Below, piece by piece: positions 1-64,000 of a stretch of 64,000 nucleotides of DNA (within the stretch, counting starts at the first letter, position 1; the number at the start of each line of letters is the position of its first letter). The stretch comes from an uncultured Thermoplasmata archaeon (GTDB lineage Archaea > Thermoplasmatota > Thermoplasmata > Lutacidiplasmatales > UBA184). Below the pieces are notes generated by a model. That model did not search any database and was not told where the DNA came from. It worked only from the letters and a program-made list of their open reading frames with translations. Location of the stretch: contig OY970259.1 of the NCBI GenBank assembly GCA_963715645.1, forward strand, positions 1,563,457 through 1,627,456, written 5' to 3'. The position numbers and the translations under genes are program-made.

Positions 1-433
1 TGAGCAGTCTCGCTGAGCAGCTTGGGCGGAGCAAGTCGAGCACCTCCGAGATGCTTTCGAAAATCCACCGGCGGCTCGCGGAGTCCGCGCTGCAGTTCGA
101 CCTTACGCCTATCGTTGCCCGTGGGTGACGGCGCGGCTCGGCGAGGTCTCCCACTTCCTCCCTCAGCCTCTCGTGCGCCTCCGGCCGGGCGCGACGATCT
201 CGCGAGCGAGCCCGTCTCCACCCTAGGAGGCGTGGGCGATTCCCTGACGTTTCGAGGGTGGCGGGCCGGCATCGTGCACCGCTCCTCCCTCGTCAGGGGC
301 CACCAGTCGTGGAGACCCCCCGGGGGCGGCTCGAGCGCGGGTCGGCGGCTCGGGTCACTTCGCCCGACCCCTTCCGGGGGGAGGATGGCTCCTTATCGAT
401 GCGTGAGGGTGCGGTGGTGACCGCGGAGAGGGG

Positions 434-1898
434 ATGCCAAGGAAAGTTGCCCGCCGCAACCCACCTCCTGCGGAGGTCGCGGAGGGCGTTGGCCAGGTCT
501 ACGCGGACCTGTCCAGCGAGCGTCCGCTGGACCTCCAAAAGCCGACGCTGCCGTGGGAGGTTCGCCACGAGCGGGGAAAGGCGCTCCGCTCTCGAACCCC
601 CCGTCGTCGCCACGCGACCTGGAGGCCGCCGAAGGACCGACCGGACCCCCTGACGCTCCTGGCGCGTAGCAACGAAGGTCGCCTGCCCGACCTCCTCCGG
701 CTGCGGATGGGGCGAATGGTGGCCTCACGGTTCGGCTTCCTTCGGGGGAGCTCCTCGGTGATGGCCTGGGATCTCGCGCACACCCCCGTGAGCGGGATCC
801 AGGTCCTGATCGACGGGGACGCGCACCTCGACAACTTCGGGCTCTTCGGGACCGTCGAGCGTGACGTCGTCTTCGACCTCAACGATTTCGACGAGGCGAT
901 CGTCGGACCGTGGGAGTGGGACGTCAAACGGCTGGTGACCAGCGTGGAGGTCGCCGGGCGGGATCTCGGGCTCGACCGGGCGACACGGCGGGCGGCGGTC
1001 CGCGAATGCTTGCGCGGGTATCGTTGGGAGGTTCGACGGCTCGAACGGAAGGGGGCGCTCGCGATCTGGTACATGTTCCTGTTCACGGCCCGCAAGGGCG
1101 CCGACATTCCCCTCGATGCGCAGACCCGCACGATCGTCCAAGAGGCGAGCGCGAAGGCCGACCGACGGACCAGTGCTACCCTGCTGGGGCAGGTTGCCGT
1201 ACGGCGGCGGGACGGCACGTGGCGTTTGCGCGAGAGCCCGCGCCTCCAGACCCAACTCCCCAGCGACACGAAGAAAAAGGTCGTCGAGGCACTTGGCCGG
1301 TATGCCTATTCCCTCCCCCGGGACCGGCGGTACCTCCTGAGCCGATACCATGTGGTCGACGTGGCCCGAGATGTTGCCGGAGTGGGAAGTCTGGGGACGC
1401 GGGTCTATCTCGCCCTGCTGTTCGGGAACGGCGAGGACGACCCCTTGTTCCTCCAGGTCAAGGAGGGGACCGTTCCGGCCGCGACTCCGTTCGTGCGGGC
1501 ACTGCCGCAGGAGTTCATCGACAATCAGGGAAAGCGCGTCGTCGTTGCGCAGATGGGTCTCAACAGCTCGCCCGACATTCTGCTCGGATGGACCCGGATG
1601 GACGGACGGCCCTTCTACGTCCGGCAGATGCGGAACATGAAGGGGGCCGTTCTCTGGGAACGGCTTCGAGGCCGCGCCTTCCCGCGATACGTGAGGGCGT
1701 GCGGCGCGGTTCTCGCCCGGGCGCACGCCCGAAGCGGCGACGCCGCGATGATCTCCGGCTGACTGGGGGGCGTCCTCGGTGATGGAGGATGCCCTCGCCC
1801 GATTCGCCGAAAGCTACGGCAACCAGGTCGACAAGGACCACGCACGGCTCGTGAAGGCCGTCGCCCAGGGACGCGTGAGGGCCTCGCGCGAGCTCTGA
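434..1898 (+). CDS. DUF2252 family (kinase-like) protein, disrupted near the C-terminus
   Basis: Motifs RMVASRFGFLRG, GDAHLDNFG, FDLNDFDE, GVGSLGTR, LARAHARSGD. ORF stops at 1762, but the typical C-terminus (DALARFAESYGNQVDKDHARL) continues in another frame to TGA at 1898. Confidence 0.85.
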
Positions 1899-1917
1899 CC
1901 TGACAATCGGTCCTGAG

Positions 1918-2337
1918 GTGCTCTCGACGGAAGGGGTGGCGAGCCTCTACCGGATGCCCTGGGAGATCGAGCTGAGGTTCAAGGAATCGAAGAGCCAGTA
2001 TGCGCTCGACGCGTTCCGCACGACGGACGCGAACCTCGTCGGGGCGCTGATCTGGGCGACGCTGCTGACGTTGGTGGCGAGCCGTCGGATCTACAATCTC
2101 GTGAGGGCACGAGCTCCAGCCTCGGTACACGCCGAGGATGTGGTCGATTCGAGTTCCGGGAGGGGGGCAGCGCGATTCTGGGATGCCTGCTCGCCCCTCT
2201 CGGCAACGAGGAGTCCTCGGAGAAGGAGTGCCGCGTCGTCAACTACGGCTGACAGTCTGCGCGCTCACTTCGCGCATCCGTCGAACGCCGGCCCGAGAGG
2301 TCTGGTCGAGGTGAGGCTCGCTAACTTATGCCCTATG
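1918..2337 (+). mobile_element. IS4-family (ISH8-like) transposase C-terminal remnant with probable right terminal inverted repeat
   Basis: LYRMPWEIELRFKESKS resembles the IS4 YREK signature, followed by ALIWATLLTL. The segment ends in CTAACTTATGCCCTATG (reverse complement starts CAT, as for ISH8-group ends). The N-terminal part is missing. Confidence 0.7.
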
Positions 2338-2513
2338 GTCAATCAATACACAGGAGGTTCCGTCACATGATTCTAGTTGCTCCGCAATGTTCTACGGCTG
2401 TTTGTCGCTCGTCGGCTGGAGGCGCTACCGGGTGTCAGCCCGAGAGGTTCGCAAGGTGAGACCCATCGAACATTCTTAATGGAGGACCGGGATACCTCGA
2501 TGGGGTCCTGATA

Positions 2514-3197
2514 ATGTCCAAGAAAGGCCGAATGGTTGGGGCAGTGATCGTCCTGGTCGGAGCGATCCTTCTGGTTGCCGCACTCTTCATGCCGTGGTAC
2601 ACCGAGAGCTTCTCCGCTTCTGGGATCACGGTGAGTGAGAATGCCTATCCCGGTTTCCCCTCTACGAACGGAACGATCCAATACACCTGTAGCGGCCTGC
2701 CTTCGGGTGCCTCTTGCGAGCCCCAGACGTCCTATAGTGATGCAAAGCTGAACAACTCGGGAACGATCGCGGAAGTGGGCTTCTTCCTGATCATCGTAGG
2801 GGTAATCTTCGGTATCATTGGCGCAATCATCGGTCTCACGTCCCGGAGCAACCCTCGCCGGGCCCGATCGGCCGCCACGATGGCCATCGTGGCCATGATC
2901 GTAGCCATCGCCGCGGTAGGAATGTTTGCCGCGGCACTCCCCACCGCCATCGGGCAAGACACTCCCGGACACTCGGGGTCGGGCCCGTGGTCGTCCTTCT
3001 TCGGTTCTACGAGCGCCAGTCGCTTCGGAATCACGGGGGGCACCCTTAGCTGGGGTCCTTCGATCGGTTGGTATCTTGCGATCGCGGCTTTCGTGGTGCT
3101 TCTGGTCGGCATGGTCGTTCTCATGCGCGCGCGTAAGGACCCGCAGCCTACTCCTACGGCCACCCCCGGGCCCACGTCCTCGCCTCCTGCTGCTTAG
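2514..3197 (+). CDS. Multi-pass membrane protein, hypothetical
   Basis: 227 aa with four hydrophobic helices, LFMPWY and GPSIGWYL motifs, and a Pro/Thr tail. Confidence 0.75.
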   Translation: MSKKGRMVGAVIVLVGAILLVAALFMPWYTESFSASGITVSENAYPGFPSTNGTIQYTCSGLPSGASCEPQTSYSDAKLNNSGTIAEVGFFLIIVGVIFGIIGAIIGLTSRSNPRRARSAATMAIVAMIVAIAAVGMFAAALPTAIGQDTPGHSGSGPWSSFFGSTSASRFGITGGTLSWGPSIGWYLAIAAFVVLLVGMVVLMRARKDPQPTPTATPGPTSSPPAA

Positions 3198-3617
3198 CCA
3201 GGCGTGGCCACGTGTCGCTAACCCTTTCCCCCTTCGTTCGGGGGGCCCCTCCATACAAGAGCGTGTATCAAACGAGCCCTTAGGTCACACCCCCGAGGCG
3301 AGTCCGTGGCGACGGATTCGAAGGGGGAACTTGAATCACGGCTTGAGGAACGGCGTCGAGCGGCGGTCCTCGAGCCGCCCAGCTGCCGCACTGCCCTCTT
3401 CAAACGAAGGGTAGGGGGCGGCCCGATTGCTTGGACACCGAAACAAGTGGGGCGAATGGGTTGGACTCAGGCGATTGTCTTCTGGTTCGGATATGGGGAG
3501 AGGATCCGAAACGAGACGCGGAGCGCAGAGCTAAGTGAGCCTGCCGAGGTCCGAGTGGTCGCCGGGACATGCCGCTGGGGTGATGCGGGGACCAAAAGGG
3601 GCAGAGTCACTGTCGGA

Positions 3618-3690
3618 TGGGCTCGGCCGGATTCGAACCGGCGGTCTTCGCTGTGTGAGAGCGACGTCGTAACCACTGGACCACGAGCCC
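3618..3690 (-). tRNA. tRNA-Val(CAC)
   Basis: Reverse complement GGGCTCGTGGTCCAGTGG...TCGCT-CTCACAC-AGCGA...GGTTCGAATCCGGCCGAGCCCA folds as a cloverleaf with anticodon CAC. Confidence 0.95.
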
Positions 3691-3716
3691 GCGACCCGAA
3701 CCGAGCGGCAGGAGCC

Positions 3717-3724
3717 CATAAACC
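3717..3724 (-). promoter_or_regulatory. Archaeal TATA box for tRNA-Val
   Basis: TTTATG about 28-33 nt upstream of the tRNA 5' end in a GC-rich context. Confidence 0.55.
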
Positions 3725-3739
3725 TCTCCACTCGCGCTC

Positions 3740-4610
3740 TTAGGGAAGCGAGAGGAGAAACGGGAGGGCGAGGCTTGCCGCGACGGTGAAGAGGAGGCCG
3801 GTGGCGAGGCCGAGGCTCCCGGCTTCCGGGTCCCCGTACCGGAGGATGAAGAACAGGGTCGTATCCATCGAGGTCGCTCCTCCGAACGCCGCCAGCCCCT
3901 CTCCGCGCATCCGACGGCCGACCCACGGGGCGAGGAGCATGGTGAAGTCCTCCCGGAGAAAGTTGATCAGGAAGGCGAGCAGGCCTAGCGCCGCACCGGC
4001 CCTCGCAGCGACCAGGGGACCTGCAAGCGAGTACCACCCAAAGGCGAACGTCGCGGCGAACACGACCGGCGCCGGAATGCCCTCCAGCCACGCCAGCGCG
4101 ATCGCAGCCCCCGTCGCCCCGACGACCGCCGCGGTGAGCGGGATCCAGAGAGTCCGAAGTCCCTCGATGCGGAGTCGCATGCCGAACGCCACCAGGGCCA
4201 GCAAGGCGTAGAGCGCCCAGGGGATCGCTTCGGCCGTGGGAAGGAGAACAGCGTGACCGAGCCCGTATCCCGCGAGGAGAGCCCCGAGCAGCAGCGGGCT
4301 CAACGGCCACCGGTCGGGACAATCCCCTGAGACGGGGAGGACCCGAGCGGTTGGGTGATACCACCGGAGGAGAAGCAGGACTACCCCCGCAGTGAGGCCC
4401 AGCATCAGGACCACCAGCCCGAGCGACTCGGGAATCGTGGCCAGGAGTCGTGCGGTCGGGATCGCCGCGAGCGAGGCACCGAACAGCCCGAGCAGCACCC
4501 CGACGGTTAGCAGCGTCGCGCGGGCGACCCACGGGCTTCGTGGGCGGACCCACCAGCCGGCGAGGAGCCCAGCCCCGAAGGCGACGTACAGGATACGGGT
4601 CGAACTCCAC
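3740..4610 (-). CDS. Lysine exporter LysO (DUF340) family membrane protein, frameshift near N-terminus
   Basis: FGWYSLAGP, LINFLRE and GGATSMDTTL motifs; GTG start at 4610 shifts into the main frame. Confidence 0.8.
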
Positions 4611-4620
4611 GGTCCGCTGG

Positions 4621-5961
4621 CTAGCCCGACCACCGGCTTAGCCCTACTGGCCTTCGCCGGGCCGAGGGAGGACCGAGCCAGAGAGTGTCGTCCCGCGCGG
4701 GACCGTACCCTACGTATTCCACAGGTACCGCCGGTCTCGTCCGTCACGTACTCGAGGAATCGGCGAAGCGGACCCGGTAGGGCCGTGGCCCCCTCGTGGC
4801 GCAGCCGCTCCCGGAGGCGCTCGTGGAACTCGGGCCAACCCGGGAGATGCTCGTAGACCGGCTGCGCCTTCGCGAGGTCGCTGGCCTGGAGGGGAGGCGC
4901 GGCGCGCACCGTCGTCCCGTCGGGCATCACGTACCTGCACGCAGACCGGGACGCTCTCCATGCCGCCGAGGACGTCGACCTTGGAGAGCGCGAGCGAGGT
5001 GAACCCGTTCAAGCGCGCCGCATACCGCAGGAGGACGAGGTCGAGCCAGCCGCAGCGACGCGCTCGACCCGTGGTGGCCCCTCGCTCTCCGCCGACCCGC
5101 TGGAGATATTCTCCCCGCGGGCCGCTCTCCTCGGTCGGGAAGGGTCCGGCGCCGACCCGGGTACAGTACACCTTCGAGACCCCCACGACGGAGTCGAGCT
5201 CCGTCGGCGGGATGCCGCTCCCCATCAGGGCCCCCGCGCTCGTCGGGTGGGAGCTCGTGACGAACGGGTAGGTCCCGAAGTCGATGTCGAGGAGAGCGCT
5301 CTGTGCCCCTTCGATGAGGACGTTCTCTCCCCGTGCGAGAGCATCCCAGAGCATCGTCTCGGTAGAACGGATGAACGGAGCCAGCTGACCCCCAACCTCG
5401 GCCAGTCGGGCGGCGAGGTCGTCGATTGGCGGTAGGTTCGGAAGGTGAGCTTTCCGCGCGTAGAGGAGAGTGAGGGCCTCCTTCACCCCCGCAGGTCGGG
5501 AGAGGTCCCCCATTCGAATCCCCCAGCGACCGTACCGGTCCTCGTACGCAGGTCCCACGCCACGACGGGTCGTGCCGAGGGTCGCCTTGGGGTCGGTTCG
5601 GTTCCGCAGGTCATCTTCCCAGGCATCCTCCACCTCGTGGAGGGGGAGCAAGACGTGCGCCCGGTCGGAGATGACCACGTCGCCCCGGAGCAACTTGCGT
5701 CGCTCGAGGTCGCGGATCTCCTCGAGGACCTGGAAGGGGTTGATCACCATCCCGGGGCCGCTGACCCCCGTTACTCCGTGCCGGAGCACGCCGCAGGCGA
5801 GCAGATGGAGCACCACCATCCCTTCCGGGAGATGGATCGTGTGCCCTGTATTCGGGCCCCCCCGGACGGACGACGTATCGGGCGTCCCGGGCCAGGAAGT
5901 CCGCGATCTTCCCCTTCGCTTCGTCCCCGAATTGGGCTCCCAACACGATACGGACGCTCGT
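4621..5961 (-). CDS. purA: Adenylosuccinate synthetase (several frameshifts)
   Basis: GAQFGDEAKGK, GPNTGHT, LGTTRRGVGPAYED, EGAQSALLDIDFGTYPFVTSS, GATTGRARRCGWLD and PVYEHLPGW spread across frames; GAGGAGG upstream. Confidence 0.95.
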
Positions 5962-6051
5962 ACGAAACCTCCTCGTTTCCGACGAGCCGCGTGGGGTACA
6001 TGTGGGTTGTGGCCCCGGGCCCCACGTCCTGGGGCCGCGAGGATTCCCCGG

Positions 6052-6537
6052 TCAGCCTGGGCTCGGGGGGGAGGGCGACGTGGGGGGCGGAAAGTCACAA
6101 CCTTCCGGGGGAAGCGGGCTGCCCCGGCCGCGCGCGAGGAACGCGTGCGTCTTCTGCCGATGGCATTGGCGGCAGACGGTCTGCAGGTTCGAGTACTCGA
6201 GCGCGGCGCCCCCGCGGGCGATCTCGACGATATGGTCGACGTCGAGGTCGCGCGCCCGATGACGGGTCCCGCAGATTCGGCAGGTGTACCGGTCTCGAAG
6301 CATCACGTAGGACCGGGCCGAGTCCCAGAAGAAGTGCCCATGGAACTGCCACTGACACCGACGCGAACAGTATGGGGTCCGGTGGTTCGGGAGGCCCCGC
6401 CCGCATTCGACGCACCGCGCAGCACGGCGGGCCTCCGCTCGCAGCCGGACCCCTTCGGAGAACCAGGCGACCGAGAGCGCAAGGATGCGACCGTTCGGTC
6501 CGACCCGTACGGAAGGCACCAGGTGAGTTCCAGGCAC
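6052..6537 (-). CDS. HNH endonuclease with zinc fingers
   Basis: CVECG, YCSRRC, RDRYTCRICG, DVDHIVEIARGG and NLQTVCRQCHRQKT. Confidence 0.85.
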   Translation of the reverse strand: MPGTHLVPSVRVGPNGRILALSVAWFSEGVRLRAEARRAARCVECGRGLPNHRTPYCSRRCQWQFHGHFFWDSARSYVMLRDRYTCRICGTRHRARDLDVDHIVEIARGGAALEYSNLQTVCRQCHRQKTHAFLARGRGSPLPPEGCDFPPPTSPSPPSPG

Positions 6538-6639
6538 AGCCCCGTAGTCAGCCGGACGGGCGGCTCAAGAGCGTTCGCTTCGACCGGCACGGTGGGGGTC
6601 CCGCCGCTTCTTAATGGCGGCCGGCTTTCCCCCGCCGTC

Positions 6640-7704
6640 ATGCATTTTCCGCTCTCCGACTGGATCGATTCCCATTCGGACTGCCGGTACAACCTCGCGA
6701 AGAGCGGGATGGGTGGGGTGGTTCCCTTGCCCCGCCTGCCGCCGCCGCGGAGCGGCCCGAGAGGCCCGGAGGAGGGGACGACAGACCTCCAGCGCGCGCT
6801 CGCTGAGTATCTGCGGGTCGACCCCGGCTAGGATCTTCCTCACCCACGGGGCGACCGAGGCGAACTCCTGGGTCCTCTTCTTCCTCGGGCAACGTGGCCG
6901 TGCCGGGCGCCGGGCCTGTCGGGTTCGGTTTCCCGAGTACCCGCCTCTCGTCGAGGTGGCACGACGTGCCGGATTCCGACCCGTCGAGGCTCCGGGTCCG
7001 GTTCCCCTCGCCCTGCTCTCCCTCCCCCGGAACCCGGAAGGAATCGGGTGGACCTCCCCCGAGCTCACGGAGTGGGCGGACGGGGCCGAGACCTTGTTGA
7101 TCGACGAGACGTTCCGGGAGTTTTCGGGTCGACCGTCCCAGGCCGAGGCCGGGGCCCGCGGGGTGTGGACGTCCGGCACGTTCACCAAGTTCTTCGGCGC
7201 CGACTCCGCCCGAGTCGGCTACGTGGTGGCGCCGCCCGAGGCGTCCACCGAGTTCGCGCGGTTCCACGCGGTGGTGGCAGACGACATCCCGCCCTACTCC
7301 GCGCAGCTCGCTCTCCACTTACTCGGTCGGAGGGCCGAGATCTATCGGCTCGTTCGAGCGACCTTCGACCGCAACCGCGCGCTCCTGCGTCAGGCCCTCC
7401 CGGCAGTTCCTTCGCTTGACGGACCGGTGTACTTCGACCGGACTGCCGACGGGGATGGGGACCGCCTTGCGGAGCGGTGTCTCGGATCGTCGGTCCTCGT
7501 CTGTCCGGGATCGTTCTTTGGGGCTCGAGAGGGAGTGCGGATATGCCTCACCCGCACGACCTTCCCGCGGGACCTGGCGGCCTACCTCAAGGTGAGGGGC
7601 GGCTCGAACCCGCCGATGGCGCGACGTGCTACCTCGGGAGCCGTCCGAGCGACGGCTCCACGGCGCCCCGGGGTACCGCCCGAGCGAAAGCCGGGCCATG
7701 GTGA
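6640..7704 (+). CDS. PLP-dependent aminotransferase class I/II (frameshifted, end uncertain)
   Basis: YNLAKSG, FLTHGATEAN, PRNPEG, IDETFREF and GTFTKFFGADSARVG. Confidence 0.8.
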
Positions 7705-7966
7705 CCTGCGTCACGGACTCGACCCGCGCGGGGGGCCGGCCCCCTGCCTTCTCCCGCAAGAATGTCTCCGCGAACTGACGCGCCCGTTCGGGGTTGGAGA
7801 CGTGCACCAGGAGGAATCCGCGAGCGAGCTCGGTCAGGACGGCGCGGGCCGGAACGACCTCGTCGACGGTTCGTTCGTCGGGTTCGACGGCTCGATTCCC
7901 GCCCCCCAACCCACCTCGCCTCGTCGGGGACGAGCCGAGGAACGGAGCATAAAGACGGACCTCCAC
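7590..7966 (-). CDS. Small hypothetical protein (3' end uncertain)
   Basis: N-terminal about 95 aa of ORF 7319..7966 (VDEVVPARAVLTELARGFLLVHVSNPERA) reads as protein-like and fills the gap between genes. Confidence 0.4.
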
Positions 7967-8037
7967 TTCACGTGCCGAAGCGCCCCGCCCCCCCGGCGAG
8001 CATTTTAGCCCTCGCGGCCGTACCGGATGGGTTCTCC

Positions 8038-9423
8038 ATGAGCGAAGCTGCCTCCGCCGCCGCCCCCGTTCCGACGCCCAGTCCTGCCGTCCCGGTCCGA
8101 GGCGTCCACTTGCGGACGAGCATTCCGGGACCCGAGGCGCGCCGGATCATCGAGCGCGACCACAAGGTCCTGATGACCTCGACGAAGAGCGCCCCGATCG
8201 TCGCGGCGAGCGCCAGCGGTGTCTGGGTCACCGACGTGGACGGGAACCGATTGCTCGACTTCGCGGCCGGCATCGCCGTCCACAACGTGGGGCACTGCCA
8301 CCCGGACGTGGTGCGCGCAGTGCGAGAGCAGGTGGGGATCCTGTCGCACTTTGCCGGGACCGACTACTATTACGACCTCCAGGTCACCTTGGCGGAGAAG
8401 ATCGCGAGCATCAGCCCCGGGAACTACGAGAAGAAGATCTTCTTCACCAACAGCGGCACCGAGAGCGCCGAGGCCGCCCTCAAGATCGCCCGTTGGCATC
8501 GCCGACGCCCGGTCACCATCGGTCTCCTCGGAGCGTTCCACGGGCGGTCGATGGGGGCGTTGACGATGACCTCCTCGAAGCCCGTGCAACGGGCGCGCTA
8601 CGCTGCGTTCGCCGGCGGGGGCCACCACATCCCCGCGCCGAACTGCTATCGTTGCCCGTACAAGCTCGAGTATCCGAGCTGTGACCTGTACTGCGCCAAG
8701 ATCCTGAAGGAGCTCTACTTCGAGACGTCGATCCCCCCGGACGACGTCGCGGCGTTCATCGCCGAGCCGGTCCTGGGGGAGGGCGGGTACATCGTCCCGC
8801 CGAAGGGTTGGCACCGGGCGATCAAGTCGATCCTGGACGAGCACGGCATCCTGTTCATCGACGACGAGGTACAGGCCGGGGTCGGACGGACGGGCGCCTG
8901 GTTCGCTATCGAGCATCACGGCGTGGTCCCGGACATCGTCACGATGGCGAAGGCGCTCGGCGGGGGACTTCCGCTGGGCGCGGTCGCGATCCGCGCGGAC
9001 CTCGACCTCGCGGCCGGCGCTCACTCGAACACGTTCGGCGGCAACCTCGTAGCCGCGGCGGCTTCCCTCGCCACCCTGGGCGTCATCGAGAAGGAGAAGC
9101 TGCTCGCCAACGCCCGGACCGAGGGGACGTACCTCATCGGGCGCCTCCGCGAGATGCAGTCCCGGTATGAGGAGATCGGCGACGTCCGCGGGATCGGTCT
9201 GATGGTCGCCACGGAGTTCGTCAAGGACCGGGGGACGAAGGAGCCGGCCGTCCAACTGCGGGACCGGATCCTCGAAGAGGCGTACCGCCGGGGCCTCATC
9301 CTCCTCCCGTGCGGGAAGTCCTCCATCCGGTACATCCCGCCGCTCATCATCCGCCGCGAGCAGATCGACGAGGGCGTCGAGATCCTCGACGCAGCGATCC
9401 GCGCGGCGCGCGCGGCGGCATGA
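8038..9423 (+). CDS. Class III aminotransferase (4-aminobutyrate/acetylornithine family)
   Basis: DVDGNRLLDF, FTNSGTESAEAALK, AFHGRS, EPVLGEGG, DEVQAGVGRTG and MAKALGGG. Confidence 0.92.
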   Translation: MSEAASAAAPVPTPSPAVPVRGVHLRTSIPGPEARRIIERDHKVLMTSTKSAPIVAASASGVWVTDVDGNRLLDFAAGIAVHNVGHCHPDVVRAVREQVGILSHFAGTDYYYDLQVTLAEKIASISPGNYEKKIFFTNSGTESAEAALKIARWHRRRPVTIGLLGAFHGRSMGALTMTSSKPVQRARYAAFAGGGHHIPAPNCYRCPYKLEYPSCDLYCAKILKELYFETSIPPDDVAAFIAEPVLGEGGYIVPPKGWHRAIKSILDEHGILFIDDEVQAGVGRTGAWFAIEHHGVVPDIVTMAKALGGGLPLGAVAIRADLDLAAGAHSNTFGGNLVAAAASLATLGVIEKEKLLANARTEGTYLIGRLREMQSRYEEIGDVRGIGLMVATEFVKDRGTKEPAVQLRDRILEEAYRRGLILLPCGKSSIRYIPPLIIRREQIDEGVEILDAAIRAARAAA

Positions 9424-10463
9424 AGTTCGGTCATCTCGCCGCCCCCGGCCGCCTCGAGGTCATCGAGCGTCCCGAGCCGCAGGCCGGGCCCGGCGAGGTC
9501 GTGGTGTCGCTCGCGGCCTGCGGGGTCTGCGGCACCGACCTCGAGAAGCTCCGCGGGAACTACCAGACCGCGGGGGTGATCGGCCACGAGCCGGTCGGTC
9601 GAATCGCCCGGGTGGCCCCCGACGTCCGGGGTCTCTCGGTCGGCGACCGCGTCTTCGTGCACCATCATGTTCCGTGCTACTCCTGCGAGGTCTGCGCCCG
9701 GGGAGACACCACCTTCTGCCCCACCTACTCGAAGACCAACCTCGACCCGGGGGGATTTGCGGACGCGTTCCGGGTGCCGGCCGAGAACGTCTCCCGCGGA
9801 GCGGTCCTCCCCCTCGCCGCCTCGGTGGATTGGGACACCGGCAGCCTCTTGGAGCCTGCGGGATGCGCCCTGACCGCCCTCCGACGGACGGGCCTCCCGA
9901 AGGGAGCCACCGTCTTCATCCTCGGCCTCGGGCCGGTGGGGCTCCTCTACGGACGGATCGCCCGCTCGCTCGGAGCCGATTGGGTCGGCGGGAGCGAGGT
10001 CGCACCTCTCCGCCGGAGGGTGGCCGAGCGCGGCGGCATGAACGTCACCGTCGACCCCCGGGAAGAGGGGGGGGCCAAGGCGGCGGTGGACCGCGCGACC
10101 CAGGGACGCGGTGTAGACCTCGCGGTGGTGGCCACCGGTCATCCGTCGGTGGTCCGCGACGCGACGCGCCTGGTCCGGCGCGGGGGCACGGTGAATCTCT
10201 TCGGCCTTCCGGAGGCCGGTAGCCGGCTCGACGCGGACCTCCAGGACCTCTACCTCCGGGGGGTTCGCATCCTCCCTTCGTACGCCACGACCGAGCCGGA
10301 CATCGCGGAGGTCCATCGACGCGTGGTCGCGGGTGAGCTGGAGCTCCGCGACCTTGTCACCCACCACCTCCCGCTCGACCAGCTTGCGGAGGCGTTCCGC
10401 CTCGCGGGACAGCCCGCGGAAGCCGTGAAGGTCGTGGTCACCGGCCCGGCGGCCGCTGACTAG
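9420..10463 (+). CDS. Zinc-dependent alcohol/polyol dehydrogenase (MDR)
   Basis: CGVCGTD, GHEPVG, structural zinc motif CYSCEVC..C, GLGPVG; ATGA overlap with upstream gene. Confidence 0.9.
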   Translation: MKFGHLAAPGRLEVIERPEPQAGPGEVVVSLAACGVCGTDLEKLRGNYQTAGVIGHEPVGRIARVAPDVRGLSVGDRVFVHHHVPCYSCEVCARGDTTFCPTYSKTNLDPGGFADAFRVPAENVSRGAVLPLAASVDWDTGSLLEPAGCALTALRRTGLPKGATVFILGLGPVGLLYGRIARSLGADWVGGSEVAPLRRRVAERGGMNVTVDPREEGGAKAAVDRATQGRGVDLAVVATGHPSVVRDATRLVRRGGTVNLFGLPEAGSRLDADLQDLYLRGVRILPSYATTEPDIAEVHRRVVAGELELRDLVTHHLPLDQLAEAFRLAGQPAEAVKVVVTGPAAAD

Positions 10464-11436
10464 AATCTCGGCTCCTTCGCCGATGGTCTGGCCGACGACC
10501 CGGTGGTTCGGGCGTACCCGGGCCCTCGGGCCCAGGATGCTCCCTCCGACGAATGCATCGCGCTCGACGTGGGCCCCCTCCATCACGATCGAGTTCTCGA
10601 CGTAGGCCCCGGCCTCGACGATGACCCCCGCCCCGAGGGTAACGTACTTCCCGAAGGAGGCTCCGGTCGCCGTCGCCCCGGGGGCGGTGGAGACCGGCCC
10701 GGAGCCGAGAGCTCCGTGGGGAAGGCCTCCCTTGCCGCCGCGGCCGTCGTCGAAGAGGAGGCGCTGGGCGTTGAGCAGTCGTTCGGGGGTCCCCGCGTCC
10801 TCCCAGTACCCGGGGGAGCCGATAGCCGTAGACCCCTTTCTCGAGCAGCCCCGGGACGACCTCTCGCTCAAAGCTGACCGGTCTCCCCGGGGGGATGGCG
10901 TCGAGGGCGGCGCGAGCCCAGACCCCCATGCCGGCGTTGATCCAGTGCGACGGAGCATCCTCGGGTTCCGGCTTCTCGACAAAGGAGGTGATCCGGTCCT
11001 GGGGGCCGAGCGCGGCGACGCCGTATGGTCGCGTATCGCTGACCTCCGCCAGCGTCATCGTGCCGACGCCGCCCAGCTCTAGGTGGCGAGCCCGGAGCGA
11101 TGAGAGGTCGACCGCGGCGATCACGTCCGAGTTGAGCAGGAAGAACGGGTCCGACATGGTCCCTCCCGCGTTCTTCATCCCGCCTCCCGTGCCCAGCGGT
11201 TCGGCCTCCGGGACCGTCCGGACCGGCCACCGGGGCGGGTGGGCGCGGACGTACTCGTCGATCACCTCGGCCTTGTAGCCGGTCGCGAGGACGACCTCCT
11301 CCGTGTCCGACGGGAGCAGGTCGAGCACATGGTACAGCATCGGCTTCCCAGCGAGGGGGATCAGCTGCTTGGGGATCGTATGCGTGAGAGGACGAAGCCG
11401 GGTCCCGAATCCGCCGATGAGGACCAAGGCCTTCAT
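10460..11436 (-). CDS. NDP-sugar synthase (sugar-1-phosphate nucleotidyltransferase), frameshifted
   Basis: LIGGFGTRLRPLTHTIPK, EPLGTGG, FVEKP, then GYWEDAGTP and a left-handed beta-helix tail in the next frame. Confidence 0.9.
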
Positions 11437-11748
11437 CGCACCCGGAAAGAGCTCATCCTCCTTATTCGTCGCGTACGGCCCTGGGCGGGGTGTGTGGTCG
11501 GTGGAGCCTCCGTACGGGTCCGGAGCCCCGAGGGTGGAGAACGGTCTCCTCCCACGTCGGCACGATCCGTCGTTCGCGGACCGGGCGGTCTTCGGGTCAC
11601 CCTCGGACGAAGGGCCGGTGGGGCCCCTGTCCCCCCATGGGAGCTTCCTCCCTCGAGGGGTCCCACTGTCGCCCGTTTGGGATCGACAAGGGCCCAGGCG
11701 TGCCGCCAGGGGGGCGGGGATGTCCCGCGGGAATCCCATGCGGGCTCG

Positions 11749-12953
11749 CTAGATCGAGCGACGGGGTCTCCCCCTTCTCGACCGCCCGAGAGTACTCCCA
11801 CTCGACCGCATGCTTCAGGAGGGCGGCGGGGCTCCCCCAGATTGTCACCCGGCGTAGGCTCCCCGCAGCCTGGCCGAGCCCGAGTGCGACCACGACCCCC
11901 CGCTCCCGGTAGGTGAACCGGCTCATCGGATCCCCGTGGGCGCGTGCGACCACGTTCACGGCAGCGACCCGGGCCTCCGCGAGCGCGGCCTGCGCCGTTC
12001 CCGGCACGTACATGCCGGTGGTCGGGTCCCTGAACTCCACCACGTCCCCCACCGCGAAGACCCCGGGGAACCCCGGGACCTCGAGCGTCGGGTCCACGGC
12101 GATCCGGCCCCCTTTGCCGTGTGCCACGGGCAGCGCCCGGATCGCGGGTGGTGCCTCCAGGCCGGCGCTCCAGACGGCGATGTCGCACGCCAGAACGCTC
12201 CCGTCCTCCAGGAAGACCCGGTTAGGCTCGACCCGGGTCACGTTGAGCCCGTGGATCATCGTCACCCCCGACCTCCGGAGCGATCTACGCGCGTGGGCGA
12301 CCAGATGCGGCAGGAACCCCGCGAGGAAGGGAGAGGATCCGGTCAGCAGAATGACGTCGGGGGGGCGCGCGAGGGCGCCCGCGATGTGGGTCCAGTCGGT
12401 GGTCGCGATCTCGGCGGCGAGCTCGGTGCCGGTCGACCCGCCTCCGATGATGACGACGCGCGGCCGCCGCTCCCCGGGGAGGCCGGAGGACGCCCGTTCG
12501 ACTGTCGCGAAGCGCTGCGGCGAGCTTCTGGGCGCCCGAGAGCCGGTAGACCTGGTAGGTATGCTCGCCAGCCCCCGGGATCCCGTAGTGGGCGGCGACG
12601 TTCCCGAGACAGATGGCGAGCATCCCGTAGGGGACCTCCCTGGTGTCGAGCTTCACCCGGCGGCTAGGCAGATTGATCGACTCGACGGTGCCTTGGACGA
12701 AGTCGATCCCGCGGCGTTCCAGGATCCGCGTGAGGGGCACGATCCAGCCCCCCACGTTGGAGCCGGCCTCCGCGAGCCTTCCGACCTCGTACAACTCGGT
12801 CCGCAAGACGTGCACCGGATGCCGGTCCACGACCACCAGGGGAATCCGGCCACGCGTCCTCCGCGAGACCTGCTGGGCCACCGTCAGGCCCGCGTACCCC
12901 GCTCCGAGGATCACGATGGGAGCCACCGCCGAGACCGGGACCGGGGCCGACAT
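11749..12953 (-). CDS. NAD(P)/FAD-dependent oxidoreductase (NDH-2-like), frameshifted
   Basis: ILGAGYAG, IIGGGSTGTELAAE, VWSAG, VFAVGD and PGTAQAA. Confidence 0.85.
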
Positions 12954-13115
12954 GGCCGGCCAGCCCTCCCCGCGAGAAGAGGTTTGCGCGGCAGTTTCGG
13001 AACCCCAGACTGTCGGTGGGCGCGCCGCGACGGCGGAGCCGAGGGCGAGGACATCCCTGGGCCGCCGCGGCATCGACCGGGCAGGTAGATTATGCATCGT
13101 GCCCTCTGCTGTCGG

Positions 13116-14681
13116 ATGGAACTGTCCGGCAGCACGAGGGTCCCGTTGGCCGACGCGCGCGCCCTCGGCGTTCCCCTGCCGGAGGAGCGGGTCGAGGTGA
13201 CAGTATTACTCCGCCGTCGGTCAGATGTTGCCCCATTCCCCTCGGCCGCCGAACTGGGGACCGAGCCCCTCTCCCGCCGACGATACGTAAGCCGCGAGGA
13301 GTTCGCCACCACGCACGGAACCCATCCGGAGGACCTCGGACGGGTCCGCGCGTTCGCGGCCTCAGCTGGACTCGAGGTGGTCTCGGAGTCCACCGGCGCA
13401 CGCACGGTCCACCTGGGGGGCCCGCTCAGTGCGGTCGAGCGCGCGTTCGGGGTTCGGCTCCAGAGGTGGACGTACCCCGGCGGGACGTACCGGGGCCGTA
13501 CGGGCCCCATCCACCTTTCTCCCGAACTGGCCACCATCGTTCGTGGGGTGTTCGGCCTCGACAACCGACCCCAGGGTCGCACCCACTTCCGTCGGCGAAC
13601 GGTCGCGCGAGCCGGAGACCTTTCGTACGCCCCACCGACGGTGGCGGCAGCCTATCGCTACCCCAGCGGGACCACGGGGGCGGGCCAGTCGGTTGGCCTG
13701 CTCGAGTTCGGGGGCGGCTATTCCCTCCCTGACCTCACGACCTACTTCGGAGCGCTGAGCCTTGCGGTTCCCCCCGTTTCCGACGTTTCCGTGGACGGCG
13801 GCTCCAATGCCCCGACGGGCGACCCGGGCGGTCCCGATGGAGAGGTCCAGCTCGACATCGAGGTGGCGGGGTCCGTCGCGCCCGGCGCGAGCCTAGTGGT
13901 CTACTTCGCCCCGAACACCGACCAAGGGTTCCTGGACGGGCTCAGCGCGGCGGTCCACGACACCGCGCACCGACCGTCGGTCGTCTCGATCAGCTGGGGA
14001 GGACCCGAGGGTTCCTGGACGGCGCAGGCTCGCGATGCCCTCAACTCGGTCTGCGAGGATGCGGCCACGATGGGAGTGACCGTGACCGCCGCCGCGGGCG
14101 ATGGCGGCGCGACCGACGGCACGTCCCCGGGCACGCTCGAAGTGGACTTTCCCGCCTCGAGCCCGAACGTCCTCGGATGCGGGGGGACCCGGCTGGTCCT
14201 ATCGGGGATTTCGATCTCGAACGAGACGACCTGGAACGAGATCGGGTCGGGAGAAGGAGCGACCGGGGGCGGGGTAAGCCGGGCCTTCGCTCGACCGACC
14301 TACCAGGCCCATGCCAACGTTCCGGCATCCCCGTCGAGAGCGCCCGGACGCGGCGTACCCGACGTGGCGGGCGACGCCGACCCGAGTTCCGGTTACGCCG
14401 TCCGGGTCGATGGACACGACACCGTGATCGGAGGGACGAGCGCCGTAGCGCCCCTCTGGGCGGCCCTCATCGCACGGCTCGACCAGGCGCTCGGGGTCCC
14501 TCTGGGATTCGCCAACCCGCTTCTTTACCAGTCCGTCGCCGCGGCGACCTTCCACGACATCACGACCGGGAACAACGGCGGCTACTCGGCCGGCCCCGGT
14601 TGGGACCCGTGCACGGGGCTAGGGAGCCCGGACGGCGCCAAGCTTCTAGCGGCCCTCCAGAGCTTGGGCCGGGGGCCGTAA
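13116..14681 (+). CDS. S53 sedolisin/kumamolisin-like acid peptidase with prodomain
   Basis: Catalytic EVQLD, AAAGDGG and GGTSAVAPLWA; calcium site GWDPCTGLGSP; N-terminal Pro-kuma activation domain. Confidence 0.93.
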   Translation: MELSGSTRVPLADARALGVPLPEERVEVTVLLRRRSDVAPFPSAAELGTEPLSRRRYVSREEFATTHGTHPEDLGRVRAFAASAGLEVVSESTGARTVHLGGPLSAVERAFGVRLQRWTYPGGTYRGRTGPIHLSPELATIVRGVFGLDNRPQGRTHFRRRTVARAGDLSYAPPTVAAAYRYPSGTTGAGQSVGLLEFGGGYSLPDLTTYFGALSLAVPPVSDVSVDGGSNAPTGDPGGPDGEVQLDIEVAGSVAPGASLVVYFAPNTDQGFLDGLSAAVHDTAHRPSVVSISWGGPEGSWTAQARDALNSVCEDAATMGVTVTAAAGDGGATDGTSPGTLEVDFPASSPNVLGCGGTRLVLSGISISNETTWNEIGSGEGATGGGVSRAFARPTYQAHANVPASPSRAPGRGVPDVAGDADPSSGYAVRVDGHDTVIGGTSAVAPLWAALIARLDQALGVPLGFANPLLYQSVAAATFHDITTGNNGGYSAGPGWDPCTGLGSPDGAKLLAALQSLGRGP

Positions 14682-14693
14682 CGGACCCGCGGG

Positions 14694-15363
14694 CTACGGG
14701 GCGATCCCGAAGGCGTCGAGGAAGCTCCACCACGCCCCGAGCGAGCGGTCGACCCCACGCAATGCGTCCCGGGGGGCGGTGCCGCCGGCTCGGAGTTCGC
14801 GCTCGAGGATGGAACGCTCGGCCGCGGAGTGGGCCACGTCCGCCGCGGTGTGCACGCGGAAGAACTCGTGGGCAGCACGGGACCGGATCCCGTAGTTCGC
14901 ACGGAGGCCCCGGGACTTCTCCGCCGCGACGGCGGGGAACTGCCGCTCGTAGGCATAGAGGGCCCCGAGGGCGCCGGCGGGACTCCCGCCCGGCCCGAGC
15001 GTGAGGCGCTCATAGGTAGACATCAACCGTCGTGTGGGGAGGGTGGGCGGCGGTGGAGCTCCTGCCTTCCAGCGGGCCCCGATGCCGCGAGCGAAATCCA
15101 CCCAGAGCTCCGGATGGGTCGGGGACCTGCCCTCCTCGTCGATGAGGTTCTCTAGGCAGGACCTTCCGGTCGCGCGAGGCGAGGAGCTTCGCGTAGGCAC
15201 CGGCCACGTACCGCGGGAAGTTCGCTTCGAAGTGGTAGTACTGCCCCGCGTACTCTCGCAAGGTTTCGATTGGGAGCTCGCCGCGAGACCAGGCCGTGTA
15301 GAACGGGTGCTGGAGCAGGTGGCGGTGGGCAATGTGGCGTTCGATCTCGGCGAGCGTTGTCAT
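14694..15363 (-). CDS. CADD-family heme-oxygenase-like diiron protein (TenA/PqqC superfamily), frameshifted
   Basis: LLQHPFYTAWSRGEL, YAGQYY, ENLIDEE...HPELW, YAYERQFPAVAAEK and FFRVHTAADVAHS. Confidence 0.85.
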
Positions 15364-15409
15364 CGGGTCGGGGAGAGGAGGAGGGGTTTATCGAGCCTTC
15401 GGGTCACCC

Positions 15410-15746
15410 CTACCGCCTTGGCGGACGCTCCGGGGGAGATTCTGCCGGGCCGAATACGACGAGCACCACCAGTTCCTCTTCGATGGCGTGGAAGCGGTGG
15501 GACTCCCCGGCGCGGACGAAGAGGAGGTCCCCCGGACCGACTGCGCGGTCCTCCGAACCTTGGCGGAACCGGGCGCGGCCTCGAACGACGTGGTAGACCT
15601 CGGGTTCCCGGTGGGGCGATTGCGGGTCGGTGCTTCCCGCGGGGAGAAGCGTACACCCCGGGAGAGAGCGACGGGACCCGGAGGAACTCGCGGTACCGCT
15701 CGCCACTCCGACGAACCTCCCGGACCAGGGCGTCGATCGAGGTCAT
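15410..15746 (-). CDS. Cupin domain protein, frameshifted
   Basis: YREFLRVPSLS, DPQSPHREPEVYHV and GDLLFVRAGESHRFH. Confidence 0.8.
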
Positions 15747-15767
15747 GGTCCCCCGTCAGCACCCTCC

Positions 15768-16424
15768 CTACTCCCCGAGACGGCGGTCCAGGGACGGAAC
15801 TCGGGCCTGCCGGCCCAGTTGGATGGCCGCGAGGAGGCCCCAGATGAGGATGGGGGCGACGATGAATCGCTCGACCAAGCCGGGGGCCCACGTTGAATTG
15901 TTGGACTGGGTCGGCACATAGTAGGCCAGCGAGGTGAGCGTCACCAGCCCGAGCGCCGCCGAAGGCGTACGGAGCCAGTCCCAGCCGGTCCTCTGGTGCA
16001 TGCCCGCGGCAAGCACCACCAGGGCGACCCCGCCAGGGGCAAACACGAGGAGGGAGACCACGTCGTGCACCGGCGGGTTGACGTTCTCCGGGAAGCACCC
16101 CACGAGGACCGCGGCGATGCTCGCGAGGAGCACAAGAGGGAGCCCCGCCCCGCGGCTCCCTCCCCGAGGGAACCCTTCCCAGGCGAGGAGCACGCCCACG
16201 AAAGCGAGGAGCCCGAGGAGGATGATCGAGACATTGAAGACGACGAACCCGGGCGAGGTGGCGGTGTTCCCGAGGTCGCTGATGTAGTTCGCGAAGTCCG
16301 AGTAGCCGGGGTACTCGGACTGAACGACCGCCATCGCGAGCGTGAACTGTACGACCCCGAAGGCGATGAGAGCGGCCCCCAGCGGCACGGTCCGTGACAG
16401 AGCCCGGGGCGCACGCTCGTTCAT
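15768..16424 (-). CDS. DUF998 family membrane protein
   Basis: YPGYS..NYISDLG, VGCFPEN..VH and GLVER. Confidence 0.8.
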   Translation of the reverse strand: MNERAPRALSRTVPLGAALIAFGVVQFTLAMAVVQSEYPGYSDFANYISDLGNTATSPGFVVFNVSIILLGLLAFVGVLLAWEGFPRGGSRGAGLPLVLLASIAAVLVGCFPENVNPPVHDVVSLLVFAPGGVALVVLAAGMHQRTGWDWLRTPSAALGLVTLTSLAYYVPTQSNNSTWAPGLVERFIVAPILIWGLLAAIQLGRQARVPSLDRRLGE

Positions 16425-16554
16425 GGGGACGCGACGCCACACGCAGCCGCCGACAAGGTCCTTTCGGGGGGAGGAGGCGCTTCGGGAGCGCCAGGAGGGC
16501 GTAGTCCACCCAGCCTCAATCTACATGAGGGGGAGGAGGCTCGCGGGGAAACCC

Positions 16555-17520
16555 ATGCGACTGCTCACGTTCGACGAGCTCACCCCATCGATGGAGGTGG
16601 ACCGCACCCTCCTCCAGCTCGCGGCGTTCGGGGGCACCTTCCCGCGGCGCGCGGTCACGCTCTGGCGGAACCGTTCGAAGATGCTGGCCGACTACGTCGG
16701 GCTGTTCGCGCTGGAGCAGGGTCGGGTCGTCGGTCAGGTCTTCGTGCTCCGAGTCCCGTACACGTTCCGCGAGGGAGCCGAGACCCTCAGCGGCCTCGCG
16801 GGGGTTGCGACACGGCCGGACCGCGGACGAACCGGGATCGGCCGTGCCTTGCTGGCCGAGGTCCATCGACGGGAGCACGAGGCCGGGATACGGTTCGTTA
16901 CGCTCTGGACGAACCGGTCCTGGGGGGCGCACGGATTGTATGAGAAGCTCGGGTATCGGGATGTCTACTCCTCGCCGTGGGCCGTTCACGGGGGCGTCGC
17001 CCCCCGGCGGTCGGCGCGGCGCCGTCGCGGGATTCGGCCGGCGCGCCTCTCCGACCTCGCGAGTATCGAACGGCTCCACGCCGCAGAGGCCGAGGGCAGG
17101 CTCGGCTTCTGTCGGGGGCCCACGGGGTATCTCCGCACCGCGGCCCTTGCGGGGGAGATCGACCCTCGGAAGGACCTCATGGTCGCTTACGATGACGGGC
17201 GACTGGTCGGCTACGCCCACGTCGAACGAAACGCTTACCGAGCGGTCTGTGGGGAGCTGGTCGCGACGTCCCTCGCGATGCGCCGGGCCCTGGTCGCCGA
17301 GGTCCAGTACACCGCGAAGGGCGCGCCGTTCGGATTCCAGCATACGTTGGTGACCGACACCCCGCAGCTGTTCCGCGAGCCGGGGTACTCGACCTCGACC
17401 CAAGCCTGGTGGGGATTCATGGGGAACGCACTCGGTCGGAGCTGGGGATCTCGGGAGGCGGTACGCCGGTTCGCCACCGACTACCCGCGATTCCTCTGCC
17501 TCGCCGGGGACCGCTTCTAG
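16555..17520 (+). CDS. GNAT acetyltransferase (Eis-like tandem GNAT)
   Basis: GVATRPDRGRTGIGRALL and HGLYEKLGY. Confidence 0.8.
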   Translation: MRLLTFDELTPSMEVDRTLLQLAAFGGTFPRRAVTLWRNRSKMLADYVGLFALEQGRVVGQVFVLRVPYTFREGAETLSGLAGVATRPDRGRTGIGRALLAEVHRREHEAGIRFVTLWTNRSWGAHGLYEKLGYRDVYSSPWAVHGGVAPRRSARRRRGIRPARLSDLASIERLHAAEAEGRLGFCRGPTGYLRTAALAGEIDPRKDLMVAYDDGRLVGYAHVERNAYRAVCGELVATSLAMRRALVAEVQYTAKGAPFGFQHTLVTDTPQLFREPGYSTSTQAWWGFMGNALGRSWGSREAVRRFATDYPRFLCLAGDRF

Positions 17521-17623
17521 ATCCGTCGACTCCACCTTCCGCAAGCCGGCCGCCTCTTTGGGGTAGTCTCCGCGGCGGGCGGGGAGAAGATATTCGGGGC
17601 ACCACATTGGCTCCCAGGAGCCT

Positions 17624-18442
17624 ATGGAACAGGACCTTCGCATCCCGGTAGGGGACAAGGAGATGGACGCCTACTTGGTGACGCCGGAAGGCACGCCCGG
17701 GCACCGACCCGCCGTGGTGGTGATCCACGAGATCTTCGGCCCGGATGCGCACATCCGAGACGTGGCCCGGCGCTTTGCGGGCCAGGGATACGTCGTGCTC
17801 GCACCCAACCTGTTCTCGGGAGAGCTCGAGAACGTGCTGACCCCTCCCAACGTCGTGTTGGCCATGCGGGCCTTGACCGAGGCACCGCCAGGTCTCCGGG
17901 GAAGCCCGGAGAAGATGGCCGAGTTTGCAGCTAGCCAGCCTCTGGAACGCCGCCCCGTCCTGGTAGCGCTTGCCCACATCTCCGACCCCAGGACCCAGGC
18001 GGGCTTTGCGGAGGACCTCGGCGGAATGACCCGGTTTCTCCGTTCGCATCCGGCGGTGGACCCGGACCGGATCGCCTCGGTCGGCTTCTGCTTCGGTGGA
18101 GCGATGTCCGGCCTGCTCGCTACGGTCGACCCGAGACTTCGCGCCGCGGTCATCTTCTACGGGCAGAACCCGCCCTTGGAACGGGTACCGATGATCCGGG
18201 CCCATCTCCTCGGCCTCTACGGGTCCGAGGACCCTGGTATCACCGGCAAGGTCCCGGAGCTAGCGGCGGCCGTGCGAGCGGCCGGCGGGTCCTTCGAGTC
18301 CCACGTCTATCCCGGGGCCCGCCACGCGTTCTTTAACGACACCCGACCCGGCAACTATCATCGCGAGAGTGCCGAGGATGCATGGCCCCGCGTTCTCACG
18401 TTCCTCCGGGCTGAGTTCGCCCCCCGGGGAGACCCCTCGTAG
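17624..18442 (+). CDS. Dienelactone hydrolase family protein
   Basis: VIHEIFG, GFCFGG nucleophile elbow, GSED and YPGARHAFFND. Confidence 0.92.
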   Translation: MEQDLRIPVGDKEMDAYLVTPEGTPGHRPAVVVIHEIFGPDAHIRDVARRFAGQGYVVLAPNLFSGELENVLTPPNVVLAMRALTEAPPGLRGSPEKMAEFAASQPLERRPVLVALAHISDPRTQAGFAEDLGGMTRFLRSHPAVDPDRIASVGFCFGGAMSGLLATVDPRLRAAVIFYGQNPPLERVPMIRAHLLGLYGSEDPGITGKVPELAAAVRAAGGSFESHVYPGARHAFFNDTRPGNYHRESAEDAWPRVLTFLRAEFAPRGDPS

Positions 18443-18937
18443 CCGACCGTCTCGTAGAGCCGGCCCAAAGGACGGTCAAGATCGACCCGGTCGTGCGATG
18501 CATCGCGGCTCCCCCGCCTGCCGGCAAGGTGGACGCCCGACCGGAGCGGCTCCGCCAACGTTGGGCGCCGGGGGATTGCCGGCCCCGGAGGGTAGGGGGC
18601 GATCGACGACGCGGGGAGGGCCGTGCCTGCTGCCCCACCGCGATGGTGCGGCCCGGAGGACCGCCCCGATCCGGGCACGGCCGTCCACGAGGGGTCCGGC
18701 CCAGCGACCGCGAGCCCTCCCGACCGGGACGCGAGGAGCTTCCCCGCGGGGATCCTGCCCCCGGCGGCACGACGTGATTCCCACCTCGGGGGTGGCGGGG
18801 GCCCGAGCCCGGAGAGAGTCGCCTCGGCAACCCCTCTCCACGACACGGGTCTCCCCTTTATAGACCCGAAATGCGCTAGTAGTTTTCTCGGGAGTGCGGG
18901 GCCAACCGCACGGCCGACCCCCGGGGGGAGGAGGCTG

Positions 18938-19638
18938 CCATTCCAATCAAGTCCCGTATCTACGCCAGTGACTGGAAGAAGCCCACGTCGTTCGGCTTCT
19001 GGGGAGCGTCCGCAGGGGACCAGTGCCGACTCGCATCGGCGGTCGCCCGCCGAGTCAACCCGGACCTCTATTGGCTCCAGGTCGAAGAGCCAGGCGAACC
19101 CCATGACCCCGCCGAGCTCGCCATCTTGGAGCAGATTCCGCCCGACCACCTCTTCTTTGTCAACCCTGCGCAGCTGGCCCCCCACCCCGATTTCGGCCCC
19201 CTAGCCAGCTGGTTCGTCCGCGAGGATATCGAGGCGGACACCCGACTGCACACGCTCGCGGACTTCATGCGTCTGCCGAACCTCGCGCGGGACCTCCTAG
19301 ACGACCGCAGCGCGGTCGGTACCACCAAGGCCCTGGTGATCGGCCGCGGCGATCGACTCGCAGTATTCTATCAGACGGAGGAGCGCGGGATCCGGCCCTT
19401 CATCGATGCGATCAATGCCTACTCCGCGACCCTGATCATCGCATTCCCATCGCCCACCCCGCCGAAGAACGCCCGGGACGTGGACTACCTGTTCCATGTG
19501 GAAGGCGGGAACGACGGGGGCCGGTCCGCCAGGATGATCGAGTGTGAACTGGGGGCGCCGCGGGGGAGCCCCGGTCTCTTTACCGCGGGGGACCGCCGGT
19601 CGGTGGGCGCGGTCCTAGAGACTCTCGAGCGCTCCTGA
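18938..19638 (+). CDS. Hypothetical protein, frameshifted near N-terminus (start uncertain)
   Basis: Protein-like reading frame extends upstream of ORF 19126..19638 (VARRVNPDLYWLQVEEPG); GGAGG near 18930. Confidence 0.55.
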
Positions 19639-19934
19639 ATTGGGACTGCTCTCCGGCCCGGTCCGCCTTGAGGTGCGGGAGGTTCCCCCTTCGAAAACGA
19701 ACGCATCCCGCTCCCGAACCACGTTCACCACGCGACTTGACCCGTTCCGTACCGAGGGGGCGCGGAAGCGACGCTGGCGGAATGACACCAAGTTCTCGCC
19801 CCTTCGAAGAAGCGACTGTGACCCGAACCATTCGGGGGAGATGCCGTCGCCTACGGGAAGCCGCGCGCATGCTCGCACGGGGATGAAATACCCCCGCCCT
19901 GTTAGTTCCGGAACGACGGACAACGTATCGCACC

Positions 19935-20675
19935 ATGAAACTCACGTTCCTCGGCACCGGGGCCGGAAACTTCCGGGGAAGCCGCCGTCAGATGTGCAGT
20001 GCGTTCGTCGGAGGAGCCCTGCTCGATTGCGGGGCGGGGACGACCGGCCGGCTCCACGACGCAGGACTCTTTGACAGCGTGGAGGGCATTCTCATTTCCC
20101 ATCTGCACAGCGACCACATCGCCGGGCTCTTCGATTTCTTGCTGAGTGCGCTGATCACGGAGCGGAAGCGGCCGCTCACGATCGTTTCCCCACCGGGGCT
20201 TTCGTCGATCCTGAAGGCGATGAACGACGTGAAGGCGATGGTCAAGGACCCGGCGGAGCTCTATGACCTTCGGCTGATCGAGGAACTCCGTCCCGAAGTG
20301 ACGATCGGTTCGTGGCGAGCCGTGGGCGTCCCTCTCGACCACACGGTATACAACCTCGGCTATCTCCTCACCGGGGACGACATGACGCTCTTCTACACGG
20401 GCGACACCCGGCAGCCATCGGTCGGCGACGGCCTTCGTGCGGACTTCGTCATCCACGAATCGACCTATGCCGACCGGAACCGCCAGCTCGCTCACCAATT
20501 CGGACACTCCACCGCTTCGCAAGCCGCCCAGGCGGCCTCCCGGCTACGAGCCCGTCGATTGTTCTTGACCCATATCGGCAGCTTAGAGGGCACCGAGGTC
20601 GAGATCCGCCGCGAGGACCGGGCCGGGTTCCCCGACTCGACGGTCGCGGAGGACGGCGGTCAGCACGACCTCTGA
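19935..20675 (+). CDS. MBL-fold metallo-hydrolase (RNase Z/BN-like)
   Basis: LTFLGTG, DCG, SHLHSDH, YTGDT, HEST, HST and LTH. Confidence 0.88.
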   Translation: MKLTFLGTGAGNFRGSRRQMCSAFVGGALLDCGAGTTGRLHDAGLFDSVEGILISHLHSDHIAGLFDFLLSALITERKRPLTIVSPPGLSSILKAMNDVKAMVKDPAELYDLRLIEELRPEVTIGSWRAVGVPLDHTVYNLGYLLTGDDMTLFYTGDTRQPSVGDGLRADFVIHESTYADRNRQLAHQFGHSTASQAAQAASRLRARRLFLTHIGSLEGTEVEIRREDRAGFPDSTVAEDGGQHDL

Positions 20676-20739
20676 CCCTCGAGCAGTCTCGGCCGGCGGG
20701 TCCGGACCCGGCCTCGACCCAGGATGCCCGCGCGACCGG

Positions 20740-21100
20740 GCGCGAGGAGCGCGTCGGGTCCGAGCCATACCTTGAGGGCTCGGTCGATGCGGGGCCAGGG
20801 GGACGGATCGCCTGCGGGATAGCCGAGGTCGGCGAGGTGATCGAGAGCCCAGCGAATCCCCGTCCACTTCCAGTAGACCCCGAGGGGGAGCTTCCGAGGA
20901 GCTGGTCGGGTACGCTCCCTCAGCAGCACCCGGGTCCGTCCGCCCCGACGGATCTCCTCTTGCAACCTCCCGAGGGATCCGGAGGCAGGATCTTCCCCGA
21001 GAACGCGGATACGCGTCTTCCAGCGGATCGACGGCTCGCGCGACCTCAGCAGACGAGCTACGACGTCGCTCCGGGACCCGCAACCCGGACGGGCCCCCTC
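20740..21100 (-). pseudogene. Truncated fragment of an alpha/alpha-toroid (prenyltransferase-repeat-like) protein
   Basis: EPSIRWKTRIRVLGED and VYWKWTGIRWALDHLADLGYP recall the N-terminus of that family, but the frame runs out after about 120 aa. Confidence 0.45.
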
Positions 21101-21325
21101 CTCTTTTGGATACCGCTCCCCGATAGGCAGCCCCGAACCGCGCCGGGAGACAATTTCCCCCGATTGAACGCGCCCGACTCTAGCCGGTATCAACTATTGC
21201 ACTTGTTGGACGCTTCCTAACTAACCCGGAAGGTGCAACAAGCGTCGGACAGACGAAGCCGGGCGACCTAGCCGCTAGAATCGGGCTATAATGAGCAGCC
21301 ATAAGTGAACCGTTAGCTTCGGGGA

Positions 21326-21871
21326 ATGCAGGGACTCAACATGGATTCCGAACTAGAGTTGATTCGTGCGTGGTTCGCTTACCTGGCCGACACGCGGCAG
21401 GGTTACCTCGAGACGCTCGCGAAACTGCCGCCGGCAGAGCTAATCCGCGACAGGGGCGCGTCGCACCCTTCCTTACTCGATATCTTCGCGCACTCTCAAG
21501 GTGCCCTCTACTTCTGGATGAAGGACTGCGCGACGTTTCCGTTCCCGCCGCAGGAGGGTGAATCTGACGCTCCGCCCACTGTCGACGTTTTGAAGAAGGA
21601 CGAGACGTACATCCAGACCCAGATCCGACGGGTCATGGCGGAGCTGACGGAAGCCAACCTCTCACGTACGGTCACCAGAGTGAAGGGGAGGGGGTCGGAC
21701 CATGACTGTCAGGTTCCGGTACGAGACGCGCTGTGGCATCTGGTAGAAGAAGAACTCCAGCATCGTGGTGAACTCAACGCACTCCTCTGGCAGATCGACG
21801 TTAACGCGCCGGTCGTGAGTTGGGTCAAGTGGGCCCACACGGTAGGTCGGATCAAGGACCCACCGTCGTAG
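21326..21871 (+). CDS. DinB family protein
   Basis: SLLDIFAH and ALWHLVEEELQHRGEL metal-binding His pattern. Confidence 0.85.
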   Translation: MQGLNMDSELELIRAWFAYLADTRQGYLETLAKLPPAELIRDRGASHPSLLDIFAHSQGALYFWMKDCATFPFPPQEGESDAPPTVDVLKKDETYIQTQIRRVMAELTEANLSRTVTRVKGRGSDHDCQVPVRDALWHLVEEELQHRGELNALLWQIDVNAPVVSWVKWAHTVGRIKDPPS

Positions 21872-22000
21872 CGGCGAGCGAGCCCAGCGCCCAATCCTGT
21901 GTGCAACAACCTTGCGACCAGTCTGCAAACTCAGTTTTGCGGGCGCGGTGCCCTTCGCACCAGCTGCCACCGGAAGCGGGCTCACCCCCGCGCGCCCTAC

Positions 22001-22279
22001 TCAGTGCTGGGGTGACGAGGGCGAAGAAGCTTGTTGCGCCGCCGCCATCCCCCGCTTGGGGAGGTATCGGTAGACTAGGTAGGCGAGAATGGCAACGTAG
22101 AGAATGACGCCTCCCACGATCGCGAGGATGACGTTTTCCCCGACGCGGGAGGTACCGACGTCCTGGATGTATCCGAGCAGCCCGGACAGGACTATCGTAA
22201 AGACGACCCCCAAGCCGATCTGAAGTGCACTGGGGCGACGCCGATAGAACGCGACCGAGATGAGCCCTGGTAGAATCAT
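22001..22279 (-). CDS. Small membrane protein
   Basis: 92 aa with 2-3 hydrophobic helices. Confidence 0.55.
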   Translation of the reverse strand: MILPGLISVAFYRRRPSALQIGLGVVFTIVLSGLLGYIQDVGTSRVGENVILAIVGGVILYVAILAYLVYRYLPKRGMAAAQQASSPSSPQH

Positions 22280-22445
22280 CCGTCACCGGAGCCGTTACGT
22301 AGTACTATACGAGGTTGGGCCAAACGCGGAACTTTACCGACGTCCAGGGGTCTTCGACCGGTCGATGCGATGATCGGTGGGCAACAACTCTTGCACGCGC
22401 CCGTCAGCCATGGGCGCAAGAGTCGGCACACCCAGTCCTGCCCAA

Positions 22446-23360
22446 TCACTTGGGCGATGGCGATGAGGTGCTGCCACCCAGCCGCATTCGGTAATGAAAC
22501 TCTTTCCGGTAATGCGTGAAACCGAGGCTCTCGTAAAGGTGCTGGGCGAGGATCTTGTCGTCGTCCGTGTCGAGGAAGGCGTCGATTATCCCCCTCTTAC
22601 GGGCGTCGGCCAGAAATCGCTCAATCAGTGCCCTGGCAGGGCCTCTTCTTCGAAACCGGTCGAGGATGTGTAGCTCCTGAAAGTTCGCGTAACGATCCAC
22701 ATTCCGATCGAAATACGGTCTCTTCCCTTCGAACCAGTAGAGGAAGCCCGCGTACTCGCCATTTACTTCAACGACCAGCAGGCCGTCCAGGGGGATGCGA
22801 GAGAGTTTCGAAACATCGCCGAAGGGATCCCAAGGAGTGTCTCCGTGGGCGTATCCGAACACAATGACGTGTCCCTTCATCCTCTTGATGAGTCTCCGCT
22901 CGGCCGCACCCCGTGCGAGATCTCCATTGACCACGGAGCTCACCGTCCCTTGCAGCAGCGAGGCGGCGGCGCCAACCGATACAATGATTAGAGCGATCAA
23001 GAGGCTCGCCTCGGTTCCGTTGAGCGTCCTGAAGTTCCCGCCGTTCGGTGTGCACAACCCAATTGTTGTGATCGTCGAAACCGATGCCAGCGTTGCGTTG
23101 ATGGGCTCCGGATGGTCGTAGTAGGAGAAGACCGCGGCTCCCGAAGCAAACATCGCAGCTGCCACTATCAGTTGTTTGTTGACGTTTCTCGCGAGTACGA
23201 GAGAAGCGTAGAGGGATTGGTGGAGGATGAATCCAATCGTCCGGGAATGGCACTTAAACCTTCGGGGAGGGGCTCGGGTGAAGACCGGGCAGTTCGGCTG
23301 AGGTATGCTCGGGGCAGACCGTACGCATCTTACCCCTTTCTGGTGGGTGATGAGTGTCAA
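22446..23360 (-). CDS. Chimeric ORF: 2-TM potassium-channel pore plus start of RCK, fused in frame to a GNAT domain
   Basis: ASVSTITTIGL pore loop and MKGHVIVFGY (start of TrkA-N), then abruptly YAGFLYW...ILDRFRRRGPARAL...LYESLGF (GNAT). Confidence 0.7.
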   Translation of the reverse strand: MTLITHQKGVRCVRSAPSIPQPNCPVFTRAPPRRFKCHSRTIGFILHQSLYASLVLARNVNKQLIVAAAMFASGAAVFSYYDHPEPINATLASVSTITTIGLCTPNGGNFRTLNGTEASLLIALIIVSVGAAASLLQGTVSSVVNGDLARGAAERRLIKRMKGHVIVFGYAHGDTPWDPFGDVSKLSRIPLDGLLVVEVNGEYAGFLYWFEGKRPYFDRNVDRYANFQELHILDRFRRRGPARALIERFLADARKRGIIDAFLDTDDDKILAQHLYESLGFTHYRKEFHYRMRLGGSTSSPSPK

Positions 23361-23426
23361 TCGACGGCTTGACCCTCCCCGGCGGCAGCCATTGACCCCG
23401 CGAGATCCGTTGGTTTCGATATGCTT

Positions 23427-23765
23427 CTATCCCAACCAGTTCCAGAAATCGTCCCGCCAGAAGTCCACCGACTCGTGGACATGCCGAATCCGCGTCAACT
23501 TCAGCCCTTCCCGCTCGGCGACCTTGAACCGTCTCCGCAATTCCTCAACGGTCTCGTCCGAGAGAGAGTCGAGCAGCCGCTTCAGGTCCCGCTCGATTCC
23601 GATATCGAGGGCACGATCGGGGTGACGGATCACGAGGCGGAAGTGGTGACCCCCCGAACCTTCGACACGCACTACTTGCCAGACAAGCGCCTCCCCGCGC
23701 TCTTGCTCGAGTCGGAAGGCGGCGAGATTACCAATCGCCTCCGCGGTAAAGTTCTCGTCCGTCAA
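23427..23765 (-). CDS. Hypothetical protein
   Basis: 112 aa ORF with globular-protein composition, ending FWRDDFWNWLG. Confidence 0.65.
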   Translation of the reverse strand: MTDENFTAEAIGNLAAFRLEQERGEALVWQVVRVEGSGGHHFRLVIRHPDRALDIGIERDLKRLLDSLSDETVEELRRRFKVAEREGLKLTRIRHVHESVDFWRDDFWNWLG

Positions 23766-23967
23766 CCCGGGCCTCAGATACAGCCCAATCTCGAGTCCGC
23801 GGTGCGTGCGAACCCGAGACCAATTGGGTGGAAACCTCCTTCGGTCCCAGCCATGGGGTCTCGGGGAAGAAGTTCACCATCTCCTTCCGAAGGGGGTGGT
23901 CCGCTGCGCCCGCAAATCCCATACTCTGTATCGTGTCTCACGCCGTATCTCGGGAGGGGAACAAACA

Positions 23968-25909
23968 ACGACGACGAATCCTCCCGGTTCTCCGCCCTCA
24001 AACAGGGCGAGCGCTCTTCCTACCCCTCCTCGGTCCGGCGGTTTCTGGAGCCGGTGGCTCCCGATAGGTCGGCCTTCCGGCACTGCCGCTTGGACGAGCG
24101 TCTATCGCGACCTCGCTCGGTGGGTGGTGATCGCGGTTCCTATTGGAATAGTCGCCGGGCTCGGCGCTGCGCTGTTCTACTACCTCATCAACCTGCTCAC
24201 TGATACGCTGCTGGTTCAGCTGGCCGGATTGACGCTCCCCTCGGAGGGTACGTCCACCCTTTCTCAGCTCACTTGGTCTAGCTCCCTTTCCCCGGATCCT
24301 CATCGTCCCCGCGCTTTTGGTCATCGGCGGGCTCGCAGTGGGGGTCATCGTTTGGGGCGCCGCCCCCGAGGTGGCGGGTCACGGAACCGACGCGACCATC
24401 CGCGCCTTCCACAAGACCGCCGGCAAGGTTCGGGTACGGGTGCCAATCCTGAAGACGATCGCCAGTGCGATCACTCTTGGAACAGGAGGAAGCGGAGGAC
24501 GGGAGGGACCGGTCTCTCAGATCGGGGGCGGGTTCGGGTCGATTTGGTCGGACCTCTTCCGTCTCGGGGCCCGGGACCGACGGATCGCGCTCGCGACCGG
24601 GATGGGCGCGGGTATTGGTGCGATTTTCCGAGCCCCATTGGGTGGAGCGGTCTACTCGGCCGAAATCCTCTACACGGGCGACTTCGAGCCCGAAGTATTC
24701 GTCCCCGCAATCATCGCGTCGGTGGTGGCGTACTCCGTCTACTCCACCATTTTCGGCTTCCACACCCTCTTCGCGACGCCGGCCGCGCTCTCGAGCTACG
24801 CGTTCGACCCGGCCCGGTTACCGCTCTACGCCCTCCTGGGAATCGTGTGCGGTGCTGTCGGAATTTTCTTCGTTTGGATGTACCATCGAACAGACGCGTG
24901 GTTCGCATCGCATCACTGGTCTCCGCTCGTCCGGCCGGCGATTGGGGCGGCGGTCGCCGGAGTGATCTTCCTTGGAGCGTATTTCCTACTTCCAGAACAA
25001 GGACACTTCGCCTCGCTCTCCTCGCTTTCGATCGGGTACGGCTTCGTCCAGGCGGTGATGCTCGGTCAGCTCTCGTCGGGGAGTTTCACGGCGATGGTGT
25101 TCGCGATTCTGCTGGCCGCCGTGTTCCTCCGTATGGTGATGACGTCGTTCGTTGTCGGCAGCGGAGGGAGCGCGGGCCTGTTCGGGACGAGCGTCGTGGT
25201 CGGGGCGTTTCTCGGCACGGTGGTCGGTGGGATTTCTCACAATCTTTTGCCAGGCCTCGTTCCCGTCTCCGTGGTCCCGGTCTTCTCGATCGTCGGGATG
25301 ATGTCGTTCTTCGGCGGGATATCGAAGGCACCGCTCGGGGTGCTGATCATGGTGGTCGAGATGGCCGGCACCTACACGATCCTCCCGGCGGCCATGCTCT
25401 CGATCTTCGTCGCCTACGTTGTGACGGGCCGCACCCACATCTACAGCGAACAGCTGCCGAGCCGCATCCAGAGCCCCGCGCACCAGGAGGAGTACCGAGT
25501 GTACTTCCTTTCTACGACCCCGATCGGCGACATCGCCGCGCACGAGTCCGAGATTGTTCCCCCCTCGATGCGCTTGCGCGAGGCAATCGACATCGCAGTG
25601 GCGAACGGACGCGCGGTACTCTCGGTAGAAGAAGCGGGGTCCTGGATGGGCGCCGTGCGTCTGAGTGACATGCTCGCGGTTCCCCCGGAGCGGATGACTC
25701 AAGTTCGATTGGCAGACCTCATGCGTCCGGTTGAGCTCCTCCTCCCGGCCGACCTCTCCGCCGACGAATCACTTCGCCGGATGGAACAGCAGGGAACGAA
25801 CTTGGCGGCGGTCGTGTCGGTCGAGGGAGCTAGCCGAGTGATCGGCCTCGTGACACGCCGAGGAATCCGGGCCCCCGATCCCAATTCGACGCCCTCTTCG
25901 TCCTCCTAG
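23968..25909 (+). CDS. ClC chloride channel/Cl-:H+ antiporter with C-terminal CBS pair, frameshift near 24290 (start uncertain)
   Basis: PEVAGHG, GSGGREGP (gating glutamate), FRAPLGG, GGSAGLFG and CBS domains. Confidence 0.92.
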
Positions 25910-25960
25910 CGTCTCCCGCGTGGCCGCTCGAAGATCGAGGATCCCCGGGTCCGCGGGACT

Positions 25961-28472
25961 TCACTGAGAGAGATGCCGGTGGCGAGGGTGAAAGAACCAG
26001 CGCCACGGCAGACGGGCAGTTAGCGCGACTCGGGGTTCCCTGTGGACTCTGTTGGCATCGCTGCGATCCAACCACCGGTAGGTCCACTGCTTAGCTTGGT
26101 CCACTAGGAGGATCTCGACCGCCGCATACCCCCAGATGCCGACCACCCACAATGGAGGAACGCGTGGGATAAGCCAGCCCATCAGGGCGAGGAGGGAGGC
26201 GAAGACCTGGGTCCCGATGACGCTCAAGAGCAGTATGTTGGCCGGTCGCGATTTCCAGAACGGTCCCTCGGTGCGGGTCAGGAAGATGACGAAATGTCCA
26301 GCGACCGAGAGTTTGAGATAGAATAGTGTCTGCAGAGGAGCGCCTGAGATGTGAAGGGGACCGACCGCGATCGCCAACAACAGGAACGTAGACGCGACCC
26401 CGGTGATTCCGAGCACGGAGGAGACCCGAAGGATCCGGCCCATCCTCCAAGAAACCGGCGTCGGGGAGATCGGAGTGCGGTCGTACGCGATGGCGAGGAT
26501 CGCGGCGTCGTTGAGCAGGGCAATGAGGACGATTTCGAGCGCTGTAACAGGAAAGAACCCAAGGATGACGATCGTGAGGGTGATGAACAGGAGCAGTCGG
26601 ATCGTCTCCTCGATCCGGTAGATGGCGTACGACGCTCATCCGGGCAAAGGTCTGCCGCGCTTGCCGGATCGCCGTGAGGATCACTCCGAGCCCCGGCGCG
26701 GTCAGCACCACTGCGGCCGCGGACCGAGCCGCATCCGACGCTCCCGAGACTGCGATTCCCGCGTCCGCCTTCTTCAGCGCCGGGGCGTCGTTCACGCCAT
26801 CCCCCGTCATCCCGACGATATGTCCGTGCCGCTGCAGCTGATCGACGATCTCGTACTTGTGCTCCGGGAAAACCTGAGCGAAGACACTCGTCTCTTCGAA
26901 GACTTGGGCCCGCCGTGCCTCCCCCGCGCTGCCGTTCCACTCGTCGGGCGTCGTGACGGCGCCTTCCATCCCTAGTTGGTGGCCGGTCTCTCGCGCGATC
27001 GCCGCCTGGTCGCCTGTTACCATCTTGACCTGCACTCCGAGCGCCCGGATCTCTGCGAGGACTTCCGCGGAGTCCGGCCGTAGCGGGTCGAAGAGGGGGA
27101 TCACACCGAGGAATTCCCACGGCCCGTTGCCGCGGGCCCGCGCGACGCCGAGGGCTCGGTAACCGTGGCGGGCGATCTCCGAGACAGCTGTGTCGAGGGC
27201 GGCCGGTACATTCGCCGCTCCACTGGCGACTGATAGGATGGCTTGCGGAGCCCCCTTGGTCACTCGGAGAGTCGAACCGTCCGGCGCCACCAACGAGGCC
27301 TCGGTGCGCTTGAGGACCGGATCGAACGGCAAGAAACGGGTCACCCGGTGCTTCCCCGCGAGCGCGAGAGCCCCGGGCGATGAGAGGATCGCATCGTCAA
27401 TTGGGTCGTGATCGTCGACTCGGGAGGCCAGGACGGCCGCTTCCAGGACCTCGTCGGCCGTGACGCCCTCGAAGGCGACGGGGCTCCCCATTCGTAGAGC
27501 GTTCTGTGTGAGCGTGCCCGTCTTGTCGGAACAGAGCACGTCGATACCCGCGAGCTCCTCCATTGCTTCGAGTCGAGTAACAATCGCCTTCTCGTCGGCA
27601 AGGGTCCGTGCCCCGACCGCCATGGTGACGGAGAGCACCGTCGGCATGGCCACAGGAATGGCGGCGACGGCGAGTACGAGGGCGAACTGGACAGAAGTGA
27701 GCAGGTTCACGCCACGGGCTACCGAAACGGCCTCGATGACCACCGCGAGGCCGAGGGCGAGCACGATGAGGGTGTCTCCTATACGGAGAATGGCGCGTTG
27801 GAGGTGACTCACGGGCTGCGCCGAGGCGACGAGCTGAGCGGTCCGCCCGAGGAAGGTCTTCGGTCCGATCGACGTTACCGTCGCCGTTCCTTCTCCGCGC
27901 CGGACGATCGACCCCGACAGCGCCGTCTCCCCCGATGAGCGGGAAACGGTGAGCGACTCGCCGGTGAGCGCCGACTGATCGAGCTCGAGCGACGCATCGG
28001 CGAGCAGATGGACGTCCGCGGGGACGATGTCCCCCATCCGTAAACGAATGATGTCTCCCGGAACTAACTCACGGGCCGGAAGGCTGTTCCAAACCGTGTC
28101 GCGCAGCACTCGAGCTTGGGGTGCGAGATGCGCCTTCAGAGCGGCTACCGCGTTCCCAGACTGGTACTCTTCCCAGAATCCGACGGTGGCGTTAACGATG
28201 AGCAGGGTGAGAATGATCGCGAAGTCGTCCCAGTTCTGCAGGACGGCGGCGAGCACTGCCGCCACTTCGATCATCCAGGGGATCGGACCCCAGAGATACG
28301 AGGCGAGCCGGCGCCAGAGGCTTACCCTCCGTTCGGGAATCTCGTTGAAACCCTCTCGCCCTTGACGGCCCCTTACTTCGGAGGACGAGAGTCCCTTCGG
28401 GGGCGTGGCAGGGAGTTGCGAAGCGGGGACCAATTTCGGCGCCTCGGGAGCACTTTCGCTCGTCTGCGGCAA
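25961..28472 (-). CDS. Plasma-membrane-type proton-efflux P-type ATPase (P3A), frameshift near 26635
   Basis: WGPIPWMIE, DQSALTGES, AIPVAMP, CSDKTGTLT, KGAP, TGDGVNDAPALK, IALLND and YLKLSVAGH. Confidence 0.95.
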
Positions 28473-28557
28473 GCCTCCATCGTCCCGAACGCCGATTCCA
28501 CCTAACCCTTCCGAACGAGCTCGTCTCCTAAGCAAAGGCATTCGGGTCGAGGAGGAT

Positions 28558-28744
28558 TGGTTCAGAATCGGAAGATTTGTTCCATGCGTGGCATCGGCAC
28601 CGCCGTTCTCTTCGAATCCGATAAAATGGTGGTTGTTGCGGATTAACAGTTACACAAGCATAGAATCCGAACATCCGTTCCAGGCGTGGCCCCAGCATGA
28701 ACTTCTTTTCGAATCCCCTTCTCGGCTCCACCTTTGCAAGGGGG
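28558..28744 (+). repeat. Dispersed intergenic repeat, copy 1 (two tandem sub-units about 98 bp apart)
   Basis: 28564-28693 aligns with 35512-35642 (shared GTTACACAAGCATAGAATCYGAACATCCGTTC..GGCGTGGCCCC); ends CGGCTCCACCTTTGCAAGGG as at 30870 and 31579. Confidence 0.85.
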
Positions 28745-28868
28745 TGGGTTTTCAAACCGGACGCCGCATCGCGTCCCCTACCCTGCGGACCCGCGCGCAC
28801 CTCGCGGTCGGTCATCGGACGCGCGCGTCCTTTATGAAGCCCGCGCGGAGGCTATTCCTGTACGGGCA

Positions 28869-29576
28869 TCAAGACGCCGCGGCCTCGGTCTTTGCTGGAG
28901 TCGTTCTCGACAGGCTGTAAACCTTCCAGCCGATCAGGAGAGGGAAGATGACAAACGTCAGAAGCGCGGGGAGAGCGAACAAGGCGGAAGTGACCGCAAA
29001 GAGGGAGACCCCGACAAGGCCCACCACTCCAAATACCGCGGTCAATCCGCCAAGGATCTTTCCCACCGCCGGGGCCCCGAACATGGCCACCGCGAGGAGT
29101 ATGAAACCGATTGACAGGAAGATGTACGCGTCGGTATCGAACTGATTGAACATCCCTTGGGTTGCTTGCCACACCTGGACGGCCGCCGCCTGCTGAGCGG
29201 CGGTCGCCCCCGCTGCATGATACTGGTCGGAGATCGGAGCCATGGCGACATTCGGCTCACTTTCAGCCCCCAACACGGCTAGGCCGAGAAAGCTCACGAC
29301 GGTCCCGAACATCGCCGGGGCGAGGCTCGATTTTCGGAGGGCGAAAAAGAGGGCCAGGAAGAGAGGCATCAACAAGACCGTGCCCACGAGGAAGAGCGTT
29401 TGCCCCACGATGATTTGCGTGTGGAGGCCGGGGAAGTTAATGACCGGTGTCGCTCCCGAAGCGGTAGTCGACGTTCCGATGAATGCCACTTGATAGATGA
29501 TACTGACTACGAAGATGACCGCAGCCACCAAACCCGCGATACCTCCCCATTGCAGAACGCTCCTCTCCTGGTCCAT
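28869..29576 (-). CDS. Multi-pass membrane protein (DUF4386-like)
   Basis: WGGIAGL start and about 6 TM helices; divergent from the oxidoreductase. Confidence 0.7.
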   Translation of the reverse strand: MDQERSVLQWGGIAGLVAAVIFVVSIIYQVAFIGTSTTASGATPVINFPGLHTQIIVGQTLFLVGTVLLMPLFLALFFALRKSSLAPAMFGTVVSFLGLAVLGAESEPNVAMAPISDQYHAAGATAAQQAAAVQVWQATQGMFNQFDTDAYIFLSIGFILLAVAMFGAPAVGKILGGLTAVFGVVGLVGVSLFAVTSALFALPALLTFVIFPLLIGWKVYSLSRTTPAKTEAAAS

Positions 29577-29621
29577 GAACTCCCCGACCCCGGAAAGGGT
29601 TACACCGATAAGGAAGTACCT

Positions 29622-30617
29622 GTGAAGGCGATCGTTTGGACGCGCTACGGACCACCGGAGGGTCTTCAGCTCGTAGAGGTTGCGAGACCTACTCCTAAGG
29701 ACAATGAAGTTCTGGTCAGGGTACACGCGACAACAGTAACCGCAGGGGACTGTGAGCTTCGAAGTCTCAAGTTCTCAATCTGGCTCAGGGTCTTCTTTCG
29801 AATCTACATGGGCCTCACCAAGCCACGACGGAAGATACTAGGGCAGGAGCTCGCGGGGGACGTTGAGGAAATCGGCAAAGACGTAAAGCGATTCAAGAGA
29901 GGCGACCAAGTCTTCGGAACAACCGGCTTTGGTTTTGGTGCTTATGCCGAGTTCGACTGTGTCCCCGTGGAATCTCAGACCGCCGTGTTGGCGACAAAGC
30001 CGGCCAACATGACCTACGAGGAAGCCGCCGCCGTTCCCATGGGCGGCCTCGAAGCATTGCGTTTTCTGAGAAGGGGAAACCTTCAACGCGGACAAAGAAT
30101 CCTGATCAATGGCGCGGGTGGAAGCATCGGCACTGTTGCTGTTCAGCTTGCCAAGTACTTCGGGGCTGAGGTGACCGCCGTCGATTGCACGGAAAAACTG
30201 GAAATGCTGCGGTCAATCGGCGCGGACCGGGTCATTGACTACACTCGCGAAAAGTTCACCGAGAGCCGTGAGACCTACGACGCGATTCTCGATCTGGTAG
30301 GTAAGGGCTCGATTCCACACGGCCTGAGAGTGCTGAAGAGCCATGGAAGCTATCTCGAGGCTAACCCGCGTCTATCTTTGATGCTTCGAGGATGGACAAG
30401 TTCGAAGAGAGATGGCAGGAAGGTCATATTCAGAGCACCGAGCCCAACGACCGGAGACTTGGTTTTTCTCAAAGAGCTCATCGAGGCGGGGAGGATTAGG
30501 TCGGTAATCGATAGACGCTATCCTCTCGAGCAAGTTCCCGAGGCGCACCGCTACGTCGAATCGGGCCATGCTCGAGGAAAAGTAATCATCGTGGTGGAAC
30601 AGAACGGCATCACCTGA
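29622..30617 (+). CDS. NAD(P)-dependent MDR oxidoreductase (quinone-reductase-like)
   Basis: YGPPEGL, GAYAE, INGAGGSIGT, GADRVIDY and GHARGKVII. Confidence 0.9.
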   Translation: MKAIVWTRYGPPEGLQLVEVARPTPKDNEVLVRVHATTVTAGDCELRSLKFSIWLRVFFRIYMGLTKPRRKILGQELAGDVEEIGKDVKRFKRGDQVFGTTGFGFGAYAEFDCVPVESQTAVLATKPANMTYEEAAAVPMGGLEALRFLRRGNLQRGQRILINGAGGSIGTVAVQLAKYFGAEVTAVDCTEKLEMLRSIGADRVIDYTREKFTESRETYDAILDLVGKGSIPHGLRVLKSHGSYLEANPRLSLMLRGWTSSKRDGRKVIFRAPSPTTGDLVFLKELIEAGRIRSVIDRRYPLEQVPEAHRYVESGHARGKVIIVVEQNGIT

Positions 30618-30746
30618 TCGTGCCGAATCTAGGAGGCGGGAGCAATCCTGCCTGCGTCGTTCTTCGCTGTTCTTCATCGACCATTGCGGTGTGTTCCCCA
30701 ACGGGCTGGTTGCTTACTCGCGAAGGACCAGTCCGCCCGCTCTCAC

Positions 30747-30873
30747 GGTTTTCTTACGGGGGATGGGATAAGGGGGGGTCGCTAGACCGGGAGCTCTAGT
30801 GATCTGAGAGGGTCGGTACAGAATCGGACGTTTCGTTCCGAGCCCCTCTTCGGCTCCGCCTTTGCAAAGGGGT
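30747..30873 (+). repeat. Dispersed intergenic repeat, copy 2
   Basis: Contains CCGGGAGCTCTAG, GATCTGAGAGGGTCGGTACAGAATCGG (compare 61993-62017) and GTTCCGAGCCCC..CGGCTCCGCCTTTGCAAAGGG. Confidence 0.75.
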
Positions 30874-30876
30874 CCA

Positions 30877-31365
30877 TTAGTGTCCCTTCGCCGGCCGTCC
30901 CGCTCGATAGTCGGCCTCGCAGGCCGCCACAAATCGGGCCCAAGTGGCCGCTATTTGTGCGCGAAGTTCTTCCTTCGTCGGATGGTCGGGCGTGAGCCAG
31001 CGCTCGGTGGAGAGCAGATGAAGGCGGGTCCGCGCTCGGCCCATCGCGGTAACACGATAATCTAGCGACTGCCGATCGGTCTCGTCGATCTGATCGAGAT
31101 GCCAGGAGCGCGGCGGATTGAGACGCACCAGGTCGACGGCGATCGCGGGGTCGCGACCGAGCCCCCGGGCCACGCGGATGCGGACCACGCGGCGCGGCGA
31201 AACTCGGATCAATCGAAACGTCGGACGAGGACGCCTCTTCGAGAACCGCGAGTCACTGGTCCGGTAGTCCGTGCACCACTCGTACACGTATCGCGAAGGA
31301 GCGCGGATCGATAGTGACAAGCGAACCCGGGTGGTACCGTACAACCGGTGGCCCCGTTCGGCCAT
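30877..31365 (-). CDS. Hypothetical protein (SRPBCC/START-like fold possible)
   Basis: IRAPSRYVYEWCTDY N-terminus and WARFVAACE C-terminal helix. Confidence 0.65.
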   Translation of the reverse strand: MAERGHRLYGTTRVRLSLSIRAPSRYVYEWCTDYRTSDSRFSKRRPRPTFRLIRVSPRRVVRIRVARGLGRDPAIAVDLVRLNPPRSWHLDQIDETDRQSLDYRVTAMGRARTRLHLLSTERWLTPDHPTKEELRAQIAATWARFVAACEADYRAGRPAKGH

Positions 31366-31438
31366 GGGGAGCGGAAATCGGGGGTTCGACTTAAGCGCTC
31401 GTTGCCCAGTTAGGGGCCATCGAGTCGACCGTTCACAC

Positions 31439-31581
31439 CGTCTTCTAACGAGGGGTTTGTGTAATGGAGGGTGTGCCCCACCCGTGAGCTTCCGTCGCCC
31501 CTCGATCACCTTGTTAGGACGCCGGTCTAGAATCCGAAGATTCTTTCCGAGCCCCCGCCGGGCTCCACCTTTGCAAAGGGC
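31439..31581 (+). repeat. Dispersed intergenic repeat, copy 3
   Basis: TTCTAACGAGGGGTTTGTGTAA...CCCCTCGATC...GTCTAGAATCCGAAGATT aligns with 34603-34715; ends GGCTCCACCTTTGCAAAGGG. Confidence 0.85.
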
Positions 31582-31660
31582 GTGCCTTTTGTGCGGCGTG
31601 GGGTGTGGGTTCCCCGGACGCCCTGGCGTGGGCACGAACCCAGACCCCTGCGCGTCGCCG

Positions 31661-33652
31661 CTAAGGTGGCAGCCGGCCCAAATTCGTAGTCACCCGCCTC
31701 GGAATGCCGGTCGGGAGCTTCATGGCCCGGAGCAAGGCCACGAAGCGTGGCTCATCGCGGATTGGATCTAGGAACTCGGACTGATAGTAGTTCCACAGAA
31801 TCCTGTCCCCTTCCTGGAAGTCCTGTTCGAGGTGGGCCAGTGCCTTCTCCTTCTCTCCTTGCATGGCATACAAGAGGGCAGGCCCTCCCGCGGGGATGTA
31901 CCCGGGAAGGCGACCTTCCTCCAGATCGGCTGCCAGTGCTTTGCCCTCTTCCGGCCTTCCCAGGAAGGCGAAAAGCCCTGCCCGGAACAATCGAGCCATT
32001 AAGCTATGGGTTGTCGACATTGAGTCCAACGCCCTGAGGGCTTCGTCGACCCGGCCCGCGAGCGCATAAGCGATTGCGAGCGCGACCAGAACGGCGCCGG
32101 GTCCGGCAAAACTTTCCTTCAGTGTCTCGCCCATCCGGATCGCGGACTCTAGATCGCCGGTGTTCAGGTACGACCATGCCAGCTGCAGCCGGGGCAGAAG
32201 CCAAACAGGATCCAGCTCGATGGCTCTCCGGTTCTGTTCTCTTGCCTCGTCATTTCGCTGCAGGACCCCAAGCAAGTAGCCATACCAGAAGTGAGCCGTT
32301 GGACTGCTCGGGTTGAGCTCGATGCCCTTCCGGAACTCCGCTTCGGACCGAGGCCAGTCCAGATCACCTTGCATCGCGATATTGCCGAGCGCAATGTGAG
32401 CATCGGACGAGTTTGGATTCAGTTCGAGCGCCTTAGCCACCAGCACCCTGGCGCGGGGCAAAACTGCCCTTCCGGAGAGAGTAACGCCCAACGCGGCAAT
32501 GAGATGGTTGGCGAGGTAGGAGTAGGCCGCGGAGAATTGAGGGTCCTGTCGAATAGCCTCCTCAAAGTATTCCGAAGTCTCTCGATCGGCCTCTTCGCTC
32601 GCGGACCCTCCATAACGTTGGAACGCTTGGATTCCTCGCAGATAGGATTCGTACGCGACAAGGCTCGACGTTGGCTTCTCGTGAAGGGCCTCCCGCTCCG
32701 AACTCAGCAGCGCGACTCGGAGCGCACCAGCCGTCCGTTCCGCAACATCCGCTTGGATCGCGAACACGTTCTCGAGCTTGCGGTCGTAGGTCATCGCCCA
32801 TCGATGTTCCTCGGTCTGAGCGTCGATCAGCTGCACCGTGATCCGCAGCTGATTGTCGGCCTTTCGAACGCTCCCCTCCAGCACCGTGCTGACATTCAGC
32901 TCCAACCCGATCTGGGCGATCGTCTTCGAGGTGCCCTTGTACTGGCTCACGGACGTCCGTGCGATAACCCGAAGTCCGCGGATCTGGGACAGAACTGAGA
33001 TGAGTTCTTCCGTTAGACCGTCTGCGAAGTACTCGTCCTTCGGGTCCGGGCTGATGTTTGCCAGCGGAAGGACCGCGAGACGCGGAAGCAACTCCCCCTC
33101 TGCCCTCCTGTTGCCTCCGGTCCAGGGCAAGACGACACGGTACAGGTCGATGGGGAACCGCACGTTCTTGAGCGTCTTCGGTTCCAGTTTCTCGAGACCG
33201 TTCGGAATTTTGTTCCGGACCTGTCCGAACACCGGGTCGGTGATGCAGATCCCGCCCGGGTCGGCCAGCGCTTCGACCCGAGAAGCGATGTTCACCGAGT
33301 CCCCGACGATGTCGTTTCCTTCGTGCACCACGTCTCCCAAGTGGATCCCAATCCGAAGCCGTATCTTGGACGCGTCCGGGGCGGAGAGATTGTGCTCGTG
33401 GAGCATACGCTGGATCTCGACCGCGCACTGAACACCCTGGAGGGCACTGTCAAACTCCACCAGGAACCCGTCGCCCATTGATTTGACCTCGCGACCCCGG
33501 TGAGTGGCGAAAAGGGGACGAACGAGTCTCTGTTGCTGCCCACGCACCCGGAGTGCCGTGGCCTCATCCTCCTGGGCGGAGGCGGTGGAACCCACCATGT
33601 CGGTAAACATGATGGCGGCGAGTCTTCGGGTAGAGGCCACGACCCGAAACAT
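31661..33652 (-). CDS. Class III adenylate/guanylate cyclase with TolB-like domain and TPR repeats
   Basis: RRLAAIMFTDMVGST, KSMGDG, RIGIHLGD, GDSVNIASR; LAVLPLANIS..YFADGLTEELI; TPRs. Confidence 0.93.
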   Translation of the reverse strand: MFRVVASTRRLAAIMFTDMVGSTASAQEDEATALRVRGQQQRLVRPLFATHRGREVKSMGDGFLVEFDSALQGVQCAVEIQRMLHEHNLSAPDASKIRLRIGIHLGDVVHEGNDIVGDSVNIASRVEALADPGGICITDPVFGQVRNKIPNGLEKLEPKTLKNVRFPIDLYRVVLPWTGGNRRAEGELLPRLAVLPLANISPDPKDEYFADGLTEELISVLSQIRGLRVIARTSVSQYKGTSKTIAQIGLELNVSTVLEGSVRKADNQLRITVQLIDAQTEEHRWAMTYDRKLENVFAIQADVAERTAGALRVALLSSEREALHEKPTSSLVAYESYLRGIQAFQRYGGSASEEADRETSEYFEEAIRQDPQFSAAYSYLANHLIAALGVTLSGRAVLPRARVLVAKALELNPNSSDAHIALGNIAMQGDLDWPRSEAEFRKGIELNPSSPTAHFWYGYLLGVLQRNDEAREQNRRAIELDPVWLLPRLQLAWSYLNTGDLESAIRMGETLKESFAGPGAVLVALAIAYALAGRVDEALRALDSMSTTHSLMARLFRAGLFAFLGRPEEGKALAADLEEGRLPGYIPAGGPALLYAMQGEKEKALAHLEQDFQEGDRILWNYYQSEFLDPIRDEPRFVALLRAMKLPTGIPRRVTTNLGRLPP

Positions 33653-33819
33653 GCCCCGGTTAGATTAAGGCGCACCCTGCGCGGACAGTTCCTGTCAGGG
33701 GTTTGAAACCAGCATCTTGGATAGGTCGGGCTCCATTCCCCAGACGGATGACCTCGGTCCAACGACGGGGTCGGGTAACCCTTGGATATCCCGTCGGAGG
33801 CAGCTCGGCGTCCTGCGGT

Positions 33820-33925
33820 ACCATGAACTGAACGGATGGGAGATTCGCACCCCCTAGAGCTCCCCGGTGGTTCGTTGATGTATGCCGCACTCCTTCGTGG
33901 ATCACCCTTTTGGAAAGCGGTGGAT
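33820..33925 (-). repeat. Degenerate inverted copy of the intergenic repeat
   Basis: Reverse complement contains CCACCGCTTTCCAAAAGGG, CCGGGGAGCTCTAG and GAATCTCCCATCCGTTC, resembling sub-motifs of the other copies. Confidence 0.5.
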
Positions 33926-33970
33926 TGTTCGAGGTAGGGTAGTGTCCGGGGTCGTCGCCCTTCCGCGGGT

Positions 33971-34414
33971 TTAGGCCTTGTAACCCGTCAGCCGAATCTC
34001 TCCTTTGGCTAAGTTCGCCGTACCGGTCGCCCACACTTGAATCGAGTTCACCCAAGCATGAGCGGGCGAGTTGGACTTCAACGTCACGCTTTCCCGAAGC
34101 TGGAGGATCCCGTTCGCATCGAGAGTACCCAATCCGTCCGCAAACAACGACACCTTTCCCCCGTCCTTCAACTCGAGCCGGGCGTGGCCGTGGAGCTCGA
34201 TTCGTCCGTCGGCGCGAATGTTGAGGTAGTCCACGGAGTGGAAAGATCCCTTCAGCTTAGGTCCGTCGACCGTGCCTTCGACCCTACCATCGAAGCGGGC
34301 GCCCGCGGGAGGGGGAGCGCTCTTTCCCTCCAGGATGGCTTGGATGCTCGCCCCGTCCTCATCTGTCCCCGTCATGCGCCCCATGATGTCAAAGATCAGC
34401 TCGGCCGATTCCAT
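33971..34414 (-). CDS. DUF3237-like beta-barrel protein
   Basis: GPKLKG, DYLNIRADG and HAWVNSIQVWATG. Confidence 0.7.
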   Translation of the reverse strand: MESAELIFDIMGRMTGTDEDGASIQAILEGKSAPPPAGARFDGRVEGTVDGPKLKGSFHSVDYLNIRADGRIELHGHARLELKDGGKVSLFADGLGTLDANGILQLRESVTLKSNSPAHAWVNSIQVWATGTANLAKGEIRLTGYKA

Positions 34415-34602
34415 GTGCGTTTCCCAACGGGTTCACGATTAAAGTCATGTCGACGCCCCCACGCCCGCCTGGCCCCGTTCCCCACGGCGACGTCCGGCAC
34501 CCCGCCGGTTCGGCAGGGTCGGTGTAGCGGCAAGCGGGCCGTTGCCGGCGTTTAGAAAGGGCTCGTTTCCTAGCGGGAGCTCATTGGGTCGGCGGCTCCC
34601 AC

Positions 34603-34720
34603 CCTTTTCTAACGAGCGGGTTGTGTAACGGGGGGGTCCTCGCCCTGACGCTCATCTTCCCCTCGATCGCCTCGTTCCGGGACTTGTCTAGAATCGAAAG
34701 ATTTGTTCAGAGCCTGGCAT
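34603..34720 (+). repeat. Dispersed intergenic repeat, copy 4
   Basis: Colinear with 31439-31555; its 3' part AGAATCGAAAGATTTGTTC..GCCTGGCAT also matches 28564-28594. Confidence 0.85.
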
Positions 34721-34856
34721 GGGGTCAGAACCTCGACTCTCGTCGTTGGAGCATTGGGGCCCCGAACCAGGTCAGGAGAGGGGCAGGCCAATCGATACCT
34801 AGGATCACCTAAGCTTCATATATCGATGCCAACCTCACTTAGCAGGGGGACCAACG

Positions 34857-35072
34857 ATGGAGACGGTGACCGTATCGTCGAAGTATCAGGTTGTGATCCC
34901 CGAGAAGATTCGGCGTCACCACGGTATTCGCCCAGGGGACAAACTCGCGGTGATCGTCAAGCACGGGGTGGTGCATCTGGTTCCCGTCCGCCCGTTCGAC
35001 GCGTCGAAAGGCATGTTCAAGGAATCCAAAGTCGACAATCGTGACCTCCGCGACCGCACGGACCGCTTCTAG
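34857..35072 (+). CDS. vapB: AbrB/MazE-type antitoxin
   Basis: VTVSSKYQVVIPEKIR...IRPGDKL. Confidence 0.9.
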   Translation: METVTVSSKYQVVIPEKIRRHHGIRPGDKLAVIVKHGVVHLVPVRPFDASKGMFKESKVDNRDLRDRTDRF

Positions 35073-35460
35073 CGAAGGAGGCGGAAGTACGATCAGCATC
35101 GATAGCCATGGGTGGATCGAGCGGCTGCTCGAAGGCCCCAGGGCCCCTTCGTACAATCGCGCCTTCTCGAGTGTCCCTCCCTCGGATATCGTGACCTCGG
35201 TGGTTACCGTATACGAGGTCTACAAGAAACTCAGACCGATGAAGGGCGAGTCGGCGGCCCTTGAGGCGATCGTGCACCTTCGCGCGACCACGTTGGTCCC
35301 CTTCGACGACCAGCTGGCCTTAGAGGCCGCAGATTACTCACTTTCTCTTCACCTCCACTTCTCGGACGCCATCATCTACGCGACGGCCCGAAGGTTCGGG
35401 GCCGAGCTCCACACTAGTGACCCTGAACTTCGCGGCAAGCCCGGAGTCGTCTTTCACTGA
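35041..35460 (+). CDS. vapC: PIN-domain toxin
   Basis: IDSHGWIE, TVYEV, FSDAIIYATA and TSD; overlaps the antitoxin gene. Confidence 0.9.
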   Translation: MTSATARTASSEGGGSTISIDSHGWIERLLEGPRAPSYNRAFSSVPPSDIVTSVVTVYEVYKKLRPMKGESAALEAIVHLRATTLVPFDDQLALEAADYSLSLHLHFSDAIIYATARRFGAELHTSDPELRGKPGVVFH

Positions 35461-35506
35461 TAGGCCCCGCTGGAGACCGTGGCGGAACCTTTGGTACCCG
35501 GTGCAT

Positions 35507-35642
35507 TGGCGCGTGATTGGAAGAATCGTTCCATGCCGGGCCTGAGTACCGCCAACTTCTTCGAATCCCAGAAAACGGAGGTTGTTACGGGTTAACCGTT
35601 ACACAAGCATAGAATCTGAACATCCGTTCGAGGCGTGGCCCC
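35507..35642 (+). repeat. Dispersed intergenic repeat, copy 5
   Basis: About 130 bp colinear with 28564-28693, including TTCGAATCC and GGTTGTTRCGGRTTAACMGTTACACAAGCATAGAATC. Confidence 0.88.
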
Positions 35643-35859
35643 GAATTCGAGCCCCGAGGGGGTCGAATCTCGTAGGAGAGTTAGACTAAATGGAAGAGCC
35701 AAGGGAGGGAATTGAGGAAAAGTTCGAATCCCGCCGAAAGCCCGGGTGAGGGCGGTTTCCGTCCCACCCAGATCTATGCGGTTGGGCGTAAGCCCGTATC
35801 CAGTCACATCGCCCGCGTTGCAAAAGGAACCCTTTGCACAATGTTCAGAAAGCGGTGCC

Positions 35860-36087
35860 TTAACGACCGCCGGGATACGCACTGCCTGGCTTCATGTCGT
35901 CCAGGTTCGGCGCCGTTAGCATCCCATCAGGCGTGTGGCAGATCGGGCATCTTCGGCCTCTCTTAACCGCCCAGTAGATGATTCCCGGAATGATGAACAG
36001 GATTAGCAGGACGATCAGGATCCCGAGGCTGTAGCCTGGCTCGGTGTTCACGTTCCGCTTGCAAGCGGGGCACCACTTCATCGTCAT
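35860..36087 (-). CDS. Small membrane-anchored zinc-ribbon protein (LITAF-like CxxC-TM-CxxC)
   Basis: CPAC, hydrophobic stretch ILIVLLILFIIPGIIYW, then CPIC. Confidence 0.7.
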   Translation of the reverse strand: MTMKWCPACKRNVNTEPGYSLGILIVLLILFIIPGIIYWAVKRGRRCPICHTPDGMLTAPNLDDMKPGSAYPGGR

Positions 36088-36188
36088 CTCATTCCACCAA
36101 ATCTGGCGAGGGGACCCCGTCGGTGTACTTAAACGTCCGGAATCGGGCTCTTTGTGGAGGGACCCAGTCCTTCTTCGTAGGCTTTGAC

Positions 36189-36216
36189 CCATTTCTAACC
36201 AGAGGGTTCTCTATGG
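36189..36216. repeat. 28-bp imperfect palindromic site of the repeat family, downstream of tRNA-Cys
   Basis: CCATTTCTAAC-CAGAGG-GTTCTCTATGG; similar to 34603-34630 and 31439-31466. Confidence 0.6.
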
Positions 36217-36383
36217 GCTCCTTTGACAATCTCCAGTTTTGAGAAGGGTCAACCCTGCGGCGGCTGAACTCCGACTTTCACAAGGGACCCTTTTCCGATT
36301 GCCTTCCCGCCTCCTTGAATCAGGCAGAATCCAATCGCGCATGTGGGGCGGGACAATATCTCAACCACACCCGCAGAAATTCC

Positions 36384-36456
36384 AGCCAAGGGAGGGAATC
36401 GAACCCCCAGGAAGCGGATCTGCAGTCCGCCGCATTAACCATTCTGCCACCTTGGC
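36384..36456 (-). tRNA. tRNA-Cys(GCA)
   Basis: Reverse complement GCCAAGGTGGCAGAATGG...GCGGA-CTGCAGA-TCCGC...GGTTCGATTCCCTCCCTTGGCT; anticodon GCA, discriminator U. Confidence 0.95.
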
Positions 36457-36480
36457 GCGGCCGGAGCGAAGAGACCTCGG

Positions 36481-36487
36481 CTTAAAG
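36481..36487 (-). promoter_or_regulatory. Archaeal TATA box for tRNA-Cys
   Basis: CTTTAAG 25-31 nt upstream of the tRNA. Confidence 0.6.
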
Positions 36488-36513
36488 CGCTCGGGGCAGA
36501 TGGAGGCGACGAC

Positions 36514-37194
36514 CTACACGGACCGGAAGCCGCGGGCGAGGAACTTCCCGGCGTTCGTGACCCCGAGGCGGAACCGGCCCCTCCACGGGAGGGAGCGTCC
36601 TCCGGGAAGCGTTTGTCGCCGCCGGAGCGCCTCGAGGAGGTCGTCCACCCCGGTGGAGGTATCCGGGAAGTTGGTGAACGCCCGTCCCAGGTCTGCCAGC
36701 GCATGGACATCGCTCCCTCCGGTCGCCGCAAGGGTCCGACGAGCCGCCAGGAGCTCCGCCTTCAGGTTCGATACCTCGGAGTTGTGCCCATTCCGCGTCT
36801 CGATCCCATCCGCGCGGGCCGACTCCGCGACCCGGCGCCCTACCCCGTGGCGCAGTCGGAAGGGGTGCGCGATCACCGACTCTCCGCCGTGGGCCCGGAC
36901 CCATTCGATCGACTCGACGATAGGTCGGTGGGCGGGAGGGAGTTCGGAGACGCCATACGCGAGGAGGTGGCCCTCCAAGGTCGAGATCTCGACCCCGGGC
37001 AGGAAGACGTACCCTGGGTAAGCGCGGGCCAGCTCGGCAAGCTCGGCGTGACCCGCGATGGAGTTGTGGTCGGTGAGCGCGAACCCCCGAAGCCCCGTGT
37101 AGCCGAGCCGTTGTCCGATCGCCGCGACGGGGAGGGAACAGTCCGGCGAGTGGCGGGAGTGCACGTGCAAGTCGAGCCGGAGGTCGGTCGTCAC
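36514..37194 (-). CDS. PHP-domain metallophosphoesterase
   Basis: DLHVHS, LTDHN, GVEIST..GH, AHPF and GGSDVH. Confidence 0.9.
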   Translation of the reverse strand: MTTDLRLDLHVHSRHSPDCSLPVAAIGQRLGYTGLRGFALTDHNSIAGHAELAELARAYPGYVFLPGVEISTLEGHLLAYGVSELPPAHRPIVESIEWVRAHGGESVIAHPFRLRHGVGRRVAESARADGIETRNGHNSEVSNLKAELLAARRTLAATGGSDVHALADLGRAFTNFPDTSTGVDDLLEALRRRQTLPGGRSLPWRGRFRLGVTNAGKFLARGFRSV

Positions 37195-39455
37195 CGAACG
37201 GGCGCTCCCGGTGGCACCGTCTCTCCCGGCTGAACCAGGCGGCCGGGCCCGAACGCGAGGAGGGTTCCTCGGGTGCTCTCGGGAGGCCGTAGGACGACGA
37301 CCGCCGGCAGGCCCGCCGGCCACTCCCCCTCGACCTCGACCGCGACCGGACCGAGGCTCACGACGGTCCGACCGCCGGGCACCGTCGCCCCCGTGGTGCC
37401 CACCTGGATCCGATACGAAGCGAACTCGTCGTACGTGATGGTCCGGTCCTCGGGACCGCGCCCGGGCAGGTACGTCCCCGCGGCGATCCCCTCCGGCGGG
37501 GCGAGAAGGACCGGCCGCCCGCCCGCCTCAGCGGCAAGAACCATTCCCTGCGAGGGCACTCCGCGGATCGTGCGCGGTGCGAGGTTGGCAAGCAGCACGA
37601 CCGGTCGACCGACAAGCGCCTCCAGAGAGTAGGCTCCGCGGATTCCTGCGACGAGCGACCGGGGCTTCTCTTCGCCGACGTCGACCTCGAGCACGAGGAG
37701 CCGGTCGGCGGAGGGGTGGTCGGAGGCCCGGCGGATGACGCCCGTCCGAAGGCCGAGGGGCGGAGCCTCGGAGGCGGGCACCGGGACGCGCCCGCTCTCG
37801 AGGCGGGCCGTCGGGGGCTCCGAGGAACTCTTGGGAAAGAGTGGCCGGACCTCCCCGAGCGCCTGACCGGCCGGGGGCGGCTCCAGGATCCGCTCCCAAT
37901 CGCCGGCGGAGGGAGGGTCCGCATATCCGAGCATCCGGAAAACCGCGGCGGTCGAGTTCGGGAGCACCGGCGCGAGCCAGGTCGCAAGCGCCTTCAACCG
38001 CCAGACTGACTCAAAGAGGATCCGAGAGCGCTCGGGCTCTTCGGCCTGCCAGGGTCGGGCCTCATGGAACCGACGGTTCGCCTCCCGGACCGCGTCGAGG
38101 GTCCGGTCGAGGGCCGCCTTGAGGTGGACCCGCTCGTATTCCTCGGTGATCTGGGCGTGCGTCACCAGGATTCGCTTCCCCGTCCCCTCGGCGGGGTCCG
38201 GCTGCCATCCCTCGGGGGGAGAGGGAATCTGCCCTCCGTAGCGCTCCCGGACGAGCACGAGCGTACGCTGAACCAGGTTGCCGAACTGGTTGGCCAGGAT
38301 CTCATCGCGGACCTTCTCGAGCTCGTCCCAATCGAGCTCGGTATCGTGGTTCTCCGGAGCGAGCAGCGCGGCGTAGAACCGAATGACATCGGGGGGATAC
38401 TCCGCGAGCAACGACGGATGAAAGGCGTCCCGCGCGGTCGAGCGGGATTTCGAGAGCTTCCCGCCCTGGATCAGGAGCCACTCGTTCGCGGGCACGTCGT
38501 CCGGTAGATGCAGCCCACCCACTCCCAGGAGCACCCCGGGCCAGAGGATTGTGTGGTGGAACTTGTTGTCCTTCCCCATGAAATAGTAGTGACGGGCGGG
38601 CTCCCGCTCGTCCCAGTAGCGGCGCCAGGCCTCCGGGCGACCGCTCCGAACCGCCCACTCCTTGGCGGCCGAGAGGTAGCCGATCAGGGCCTCGAACCAG
38701 ACGTACAGGCGCTTCGACTCGTAGCCGTCCAGCGGAAGCGCGACGCCCCAGTCGAGGTCCCGCGTGATCGGCGTCGGACGCAGTCCCTCGGCCAGAAAGT
38801 TCTCGGCGACCTTGCGGGTGCCGGGGCGCCAGTCTAGGCGGCCCGCGATGTACTCGGCGACCCGCGGCTGAAGCCGGTCGAGCTCGAGGTAGAATTGCTC
38901 GGAGGGCCGGAACTCGGCGGGGGTGCCGCAGAGGACGCACTTCGGTTCGCCCAGCTCCTTCGCGTCCAGCGGGCGGCCGCACCGGTCGCACTCGTCGCCC
39001 CGCGCCGTCGGCGACCCGCAATGCGGACAGGTGCCCACGAGATACCGGTCCGGCAGGAAGCGGGCATGCTTCGGGCAGTAGGCGCCCTCGGTGGTACGCC
39101 GGCGAACGAATCCGTTCTCCAAGAGCGCGAGGAAGATCTCCTGCGAGGTTCGGGCGTGGAGGAGGGTTCGCGTGCTCGTGAACAGGTCGAAGGAGATCCC
39201 GAGTTTCACGAACGCCTCGCGGTTTAGCCGGTGGTACTGCTCGGTCAACTCCTCGGGGGAGATCCCCTCCTTCTCCGCGGAGACGAGCGCGGGGGTCCCG
39301 TGCATGTCCGAGCCCGAGACCATCAGGACTTCGTCCCCCCGGAGTCGGTGGAAACGCGCGAAGAGGTCGGCCGCCACGTAAGTGCTCGCGAGCTGACCGA
39401 GGTGGAACGGCCCGTTGGCGTACGGCCAAGCGACGCCGATGAAGATCCGGCCCAC
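37191..39455 (-). CDS. metG: Methionine--tRNA ligase
   Basis: AWPYANGPFHLG, GSDMHGTP, zinc knuckles, ITRDLDWG, FMGKDN, KLSKS and C-terminal tRNA-binding OB fold. Confidence 0.97.
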   Translation of the reverse strand: MGRIFIGVAWPYANGPFHLGQLASTYVAADLFARFHRLRGDEVLMVSGSDMHGTPALVSAEKEGISPEELTEQYHRLNREAFVKLGISFDLFTSTRTLLHARTSQEIFLALLENGFVRRRTTEGAYCPKHARFLPDRYLVGTCPHCGSPTARGDECDRCGRPLDAKELGEPKCVLCGTPAEFRPSEQFYLELDRLQPRVAEYIAGRLDWRPGTRKVAENFLAEGLRPTPITRDLDWGVALPLDGYESKRLYVWFEALIGYLSAAKEWAVRSGRPEAWRRYWDEREPARHYYFMGKDNKFHHTILWPGVLLGVGGLHLPDDVPANEWLLIQGGKLSKSRSTARDAFHPSLLAEYPPDVIRFYAALLAPENHDTELDWDELEKVRDEILANQFGNLVQRTLVLVRERYGGQIPSPPEGWQPDPAEGTGKRILVTHAQITEEYERVHLKAALDRTLDAVREANRRFHEARPWQAEEPERSRILFESVWRLKALATWLAPVLPNSTAAVFRMLGYADPPSAGDWERILEPPPAGQALGEVRPLFPKSSSEPPTARLESGRVPVPASEAPPLGLRTGVIRRASDHPSADRLLVLEVDVGEEKPRSLVAGIRGAYSLEALVGRPVVLLANLAPRTIRGVPSQGMVLAAEAGGRPVLLAPPEGIAAGTYLPGRGPEDRTITYDEFASYRIQVGTTGATVPGGRTVVSLGPVAVEVEGEWPAGLPAVVVLRPPESTRGTLLAFGPGRLVQPGETVPPGAPVR

Positions 39456-39590
39456 GGGGGTCCCTCCGGACCGCCGGACGGGGATGCGCCCTAAACGTTT
39501 TGCCGGCGGACGGACGGACGACCGCGGGGTCGGTCACACCGCCGCACGCCTCTCGATAAGGGTAAAGAGGGGTCCACCGTCCAACGAGAA

Positions 39591-40724
39591 ATGGTCGCGG
39601 AGCGGACGCGACGCGTCGAGATCTCGGGAATCCGCCGGATGTTCGAGGCGGCCCCCCCGAACTCGATCAACCTGGGCCTCGGGGAACCCGACTGCGAGCC
39701 TCCCCCGGAGGTGGTCGCGGCGCTCTGCGACTCCGTCGCGAACGGAGGCAACCACTACGGTCCCACGGCCGGGATTCCCGCGCTTCGGGACCGGGTCGCG
39801 GCCCGGTACGTGGACCGGGACCCCAAGACCTCCCGGCAGAATGTGATCATCACGGCGAGCGGCTCCGAGGGCCTGATGGCGACGGCCCTCGCCCTCTACG
39901 ACATCGGGGACGAGGTGCTGGTCCCCAACCCGGGGTTTGTCCTCTACGCTCCGCACGCTCGCCTCGCCGGAGCGATGCCGGTCCCGTACTCGCTCACCGA
40001 GGAGCGGAAGTTCCTGCCCGACCTCGACGAGCTCGAGCGGCTGGTCACCCGTCGCACGCGGGCGATCGTCGTCAACAGCCCTTCCAACCCCACCGGCGGG
40101 GTGTTCCCGGAGCGGACGATCGACCGCCTCGTCGCGTTCGCCGAGGCGCACCGGCTGACCATCGTCTCCGATGAGGTCTACGATGAGATCGTCTACGAGG
40201 GGAAATTCGTCTCGTTCTGGGGCAAGACGGACCGCGCGGTGATCGTCAACTCATTTTCGAAGACGTTCGCGGTCACCGGCTGGCGGCTCGGGTTCCTCGT
40301 CGCGGCTCCCGCGCTCGCCGTCGAACTCAACAAGATCCACTACCACATCATGGCGTGTCCTCCGACGCCGGCCCAGTTCGCGATCGTCGCGGGCTACGAC
40401 GCGGGCAACCGCGCCACCCGCCGGATGGTGCGGGAGTTCCGGGCACGCCGCGACCTCGTCATGCGGATCCTTCCGTCCGTCCCCGGGGTCTCGGTGGTAC
40501 GGCCCCAGGGAGCCTTCTACGCCTTCCCCAAGGTCGACCTGGGCATGTCCGCCACCCAGATTGCAACCGGCCTCCTGCAGCGGGGCGTGATCACGACCCC
40601 CGGCGATGCGTTCGGCAGCCTGGGCGAGGGGCATCTGCGCATTTCCTTCGCCAACTCGCGCGAGAAGCTCCGCGCCGGCCTCGGGATCCTCCGGGAGTTT
40701 GCCGAGGAGGTCGCGGCCGGATGA
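39591..40724 (+). CDS. Aspartate/aromatic aminotransferase (class I/II)
   Basis: LGLGEPD, NSPSNPTG, SDEVY and SFSKTFAVTGWRLG. Confidence 0.92.
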   Translation: MVAERTRRVEISGIRRMFEAAPPNSINLGLGEPDCEPPPEVVAALCDSVANGGNHYGPTAGIPALRDRVAARYVDRDPKTSRQNVIITASGSEGLMATALALYDIGDEVLVPNPGFVLYAPHARLAGAMPVPYSLTEERKFLPDLDELERLVTRRTRAIVVNSPSNPTGGVFPERTIDRLVAFAEAHRLTIVSDEVYDEIVYEGKFVSFWGKTDRAVIVNSFSKTFAVTGWRLGFLVAAPALAVELNKIHYHIMACPPTPAQFAIVAGYDAGNRATRRMVREFRARRDLVMRILPSVPGVSVVRPQGAFYAFPKVDLGMSATQIATGLLQRGVITTPGDAFGSLGEGHLRISFANSREKLRAGLGILREFAEEVAAG

Positions 40725-40839
40725 TCCTCACCCTGCTCGGCCGGGTCTTCCAGGCGGTCGGACGCGTGCGGGGCGGCGAGGCCGGACGCGATCTCGAGAC
40801 CGTCGGCGCCGAGCTCGGTCGGCTCGAGCGCCCCGCGGC

Positions 40840-41991
40840 TCACGCCCCGACCACCGCGCGATAGAGCGCGAGGTGCCGTTCCGCGGCGACGGACCAGTCG
40901 TAGCCCCGCACCCTTTCGGCGGCGTAGCGCACCCGGTCTCGGGTGCCTGCCCGGTCCGCCACCACCTCGGCGAGCGCGGCCGCGAGGGCATCCGGGTCCC
41001 CGTAGGGCACCATCCGACCCGCTCGCCCCTGGTCCAACACCTCCGGTACGCCACCGACGGACGTGGCCACGAGCGGCGTGCCGGCGATCATTCCCATGAG
41101 GAGGACCAGCCCGAACGCCTCCCACTCCGAGGGTAGGACGAGTGCGGTCGCCCGGCGGAGGACCGCCCGGATCGCGGGGGGTTCCTGCCATCCTGGGAAG
41201 ACGAGAAGCTCCGCCACCCCCAGGGTTCGGGCCTGGCGCTCGAGCTCCGAGCGCGCCCCCCAATCGGGGCCGAGGAAGACGACCGGCAACCGGGCGGGGG
41301 GGGCCATCCGCGCCAGCGCGGAGACCAACGTCGGCAGCCCCTTGTTCGGTGCGAGACGGCCGTGATAGACGAAGAACTCCGGAGGGAGCCCCGGGGGGGG
41401 CGCGTCGCGCTCGGGGGCGGACCACACCGACAGGTCGATCCCCGGTGGGATGACATGGACCCGGTCGGCCGGGGCGAACTCTCGCACGAGCCCCGCCTCC
41501 CGTTCCGTCTCGACCACGAGGGCCCGGGCGACCCGATACGCGGTGGCGCCGAACCCAACGTCCTGGATGCGCAGGAGTCCCCGCTTCAACGGGGGCTCTC
41601 CGCGGTCGGCGGGGTGGTAGTGGGTGGAGACGACGAGCGGGATCCGCCGCCGGTCGGCGACCGCCGCGGACTGGAGCACGTGACCGTATCGGTGGGAGTG
41701 GGCGTGGATGAGGTCGGAGCCGCTGGTCGAAAGGGCGTCCATCAGCCCCACCATCATCGGGAGGGTGAGACCGGGGACCATGCGCTTGCGCACCGGGAAC
41801 CGCCGCACAGGGATCCCGTCGACCGATGTCCGAAGGTCCGAACGACGCCGCCAGCCGGACTCGTCATAGAGGTCACTTGCGAAGACGGTGACGTCCGTGC
41901 CGAGCGCCCGGAGCCGGCGCGTCACCTCCAGGACCGTCATCTCGACCCCACCGGGAGCATCGAAACGGAGCGTGACCTGCGCGACCTTCAC
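40840..41991 (-). CDS. Glycosyltransferase family 4
   Basis: GGVE, HAHS, GRLAPNKG and PSEWEAFGLVL. Confidence 0.9.
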   Translation of the reverse strand: MKVAQVTLRFDAPGGVEMTVLEVTRRLRALGTDVTVFASDLYDESGWRRRSDLRTSVDGIPVRRFPVRKRMVPGLTLPMMVGLMDALSTSGSDLIHAHSHRYGHVLQSAAVADRRRIPLVVSTHYHPADRGEPPLKRGLLRIQDVGFGATAYRVARALVVETEREAGLVREFAPADRVHVIPPGIDLSVWSAPERDAPPPGLPPEFFVYHGRLAPNKGLPTLVSALARMAPPARLPVVFLGPDWGARSELERQARTLGVAELLVFPGWQEPPAIRAVLRRATALVLPSEWEAFGLVLLMGMIAGTPLVATSVGGVPEVLDQGRAGRMVPYGDPDALAAALAEVVADRAGTRDRVRYAAERVRGYDWSVAAERHLALYRAVVGA

Positions 41992-43166
41992 GGGGGACGG
42001 ACCTCCCGGTACACCCGCTCGAGTCGGTCGAGCATGCGGGCCCACGTGTACTGGGGAACGATGTGGTCGCGGCCGTAGGCCCCCAACTGATGGGCGAGGC
42101 CCTCGTCCTCCCACAGGCGGACGATCGCCTCGGCGAGCGCCGCGGCGTCCCCTGGCGTGCAGAGCAGGCCCCCCCGGCCGTCCTCGACGAACTCGGGGAT
42201 CCCCCCAACGCGCGACGCAACGACCGGGGTCCCTTGGGCGAGGGATTCGAGGAGGACCAATCCAAAAGCCTCGTACTCGCTCGGAAGCACGGTGAGCCGG
42301 GCTTGCGCGTAGGCGTCGGCTAGGACCCCGTCCTCGGCGATGTGCCCGAGGAGTCGCAGCTTCGGACCGAGTCCGAGCTCCCGTGCGCGGGCCTCCACGG
42401 TCGCCTGGATCCCGCCATCTGCCCCGACCAGGACCAAGGTCGCCTCGGGGTGCCTCCGTACGAGGGCGCCGAAGGCGTCCAGCAGGGGCAAAAGCCCCTT
42501 GTTGGAGGCGAGTCGCCCGACGAAGAGGACGAACGGGCCGGGGATGCCGTAGTGGGTCCGGAACGCGCCCGGGGACGGCGGGGCAGGTAGCGGCGTGTAT
42601 CCGGGCGGGATGATCGACACCGGAGGAAGCTCGAGGTCGAGCACCCGGAGCAACCGCTCCTCCTCGTGGGTCTGCACGATGACTCGCGCGGCCGCACGGA
42701 CGATCGGCCCGGCGAGGCTGCGGTCGTAGAAGCCGCGGATCCGATGTCGGAGCCAACCCCCCTCGATCGACCAGATCGGGTGGAAGTGGGCCGTGAGCAC
42801 GAACGGCGTTCCCGTGCGTCGGCCGAACCGCCGGGCGAGGGCGACCTGGTGGGTGCCGTAGGTATGGACGTGAACGAGGTCGGGCCGGTCGCGGGAGAGG
42901 GCCGCCGTGAGGCCCCGCAGGAACGGGTAGTGCAGGGGGCCCGGGAGCGAGGTCACCCGGAGCCGATGGATGTGGCCGAACGGGCGGGCCTCCTCGCGGG
43001 GAACCGAGGCAGCGAGGCGCTCCCACGGGAACTCCCGGTAGAGCTCGCTCGTGTAGACCTCCACCGAGTACCCCCGAGAGCCGAGACCGGCGGCGACCTC
43101 CGCGACGTGCCGTTCCACCCCGCCGGGACCGGGCGGGAACCGGGTGGAGACCTGGGCGACCTTCAC
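41988..43166 (-). CDS. Glycosyltransferase family 4
   Basis: GGVERH, VGRLASNKG and PSEYEAFGLVLLE. Confidence 0.9.
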   Translation of the reverse strand: MKVAQVSTRFPPGPGGVERHVAEVAAGLGSRGYSVEVYTSELYREFPWERLAASVPREEARPFGHIHRLRVTSLPGPLHYPFLRGLTAALSRDRPDLVHVHTYGTHQVALARRFGRRTGTPFVLTAHFHPIWSIEGGWLRHRIRGFYDRSLAGPIVRAAARVIVQTHEEERLLRVLDLELPPVSIIPPGYTPLPAPPSPGAFRTHYGIPGPFVLFVGRLASNKGLLPLLDAFGALVRRHPEATLVLVGADGGIQATVEARARELGLGPKLRLLGHIAEDGVLADAYAQARLTVLPSEYEAFGLVLLESLAQGTPVVASRVGGIPEFVEDGRGGLLCTPGDAAALAEAIVRLWEDEGLAHQLGAYGRDHIVPQYTWARMLDRLERVYREVRPP

Positions 43167-43214
43167 GGAGTGCCGGTAGCGCCTCGGCCGGTTGATAAGG
43201 GCGCCGGCCGAGGC

Positions 43215-44300
43215 CTAGGAGGCGGTGGGGGTGCGGACCGAGGCGAGCCGCTGCGCATACTTCTTGTACACTTCCGTGGCCCGCGCGACGGCCTCGACCT
43301 TCACGTACTCGTTCGCCTGGTGGGAGAGCTCCTCCTCGCCGGCGCCGAAGATGACGACGCGCGGGTTCACCTGGCTGTAGTAGACGGCCTCCGACGCGTG
43401 GACGAGGACGGTCGTTTCGGCCTGGGCGACCTCCCGGAGGATCCGGACATGGTCGGAGTTGGGGTCGATCTGGACCGCGGGCATCGTGAGGATGCGGCGG
43501 AGGGTGAAGGGCGTTTTGATCCGGCGCAGATGCTCCTCGACCTCATGGTAGAGCTGGTCGGGCGTGTAGGGTGGAGGGAAGCGGATGTCGACCTCGGAGA
43601 CGCACTTGTTCGGAACGACGTTCAGGCGGGTCCCCCCCGTGAAGGTGCCGATGTTGAGGGTCACCGACCCGAGCTCGGGATGGGCGATCCGGCCCTTGAA
43701 CGACTCGAGGCCCCGGAGGATCCGCATCATCTTGCCGATCGCGTTCTCCCCGAGATGCGGCATGGCGCCGTGGGCCGCCTTGCCGCGCGTCTCGATCGCA
43801 AGGTCGAGGACACCCTTCTCGGAGGCTGCGACCCTGAGGCCGGTCGGCTCCCCGACGACGACCGCTTTCGCCCGGCGCAGGGGAAGCGTCTTCGCGAGGG
43901 CTGCCGCCCCTTGCATCGTGGTCTCCTCGTCGGTCGTGAACGCGAGCACCACCGGGATCTTCCGGGCCACGAGGTCCTGGGCCGCCTCCAGCATCGCTAC
44001 TACGGTTCCTTTCATGTCGGCCGCACCTCGGCCGTACATTCGCCCGGAGGCGAGCTGGCTTTGCGAGAAGCTCCAGTAGTCCCCGACCGGGGGGGTGTCC
44101 AGATGGCCGGAGAGGACGACCCCGCCCTGGCCGTACTCGGCGAGCAGGCTCGGAGCCGACGTGTCCCCGAACAACGTGTTCCGCATGTGGATCTGGTCCG
44201 TGAACGACTGGACGTAGTCGAGGACCTCCTGTTTGTCGGCGAACGGGTCGCTCGGGATCTTGATCAGCTCCGCGAGCATGTCAACCATTTGACGCTTCAT
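43215..44300 (-). CDS. M20 family metallopeptidase/deacylase (ArgE/DapE-like)
   Basis: GHLDT, YGRGAADMKG, DEE, GEPT and HQANE. Confidence 0.9.
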   Translation of the reverse strand: MKRQMVDMLAELIKIPSDPFADKQEVLDYVQSFTDQIHMRNTLFGDTSAPSLLAEYGQGGVVLSGHLDTPPVGDYWSFSQSQLASGRMYGRGAADMKGTVVAMLEAAQDLVARKIPVVLAFTTDEETTMQGAAALAKTLPLRRAKAVVVGEPTGLRVAASEKGVLDLAIETRGKAAHGAMPHLGENAIGKMMRILRGLESFKGRIAHPELGSVTLNIGTFTGGTRLNVVPNKCVSEVDIRFPPPYTPDQLYHEVEEHLRRIKTPFTLRRILTMPAVQIDPNSDHVRILREVAQAETTVLVHASEAVYYSQVNPRVVIFGAGEEELSHQANEYVKVEAVARATEVYKKYAQRLASVRTPTAS

Positions 44301-44372
44301 CGAGTGAACGACCTCTGTGCACGGCGGAAAACGTGCCGCGCTGGATACAGCGCCGACAGGGCCCGGCGCATC

Positions 44373-45266
44373 TTAATCGTTCGCCTGGGGACGAGGGGCG
44401 CGCCGCGCGAGATTCCGGGTCCGGGCGAGTGCGAGCGCGTACCCGTCGGGAGACCCGACGGAGCACCAGAGCCCGGTTCGGGGGGAGAGGGTAAGGGCGG
44501 CGACTCGGCCGCCGTGGGCTAGGAGGTGCCGGATCCCGCTGGTCAGCTCGAGCTCCATCGGGTGTTCCGCCCGCCGGACGGCTTCCAAGGCCGGGAACAA
44601 CCGTGGGCCAAACGCATAGACCGCGGTCGCGGCCCAGTGGGACTTCGGCCGCTTCGGCTTCTCGACCATCCCGGTGACCCGAAGGCGACGGAACGGGCCC
44701 ACCGACCTCGCTGGGACAGCATCGACGACCCCGTACCTCCGGGGGTCCGCGACGGGGCGGACGAGAAGGACCGCATCGAGGTCCTCCGCCTCGCGGAGCT
44801 CCTGCATCACTCGAAGCACCGCCCCACGGTGGGACTCCAGGACCACGCCGTCCCCGGCATGGAGCAAGAACGGGTCCCTCCCCACGGACCCCTGGGAGCG
44901 GAGGACCGCGTCCCCGAACCCGGCGGCGCGCGCTTGGAGAACGAACCCGAACTGAACGTGGTCGAGGGTTCGGTAGAATCTCCGCGTCTCGACCAACCGG
45001 TCGGGCGTGTGACGGTGCCGCTGCAGGAAGGAGTGGTCGACGCTGAAGTAGCTCTGCACGAACCCGGCGTCCCGCGGTTGCACGACCACCGTTACCCGGT
45101 CGGCGCCCGCGCCCGCCAGGGCCTCCACCACCAGGTGCGCGACCGGCTTCAGGACGAGCTCGCCCGCGCTCCCACGGTCGTAGAGCGGGAGGAACTCCTT
45201 GCGAAGCCCTCGGCTCCAAGGGAGCATCCGGGTCCCTTCGCCCGCGAGAGTGACGACCGCCTGCAT
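44373..45266 (-). CDS. Sugar-phosphate nucleotidyltransferase (GalU-like)
   Basis: LAGEGTRMLP..RKEFLP, GFGDAV, RYGVV, VEKP and ELTSGI. Confidence 0.85.
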   Translation of the reverse strand: MQAVVTLAGEGTRMLPWSRGLRKEFLPLYDRGSAGELVLKPVAHLVVEALAGAGADRVTVVVQPRDAGFVQSYFSVDHSFLQRHRHTPDRLVETRRFYRTLDHVQFGFVLQARAAGFGDAVLRSQGSVGRDPFLLHAGDGVVLESHRGAVLRVMQELREAEDLDAVLLVRPVADPRRYGVVDAVPARSVGPFRRLRVTGMVEKPKRPKSHWAATAVYAFGPRLFPALEAVRRAEHPMELELTSGIRHLLAHGGRVAALTLSPRTGLWCSVGSPDGYALALARTRNLARRAPRPQAND

Positions 45267-45279
45267 CGAGGACCGGTCC

Positions 45280-46537
45280 TTAGGCGATGGGATGGGCCGA
45301 GGAGGGAGCGGGGGGGCTTTCCGGGGGAGGGGCGGGCGGGGCACCGGAGGCGTTCCGGGCCTGGAGCAGCGCGCGGCTGTCGGGCACGCGCCAGTTCACC
45401 GTCGCTGCGAGCACGTACTGGCGGGCTACGAGGCGCCGTCGGTACCGGAGGAGGTCGTGGAAGATCTCCCGGACGACGTCGTCGCAGCTCGCGGGTGCGT
45501 CGATAGCCGAGCTTCGGGAGGTGCTCGTGGATCGGGTTATAATAGTGCTGCTCCGCCTCGACCCGCGGGTCGGCCGGATGCTCGATGGTCGGGTGGAGCC
45601 CGAGCTCGGTGGCGATCCGTGCGACGCGTTCCGCGAGCTCGTTGACCGAATAGGCGGCGTCGAATTGATTGAACACGCGGTATTCGCCCGGCTGCGGAGG
45701 GTGCTCGAGCGCGAGCCGGAGCGATTGCATGGAATCCTCCAGCGCGATGAAGCCGCGCCGCTGCTCCCCCTTCCCGTACGGAGTGATGGGAAGCCCGAGG
45801 ACCGCCTGCGAGATGAATCGGTTGAGGGCCGTCCCCCACGTCTCGTCAAAATCGAACCGGGTCAGGAGGCGGTCGTCCGTGATCTCGGGGGTGCGGATGC
45901 CGTAGATGACGCCCTGCATCACGTCGGTCGCCCGGAGGTGAAAGATCTTGGTCGCGAACATCACGTCGCCCGAATCGAAGACCTTGCTCCAGTGGTACCA
46001 CGACCCGGCCTGACGCGGGAAGGGAAGGTAGTCCCTCCGGCCCCGGAACTCGGCCTCGAAGAACCCCTCGGGGATGTCCGTATTGGGGGTGCCGTACTCG
46101 CCCATCGTCCCCATCTTGAGGAGATGCGCCTCGGGCACGACCTCCTTCATCGCGTAGATCAGGTGTAGGGTACCGGTGAGGTTCTCCACCTGGGTCGCGA
46201 CCGCGTGGTGGACGTCAATCATCGAGTAGGGGGCGGAGCGTTGCTCCGCCAGGTGGACGATCGCCTCCGGCCGTTCCGTCTCGAGCACGCGGCGCACCAG
46301 GTCAAAATCGGCGAGGTCGCCCCGGTAGAACCGTAGGTCCCTGCCGAGGACCTCCTTGACGGCGGCGAGGCGGCGTGGCATCGAAGGAACGGGGGTTGCG
46401 GACCAACCGCCGACCTCCTTGACCCGTTTCCGAGTGACGAGGTTGTCGACCCCCGCTACGTCATGTCCCCGGGCGAGGAGGTGAAGGGCGAGCGGCCAGC
46501 CTGAGTATCCGTCGATCCCCGTGATCAGGACCTTCAT
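45280..46537 (-). CDS. agl3: UDP-sulfoquinovose synthase (Agl3/SqdB), frameshift near 45490
   Basis: GIDGYSGWP, HLAEQRSAPYSM, KMGTMGEYGTPN, YHWSK, QGVIYG and RFDFD..WGTALNRF. Confidence 0.93.
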
Positions 46538-46679
46538 AGGGTTCGAACCGGGGTGTCATTCCCCATTCGCTTTGAAAAAGGTATGGGAAGCCCGGGACAT
46601 GGATTCACATGCCCACGAACCAAAGCGGAATAAGCTCGAGCTCCCTCGAGCCTGCACGGGTCGGTGGGGCCCGGATCCG

Positions 46680-47455
46680 ATGCAGCCGGCCTCGGTCACG
46701 ATCGTGGACACCCGCGACGAACCCCTCCGGGGAGCGATGATGGTCGTGGGGTTCCCCACCCACGGCCTCGTCGGCTCGGTCGCGGCGTCGTACCTCCTTC
46801 ATGCCCTCGACATGCAGCCGATCGCTTACATGATCAGCGAGGAGTTCCCCCCACGGTCGTGATGGAGGAGGGAATCGTCAGCGCTCCGATCCGGCTCTAT
46901 GCGAGCAAGCTCGTCTGTGGGGTTGACCGCTCCTGCGACCAGCTGGTGGTCGTGATCGCCGACATCCAGCCCCCTGTCGAGATGCTCAACGCCCTCGGCC
47001 GGGTCCTGCTCGATTGGGCGGAGGCCAAAGGGATCCACCTCATCGTAGCGATCGAGGGTCAGCCGATCGAGACCGAGGTCGGTGCCGATGCCCGGATCGT
47101 CGCGATGGCGAACCGGGCCGCGGCGCCCTTGCTCGAGAAGTATCGCTTCGCCGCCGCGAACGGGGTCGTGACCGGTCTCGCGGGTGGACTGCTGCTCGGG
47201 GCGATCAACCGGACCACGCCGGTCCTGTGCCTCGTCGCCCAGGCCCACAAGGATTACCCGGACGCCCGGGCGGCGGCGAAGATCATCGAGACCGTCAACC
47301 CCCTCGTTCCGTTGATCGCGCTCGATACCAAGCCGCTCCGCGAGAAGGCCCGCCAGATCGAGGGCGAGGTCCGCAAGACGCTCCGCCAGACGAAGGAGTC
47401 GATGGCGAACATGCGGGAAGCCCCGCCGGAGGGGGCGGGTGAGATGTATCGCTGA
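46680..47455 (+). CDS. PAC2 family proteasome assembly chaperone, frameshift near 46850
   Basis: VGFPTHGLVGSVAA, FPP, PIRLY, YPDARAAA and C-terminal HbYX-like MYR. Confidence 0.85.
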
Positions 47456-47945
47456 CACGTCTCCTGGGCCCCCGCTGGCCGAGCTCCCCGACGAGCGACC
47501 GGCGGTCACGCTGCGAGGGTTCCGCCCATCGGACGTCCCCTTCGTCACCACGATCGTCGCGGACGCCCTGCACGAGCACTACGACCCGAACCTCTACCTC
47601 TCGCTGAGCGCGGAGTGGCCGGAGGGATTTCTGATCGCCGCGGACCCCCACGACGTGCCGGTCGCCTTTCTGTTGGGCGTCACCCAGGTCGAGCGGGAGG
47701 CTCGGATCCTGATGTTCGCGGTCGACCGGCACCGGCGTACGCAGGGGATTGGTCGGCTCCTGATGACCACCTTCTTCCAACGCTGCCGCGACCGCAACTT
47801 CGGCCGGGTCACCCTCGAGGTCCGTGTCTCGAACGCGACCGCGATCCGGTTCTACACCCGGTTCGACTACTCGGTCGTCGACCTGCTTCGGAGCTACTAC
47901 TCGGACGGCGAGAACGGCTACCAGATGGCCCGGCCGCTCCCGTAG
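47439..47945 (+). CDS. RimI-like N-acetyltransferase
   Basis: AVDRHRRTQGIG, LEVRVSN..AIRFY and YYSDGE. Confidence 0.88.
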   Translation: MRCIADTSPGPPLAELPDERPAVTLRGFRPSDVPFVTTIVADALHEHYDPNLYLSLSAEWPEGFLIAADPHDVPVAFLLGVTQVEREARILMFAVDRHRRTQGIGRLLMTTFFQRCRDRNFGRVTLEVRVSNATAIRFYTRFDYSVVDLLRSYYSDGENGYQMARPLP

Positions 47946-47999
47946 GGCGACTGCCTCGGAACCGGAGGCGCTAAAACCTCCGCGTCGGATGGACACGCC

Positions 48000-49230
48000 A
48001 TGCCCACTGCATGGCCCACTGCTGCCGACCTCATGAATCCCCGCCCGGTCACGCTCCCGTTCGACGCCCCGATCTCCCAGGCCCTCGGCATCATGAGGGT
48101 GAAAGGGTTCCATCGAGATCCCCGTTCTTCAACGCTCTCGCCTCGCCGGGATGATCACCTTCGAGTCGCTCGCCCGCCGGGTGAGCCGCGCCACCGCCAC
48201 GAAGGTCGGGAGCATGGTCTCCATGGCTCCGCTCATCACGCCCCGCCTCCTGCTCCCGGAGGTCGCCGAGCTGTTGCTGGGAAGCGGGCTCCGTGGCGGG
48301 CCGGTTGTCGGTCCGAAGGGCGAACTCCTGGGGGTCATCAGCCGGACGAACCTCGTCGCCGCCCTCGCGGACCATCCTGCGTTCCCCAACGAGGGAGTCG
48401 ACCGCATCGGAAGCCCGGCGACGGTCGTCGTGCGGGAGGACGACACGGTGCGCCACCTCCAGGCGCAGATCCGGATCCTCGAGGAGCATCCGCTCCCCGT
48501 CGTCGACCGCAAGGGCCATCTCGTCGGCGCGGTCGGCGTCGCGGACCTGGCCTCGGTGCTCTGGAGGCCGGATACCGGCGGCAAGCGCGACCTGCCGCAG
48601 CGGGCCCGCGCCCTCGACGTGCGGGTCGCGTCGTTCATGCGCTCTCCAGCGATCACCGTCGAGACCCACACCCATGCGGCCGAAGCCGCACGGCGGATGA
48701 CCGACGAGAAGGTCTCGAGCGTCTTCGTCGTCGAACAGGAGCGCCCCACGCGGATCGTCGCGCAAGCCGACCTGTTGGGGCTCGTCGTGGGGGCAGCCCG
48801 TACGGCGAGAGGACCCGGCCGGATCGAGGACTGCTACGTGGAGGTCACGGGGTTGCGCGGGTCGAGCGACCCCGCACTGCTCGCGGACATCGACCACCTC
48901 GTAGCCCAAGGGCTCAAGCGGGTCGCGCACCACGTGCATCCCTCGCTGTTCAGCCTCCACCTGAGCCCTCACTCCACCCACCGGACCGCCGACATCACGG
49001 CCGAGGGTCGGCTCCACACCGACGCGGGAATCTTCTATGCCTCGCAGACCGGCTGGAACCTCATGGCCGGAGTCTCGGGGATCATGGAAGAATTGACCGC
49101 CCAGGTCCAGCGGGACCAGGAGAGCCGACGTGACCGAGGGCGCAACCGTCGGCGACCGCCCGCGGACGAGACCTCGGAGGACCCCGACCTCGAGCGCCGT
49201 ATCCGGGTCGCGACCGGCGACGACGAGTAG
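48000..49230 (+). CDS. Four-CBS-domain protein with C-terminal HPF/RaiA-like domain, frameshift near 48112
   Basis: Four CBS repeats, then VEVTGL...RLHTDAGIFYASQTGWNLMAGVSGIMEELTAQV. Confidence 0.75.
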
Positions 49231-49239
49231 GAGGCGACC

Positions 49240-49638
49240 ATGATCCCGGGCGGACCCAGGAACCAGCGCCAGATGGACCTGATGATGCGCCGTATGGGGA
49301 TGAAGACCGAGGCGATCGACGGGGTGGAGGAGGTCGTCGTCCGCACTCGGACCAAGGAGCACGTCTTCACAGCGCCCGAAGTGACGATCCTCACCGTTCA
49401 GGGCGTCCGTACGTACCAGGTCGTCGGGACCCCTCAGGTCCGTGCCCGCACGTCGGGGTCCCCTGCCGCGGTCGCCCCCGCGCCGACACCCACCGCCCCG
49501 CCCGGACCCCCCGAAGAAGACATCCAGCTGGTCATGGAGCAGGCGCAGGTCTCCCGGGAGGAAGCGGTCGAAGCGCTGTTCCGGACCAACGGGGCGCCCG
49601 CGGAGGCGATCATGCACCTGATGACCCGCGGCCGCTAG
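49240..49638 (+). CDS. nac: Archaeal nascent polypeptide-associated complex protein
   Basis: MMRRMGM..I.GVEEV, YQVVG and UBA tail EEDIQLVMEQAQVSREEA. Confidence 0.92.
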   Translation: MIPGGPRNQRQMDLMMRRMGMKTEAIDGVEEVVVRTRTKEHVFTAPEVTILTVQGVRTYQVVGTPQVRARTSGSPAAVAPAPTPTAPPGPPEEDIQLVMEQAQVSREEAVEALFRTNGAPAEAIMHLMTRGR

Positions 49639-49654
49639 CCGCGTTCGGGATGCC

Positions 49655-50138
49655 ATGGCCGACCCGGGGTCGACCGGCGGATCCCTGCCGGCTCCTGGGC
49701 CCGAGGAGCCGGTGGTGCGAGAGTGCGTCGAAGGTTACCTGTTCTCCCGGCTCCCGCTCGCGCTGCTGATCTTCCGCCGCCCACCGTCCCGCGGGTCGAT
49801 CTCGGGTCCCGATCCAAGGCAAGGTGGAGCCGAACGACGCCACTCTCGAGGCCGCCCTCCTCCGGGAGCTTCACGAAGAGACCGGGCTCGTCCGGCCCCA
49901 ATCGGTCACCTCGCTCGACTGGCACATCCCGTTCCGGGCGGACAACGGAGAGGTCTGGAGGCTCCATGCCTACGCCGTCGAGGTCCCGAGGTCGTTCCGC
50001 CCCCAGTTGAACGATGAGAACGTCGCGTTCGAGTGGGTCGACGCGGCGGAGGCCGGGCGTCGGCTCCACTTCGCCGACAACCGCGAGGCGGTCGCCCGAC
50101 TGCGCTCGCGACTCTCCCGCCCTTCCCCAAACGTTTAG
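49655..50138 (+). CDS. NUDIX hydrolase, frameshift near 49805
   Basis: GKVEPND..AALLRELHEETG and LNDENVAFEWV. Confidence 0.85.
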
Positions 50139-50169
50139 CGGGGCCTTGGGGTCGCATCGACCGCGTTCC

Positions 50170-51189
50170 ATGGTCGACCCCACCACCGCTCCGGCCCGTG
50201 TCTTCCGGACCGTCGGCCCAGAGCTGTTCGAGGCACTGCGAGCGGCCCATCCGTCCCGGATCGTCCTCCAGGTACCGGCGGGCCTCGTCCGCAACGCCCA
50301 CGAGCTCGTGGACCGCATCCGGACCGAATCGGGAGCCCCGGTGATCCTCGCGACCCGGCCGTGCTTCGGAGCCTGCGATTTCCCCTCGACGGACGAGGCG
50401 CCGCGGGCGGAGCTCGCGGTCGTCCTCGGGCATGCCCCCATCCCTAACGTTCGTCTGTCGCGCCCGACGTTCTTTGTGGAGATGCGAGACCCGGGAGGCG
50501 ACCCCGAGGCGCTGGCCGCGACCGTACGGGAGGCGAACCTCCCCCGTCGTCTGGGCCTCGTAGCCTCGGTGCAGCACCTCGACCTGCTGCCGCCCCTCAC
50601 CGCCGCCCTCACGGCTCGGGGGTTCGAGGTCCATGTGGAGCAGGGGGACCATCGACTCGCGTACCCGGCTCAGGCGCTCGGCTGCAACTACACCGGCGCG
50701 GAGGCGGTCGTCGATCGGGTCGACGCGTTCCTGTTCCTCGGCACCGGCCGCTTCCATCCGGTCGGTCTCGCCTTCGCCGTCGACCGCCCGGTCTTCTCGC
50801 TCGACCCGGTGCAGAACCGGCTCGAGCCCCCAATCGACCGGGCCTCGCTCGTTGCGCGGCGGCAGCTCACCGTCGCCGCCACCCGAGACGCCCGCCGCTG
50901 GGGGATCCTCGTGTCGACCTTCGCTGGTCAGAACCGCTCTCCGACCGCCCTGGCGCTCCAGGAGCGCGCGCGGGCCGCGGGACGGGAGGCCGAGCTCCTC
51001 TACTTCGACCGACTCGACCCACGCGACCTCGAGGGTCGAGCGTTCGATGCCTACGTGAACACCGCGTGCCCGCGGATCGCCCTGGACGACGGGGCGAACT
51101 ATCCCCGCCCGGTCCTCACGCCGCCCGAGTTCCTGATGGCCCTCGGGGAGCTCCCCCTCGCTCCCTACCTCTTCGACACCTACCATTAG
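50170..51189 (+). CDS. dph2: Diphthamide biosynthesis radical SAM enzyme
   Basis: QVPAGL, CFGACD, QALGCNY and NTACPRI (three Fe-S cysteines). Confidence 0.93.
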   Translation: MVDPTTAPARVFRTVGPELFEALRAAHPSRIVLQVPAGLVRNAHELVDRIRTESGAPVILATRPCFGACDFPSTDEAPRAELAVVLGHAPIPNVRLSRPTFFVEMRDPGGDPEALAATVREANLPRRLGLVASVQHLDLLPPLTAALTARGFEVHVEQGDHRLAYPAQALGCNYTGAEAVVDRVDAFLFLGTGRFHPVGLAFAVDRPVFSLDPVQNRLEPPIDRASLVARRQLTVAATRDARRWGILVSTFAGQNRSPTALALQERARAAGREAELLYFDRLDPRDLEGRAFDAYVNTACPRIALDDGANYPRPVLTPPEFLMALGELPLAPYLFDTYH

Positions 51190-51234
51190 GACACGGTTCG
51201 GCAGGTTCTTGCGCCGGGGGGCCGTTCCTCGGTC

Positions 51235-51642
51235 GTGCGAGCGAGCCGCCTCGTGCCCTGGGTCCTGCTCGCGGTCGGCGCGGGCCTCGTCGGGGATGCG
51301 ATCCTCCGAGGCGGAGCCTCCCTAGCGCTGGTCGTCGTGGTGCCGGTGATCTTCGGCGCGTCGACCGAGTTCTTCCTCGGCGTGGTGGTCCTCTTCTTCG
51401 GGTTCGTGACGCTCCCTCTCGCCTTCGGCTACACGTTCGTCACCGACGAGGCCAGCGAGGGGCAGCCGCCCGCGCGGGCGGAGGCCCCGCCGGAGGAGGT
51501 CGGGGGCCTGCTGCTGATCGGGCCGGTCCCGATCTTCTTCGGGCGATGGAAGCACGTCTCACGCCGCATCCGAATGGCGGCCGTGGTCGTGGGGGCGGTC
51601 CTCCTCGGGGTCGCGGTCGGGCTCGTCCTGTGGGTCCGTTAG
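51235..51642 (+). CDS. DUF131 family membrane protein
   Basis: GGLLLIGPVPIFFG motif. Confidence 0.75.
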   Translation: MRASRLVPWVLLAVGAGLVGDAILRGGASLALVVVVPVIFGASTEFFLGVVVLFFGFVTLPLAFGYTFVTDEASEGQPPARAEAPPEEVGGLLLIGPVPIFFGRWKHVSRRIRMAAVVVGAVLLGVAVGLVLWVR

Positions 51643-52231
51643 GAGAGGAACCCGGACTCGGTGAGGAATCTGCGGTGGACCCGGGCGTCGTCCGACAACT
51701 CCGGGTGGAAGGCTAGCCCCCAGATGTTTCCCGAGCGGACGCCGACGATCTCCTCCCCCCGCCAGGCGACCGGATGGGCGTTCGGCCCGACGGAGAGGAT
51801 CCGGGGGGACCGGATGAATACCCCGGGGAACGGGGGACCGGCTACCCCGTCCACGACGACCGGCGCTTCGAACGAGTCCCGTTGGGAACCGTAGTCGTTT
51901 CGGCGCACCCGGACGTCCAGTACTCCGAAGCTCGGCGGGTCCTGACCGAAGGGGCTCCGCGCGATCTCGCGGGCGAGCAGGATGAGACCGGCGCACGTGC
52001 CTAGCACCGGGAACCCGTCGCGGAGGCGGCGGCCGAGCGGGTCCCAGAGGTTCGCCCCGTGCAGCAATCGGGCGATCGTCGTCGACTCGCCCCCCGGGAG
52101 GAACAAGGCGTCCAGGTCGCCGAGCTGCTCGGGTCGACGGAGGGCGACCACGGAGCCGGGCGGGAGAAGTCCCCGACGGTCCGCAAGTGTTCGGGGACGT
52201 CCCCCTGGAGCGCCAGGACCCCGACCTTCAT
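51639..52231 (-). CDS. pdxT: Pyridoxal 5'-phosphate synthase glutaminase subunit, frameshifted
   Basis: [35 protein letters not shown] and FHPEL. Confidence 0.93.
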
Positions 52232-53528
52232 CGGCCGGCCCGGAGCTCCTCGAGGATCGCCTTGGCCCGGTCGAACCGGATGGCGTGTTCCGCGACGAGT
52301 CGCGCGACGACCCGGTCGACCTCGTCGGGTCGGGCGCCGGCGCTCGTAGCGAGGTTCCGCGCGTGCAGCTCCATGTGACCCCGCTGGATCCCCTCGGTCG
52401 CGAGTGCCCGAAGGGCGGAGAAGTTCTGGGCGAGTCCGACCGCCGCGAGGACCTCCCCAAGCTCCCGCGCCGACTTCACCCCGAGCAGCTTGACGTTGGC
52501 CTTGGCGGTCGGATGGACCGCGGTCGCGCCCCCGATCAACCCGACGGGAGCGGGAAACTCGATCGTGCCCACGAGGTTCCCCTCTCGGTCCTTCTCGTAG
52601 GTGGTGAGGGGACGGACAACGGCCCCAGTGGGCGCCGCCTGCCATGCGGCGAACGTGTGGGCTCCGCTCTCGATCGCGCGGAAGTCGTTCCCGGTGGCGA
52701 TGACCACGCTCGAGATCCCGTTCATGATGCCCTTGTTGTGAGTGGCGCACCGGAACGGGTCGGCGACCGCGAAGGCGTAGGCGTCCAGGATCCCGTCGAC
52801 GACCTCGGCCCCGGACATCGAGTCGGTCTTGAGCTGGTCGGCGGGGAAGGTGGCGCGGGCCCGGGCGAGGCGGTGAATCGCCAGGTTCGAGATGATGCGG
52901 AGGACCGAACGACCCCCTGCAAGACGAGCGAGCTCGGGCGCGAGGGCCTCGCACATCGTGTTGACCGCATTCATCCCCCCGCGTCGCGGGCGTCCACGAG
53001 AAGGTGCACGACGACCATCGTGCCCCGGGGGGAGGGGAGGATCCGGACCTCGACCTCCTTCGCGCCGCCTCCAAACTTGACGAGGACTGGGTCTTTGGCG
53101 TTCGCGGCGGCGAGGAGATCGTCGCGTGCGTGCAGGATACGAAGGCGAGCGGCCGCGGGGTCGTGCACGTCCATGATCTGGACCTGCCCGATCATCACGG
53201 GGTCGGTGCTCTGGGCGTGGAAGCCGCCGGCCGTCCGCGCGACCTTGGCCGCGTTCGAGGCGGCAGCGACCACGCTCGGCTCCTCGATCGCCATCGGGAC
53301 CAGGTAGTCCTTGTCGTTGATCCGGAAGTGCGTCGCCACGCCGAGCGGCAGGGGCATGACGCCGATCACGTTCTCGATCATCCGGTCGACCGTCCCCGGG
53401 TCGACCCCGGGCGGGAAATCCCAGGCACGGGCTTCCTCCTCGGTCAGGCCGGCCCACTCGCGGGCGAACTCCCGACGCTCGGCGATGCTCTTGCGATAGA
53501 AGCCCGAGACCTCCGAGGAATGGGTCAT
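52228..53528 (-). CDS. hmgA: Class II hydroxymethylglutaryl-CoA reductase, frameshift near 52975
   Basis: [41 protein letters not shown] and [11 protein letters not shown]. Confidence 0.95.
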
Positions 53529-54091
53529 GCGGTCTCCTCCGGGGAGGCTCCCGGCCGGACCGCCCGGCCGGGCGAGCATGGGCGACCACGACCTTGGCGG
53601 GACGCAGGATCCCTCCGTAGAACCGGTACCCTTGCTGGCACGACCTCGGCGATCGCGCCCTCCGGAACCCCGTCTCGGGGGAGAGCCTCGCCGACCGCCT
53701 CCTGCTCGTCGGCGTGGAACGGCTGGCCCGCCTCCGCGATCGGCATCACCCCTTCGTGCTTCAGGAACGTCGCCCACTCCCGCTCCAAGAGGTCGAGGCC
53801 GTGACGCACCGGATGGTTGGCCGGCAAGGCCGCGAGCGCATCCCGGGCGGCCCGGAATGCTTCCAGGATCGGGAGGAGCTCACGAATCACCCCCGCCCGG
53901 GCCTGACGAGAGATCCCCTCCCGCTCCCGGTCGGTCCGCCGACGATAGTTCTCGAAATCGGCGAGCAGGTATCGGTACTTCACCGCCCAGTCCTCGAGGG
54001 GCGGGGCCGACTCCTCGGGAGCCGCGGCCGCCGGGGCCGGTTCGGGAGGAGTCGCAGGCGGGACGGGGGGGATTTCCGGTTCCTCGGGCAT
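53525..54091 (-). CDS. grpE: Nucleotide exchange factor GrpE, frameshift near 53640
   Basis: [15 protein letters not shown] and GQPFHAD, then [16 protein letters not shown] in the shifted frame. Confidence 0.9.
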
Positions 54092-54254
54092 GGGGGGACC
54101 GGCGTGTCGCAGGGAGGCCCCGAGTATTAGGCGTTGCAGGGGCCGGATCGGCCCGGCAAAGGCAGTGCTACGGCGACCTCCAAACCCGACTTTCTTTCCC
54201 TCGTGGGGGGGGCTCGGCAGGGGTCGATTTTCGAGCCCGCGCGAAGGGTTATAA

Positions 54255-56219
<1,965 letters not shown>

Positions 56220-56258
56220 GCGAGGGGAGAGAGCACGCCCGTCCCCGAGTCGACCCCG

Positions 56259-57212
56259 GTGAGCGAGGCCCTCCAGGCGAACGGGCTCCCCGCCCAGCCG
56301 GTCCCGCGACGACCGGTCCTGCACGGACCCGGTGGGACGGTTCTGCTGCTCGGCACGCTTGACCCCGACGGACGCCCCACCTATCACGGGGTGTGGCTCT
56401 CCCGAGCGGGAAGTCGCTGGCTGGGCTCGCACCCCCCTACGAGCCTCATCGCCGCCACGCATCGCCTCGACGGGATCACCGGCGACCTCGTGAACCTCCT
56501 GCAGAGCGCGGCGCGAAGCTACCTCGAGCGGTTGGAGGAGCTCGCCGAGCGCCTGGACGCCATCGAGGCCGACGGGGAGTCGGCGCCAGTTTCCGACCTG
56601 GCCGCGCTCCACCGGAAGTACCGCGCGCTCCGGGAGCACGTAGCTCGCCTGGACGTCACCGTCGCCGAGCTCGACGGACCCCTCGGGGAGCGATTCCCGA
56701 AACTCGCTGAGGCACTGCCCCAGGTCCAGGCCGAGCTCCAGCATCTCGAGGAGTTCTCGTCGTGGATCGGCCAGGGGATCCGCGACCTCCTCGCACTGCG
56801 GAACGCCGGGGACGCGAACCGCCTGTCGGCCGCGACGAACCGACTCGGCGAGGTCTCGAATCAGATCGCGGCGTTCGCGAACACCTCGAACATCCGCATG
56901 CTGGGGGTGGCCTACATCGCGCTCCTGCTCGGGCTCGTCAGCGCCGTCGTTCTGATCCCTAACACCGCCGCAACCATCCTCGGAATGCCCAGCGCGGCCT
57001 GGGTACCGGGCGTCTGGGTCGACGTCATCCTGGTCGTGCTCGCGATCGTCCCGCTGGTCGTCGTCTTCAGTCGACCGTGGGTACGCCGAGTGCTGGGCGC
57101 GTTCCGTGCCTCAGAGTCCCGGACGGCCGAGGGCCTGTCGGACCTCCCTGAGGTCGACCCAGCGGTGGTCAACCGACCGACCGGGGAACGGCTTTTAGAC
57201 CGACGTCCGTAG
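56259..57212 (+). CDS. Divergent CorA/ZntB-like membrane protein
   Basis: Helical cytoplasmic domain, long stalk, two C-terminal TMs with ILGMP in place of GMN. Confidence 0.55.
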   Translation: MSEALQANGLPAQPVPRRPVLHGPGGTVLLLGTLDPDGRPTYHGVWLSRAGSRWLGSHPPTSLIAATHRLDGITGDLVNLLQSAARSYLERLEELAERLDAIEADGESAPVSDLAALHRKYRALREHVARLDVTVAELDGPLGERFPKLAEALPQVQAELQHLEEFSSWIGQGIRDLLALRNAGDANRLSAATNRLGEVSNQIAAFANTSNIRMLGVAYIALLLGLVSAVVLIPNTAATILGMPSAAWVPGVWVDVILVVLAIVPLVVVFSRPWVRRVLGAFRASESRTAEGLSDLPEVDPAVVNRPTGERLLDRRP

Positions 57213-57219
57213 GTCGAGT

Positions 57220-58539
57220 GTGACCTCCTCTCCGCGGGAGCCGCCCCGCGTCTTCCGGGACGCCCTGATCGTGACGCAGGACCCCGCCCGCCGAGTCCTC
57301 CGGGGGGATGTTCGCGTCGAGGACGGTCGGTTCACGCATGTCGGGCCGAGCGCCCCCCGGGAGGGCGCCGAGGTCATCGACGCGCACGACCGGGCACTCG
57401 TTCCGGGATTCGTGAACCTCCACACGCATGTCGCCATGCACCCGCTCCGCGGGATCGCCGACGACCGCGAGCTCGCGGGTTTCCTGGAGACGCTCTTCGC
57501 GGTCGACGCGCACCGGACCGAGCGCGACGTCGAGGTCGGGGCGCGGGCCGGTATCGCGGAAATGCTCCTCGGGGGGACGACCTCGTTCCTCGACCTCTAC
57601 TACTTCGAGGACGCGGTGGCCCGCGCCGTCGAATCCCTCGGGATCCGCGGGTTCCTCGGGTGGGCCGTCCTCGACCCGGAGATGACGACCCAGCGCGGGA
57701 ACCCCCTCGACAATGCGCGTTCGTTCATCGACCGTTGGAAGAACGACCCCCGGATCCTGCCCCTCGTGGCCCCGCAGGGGGTGTACGTCTGTGGGAAGGA
57801 GACCTGGCTGGGGGCGCGCGAGCTCGCCGAGCGGTCCGCGACCCTCGTGCACTACCACCTCTCGGAGACACGACGGGAGGTCCATGAGCACGAAGCGAAG
57901 ACCGGGCGGCGTCCGGTCGACTGGCTCGAGGAAATCGGCTTCCTGGGGCCCGGCCAGGTCGCGGCCCACGCCGTGTGGCTGACTTCCGGGGAGATCCGTT
58001 CCCTGGCGCATCGCAAGGTGGGGGTCGCGCACTGCGCCGGCTCCAACCTGAAGCTCGCCTCCGGGGGCGTGGCGCCCGTCGTCGAGCTCCGGGCCGCAGG
58101 CGTCTCCGTCGGGCTCGGCACCGACTCGGTCGCCTCCAACAACTCGCTGTCGATGCTCCGGGAGATGCATCTCGCGGGGCTGGTGCAGAAGAACCACCGG
58201 TGGGACGCCACGGCGCTGAACGCCCAGGAGCTCCTCGACCTTGCCACGCTCGAAGGGGCTCGGGCCCTCGGGAAGGAGGCCGAGATCGGCTCCGTGGAGG
58301 TCGGCAAGCGGGCGGACTTCTCGCTCTTCCGACTCGACCACCCGACGCTCCTTCCCGGACGACCGGAGGCCATCGTCTCGCACCTGGCCTATTCCGCGAA
58401 CGACGAGGCCATCGACTCGGTCTACGTCAACGGCGCAGCGGTGGTCGAGCACCGACGTCTCGTCCGAGCGGACTGGACGGCGATCCGGACCGAGCTGGAT
58501 GCGGCAGCCGCCACGCTCTGGGCGAACCGTCCGAAGTGA
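57220..58539 (+). CDS. Amidohydrolase (MTA/SAH deaminase-like)
   Basis: PGFVNLHTH, HLSET, AHAVW, SNLKLASG and LGTD. Confidence 0.9.
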   Translation: MTSSPREPPRVFRDALIVTQDPARRVLRGDVRVEDGRFTHVGPSAPREGAEVIDAHDRALVPGFVNLHTHVAMHPLRGIADDRELAGFLETLFAVDAHRTERDVEVGARAGIAEMLLGGTTSFLDLYYFEDAVARAVESLGIRGFLGWAVLDPEMTTQRGNPLDNARSFIDRWKNDPRILPLVAPQGVYVCGKETWLGARELAERSATLVHYHLSETRREVHEHEAKTGRRPVDWLEEIGFLGPGQVAAHAVWLTSGEIRSLAHRKVGVAHCAGSNLKLASGGVAPVVELRAAGVSVGLGTDSVASNNSLSMLREMHLAGLVQKNHRWDATALNAQELLDLATLEGARALGKEAEIGSVEVGKRADFSLFRLDHPTLLPGRPEAIVSHLAYSANDEAIDSVYVNGAAVVEHRRLVRADWTAIRTELDAAAATLWANRPK

Positions 58540-58540
58540 G

Positions 58541-59230
58541 CTAGTCTCCCGCTGCCGCCGCGAGGGCCGCGACCAGATGACGGCCCAGCGCCCGGGCCAC
58601 CTCCTCCGGCAGGTCCGGCACGCCGACCTCTCCCAGACACGTGAGGGCGTCCGCCGGTCCCGGGACCCGGAGTTCGAACCATCGGGCGATGCGGGCTCGA
58701 TCCAGGGTCCGGGGGAGGACGCCGTGGTGGAGCAGCGCAAGGCCCGTCGCATGCTGCGCCGCGGCAGCCAGCACCTGCCCTCCGCAGTCCAGCACCTGGC
58801 CCCGGGAGCTCAACGGACAGTAGGTATCGGAGAGTCCGGGTGCGGAGACCCACCGGGTCGAGAGACCCCGTTCCTCCAACAGTCCCACGAGACCTCGCCC
58901 GAACCGGTCGTAGGCCCGGACGAAGTCGCGGCCCACCCGCCGGTCGGTGCGAGGCAGGACGACCGCCCAGACCAGGTCACCGGGGAGATGGACCAGGCCG
59001 GTTCCCCCGGAGGGCCGACGCACGACCGGGACCTTGTCCGCCTGGGCCCGAGCGAGGTAGGGCGCGCTCGGATCCACCCCGACTCCGTACGAGACGGCCG
59101 TGTTGCGGAGCGTCGCGACGTGCACGGCGGGTTGTCCGGCCCGCAGTAGCCGTTCGTGAGCGGCCACGCACCCCTCGAAGTCGAGGCCCAGTTCCACCGA
59201 CAATTCGGTCGGCCGAACAGTGCTGGTCAT
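58541..59230 (-). CDS. Lipoate-protein ligase A-like protein (catalytic domain only)
   Basis: VVRRPSGGTGLVH.PGDL and LLHHG. Confidence 0.75.
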   Translation of the reverse strand: MTSTVRPTELSVELGLDFEGCVAAHERLLRAGQPAVHVATLRNTAVSYGVGVDPSAPYLARAQADKVPVVRRPSGGTGLVHLPGDLVWAVVLPRTDRRVGRDFVRAYDRFGRGLVGLLEERGLSTRWVSAPGLSDTYCPLSSRGQVLDCGGQVLAAAAQHATGLALLHHGVLPRTLDRARIARWFELRVPGPADALTCLGEVGVPDLPEEVARALGRHLVAALAAAAGD

Positions 59231-59303
59231 GGAACGGCTCCCCGGGATAGGGGATGACCACCCTGCAGTAAAACGGTAAGAACCTAGCGCCGGTCCGCTG
59301 AGG

Positions 59304-59858
59304 ATGGCCGAATCCGCGGATTTCAAGCTGCACGCCGGCGATCCTGCGCCGGATTTCGAGCTGCAGGGCGTTGACGGGAAGACCTACACCCTCGGAGGAT
59401 TCCAGAGTCCCTACCTCGTGGTGACGTTCTGGTGTAACCACTGCCCGTACGTGCAAGCCTGGGAGGGTCGAATGCTCGACCTGGCGCACCGCTACCTCCC
59501 GAAGGGGGTCGGGTTCGTGCTCATCAACTCGAACGACGCGCGCGCCTACCCCGAGGATAACCTGGAGAGCATGGTCCGCCGGGCCCAGGAGAAGCGGTAC
59601 CTGATCCCGTACCTGGTCGACGAATCCCAGGCGATCGCCCGGTCCTACGGAGCGCTGGTCACCCCCCACCCGATGTTGTTCGGCCCCGACCGAAAGCTCC
59701 TCTTCCAAGGGCGGATTGACAACGACCACCAACATCCGGAACGCGCGACCGAAAGATACCTCGAACGTGCCATCGAGCAGGCGCTGGCGCACCAGCCGGT
59801 GGTGCCCTCCGAGCTACCGGTCGCCGGCTGCTCGCTCAAGTGGAAGCCGGGAAAGTGA
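59304..59858 (+). CDS. Thioredoxin-fold (AhpC/TSA-like) protein
   Basis: APDFEL, CNHCPYV, INSND, GRID and GCSLKW. Confidence 0.9.
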   Translation: MAESADFKLHAGDPAPDFELQGVDGKTYTLGGFQSPYLVVTFWCNHCPYVQAWEGRMLDLAHRYLPKGVGFVLINSNDARAYPEDNLESMVRRAQEKRYLIPYLVDESQAIARSYGALVTPHPMLFGPDRKLLFQGRIDNDHQHPERATERYLERAIEQALAHQPVVPSELPVAGCSLKWKPGK

Positions 59859-60860
59859 CCGGCGGCCCCCCGAGCCCGGCTTCCCTCGCCGCGTCTTGAG
59901 CTCGGCGCGACGCGCCTCGAACGCTTGGGCCAGGGAGGGGTTGACTGGAGTGCCGGCTTGGTCGAGCCGGGACGCGATCGCCACCTTTCCCGCGAGCGCT
60001 CGGGCGAGCTTTCCCCGCTCGTGGCGGGGGGCCGATTGCAAAGCCGGATGGGTGAAGAGCAATCCGTGCCGCGGCGGGGGGGCGCGGCCCCGCAGGTGCT
60101 CGAAGAAGGCGCGCTCGGCCCCCAGCACCTGCACCGTGCTGGACGGTAATCGGGAGAGCCGCTCCAACCCTCCCGCTTGGGCGACCATGCGAGCCGCGAG
60201 CTCCGGTCCCAGGAGCGCGCACAGGTTGGGGGTCTGGCTCGGGGAGAGGGCCTCCACCGCGCTGGCGAGCGCCGCCCGGCTCTCTTCGACCGCATGATAC
60301 AGTTCCGCGAGGCGGCGCCGGGCCTTTACCAGCGCCTCGTCGGTCGGAGCGAGCGGGCCCGCGTCACCCTCCTCGAGCACGACGCGGGCTGCCTTGGCAT
60401 GGTCCCCCGGGTCCACCTCGGGCCGGTCTCGGGAGACCCAGCTCCCGAGCCGCTCTCCCACGAGGTTGCGCACCCGGTCGAGGTCGCTCGCGGCCCGGAC
60501 CGCCTCCTGAACGTGCACAGAGGGGTCCCAGGCTGCTTCGAGCGCGGATTCCCCCTCGGACAGCAGCAGCGCCCGTACCAACGCGGGGTCGACGCCCACG
60601 GCTTGGGCGTCGACGTCAGCGGGCGCCCGAGGGTCGACGCGGAGCCCGTAGGGGACCAAACGGCGGTCGCGGGTGGTCCAGTCCGCGCTCCCCCGCTGGC
60701 CGACCAGCGCGGTCTCCTCCGCGGTCAGGGCGCCGGAGCGCCGCTGGCGAGCCCGCTGCCGGAGCGAGTCGGGGTCGAGCGGGGCCAGCAGAGACCGCAC
60801 GACGTTCGGTCCCTCAACGAGGAACGCACCGAACCACGTCGTCACGACCGACCTCGCCAT
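59814..60860 (-). CDS. nop5: Nop5/Nop56 box C/D sRNP protein
   Basis: PNLCALLG..LAAR, LPSSTVQVLGAERAFF, PPRHG and RGKLARALAGK. Confidence 0.9.
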   Translation of the reverse strand: MARSVVTTWFGAFLVEGPNVVRSLLAPLDPDSLRQRARQRRSGALTAEETALVGQRGSADWTTRDRRLVPYGLRVDPRAPADVDAQAVGVDPALVRALLLSEGESALEAAWDPSVHVQEAVRAASDLDRVRNLVGERLGSWVSRDRPEVDPGDHAKAARVVLEEGDAGPLAPTDEALVKARRRLAELYHAVEESRAALASAVEALSPSQTPNLCALLGPELAARMVAQAGGLERLSRLPSSTVQVLGAERAFFEHLRGRAPPPRHGLLFTHPALQSAPRHERGKLARALAGKVAIASRLDQAGTPVNPSLAQAFEARRAELKTRRGKPGSGGRRSLSRLPLERAAGDR

Positions 60861-60921
60861 GCCCCGCCTCGGGACGGCAACCCACCGCCCATAAATAGCC
60901 CGGCTCGGCTCCGCGACCCGG

Positions 60922-61824
60922 ATGTCGAGCCCGCTCCCCCGACCCGTGGTACGCTCCGAGCGCGAGGGCACGACGCTGGTCCTCACGCTCGACCATCCGC
61001 CGGTCAACGTCCTCTCGCGGGCGCTGCTCGACGCGCTGACGACCCGGCTGGGCGAGGCAGAAGCGGACCCCGCGGTCCGGGTGGTCGTCCTCGCCAGCGC
61101 CGCGGAGAAAGCCTTCGCCGCGGGGGCGGACATCCGGGAGATGGCATCCTTGAGGCCGGACGAAGCGAGGGTCCATGGGGCTCTCGGGCAGGAGGTGACT
61201 CGCCGCATCGAGCGACTCCCCCTTCCGGTGATTGCGGCGGTCCACGGGGTGTGTCTTGGGGGCGGTTGTGAGATCGCGCTCGCGTGCGACTTCGTGTTCG
61301 CGACCCCGGACGCCCAGTTCGGCCAACCGGAGATCAACCTCGGAGTGACCCCAGGCTGGGGCGGGTCCCAACGTCTTCCCCGCCGAATCGGGGCGGCCCG
61401 CGCCCGTCGGTGGATCTACACCGGTCGGTCAGTCCCCGCCACCGAGGCGCATTCGGACGGGTGGGTCGATCGGATCGTGCCGCGCGCCGACCTGCTTCCC
61501 ACGGCCCTGGCGTTTGCGGAGGAGCTTGCGGCCAAACCCCCGCTTGCCCTGGCCGCAGCGAAGTACGAGATCCTACGGGCGGCCGACCCGAGGATTGACG
61601 ACGACCTCGAGTACGAGCTGGATCTGTGGGTGCGACTCTTCGGGACGAGGGATCAGCAAGAGGGCATGCGGGCGTTCCTCGAGAAGCGACCGCTCCTCCC
61701 GCGCGACCGAACCGGATGGGAATCTCAGTCCCGCGGATTCCCGTGGGGGCAGCCCACGGACCCGAAACGACCGGCCTCGGGGAGCGGAAAGCGGAAAAGG
61801 GACGAGGTGTCGGGTCACGCCTGA
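60922..61824 (+). CDS. Enoyl-CoA hydratase/isomerase
   Basis: AFAAGADI, CLGGGCE, GQPEINLG..PGWGG and EGMRAFLEKR. Confidence 0.92.
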   Translation: MSSPLPRPVVRSEREGTTLVLTLDHPPVNVLSRALLDALTTRLGEAEADPAVRVVVLASAAEKAFAAGADIREMASLRPDEARVHGALGQEVTRRIERLPLPVIAAVHGVCLGGGCEIALACDFVFATPDAQFGQPEINLGVTPGWGGSQRLPRRIGAARARRWIYTGRSVPATEAHSDGWVDRIVPRADLLPTALAFAEELAAKPPLALAAAKYEILRAADPRIDDDLEYELDLWVRLFGTRDQQEGMRAFLEKRPLLPRDRTGWESQSRGFPWGQPTDPKRPASGSGKRKRDEVSGHA

Positions 61825-61825
61825 C

Positions 61826-61898
61826 GCCGCGGTGGCTCAGCTGGCAGAGCGGCTCCTTGGTAAGGAGCAGGCCGAGGGTTCAAATCCCTCCCGCGGCT
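61826..61898 (+). tRNA. tRNA-Thr(GGT)
   Basis: GCCGCGGTGGCTCAGCTGG...CTCC-TTGGTAA-GGAG...GGTTCAAATCCCTCCCGCGGCT. Confidence 0.95.
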
Positions 61899-61992
61899 GA
61901 TCTCTTTCCCTGCGCCCGGGAAGGGGCCCGACCGACACCTTTAGGGGATGTTCCCCCAGTTCGACCCGACCGTTCTGAGAAATGGGCGATTG

Positions 61993-62034
61993 GATCTGAG
62001 AGGGGTCGTTAGAGAACCCCCATCTTACAAAAGA
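61993..62034 (+). repeat. Solitary member of the intergenic repeat family downstream of tRNA-Thr
   Basis: GATCTGAGAGGGGTCGTTAGAGAAC matches 30801-30824; CGTTAGAGAAC-CCCCAT-CTTACAAAAGA resembles the reverse complements of 34603-34630 and 36189-36216. Confidence 0.55.
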
Positions 62035-62315
62035 GTCGAAGCCGGCAACGACGTACCCCCCTTTCCCAACATGCGCGTTGGCTACCATTTTATAGCCCGG
62101 CCGACACCGAGGGACCGGCCCCCCGCCGGTATCACCCCGTCGGCGACGCACGAAGCCGACCCAACGGCTCCGCAAGGGCGGGGCCCCCGGGCGGGTTGTG
62201 CACTGCCCCGCCGCCTGAGTGGTTCCAACATGGACGGAGGAGGTCACGATGGGAGAGGCAGATCGGAACGGGCATGGCGCGTGAGGGGAGATTCATACAT
62301 TCAGGAATGGGAACG

Positions 62316-63456
62316 TCAAGCTCGTCCACGTCGGAGACGGGGCGGGCGGAAGACCTGGCTTCGCCGGCGGGTTCGCGCGACCGCCTTGTCGACCAAAGTA
62401 ACGCCGATCCCGGGGCCGCGGGGAACCGTCAGCGTGCTCGCGGGACCGAGTTCGAACGGCCGGTCGATGATCTCGGTCCGGTGGTACCCGGCGGCTCGCC
62501 GAGAGGTCGGCCGGAAGGGCGAAGTTCGGGAGTGACGCCAGCGCCACTGCGTGCGCCCGGCCCACCCCGGTCTCCAGCATCCCTCCCACCCACGCAGGGA
62601 TTCTGGAGCGGGCCGCGACTGCCTGGAGCTCGCGGGATACGGTAAGACCGCCGACCCGACCCGACTTCACGTTCAGACTGCTGACCGCCCGCCGTCCGAT
62701 GGCCTCGTCGAGCGAGGCTCGGTCTACGATCGATTCGTCCAAGCAGACCCGGAACCGGTGGTACCGGTTCAGCCGGGCGTGCGCCGCCAGCTCATGTTCG
62801 GAGAACGGCTGCTCCACCTGCTCTACCTCGTACCGGGACGCCCAGCGAGCGATGGTAGCCGCGGCCTTCCCCGGGTAGGCCTGGTTGGCATCCACCCAAA
62901 GTCGGAGGTCCGGGTAGGCCCGGCGGACCGCGCGAACCGGAGCGATGTCCCATCCGGGGCGCACCTTGAGCTTCACTCGCCGATACCCTTCCTCGAGATA
63001 CCGGCCCACCCGCCGAACGAGATGTTCGACCGACGGCTGGATCCCGACGCTCACTCCGACCTCGATGCGGCGGCGGTGTCCCCCCAGCTCGGCAGCCAAT
63101 GACCGGCGGTGCTCCCTTGCGAACAGATCCCAGAGGGCCATTTCCACCGTGGCCTTGGCCATGGGATGCCCTTTGAGCGCGCGCACGCGATCGAGAAACA
63201 CGGGGGGACTCGCGAGCGACCCACGGAGAAGTTGGGGGAGGAGATATCGGCTGAGCATCCAGTGGGCGGTCGCGACCGACTCACTGCTGTACAAGGGGTC
63301 CCGAGCCGCGGCGCACTCGGCCACACCCTCCTCGCCGCGATCCCCTCGGAGGGTAAGCAAAAGGAGCTGGCGACGCCGTTCGACTCCGAAACTGGTCTCG
63401 AAGGGTTCCACGAGCGGAAGCTCAAGCTCGTCAATCCGCGCGGAGAGAATCTGCAT
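62316..63456 (-). CDS. menC: o-succinylbenzoate synthase / N-succinylamino acid racemase, frameshift near 62490
   Basis: PFETSFG, MAKATVEMALWDL, GVSVG, KLK, DANQAY, EQP, LDES, NVK and GGMLETG. Confidence 0.9.
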
Positions 63457-63463
63457 CGTCCCC

Positions 63464-64000
63464 TCAGGGGTGCGGGATCCCGGGCAGGGTCGTGGTCGCC
63501 CCGCCGAGGGAGAGGAAATAGAAACTGCGTTCCTCCTCCCGGACCGCCAATACCGCCAGGTCGTCCACTCGGTAACCGGCGTCCAGAGACGTGCGAAAGG
63601 CGGCTCGGGTCGCTTCTCGCCACGCCCTCACGGCGTCCGGGCCCCGGGCGCGGACCGTGTTGAGATCCCAGGGGATCTCGATCGTGAGGTTCGGCCGAGA
63701 GGGTTCGGAGACCGTCATGGGAATCCGAACACCGGCACGATCGAGGTCGGTATCGACCAGCGACTGAGACGCATTCCAGCTCACCCGATCCTGTTCACTC
63801 GAGGGATATCGTCCACTCATGCGCTCGAGAACGCGAGCGGACTCGAGCTCCCAGCTGACTCGAAGTCGATCGGTCGCTAGGCCCCGGTTCACCTCGGAGT
63901 CCATTCGGCCGTAGTAGTTGACGAGGTAGGCCGTCGGGCGGGCCCCCAATCGCCGGAGATTCAGGAAGGCATTCTTGCTCTGCAGGGGGTCGAACGTCCA
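63464..64000 (-). CDS. GNAT-family amino-acid acyltransferase (partial, 5' end beyond window)
   Basis: WTFDPLQSKNAFLNL, NYYG..DSEVN.G..TDRL and WREATR. Confidence 0.8.
   Translation of the reverse strand, partial: WTFDPLQSKNAFLNLRRLGARPTAYLVNYYGRMDSEVNRGLATDRLRVSWELESARVLERMSGRYPSSEQDRVSWNASQSLVDTDLDRAGVRIPMTVSEPSRPNLTIEIPWDLNTVRARGPDAVRAWREATRAAFRTSLDAGYRVDDLAVLAVREEERSFYFLSLGGATTTLPGIPHP

Follow-up and report, generated by a model that had tools for sequence, protein, structure and literature searches.

What are the non-coding repeats that part small gene modules from one another beside a tRNA-Cys gene, and which tRNA do they belong to? In the window analysed here (64,000 nucleotides from an uncultured Thermoplasmata archaeon) an earlier note had described a candidate cassette array anchored on tRNA-Cys and punctuated by repeats, one of them inverted. 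Alignments and profile scans confirm a real repeat family, whose units are mosaics of four motifs (A, B, C and D); the inverted copy and the anchoring on tRNA-Cys fell away. The core of the repeat coincides with the 3' end of tRNA-Leu(CAA), behind which such arrays have their home. We consider it probable that the repeats are attachment-site junctions of small cassettes targeting the tRNA-Leu(CAA) 3' end, and that the window holds a displaced, decaying array. The features concerned are as follows.

25961–28541, minus strand: P-type cation ATPase gene (Pfam E1-E2_ATPase, 4.2e-45), a module of the array
28560–28747, plus strand: junction R28, B1-C-B2 (28560–28700) and D (28715–28747), with degenerate cores GCGTGGCATCGGCA and GCGTGGCCCCAGCA
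28869–30617, mixed strands: two-gene module (Pfam) of a DUF4386-like membrane protein (28869–29726, minus) and a Zn-dependent dehydrogenase (ADH; about 29630–30617, plus)
30700–30876, plus strand: junction R30, A 30700–30777, B-left 30817–30854, D 30844–30873, core deleted
30880–31365, minus strand: 162-aa ORF without a Pfam family, formerly labelled SRPBCC-like
31393–31583, plus strand: junction R31, A 31393–31469, B-left 31525–31563, D 31553–31583, core deleted; 27 nt upstream of a start codon
31661–33652, minus strand: adenylate/guanylate cyclase with TPR repeats (Pfam)
33711–33853, plus strand: degenerate spacer element R33, with a weak A-like stretch at 33758–33779
33971–34414, minus strand: DUF3237 protein (Pfam, 8.2e-7)
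34556–34723, plus strand: junction R34, A 34556–34634, B 34686–34723, degenerate core GCCTGGCATGGGG
34857–35460, plus strand: vapBC-type toxin-antitoxin pair (Pfam), MazE/AbrB-fold antitoxin 34857–35072 and PIN toxin 35041–35460
35510–35649, plus strand: junction R35, B1-C-B2, cores degenerate
35697–35712, minus strand: 16-nt exact direct repeat of the tRNA-Cys 3' end (E 0.002), 674 nt downstream of the tRNA
35863–36192, minus strand: small zinc-ribbon/transmembrane ORF, with LITAF likeness below threshold, real start probably internal
36145–36208, plus strand: weak A-like copy (E 2.7e-5 in a small search), all that was recovered of a site formerly placed at 36189
36384–36456, minus strand: tRNA-Cys(GCA), at whose 3' end synteny with relatives begins

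Pfam agrees with the labels first given to the DUF3237 protein, the cyclase with TPR repeats, the oxidoreductase (the Zn-dehydrogenase) and the vapBC pair, the last by its MazE/AbrB-type antitoxin and PIN toxin. The DUF4386 and LITAF-like labels fall below the Pfam cut-offs (24.4 versus 27.6 and 14.8 versus 23.8 bits, respectively) and the SRPBCC label has to be dropped, since the 162-aa ORF matches no Pfam family. That the ATPase (ca. 25961–28541) is one of the array's modules had been missed. The gene seems to be frameshifted in its C-terminal part, with overlapping ORFs at 26091–28541 and 25961–26443; the counterpart in genome G010 is an ORF of 836 aa.

Motif A is about 79 nt long, motif B consists of a 25-nt "B-left" and a 13-nt core, and the flanking motifs C and D are shorter. 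In a complete junction A is followed by a spacer, B-left, the core and finally D or a right arm of weak conservation. Profile scans placed A at 30700–30777, 31393–31469 and 34556–34634, B at 28561, 28660, 30817, 31525, 34686, 35516 and 35609, and D at 28715, 30844 and 31553; all copies in the window lie on the plus strand irrespective of gene orientation. Both pairs of mosaic copies claimed at the outset, and their common end CGGCTCCRCCTTTGCAARGG (family D1, at about 28742, 30870 and 31579), are borne out by alignment: 28551–28693 and 35500–35642 are 80% identical over 143 nt (blastn E 1.8e-29 against the 2.18-Mb genome), and 31393–31553 and 34557–34714 match at about 72%. In addition, 30734–30871 and 31426–31580 match at 66%. 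The motifs are AT-richer islands in a genome of 67% G+C, D holds a perfect palindrome of 12 nt, with a T-run behind it in two copies, and conserved arms CTCGTT...AACGAG are present in the units. Where an inverted repeat had been reported (about 33820–33925) there is no inverted copy, the spacer giving just the weak plus-strand A-like match at 33758–33779 (E 0.012). This spacer is 63% like one other locus (genome 68779–68921), and R33 is missing between the cyclase and DUF3237 genes in G007. Copies are not spread uniformly through the genome, but cluster behind tRNA genes: among the matches listed for G000, the genome with the window, eight of nine A copies, at five of six loci, lie within 6 kb downstream of a tRNA gene (chance expectation, about 9% of the genome).

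The core, CCTGGCCCCGGCA, matches the final 13 nt of tRNA-Leu(CAA) exactly, and in a dozen genomes nearly all B copies end in the same 13–14 nt as this tRNA, whose downstream flank resembles motif D. The 12-mer CTGGCCCCGGCA occurs four times in the 2.18-Mb genome, three of them within the tRNA-Leu array, all on the plus strand. Regions downstream of 25 tRNA-Leu(CAA) genes (about 4.5–17.6 kb each, most about 15 kb) were scanned. Motifs A and/or B lie behind the tRNA in 17 of these 25 loci of the Thermoplasmata genus, of which 15 had been chosen for a repeat already known there or nearby and ten were picked blind, the blind ones showing arrays in two cases. All but one of 48 matches are in tRNA orientation (A, 18/19; B, 29/29). 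The repeats separate modules of one or two genes (about 0.5–3 kb), as in G001, where six B copies are spaced at 1–2 kb. Upstream the tRNA has Rpp21 and GluRS as neighbours. Downstream the insertion site is a discrete one: the insert between it and the conserved neighbouring gene measures about 0 kb in G048, 1.8–8.5 kb in 11 others and 18.9 kb in G000. In this last genome D stands directly behind the tRNA, the first repeat follows 1.3 kb farther and the cores decay with distance or age.

The repeats mark module boundaries, as first proposed, and homology to modules in other genomes ends at or near them. The ATPase module is 79–80% identical to the second cassette of the G010 tRNA-Leu array and the homology stops inside the B core. 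The 688 bp at 30866–31553 (162-aa ORF, A and B-left) are 89% identical in the tRNA-Leu array of G041, up to the B-left/core junction, while 28795–30790 (the DUF4386 and ADH module) is 88% identical to a region of G003 (C1:604.8 kb), with homology that enters A and then ends. A natural variant comes from the soil-metagenome run X1. In a 677-nt contig, 92–94% identical, position 31543 is followed immediately by 34705; the 3161 bp left out are exactly one repeat period, and the cyclase and DUF3237 module is absent precisely from one repeat to the next. The joint falls inside B-left, outside the core, and homologous recombination between repeats could yield it equally well. In another contig B-left at 31548 passes into a core that is intact, AGGCCTGGCCCCGGCG. 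Circular or excised cassette forms were not seen among the assembled soil-metagenome contigs.

By tblastn (E ≤ 1e-4) neither the 25 tRNA-Leu loci nor 11 metagenome contigs contain an integrase homologue or fragment, and PF00589 scans of 10 genomes placed none within 10 kb of any repeat or array. G000 has five tyrosine recombinases, none near either array. XerA is the only tyrosine recombinase present in all 11 genomes scanned, and the only intact one in G046, which has an array. Integrases are found at other tRNAs of the genus: 1.6 kb downstream of tRNA-Cys in G007, beside tRNA-Ile in G010 (an 89% homologue of the 162-aa ORF lies about 0.3 kb beyond this tRNA) and, as an ORF overlapping tRNA-Thr(CGT), in G000.

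From these data we infer site-specific recombination with a recombinase acting in trans. A circular cassette of one or two genes (about 0.5–3 kb), devoid of a recombinase of its own and equipped with A, B-left, core and right arm, would recombine with the core in the tRNA, a tyrosine recombinase being supplied in trans. Each new cassette would shift the older ones outward, between tRNA-Leu(CAA) and the conserved neighbouring gene, and old junctions would subsequently decay. The window would then hold a second array of the tRNA-Leu type, made up of the ATPase module and four others. The direction of this array is the reverse of that of tRNA-Cys, and with its cores degenerate or deleted it is probably no longer recombination-competent. 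Its worn repeat copies, built on the tRNA-Leu 3' end, mark it as a likely displaced remnant of the recombinase-less cassette stacks kept behind tRNA-Leu in related soil archaea; its presence at the tRNA-Cys locus would reflect that displacement.

Some observations sit less easily with this scheme. No tRNA-Leu stands at the head of the window array, and the scheme does not account for its place beside tRNA-Cys. In several genomes D occurs behind the tRNA itself, which the scheme accommodates only if the right arm of the cassette is D-like; the right-arm motif is weak, a profile from 15 junctions matching, at no more than 5.6 bits, the flanks of 9 of 16 tRNAs where arrays are present and of none of seven in array-less genomes. 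Far from the tRNA, where the tRNA-Leu arrays end, no clean passage from core to original flank was seen, and in none of 13 genomes did a core lie 150 nt or less from the conserved block. A-like copies at other tRNAs (Cys, Thr, Ala and, in G007, Arg) have the opposite orientation to the tRNA, which a simple cassette model does not predict.

The arrays might instead be the wreckage of larger integrase-bearing elements or proviruses, inserted in tandem at tRNA-Leu and stripped of their integrases and most genes by deletions between the repeated att sites, so that cassettes never moved singly. The tycheposon islands of Prochlorococcus and tandem accretion in bacteria follow this course. The tRNA-targeting integrases of the genus and the decay of cores in G000 speak for this, as do the tycheposons, described as parted by just a partial tRNA copy and as leaving degenerated remnants and scattered partial tRNAs (bioRxiv 10.1101/2020.12.28.424599). 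We nevertheless regard it as unlikely, though worth keeping in mind. The loci, contigs and genomes searched hold no trace of an integrase at the arrays, and no virus contig carries B with its core. The units are uniformly small, and in each the long conserved arm from A to B-left is retained as far as the core, a feature that random deletion would not have spared. One single-gene cassette is found again, arm included, in the G041 array (89% identity). That the repeats are expression or RNA elements (promoters, terminators, small-RNA units) copied along with genes, with no role in recombination, is very improbable. The AT-richness of the motifs, the palindrome and T-runs of D and the position of R31 just upstream of a start codon would suit such elements; against them, Rfam gave no match at E ≤ 1, 29 A copies yielded no consensus structure, single-strand folds were no better than shuffles (z -1.2 to +1.4), copies are oriented independently of the genes, the core equals the tRNA-Leu 3' end, with units placed behind that tRNA, and homology breaks off at the core.

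A classical integron or CALIN with attC and IntI, or a pdif-type array served by Xer at dif-like sites, is the kind of system to which the earlier note had looked for an analogy. The note's interpretation is supported by the module boundaries and their recurrence, the X1 variant, the clustering and the lack of a recombinase in or beside the arrays; the anchor on tRNA-Cys, attC folding, an integron integrase and pdif-like alternation are wanting. One or two unrelated genes per module, a toxin-antitoxin pair among them, and XerA in 11 of 11 genomes, including G046, would agree with such a system. However, the units show no attC-like folding or pairing, and their CTCGTT and AACGAG arms stand in reverse order to R''/R' in the attC consensus. 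Gene orientation is mixed, all units point the same way whereas pdif sites alternate, and the five recombinases of G000 all score under the integron-integrase cut-offs (best, 154 versus 265 bits). Even granting that archaeal integrons are mostly arrays without intI, as described in bioRxiv 10.1101/2022.02.06.479319, we think this identity highly unlikely. Hardly credible at all are transposon ends (MITE, IS or casposon-like), for which the 13-nt core would be a target-site duplication and B-left a terminal inverted repeat. The array does look like stacked insertions and the 13–14 nt core approaches the 14-bp duplications described for Methanosarcina casposons, also tandem, in tRNA-Leu (PMC4779613). 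Yet the 42 nt after 49 cores resemble inverted B-left no more than controls do (mean best identity 10.5/25 versus 10.4), the modules are not bracketed by inverted-repeat pairs, and G000 has no Cas1.

The recombinase-less cassettes favoured here resemble several known systems in part. CIMEs, known together with site-specific accretion from the ICE families of Streptococcus, are also flanked by att sites and lack an integrase; they stay next to the target site, where an incoming element's integrase can mobilise them. They derive from large bacterial conjugative elements by deletion and do not form series of single-gene cassettes. Tycheposon islands of Prochlorococcus share, as far as described (bioRxiv 10.1101/2020.12.28.424599), insertion at the tRNA 3' part, units parted by a partial tRNA copy only, outward displacement of older by newer units, decayed remnants, scattered tRNA fragments and niche-gene cargo. 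A tycheposon brings a tyrosine or serine recombinase of its own, as a rule replication genes as well, and reaches several kb or more; in the archaeal lineage studied here recombinases are absent from all units of the 25 loci and 11 contigs, units measure 0.5–3 kb and a conserved arm of about 170–250 nt closes each of them. Integrons and CALINs, in the account given in bioRxiv 10.1101/2022.02.06.479319, also stack one- or two-gene cassettes lacking a recombinase at one fixed insertion point, with GNAT, DinB or toxin-antitoxin kinds of content and arrays without an adjacent integrase gene. Unlike them, the present arrays have no attC hairpin, IntI or integrase-adjacent attI, the insertion point is a tRNA 3' end, and the mixed gene orientation leaves no common promoter logic. 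Additive flexible genomic islands of Alteromonas likewise occupy a fixed site such as a tRNA gene, vary in cassette number by strain and differ greatly in size; they are a descriptive bacterial category of various mechanisms (integron, mobilizable island, transposases), and the text available describes no shared att arm like A to B-left (PMC3698932). Methanosarcina casposons offer an archaeal host, a tRNA-Leu target, tandem insertions and a duplicated target of similar length, but are described with terminal inverted repeats, Cas1 and PolB (PMC4779613); here there are neither inverted ends nor Cas1.

The tRNA-Cys gene does have a boundary of its own. Inverted controls for repeats of tRNA 3' ends gave no matches at any of 33 tRNAs, and the 16-nt direct repeat at 35697–35712, overlooked before, brackets only the last small module, as the outer boundary of a separate 0.67-kb islet.

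The non-coding repeat units of the window are composed of four motifs, which were resolved from an alignment of copies in related genomes. Motif A is about 79 nt long with a strongly conserved 3' half; motif B (about 40 nt) consists of a left portion of about 25 nt which is absent from tRNA (B-left), followed by a core held in common with a tRNA; motif C separates two B copies where the unit has its long form; and motif D contains a 12-nt palindrome. The units found between the small gene modules have the following make-up:

R28, + strand: B-C-B-D
R30, + strand: A-B-D, the core deleted and B-left running directly into D
R31, + strand: A-B-D, the core deleted and B-left running directly into D
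R34, + strand: A-B
R35, + strand: B-C-B

All of the units lie on the plus strand irrespective of the strand of the flanking genes, and the cores that have not been deleted, as they are in R30 and R31, are degenerate. The source genome (G000) is a single contig of 2.18 Mb with a G+C content of 67.6%, and it contains an archaeal SSU rRNA. The repeats listed in the earlier note are real: 28551-28693 and 35500-35642 are 80% identical over 143 nt, 31393-31553 and 34557-34714 about 72%, and 30734-30871 and 31426-31580 66%, with a common end near positions 28742, 30870 and 31579. When the whole of G000 was searched with blastn the best repeat pair had an E value of 1.8e-29, and the other partial copies amounted to a handful. 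An "inverted repeat" that had been proposed at 33820-33925 was not found, and the spacer at this position is a weak direct A-like relic. Among the gene labels, Pfam bears out the P-type ATPase, the Zn-dehydrogenase, the cyclase with TPR, DUF3237 and the MazE-type antitoxin with its PIN toxin; it does not support DUF4386 or the LITAF-like gene (both below threshold), nor "SRPBCC", the last being an ORF of 162 aa (30880-31365) without a Pfam family. The ATPase frame is broken near its 3' end into overlapping ORFs on the minus strand (25961-26443 and 26091-28541); its homologue in the relative G010 is a single ORF of 836 aa, and an indel in the assembly probably accounts for the split.

A second cluster of copies, located at 512.5-518.6 kb of the genome, starts at tRNA-Leu(CAA) (genome 512535-512617). 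The last 13 nt of this tRNA, CCTGGCCCCGGCA, cover the 3' strands of the T stem and the acceptor stem together with the discriminator base, and they are identical to the end of motif B. Since B ends as tRNA-Leu ends, it can be divided into a left arm foreign to the tRNA and a core shared with it. This core closes the B copies in the tRNA-Leu arrays, so that the units are ended by direct repeats of the 3' end of the target tRNA. Of the four sites in G000 with the 12-mer CTGGCCCCGGCA, three are inside the tRNA-Leu array, all of them on the plus strand, and the downstream flank of the tRNA gene matches motif D. One example of a B-type site whose core is intact is G000 513876-513916. In two relatives (G046 and G147) additional cores are preceded by other left arms, and thus several arm families use one core. 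A right-arm motif is discernible as a weak trend. The cargo of the G000 tRNA-Leu array comprises a prenyltransferase-like protein, a GNAT protein, an M29 peptidase, a SnoaL-type protein and a DinB-type protein.

A sequence-only model of A was applied to 150 genomes of the genus and detected copies in 47 (1-14 each); tRNA-Leu(CAA) was found in 131 of the 150. In at least 14 of the 47 genomes, among the matches listed, an A copy lies no more than 12 kb downstream of tRNA-Leu(CAA) on the same contig and in the orientation of the tRNA. The tallies of genome-wide similarity matches and of tRNA-Leu(CAA) include the unpublished genomes G019, G088 and G156, upon which no specific claim depends. Twenty-five regions downstream of tRNA-Leu(CAA), about 4.5-17.6 kb in length and mostly about 15 kb, were examined; 15 were picked because the repeat was already known there or nearby, and 10 were picked blind (G001, G002, G007, G013, G022, G045, G048, G076, G158 and G161). 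A and/or B are present in 17 of the 25 regions, and arrays in two of the ten blind-picked loci (G001 and G161). Nearly all of the copies have the orientation of the tRNA (A, 18/19; B, 29/29; together 47/48). In G001, the closest relative, six B copies with perfect cores follow one another at a spacing of 1-2 kb. Between tRNA-Leu(CAA) and the conserved gene beyond it lies a variable stretch, which is 18.9 kb long in G000 and ranges from 1.8 to 8.5 kb in 11 further genomes; in G048 the site is empty (about 0 kb). In G000 eight of the nine listed A copies, at five of six separate loci, are found at most 6 kb beyond the 3' end of a tRNA gene, a zone which takes in about 9% of the genome. The arrays bear the marks of site-specific integration into the 3' end of a tRNA gene, namely direct repeats of that end in one orientation, an element arm on one side, sharp homology breaks at the core and, in one genome, an empty site.

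The notion of gene cassettes, as put forward in the earlier note, is backed by genome-to-genome comparison, since modules recur in relatives and break at or near the repeats. The ATPase of the window is the second cassette of the tRNA-Leu array of G010 (79-80% identity), where the match spans the 5' region and B-left and ends within the core. Window positions 30866-31553, comprising the 162-aa ORF, A and B-left, are 89% identical to a cassette of the tRNA-Leu array of G041; the flanks of the latter differ from the window on either side, and its right breakpoint is the junction of B-left and core. Positions 28795-30790 (DUF4386, dehydrogenase and A) have a counterpart of 88% identity in G003, the match ending just past A, and in G007 cyclase and DUF3237 genes are situated between two A copies adjoining tRNA-Arg. 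In G001 the array behind tRNA-Leu(CAA) opens with a copy of the cyclase domain found in the cyclase-TPR gene (window 32720-33670). Paralogues of this domain form a large family in the genus, each genome having many of them, with dozens of DNA matches at 66-79%.

Five public sequencing runs, none of them RNA, each contain 0.05-0.14 of the sampled words of the window, and contigs from four public runs were placed on it, uncovered parts not being counted as evidence. A 677-nt contig from the soil-metagenome run X1, 92-94% identical to the window, passes directly from position 31543 to 34705; the 3161 bp left out are the cyclase and DUF3237 module, exactly one repeat period. The ambiguity at the joint amounts to 6 nt, which makes a k-mer collapse unlikely. 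In a related strain, therefore, the module of the 162-aa ORF stands directly before vapBC, a state that either insertion or deletion could have produced. A second X1 contig has B-left at 31548 followed by an intact core. Two other X1 joints were set aside. The joint of 28708 to 30844 is uninformative, since one side is 22 nt long and the joint contains 7 foreign letters. The joint running back from 34718 to 28609 was rejected as a circle junction because the 16 intervening letters match the link between the first B and C of a long A-B-C-B unit in G003; it is a relative's unit mapped in two pieces.

How such arrays probably grow can be outlined as follows. A cassette carrying a site made up of A, B-left, the core and a right arm would recombine with the core of the tRNA, each later insertion would shift the older cassettes outward, and the junctions would decay afterwards. 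The enzyme would be either a chromosomal recombinase acting in trans, for which XerA, the sole tyrosine recombinase common to all 11 genomes scanned, is a candidate, or one supplied by transient elements. At the distal ends of the arrays a core followed by the original flank was seen in none of 13 genomes. It is possible, if rather doubtful, that we are dealing with an integron-like chromosomal gene-capture platform of soil Thermoplasmata built from different parts, in which the 3' end of tRNA-Leu(CAA) is the insertion site for free cassettes of 1-2 genes, each with its own arm of about 170-250 bp (A, B-left and core), and in which a host tyrosine recombinase inserts, excises and reshuffles them singly. 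The main rival explanation is that the units are what is left of larger elements with an integrase, after the manner of tycheposon islands. The genus does possess such integrases, related to a protein encoded at 2148299-2149309 of G000: one is located 1.6 kb downstream of tRNA-Cys in G007 (locus L016, 4698-5600) and another directly adjoins tRNA-Ile in G010 (locus L060, 8538-9419), where an 89% homologue of the 162-aa ORF of the window is found about 0.3 kb past the same tRNA. Against leftovers of this kind stand the arrays without any trace of an integrase and the long arm, which is intact on every small unit.

G000 encodes five tyrosine recombinases (PF00589), none near the window array or the tRNA-Leu array, and one of the five is XerA (1696543-1697478; NF040815 score 248 bits, cut-off 220). 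The genes upstream of its tRNA-Leu(CAA) specify Rpp21 and GluRS. No integrase homologue was detected in the 25 tRNA-Leu loci or in 11 metagenome contigs bearing units, and in ten genomes no PF00589 match lies within 10 kb of a repeat or array. G001, with its six-copy array, has XerA and one other tyrosine recombinase in an assembly that is 93% complete, and G046 (82% complete) has XerA, a fragment and nothing else. As to parent elements, B with its core was present in no virus contig. A provirus-labelled record of 467 kb was rejected as a parent; it contains the tRNA-Leu 3' end with neither a PF00589 match nor an A copy. Elsewhere in G000 two paralogous tyrosine recombinase genes (1200345-1201766 and 1220749-1221855) stand on one strand with 20 kb between them and may be the ends, or two copies, of an integrated element. 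An integrase frame with a C-terminal zinc-ribbon motif (1889367-1890659, minus strand) overlaps the 3' part of tRNA-Thr(CGT) (1890624-1890697, minus strand), a layout typical of an integrated element.

The likeness to the sites of integrons or pdif modules that had been drawn for the array proved to be misplaced. The attC sites of integrons are imperfect palindromes (R''-L''...L'-R') which fold as single-stranded hairpins, the integrase IntI has an extra domain and usually adjoins attI, and the cassette ORFs are mostly co-oriented and promoterless. RNAalifold gave no consensus pairs in 29 A copies, and the single-strand DNA folds of seven units were no better than those of shuffles (z from -1.2 to +1.4), leaving an attC-like hairpin unsupported. 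None of the five PF00589 proteins of G000 reached the cut-off for an integron integrase, the best score (154.3 bits against 265) being that of XerA, and the gene strands of the window array (-, -/+, -, -/-, +/+) are not co-oriented as in integrons. On these three counts an integron or CALIN is very unlikely. Modules of the pdif/Xer type have 28-bp dif-like sites (11-6-11) on either side in alternating orientation; judged by orientation they too are very unlikely, as the A and B copies point one way in the window and, with the single exception mentioned, in the tRNA-Leu loci. Casposon, MITE and TIR-transposon ends were ruled out. The sequence following the cores is unlike inverted B-left (identity 10.5/25 against 10.4 in 5000 control segments), which excludes transposon-type ends; in addition, no inverted repeats bracket the units in the window, and G000 has no PF01867 match that would indicate a Cas1 casposase. 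Rfam matched tRNA-Cys alone in window 26000-38000 at E≤1.

The window array extends from the ATPase (about 25961) to R35 (35649) and adjoins a tRNA gene on the other strand:

36384-36456, - strand: tRNA-Cys(GCA)

This tRNA had been regarded as the anchor of the array, which is mistaken: the array points away from it, its core is the 3' end of tRNA-Leu(CAA), and a repeat of the tRNA-Cys end belongs to a separate islet. This islet fills the final 0.67 kb before tRNA-Cys, and its outer boundary is a perfect 16-nt repeat of the 3' end of that tRNA (35697-35712). A search of the window for more such copies yielded the 16-mer at 35697 alone, and with a 22-nt pattern of the 3' end allowing up to three mismatches the tRNA itself was the sole match. 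Synteny between G000 and its relatives restarts precisely at the tRNA-Cys 3' end, and G001 has about 1.1 kb of other sequence in place of the 10.5 kb between the chloride-channel gene and tRNA-Cys. Since A and B are absent from all 13 tRNA-Cys loci of relatives that were scanned, the window array is specific to G000 and displaced, and it is probably inactive. No tRNA-Leu stands at its head; a remnant of one to the left of the ATPase (about 25860-25925), plausible by eye, was discarded when its local alignment score of 16 equalled the best of 200 shuffles. A 6-kb stretch of the window (18422-24361) with small accessory genes for an MBL-fold hydrolase, a DinB/MST-like protein and a GNAT protein is missing in G001 and contains neither A nor B repeats.

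The closest described systems include tycheposons, tRNA-linked islands arising from tandem integrative elements (bioRxiv 10.1101/2020.12.28.424599), additive flexible genomic islands (PMC3698932), tandemly integrated archaeal elements mentioned in a recombinase review, integrons including those of archaea (bioRxiv 10.1101/2022.02.06.479319), and tandem casposons at tRNA-Leu (PMC4779613). The tRNA-targeting tandem elements encode their own integrase, whereas the arrays described here are without one in the loci, contigs and genomes surveyed (25, 11 and 10, respectively). Arrays of such elements begin at the target tRNA, as is the case in the 17 tRNA-Leu(CAA) loci but not in the window. The limited body of literature searched contains no account of cassette arrays that lack a recombinase at tRNA-Leu, whether in Thermoplasmata or in other archaea. 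The kind is a known one, that of tRNA-targeted insertion islands; what is new is the combination of integron-like single-gene cassettes with an attachment arm that is long and defined, in the absence of integrases. The observation made in the earlier note was largely right.

If the cassettes truly move singly, they would constitute an archaeal counterpart of the integron with an origin independent of IntI and attC. Uncultured soil Thermoplasmata would then have a route for the exchange of toxin-antitoxin pairs, GNAT, DinB and SnoaL enzymes, and ion pumps, and archaeal genetic tools a natural docking site. The site is defined as a 13-nt core with a 25-nt left arm, which makes the question directly testable. 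Even on a conservative reading an unexplained repeat family becomes a mapped insertion record, with the array on the tRNA-Cys side probably a displaced fossil and no active platform.

A-like copies inverted relative to the tRNA are found beside tRNA-Cys, tRNA-Thr(GGT) and tRNA-Ala(TGC) in G000 and beside tRNA-Arg(GCG) in G007, which suggests that A is a feature of the cassette independent of any one target. The A-type arms beside other tRNAs also hint that one cassette pool serves several docking sites. In the window a weak A-type copy (62007-62079, minus strand; model R1, E 7.9e-5) lies 110 nt downstream of tRNA-Thr(GGT) (61826-61898, plus strand), inverted relative to the tRNA. Lastly, the final 14 nt of the tRNA, with at most one mismatch, recur as a direct repeat within 25 kb downstream for 6 of the 33 tRNAs of G000, inverted controls giving 0 matches; these are Leu-CAA, Gln-TTG (three copies at +15.3 to +17.7 kb), Arg-GCG (+899), Arg-TCT (+487), Arg-CCT (+999) and Cys (+674), and sub-kilobase islets at tRNA ends seem to be common in this genome.

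Follow-up and report, generated by a model that had tools for sequence, protein, structure and literature searches.

The window analysed here, a 64,000-nucleotide stretch of the genome of an uncultured Thermoplasmata archaeon (genome G000), holds an array of seven co-oriented repeat units that delimit five to six cassettes, within a low-GC island beside a tRNA-Cys gene and 1.08 Mb from tRNA-Leu; it is a secondary array that does not adjoin tRNA-Leu. The cassettes, from left to right, carry a P-type cation ATPase (26091..28541, - strand; Pfam E1-E2_ATPase, E 4.2e-45), a DUF4386 membrane protein (-) and a zinc-type alcohol dehydrogenase (+) (28869..30617; Pfam), one small gene of unknown family (30877..31365, -; no Pfam match), an adenylate cyclase-TPR protein and a DUF3237 protein (31661..34414, -; Pfam), and a VapB-like antitoxin with a PIN-domain (VapC-like) toxin (34857..35460, +; Pfam MazE_antitoxin, E 5e-11, and PIN, E 8.5e-12). 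The end of the small gene at 31365 is an internal ATG read as a start, and the open reading frame listing gives a longer frame (30877-31635).

At the right side of the locus (35697..36456, -), the tRNA-Cys gene (36384-36456; ARAGORN, Rfam) stands on one side of a 0.67-kb islet that holds a single ORF (35860-36192), and a direct repeat of the tRNA 3' end (35697-35717; two matches against none expected, repeat family D13) stands on the other. This arrangement marks the boundary of the array-containing island. Genome G001 is without the 10.4 kb from the CLC gene to tRNA-Cys, the P-type ATPase gene included.

Unit anatomy and tRNA-Leu origin

The original prediction described six 28-bp sites (28558, 28656, 30814, 31523, 34684 and 35605), all of which were recovered on the + strand exactly where they had been placed. 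The pattern AGAATCNNANNWTYNNTTC (at most one mismatch), built from these six sites, matches six times in the window, dinucleotide shuffles averaging 0.06 matches with a largest count of 2 and 0/100 reaching 6, and in the whole 2,182,341-bp genome it matches six times on the + strand and never on the - strand, all six within the window; the proposed scan against shuffled controls therefore leaves the window sites far above chance, with no strict match outside the window. Profile searches also pick up a seventh, degenerate site at 35507, nhmmer with an E of 3.4e-8 and model R1, run without filters, with an E of 1.2e-8. Model R1 finds seven matches in the window, the next best having an E of 0.41, and by profile search the genome contains 12 unit copies, seven in the window and five elsewhere.

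What is conserved is a unit of some 55 nt rather than 28, with conserved flanks on both sides, and every copy is intergenic. It is made of a cassette-side arm, TAGAATC-CGAAGA-TTCGTTCC, in which two GAWTC pentamers stand 10 bp apart, and then GCCTGGCCCCGGCA, which is the 3' end of tRNA-Leu(CAA). The 28-mer comprises the cassette-side arm and the first bases of the tRNA-identical block, and conservation runs 3' past it into GCCTGGCCCCGGCA; it makes up one arm of a probable junction for recombination, 55 bases long and partly copied from the tRNA-Leu end. The 3' part of the unit, GTTC-N4-CCTGGCCCCGGCA, is identical to the 3' end of the tRNA-Leu(CAA) gene (genome positions 512535-512617), the unit core being a copy of its last 21 nt, from the T-loop to the discriminator base. 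Five of the seven window units carry mutations in this 21-nt block or have lost it. An alignment of 21 copies shows 19 of its 55 columns to be invariant or conserved at 90% or more, and nearly all of these fall within the unit.

Unit 1 (28546..28600, +; site 28558; nhmmer E 2.7e-11, R1 44.8 bits) has an intact arm and a degenerate tRNA-like core (GCGTGGCATCGGCAC), and is the first half of a 143-nt "double unit" (28551-28693) that recurs at 78-86% identity in genomes G003, G008, G041, G056 and G104 and in locus L085. Unit 2 (28644..28760, +; site 28656) combines the arm with a near-complete tRNA-Leu 3'-end core (GCGTGGCCCCAGCAT), after which comes a conserved downstream arm (TTCGAATCCCC..CTCGGCTCCACCTTTGCAAGGGGG) resembling the sequence 3' of the genuine tRNA-Leu gene. 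Alignment with full-length copies revealed that in unit 3 (30802..30880, +; site 30814; R1 34.1 bits) the arm is fused directly to the distal downstream arm, with about 32 nt including the tRNA-like core deleted, and this unit is thus crippled. Unit 4 (site 31523) carries the identical core deletion and, with an extended "type B" upstream arm (31393-31510), spans 31393..31590 (+; repeat families D3/D4); the segment 31397-31548/31553 is 72-80% identical to arrays of other genomes. Unit 5 (site 34684) and its type-B upstream arm occupy 34557..34726 (+), its core is mutated (GCCTGGCATGGGG), and the VapBC cassette starts immediately 3' of it. The second double unit (35495..35647, +) joins degenerate unit 6 (site 35507; R1 30.7 bits) to unit 7 (site 35605; R1 38 bits); it repeats 28551-28693 directly over 143 nt with 80% identity (repeat family D2) and is 89% identical to the double unit of G003, which adjoins tRNA-Leu. 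With several of them decayed or core-less, the window units are thus largely scars.

Arrays at tRNA-Leu and shared cassettes

Model searches of 101 genomes gave 64 matches, half of which (32) lie downstream of tRNA-Leu on the same contig and strand, as cross-matched by hand, 30 of these within 12 kb of the tRNA. Such co-oriented units occur in 17 of the 23 unit-positive genomes of the genus, and the arrangement is repeated in public MAG loci (L093, L131 and L136) and metagenome loci (L225, L228, L236 and L251). The other 32 matches are away from tRNA-Leu or on different contigs, the window array being among those away, so that accounting for them takes secondary insertion, transport on larger elements or breaks in the assembly. 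All multi-unit metagenome loci (13/13) are co-oriented, and the unit is also present in 2 of 5 genomes of a sister genus. At the head of the array stands tRNA-Leu, with an RNase P Rpr2 gene ahead of it; synteny with nine other genomes is intact upstream of tRNA-Leu and ends at its 3' end. Downstream, units separate blocks of 1-4 accessory genes, and at the terminal units of four arrays homology stops right after GGCA, the end of the tRNA.

Cassettes of the window recur in other species in a different order, with DNA identities of 92.5% (G104), 89% (G041), 83% (G010) and 80% (G082) against a core-gene baseline of 70-75% (G104, G010, G041 and G003). The segment 29306-30712 is 92.5% identical to G104 over 1407 nt, the core genes being 75% identical, and 30866-31553 is 89% and 88% identical to G041 and locus L112, respectively; the left boundary of this cassette in G041 is not a unit, and in an X6 contig 769 nt at the 30877..31365 cassette are swapped for 76 other letters. 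In G010 the homologue of the P-type ATPase (83% DNA identity in a 584-nt comparison) has a unit of the tRNA-Leu array on either side. The VapBC cassette shares 80% identity over 657 nt with its G082 counterpart, which comes first in the array and begins immediately after the genuine tRNA-Leu 3' end. The cyclase-TPR gene is the most recurrent cassette gene (six array loci).

Contigs from two runs of two studies join 31543 to 34705, with exactly one inter-unit block (3161 nt) missing; these contigs are diverged and the core deletion of unit 4 partly fixes the position of the joint, which therefore maps no crossover. A search for an empty and an occupied locus in near-identical strains found no such pair, the compared genomes being diverged and not sister strains. 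The suggestion that the sites may be crossover sites or scars was broadly right: the units bound blocks that are present, absent or reordered elsewhere and carry a direct copy of the tRNA 3' end, and so behave as recombination junctions or scars. The 3' end of a tRNA gene is a classic target of tyrosine integrases.

Proposed recombination at the units

The units are probably att-type arm-core-arm junctions of small integrase-less cassettes inserted serially at the tRNA-Leu 3' end. Cassettes of 0.7-6 kb with 1-4 accessory genes in either orientation would have been added in succession at the tRNA-Leu(CAA) 3' end, each insertion leaving a co-oriented unit between neighbours, and recombination of unit with unit would delete, move or reorder cassettes. 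The units of the window would then lie inside an island that inserted beside tRNA-Cys. We infer that the exchange is site-specific, with crossover in the tRNA-identical block and a recombinase encoded elsewhere. A tyrosine-recombinase HMM gave no matches in 61 array loci (551 kb) but detected all 11 control integrases, and a Pfam scan of about 180 ORFs found no recombinase domain except those of IS transposases. Whole-genome searches of G000, G001, G003, G008, G010 and G092 gave PF00589 matches, every one of them distant from the arrays. One XerA-like gene (about 310 aa) is present in every genome examined, and a 324-aa integrase family in 50 of 100 other genomes of the genus.

The original prediction parsed the 28-mers as 11-6-11 dif-like sites with partial dyad symmetry. 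For 57 anchored sites among 60 family copies from several genomes, this parse gave a mean of 4.75 complementary positions of 11, compared with 2.93 in shuffles (maximum 3.46 in 1000). The dyad is real at the inner four arm positions (complementary in 49, 35, 40 and 48 of the 57 sites); it does not extend to the outer seven, which pair in 4-34 of 57. A separate dif candidate of the genus, the palindrome GTATAA-N6-TTATAC, is single-copy in G000 (position 1,111,417) and also turned up a single time in each of 18 genomes among 40 others of the genus, with 0 in reversed controls. The suggested comparison with the predicted dif went against the parse, a matrix from the candidate scoring 43.9 bits at the candidate and -27 to -42 bits at the seven units, which rank 4,078th or worse of 2.18 million positions. 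If the 28-mers were nevertheless host XerA core sites, the cassettes would be IMEX- or pdif-like elements exploiting Xer, a proposal consistent with the single XerA-like gene per genome, the array loci free of other recombinases, the inner GAAT/ATTC dyad around a 6-bp spacer, and the ability of archaeal XerA to integrate DNA in vitro without cofactors (PMC8371274). The matrix scores, symmetry at only 4 of 11 arm positions, insertion at a tRNA 3' end and not at dif, and co-oriented sites where those of pdif modules alternate make it very unlikely. The dif-like assignment is accordingly not supported, given 12 copies in the genome, four symmetric inner bases per arm, a separate dif candidate and a 28-mer that does not form a complete core site by itself; a short dyad of 11-6-11 form is not enough to identify a dif site.

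It is also unlikely, though less so, that the units are passive patches of homology, duplicated pieces of the tRNA-Leu flank between which general homologous recombination adds and removes cassettes with no dedicated enzyme. The 61 loci without a recombinase fit this account, as do joints that fall within the shared segment, and the 55-190 nt of similarity from unit to unit, up to 160-190 nt when the arms are counted in, could let homologous recombination give identical joints. Neutral patches would be expected to have decayed, however, and the conservation of 19 of 55 columns across species with 70-75% core identity, and in a second genus, argues against them; units oriented strictly as the tRNA is, and homology that breaks off exactly at its last base, are typical marks of site-specific integration. 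A cis-regulatory or RNA element (an intergenic operator, promoter, terminator or small RNA repeat) would suit the intergenic position of all copies, the two GAWTC pentamers one helical turn apart, which look like a protein-binding site, and the GC hairpin followed by a T-run in the downstream arm of unit 2. Such an element is scarcely credible, since unit orientation is fixed while neighbouring genes point either way, the distance to gene starts varies (30814 lies between convergent gene ends), Rfam gave no match, eight single-strand folds are no better than shuffles (z -1.4 to +1.4), and stem mismatches are without compensation. Just as little probability attaches to transposable-element ends or targets (a MITE or an IS110-family target site). 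An IS110-family transposase gene does adjoin a unit upstream, pointing away, in G000 (L008, 9349-10518) and G008 (L054, 8738-9826), but the second IS copy of G000 is not beside a unit, this IS is present in 0 of 29 metagenome loci, and the units have no terminal inverted repeats and carry the tRNA end, which transposon ends do not.

Relation to known systems

The proposed serial cassette insertion at tRNA-Leu resembles tRNA-gene island arrays, tandem genomic islands or integrated elements in which att relics and cis-mobilisable elements result from accretion and deletion. Shared features are the direct tRNA 3'-end repeat at each junction, the co-oriented units downstream of a tRNA gene (for 32 of 64 matches, those of the window array not among them) and the hypervariable region with accessory cargo 3' of it, and tandem integration and integrase loss have already been described in archaea (PMC8371274 and PMC6563490). 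The elements here differ in being very small (down to 0.7 kb, one gene), in keeping an integrase in 0 of 61 loci, in an element-side arm highly conserved across species and one genus boundary, and in the same cassettes recurring in changed order, which suggests mobilisation in trans rather than decay of self-sufficient elements.

Integrons and CALINs are similar in that small cassettes of accessory genes each terminate in a conserved site for recombination, the sites are co-oriented, there is often no integrase nearby, and cassettes are common to several species. An attC site, imperfectly palindromic, forms a hairpin when single-stranded and carries R''/R' (GTTRRRY) cores. The unit differs in having no hairpin and no GTTRRRY/RYYYAAC core (no GTTRRRY is visible in the unit consensus) and in being partly tRNA-derived; the anchor is a tRNA gene rather than intI/attI, and the cassettes, which often comprise 2-4 genes, have genes of either orientation. 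CALINs are attC clusters without IntI, and integron arrays and CALINs have been reported in Archaea too (PMC9668308). With Xer/dif, IMEX and Acinetobacter pdif modules the units have in common short sites, an inner dyad, a spacer of about 6 bp, site-bounded gene modules and reliance on a recombinase encoded elsewhere; they differ in being unlike the dif candidate of the genus, in their asymmetric arms and in targeting a tRNA end. Sites of pdif modules alternate in orientation, whereas the units are co-oriented.

A broader proposal, possible though rather doubtful, is an integron-like gene-capture platform in Thermoplasmata built of different parts: the fixed tRNA-Leu(CAA) 3' end, portable arm-core-arm sites and a recombinase acting in trans. 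Such a recombinase, which could be XerA or a member of the 324-aa integrase family, would insert, excise and shuffle cassettes, and the arrays would be stores from which accessory genes are exchanged between species and between genera. Even read conservatively, the arrays show that tRNA-anchored accretion is reducible to modules of one gene with a site that is strongly conserved. The unit and the tRNA-Leu end form a concrete, testable substrate for finding the recombinase. If cassettes truly move in trans, this would be archaeal modular gene exchange without an integron integrase or attC, and the hypervariability of the locus in a soil lineage that is abundant and uncultured would have an explanation.

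The repeated unit and its tRNA-Leu end

All six site positions of the original prediction (28558, 28656, 30814, 31523, 34684 and 35605), which had read 28-mers as 11-6-11 dif-like Xer sites and as possible crossover sites or scars, were confirmed exactly in the window sequence on the + strand, and its degenerate seventh site at 35507 was recovered by profile searches that gave no further window match. The pattern AGAATCNNANNWTYNNTTC, derived from the six sites, was scanned against shuffled controls and has 6 window matches at up to one mismatch (shuffle mean 0.06); across the host genome (G000) the + strand yields 6 matches, every one inside the window, and the - strand none. G000 is one contig of 2,182,341 bp with a G+C content of 67.6%, and is archaeal by its score of 1490 bits with the archaeal SSU model. 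The marker-gene estimate puts the completeness of this single 2.18-Mb contig at only 53.8%, and just 33 tRNAs, several odd in length, are called by ARAGORN; possibly the marker set or the tRNA models are poorly suited to this lineage.

Aligning the window copies with those of relatives yields the conserved block ..GGT-TAGAATC-CGAAGA-TTCGTTCC-nn-GCCTGGCCCCGGCAT, and the conserved unit exceeds 28 bp and is in part a tRNA end. Its last 21 nt are the 3' end of tRNA-Leu(CAA) at 512535-512617 (GTTCAAATCCTGGCCCCGGCA), the only such gene in G000, from the T-loop to the discriminator base, with the tRNA-identical core GTTC..CCTGGCCCC; a cassette-side arm, whose two GAWTC pentamers may bind protein, completes the unit. 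Searching G000 with a profile trained on the seven copies in the window located five extra copies, at 513873, 514760 and 516987 (+) and at 1761281 and 1978650 (-), the first three lying 1.3-4.4 kb downstream of tRNA-Leu(CAA) in the orientation of the tRNA. Approximately 40-130 nt 3' of the core are also kept in many copies and resemble the sequence now 3' of the genuine tRNA-Leu. In four arrays the similarity of the most distal unit ends directly after GGCA, which is the expected form of an arm-core-chromosome junction.

Rfam at gathering scores found three tRNAs in the window and left the units unmatched, and a motif search of viral contigs gave 0 matches. The arm as a relic of a tRNA anticodon arm was rejected on a non-significant local alignment (69 of 500 shuffles score equally), as was a structured RNA or single-strand DNA, none of the folds being better than those of shuffles.

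A separate candidate for chromosomal dif

The tyrosine recombinases of G000 are one XerA-like protein (311 aa; L001:1456-2391, - strand) and four others. The inner dif motif, which we take to be ATAA-N6-TTAT, was used as the query for a de novo dif candidate and has two matches in G000, of which the one at 1,111,417 is part of the single-copy palindrome GTGTATAA-CACGAG-TTATACGC (1111417-1111438, outside the window). This pattern (up to two mismatches) occurs once each in 18 of 40 other genomes of the genus, against 0 for the reversed control; this tally, like those of tRNA-Leu and the 324-aa integrase family below, includes the unpublished genomes G019, G109 and G088, from which no analysed locus derives. 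With a matrix derived from 11 genomes, 1,111,417 scores 43.9 bits and the runner-up position 8.1 bits. Judged from sequence, this palindrome is the leading candidate for the lineage's dif site on the chromosome. GC skew, examined to relate the candidate to the replication terminus, is flat in G000, and there are Cdc6 genes at 1.96 and 0.535 Mb.

The same matrix gives scores of -27 to -42 bits for the seven units. The dyad symmetry that had been described holds for the inner four bases of each arm but not beyond them in the 11-6-11 arms, and passages of PMC8371274 lead one to expect a single dif copy of 11-6-11 geometry. On these scores, the four-base symmetry and the expected single copy, the units are not dif-like, and that part of the original prediction is not borne out.

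Other palindromes were seen in G000. Two near-perfect 11-6-11 examples, GGATTCGAACA-N6-TnTTCGAATCC at 1037080 and 1041483, lie 4.4 kb apart just downstream of tRNA-Arg(GCG) (1036070), have T-loop-like sequence, and may be sites of another tRNA-linked element. The palindrome GGAGACATATA-GTCTAC-TATATGCCTCC at 1225201 is near tyrosine recombinase genes at 1201137 and 1221163.

Distribution and cassette content of the arrays

A sequence-only model of the unit (R1) has 64 matches in 23 of the 101 genus genomes (G000 included), and the tRNA-Leu gene was detected in 88 of the 101. Half of the matches (32/64, in 17 of the 23 genomes; tables cross-matched by hand) are downstream of tRNA-Leu on the same contig and strand, 30 of these 32 within 12 kb, and one genome (G001) carries six units within 7.3 kb below the tRNA. 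The same arrangement is found in public MAG loci (L093, L131, L136) and on metagenome contigs (L225, L228, L236, L251), and multi-unit loci are all co-oriented. Upstream of tRNA-Leu is a conserved gene for the RNase P Rpr2 subunit, and synteny with nine other genomes runs to the 3' end of the tRNA and then ceases. The unit is present in two of five sister-genus genomes and was not detected in 13 genomes of five other genera in the family or in six genomes of two other families in the order. Matches listed in the public genome-contig scan were mostly chance bacterial ones, and the Thermoplasmata rows alone were used. A predicted tRNA-Ile(GAT) in G011 is followed 27 nt downstream by a co-oriented unit (L032, 1501-1651) and may be a secondary target.

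Units are mostly spaced by 0.7-3.4 kb (maximum 6 kb), and the blocks between them, here called cassettes, hold 1-4 genes in either orientation. The cargo includes transporters, TetR regulators, acetyltransferases, dehydrogenases, hydrolases, toxin-antitoxin pairs and adenylate cyclase-TPR proteins, the last being the most recurrent (six array loci: window 31661-33652, L051, L054, L226, L230 and L006), with two copies in the G001 array.

Window segments match those of other genomes at the DNA level: the DUF4386 and dehydrogenase block (29306-30712) is 92.5% identical to G104 over 1407 nt, an unknown gene with its unit (30866-31553) is 89% and 88% identical to G041 and L112, respectively, the 5' end of the ATPase gene with unit 1 is 83% identical to G010, and the VapBC block is 80% identical to G082. 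The core-gene baseline (PHP and MetRS, 2.9 kb) is only 70-75% identity to G104, G010, G041 and G003; this comparison gave no G082 match. In G010 the ATPase gene lies between two units of the tRNA-Leu array, and the VapBC block of G082 comes first among the cassettes 3' of the genuine tRNA-Leu. On contigs of two metagenome runs (two studies) 31543 is joined to 34705, with exactly the cyclase/DUF3237 block gone; on a 7.4-kb contig unit 4 comes next after the dehydrogenase block, unit 3 and the small unknown gene being missing, and another contig has a double-unit arrangement resembling that of G003. These contigs come from diverged relatives that differ in cassette content with breakpoints inside units, and they do not map the crossover; the comparison covers contigs only, with shares of at most 0.14, and uncovered parts carry no weight.

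The G+C content is 58-64% in window 21-37 kb vs 68-72% around it, and the cargo of this low-GC part (~21000-37000) comprises DinB-like, GNAT, CLC channel and ATPase genes and the array. tRNA-Cys comes 676 nt after the CLC channel gene in G001 and 10.4 kb after it in the window, where the ATPase gene, the array and a small islet lie in between, all missing in G001. The islet is flanked by a 17-21-nt repeat of the tRNA-Cys 3' end and is a second, independent tRNA-end islet. The tRNA (36384-36456) and the repeat (35697-35717, 0.67 kb downstream) enclose one ORF (35860-36192) with no Pfam family. The G007 genome has a pseudogenised member of the 324-aa integrase family ~1.6 kb from tRNA-Cys and, 21 kb beyond it, a Leu-type unit. 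The window array probably arrived within a larger element or by secondary insertion, a step that we infer. In five of the seven units the core is mutated or deleted; the word scars suits this array well.

Search for a recombinase

Pfam searches of ~180 ORFs in and around the arrays turned up one DDE transposase and two IS110-family transposases but neither an integrase nor a resolvase, and the PF00589 matches in six whole genomes are all far from arrays. An HMM of the genus's own tyrosine recombinases had 0 matches in 61 array loci (551 kb); it detected 11 of 11 control integrases, five of them outside the training set, even though that set includes one wrong-strand frame of L005. The SSV-type family PF16795 has 0 matches in G000, none of the recurrent unknown array proteins stands out as a hidden recombinase, and no integrase could in any event be encoded by cassettes of 0.7-1.3 kb. 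With no recombinase near the arrays, the exchange is due either to one that acts in trans or to general recombination between units. As a trans-acting agent the 324-aa integrase family, tyrosine recombinases present in part of the genus and represented at L003:1390-2364 (- strand), was considered and its link to the units rejected, since its presence in 16 of 23 unit-positive vs 35 of 78 unit-negative genomes is a weak contrast among non-independent genomes. In G051 an integrase gene whose frame the ORF filter missed lies 5.6 kb downstream of tRNA-Leu, with no second tRNA-end repeat or unit within the 14 kb examined.

IS110-family elements adjoin the upstream side of a unit, transposase outward, in L008 (9299-10652; G000 ~1761298-1762651) and in L054 of G008 (8738-9826), and the left end of the 1355-bp G000 element resembles the motif ATCGGCCGCGCG, recurrent in cassette arms. 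IS110 was rejected as the agent, as the second copy of the G000 element (~1735506) is not beside a unit.

Archaeal elements are known to integrate in tandem at one tRNA and to lose their integrase genes, as described in passages of PMC8371274 and PMC6563490, and integrons and attC clusters without an integrase are reported in archaea in PMC9668308, where a passage search found neither tRNA nor Thermoplasmat* mentioned. Our literature search found no account of single-gene cassettes that lack an integrase, share a conserved arm and form arrays anchored at a tRNA, which does not disprove their existence. We file the arrays as tRNA-targeted, site-specific accretion, a new form with integron-like behaviour.
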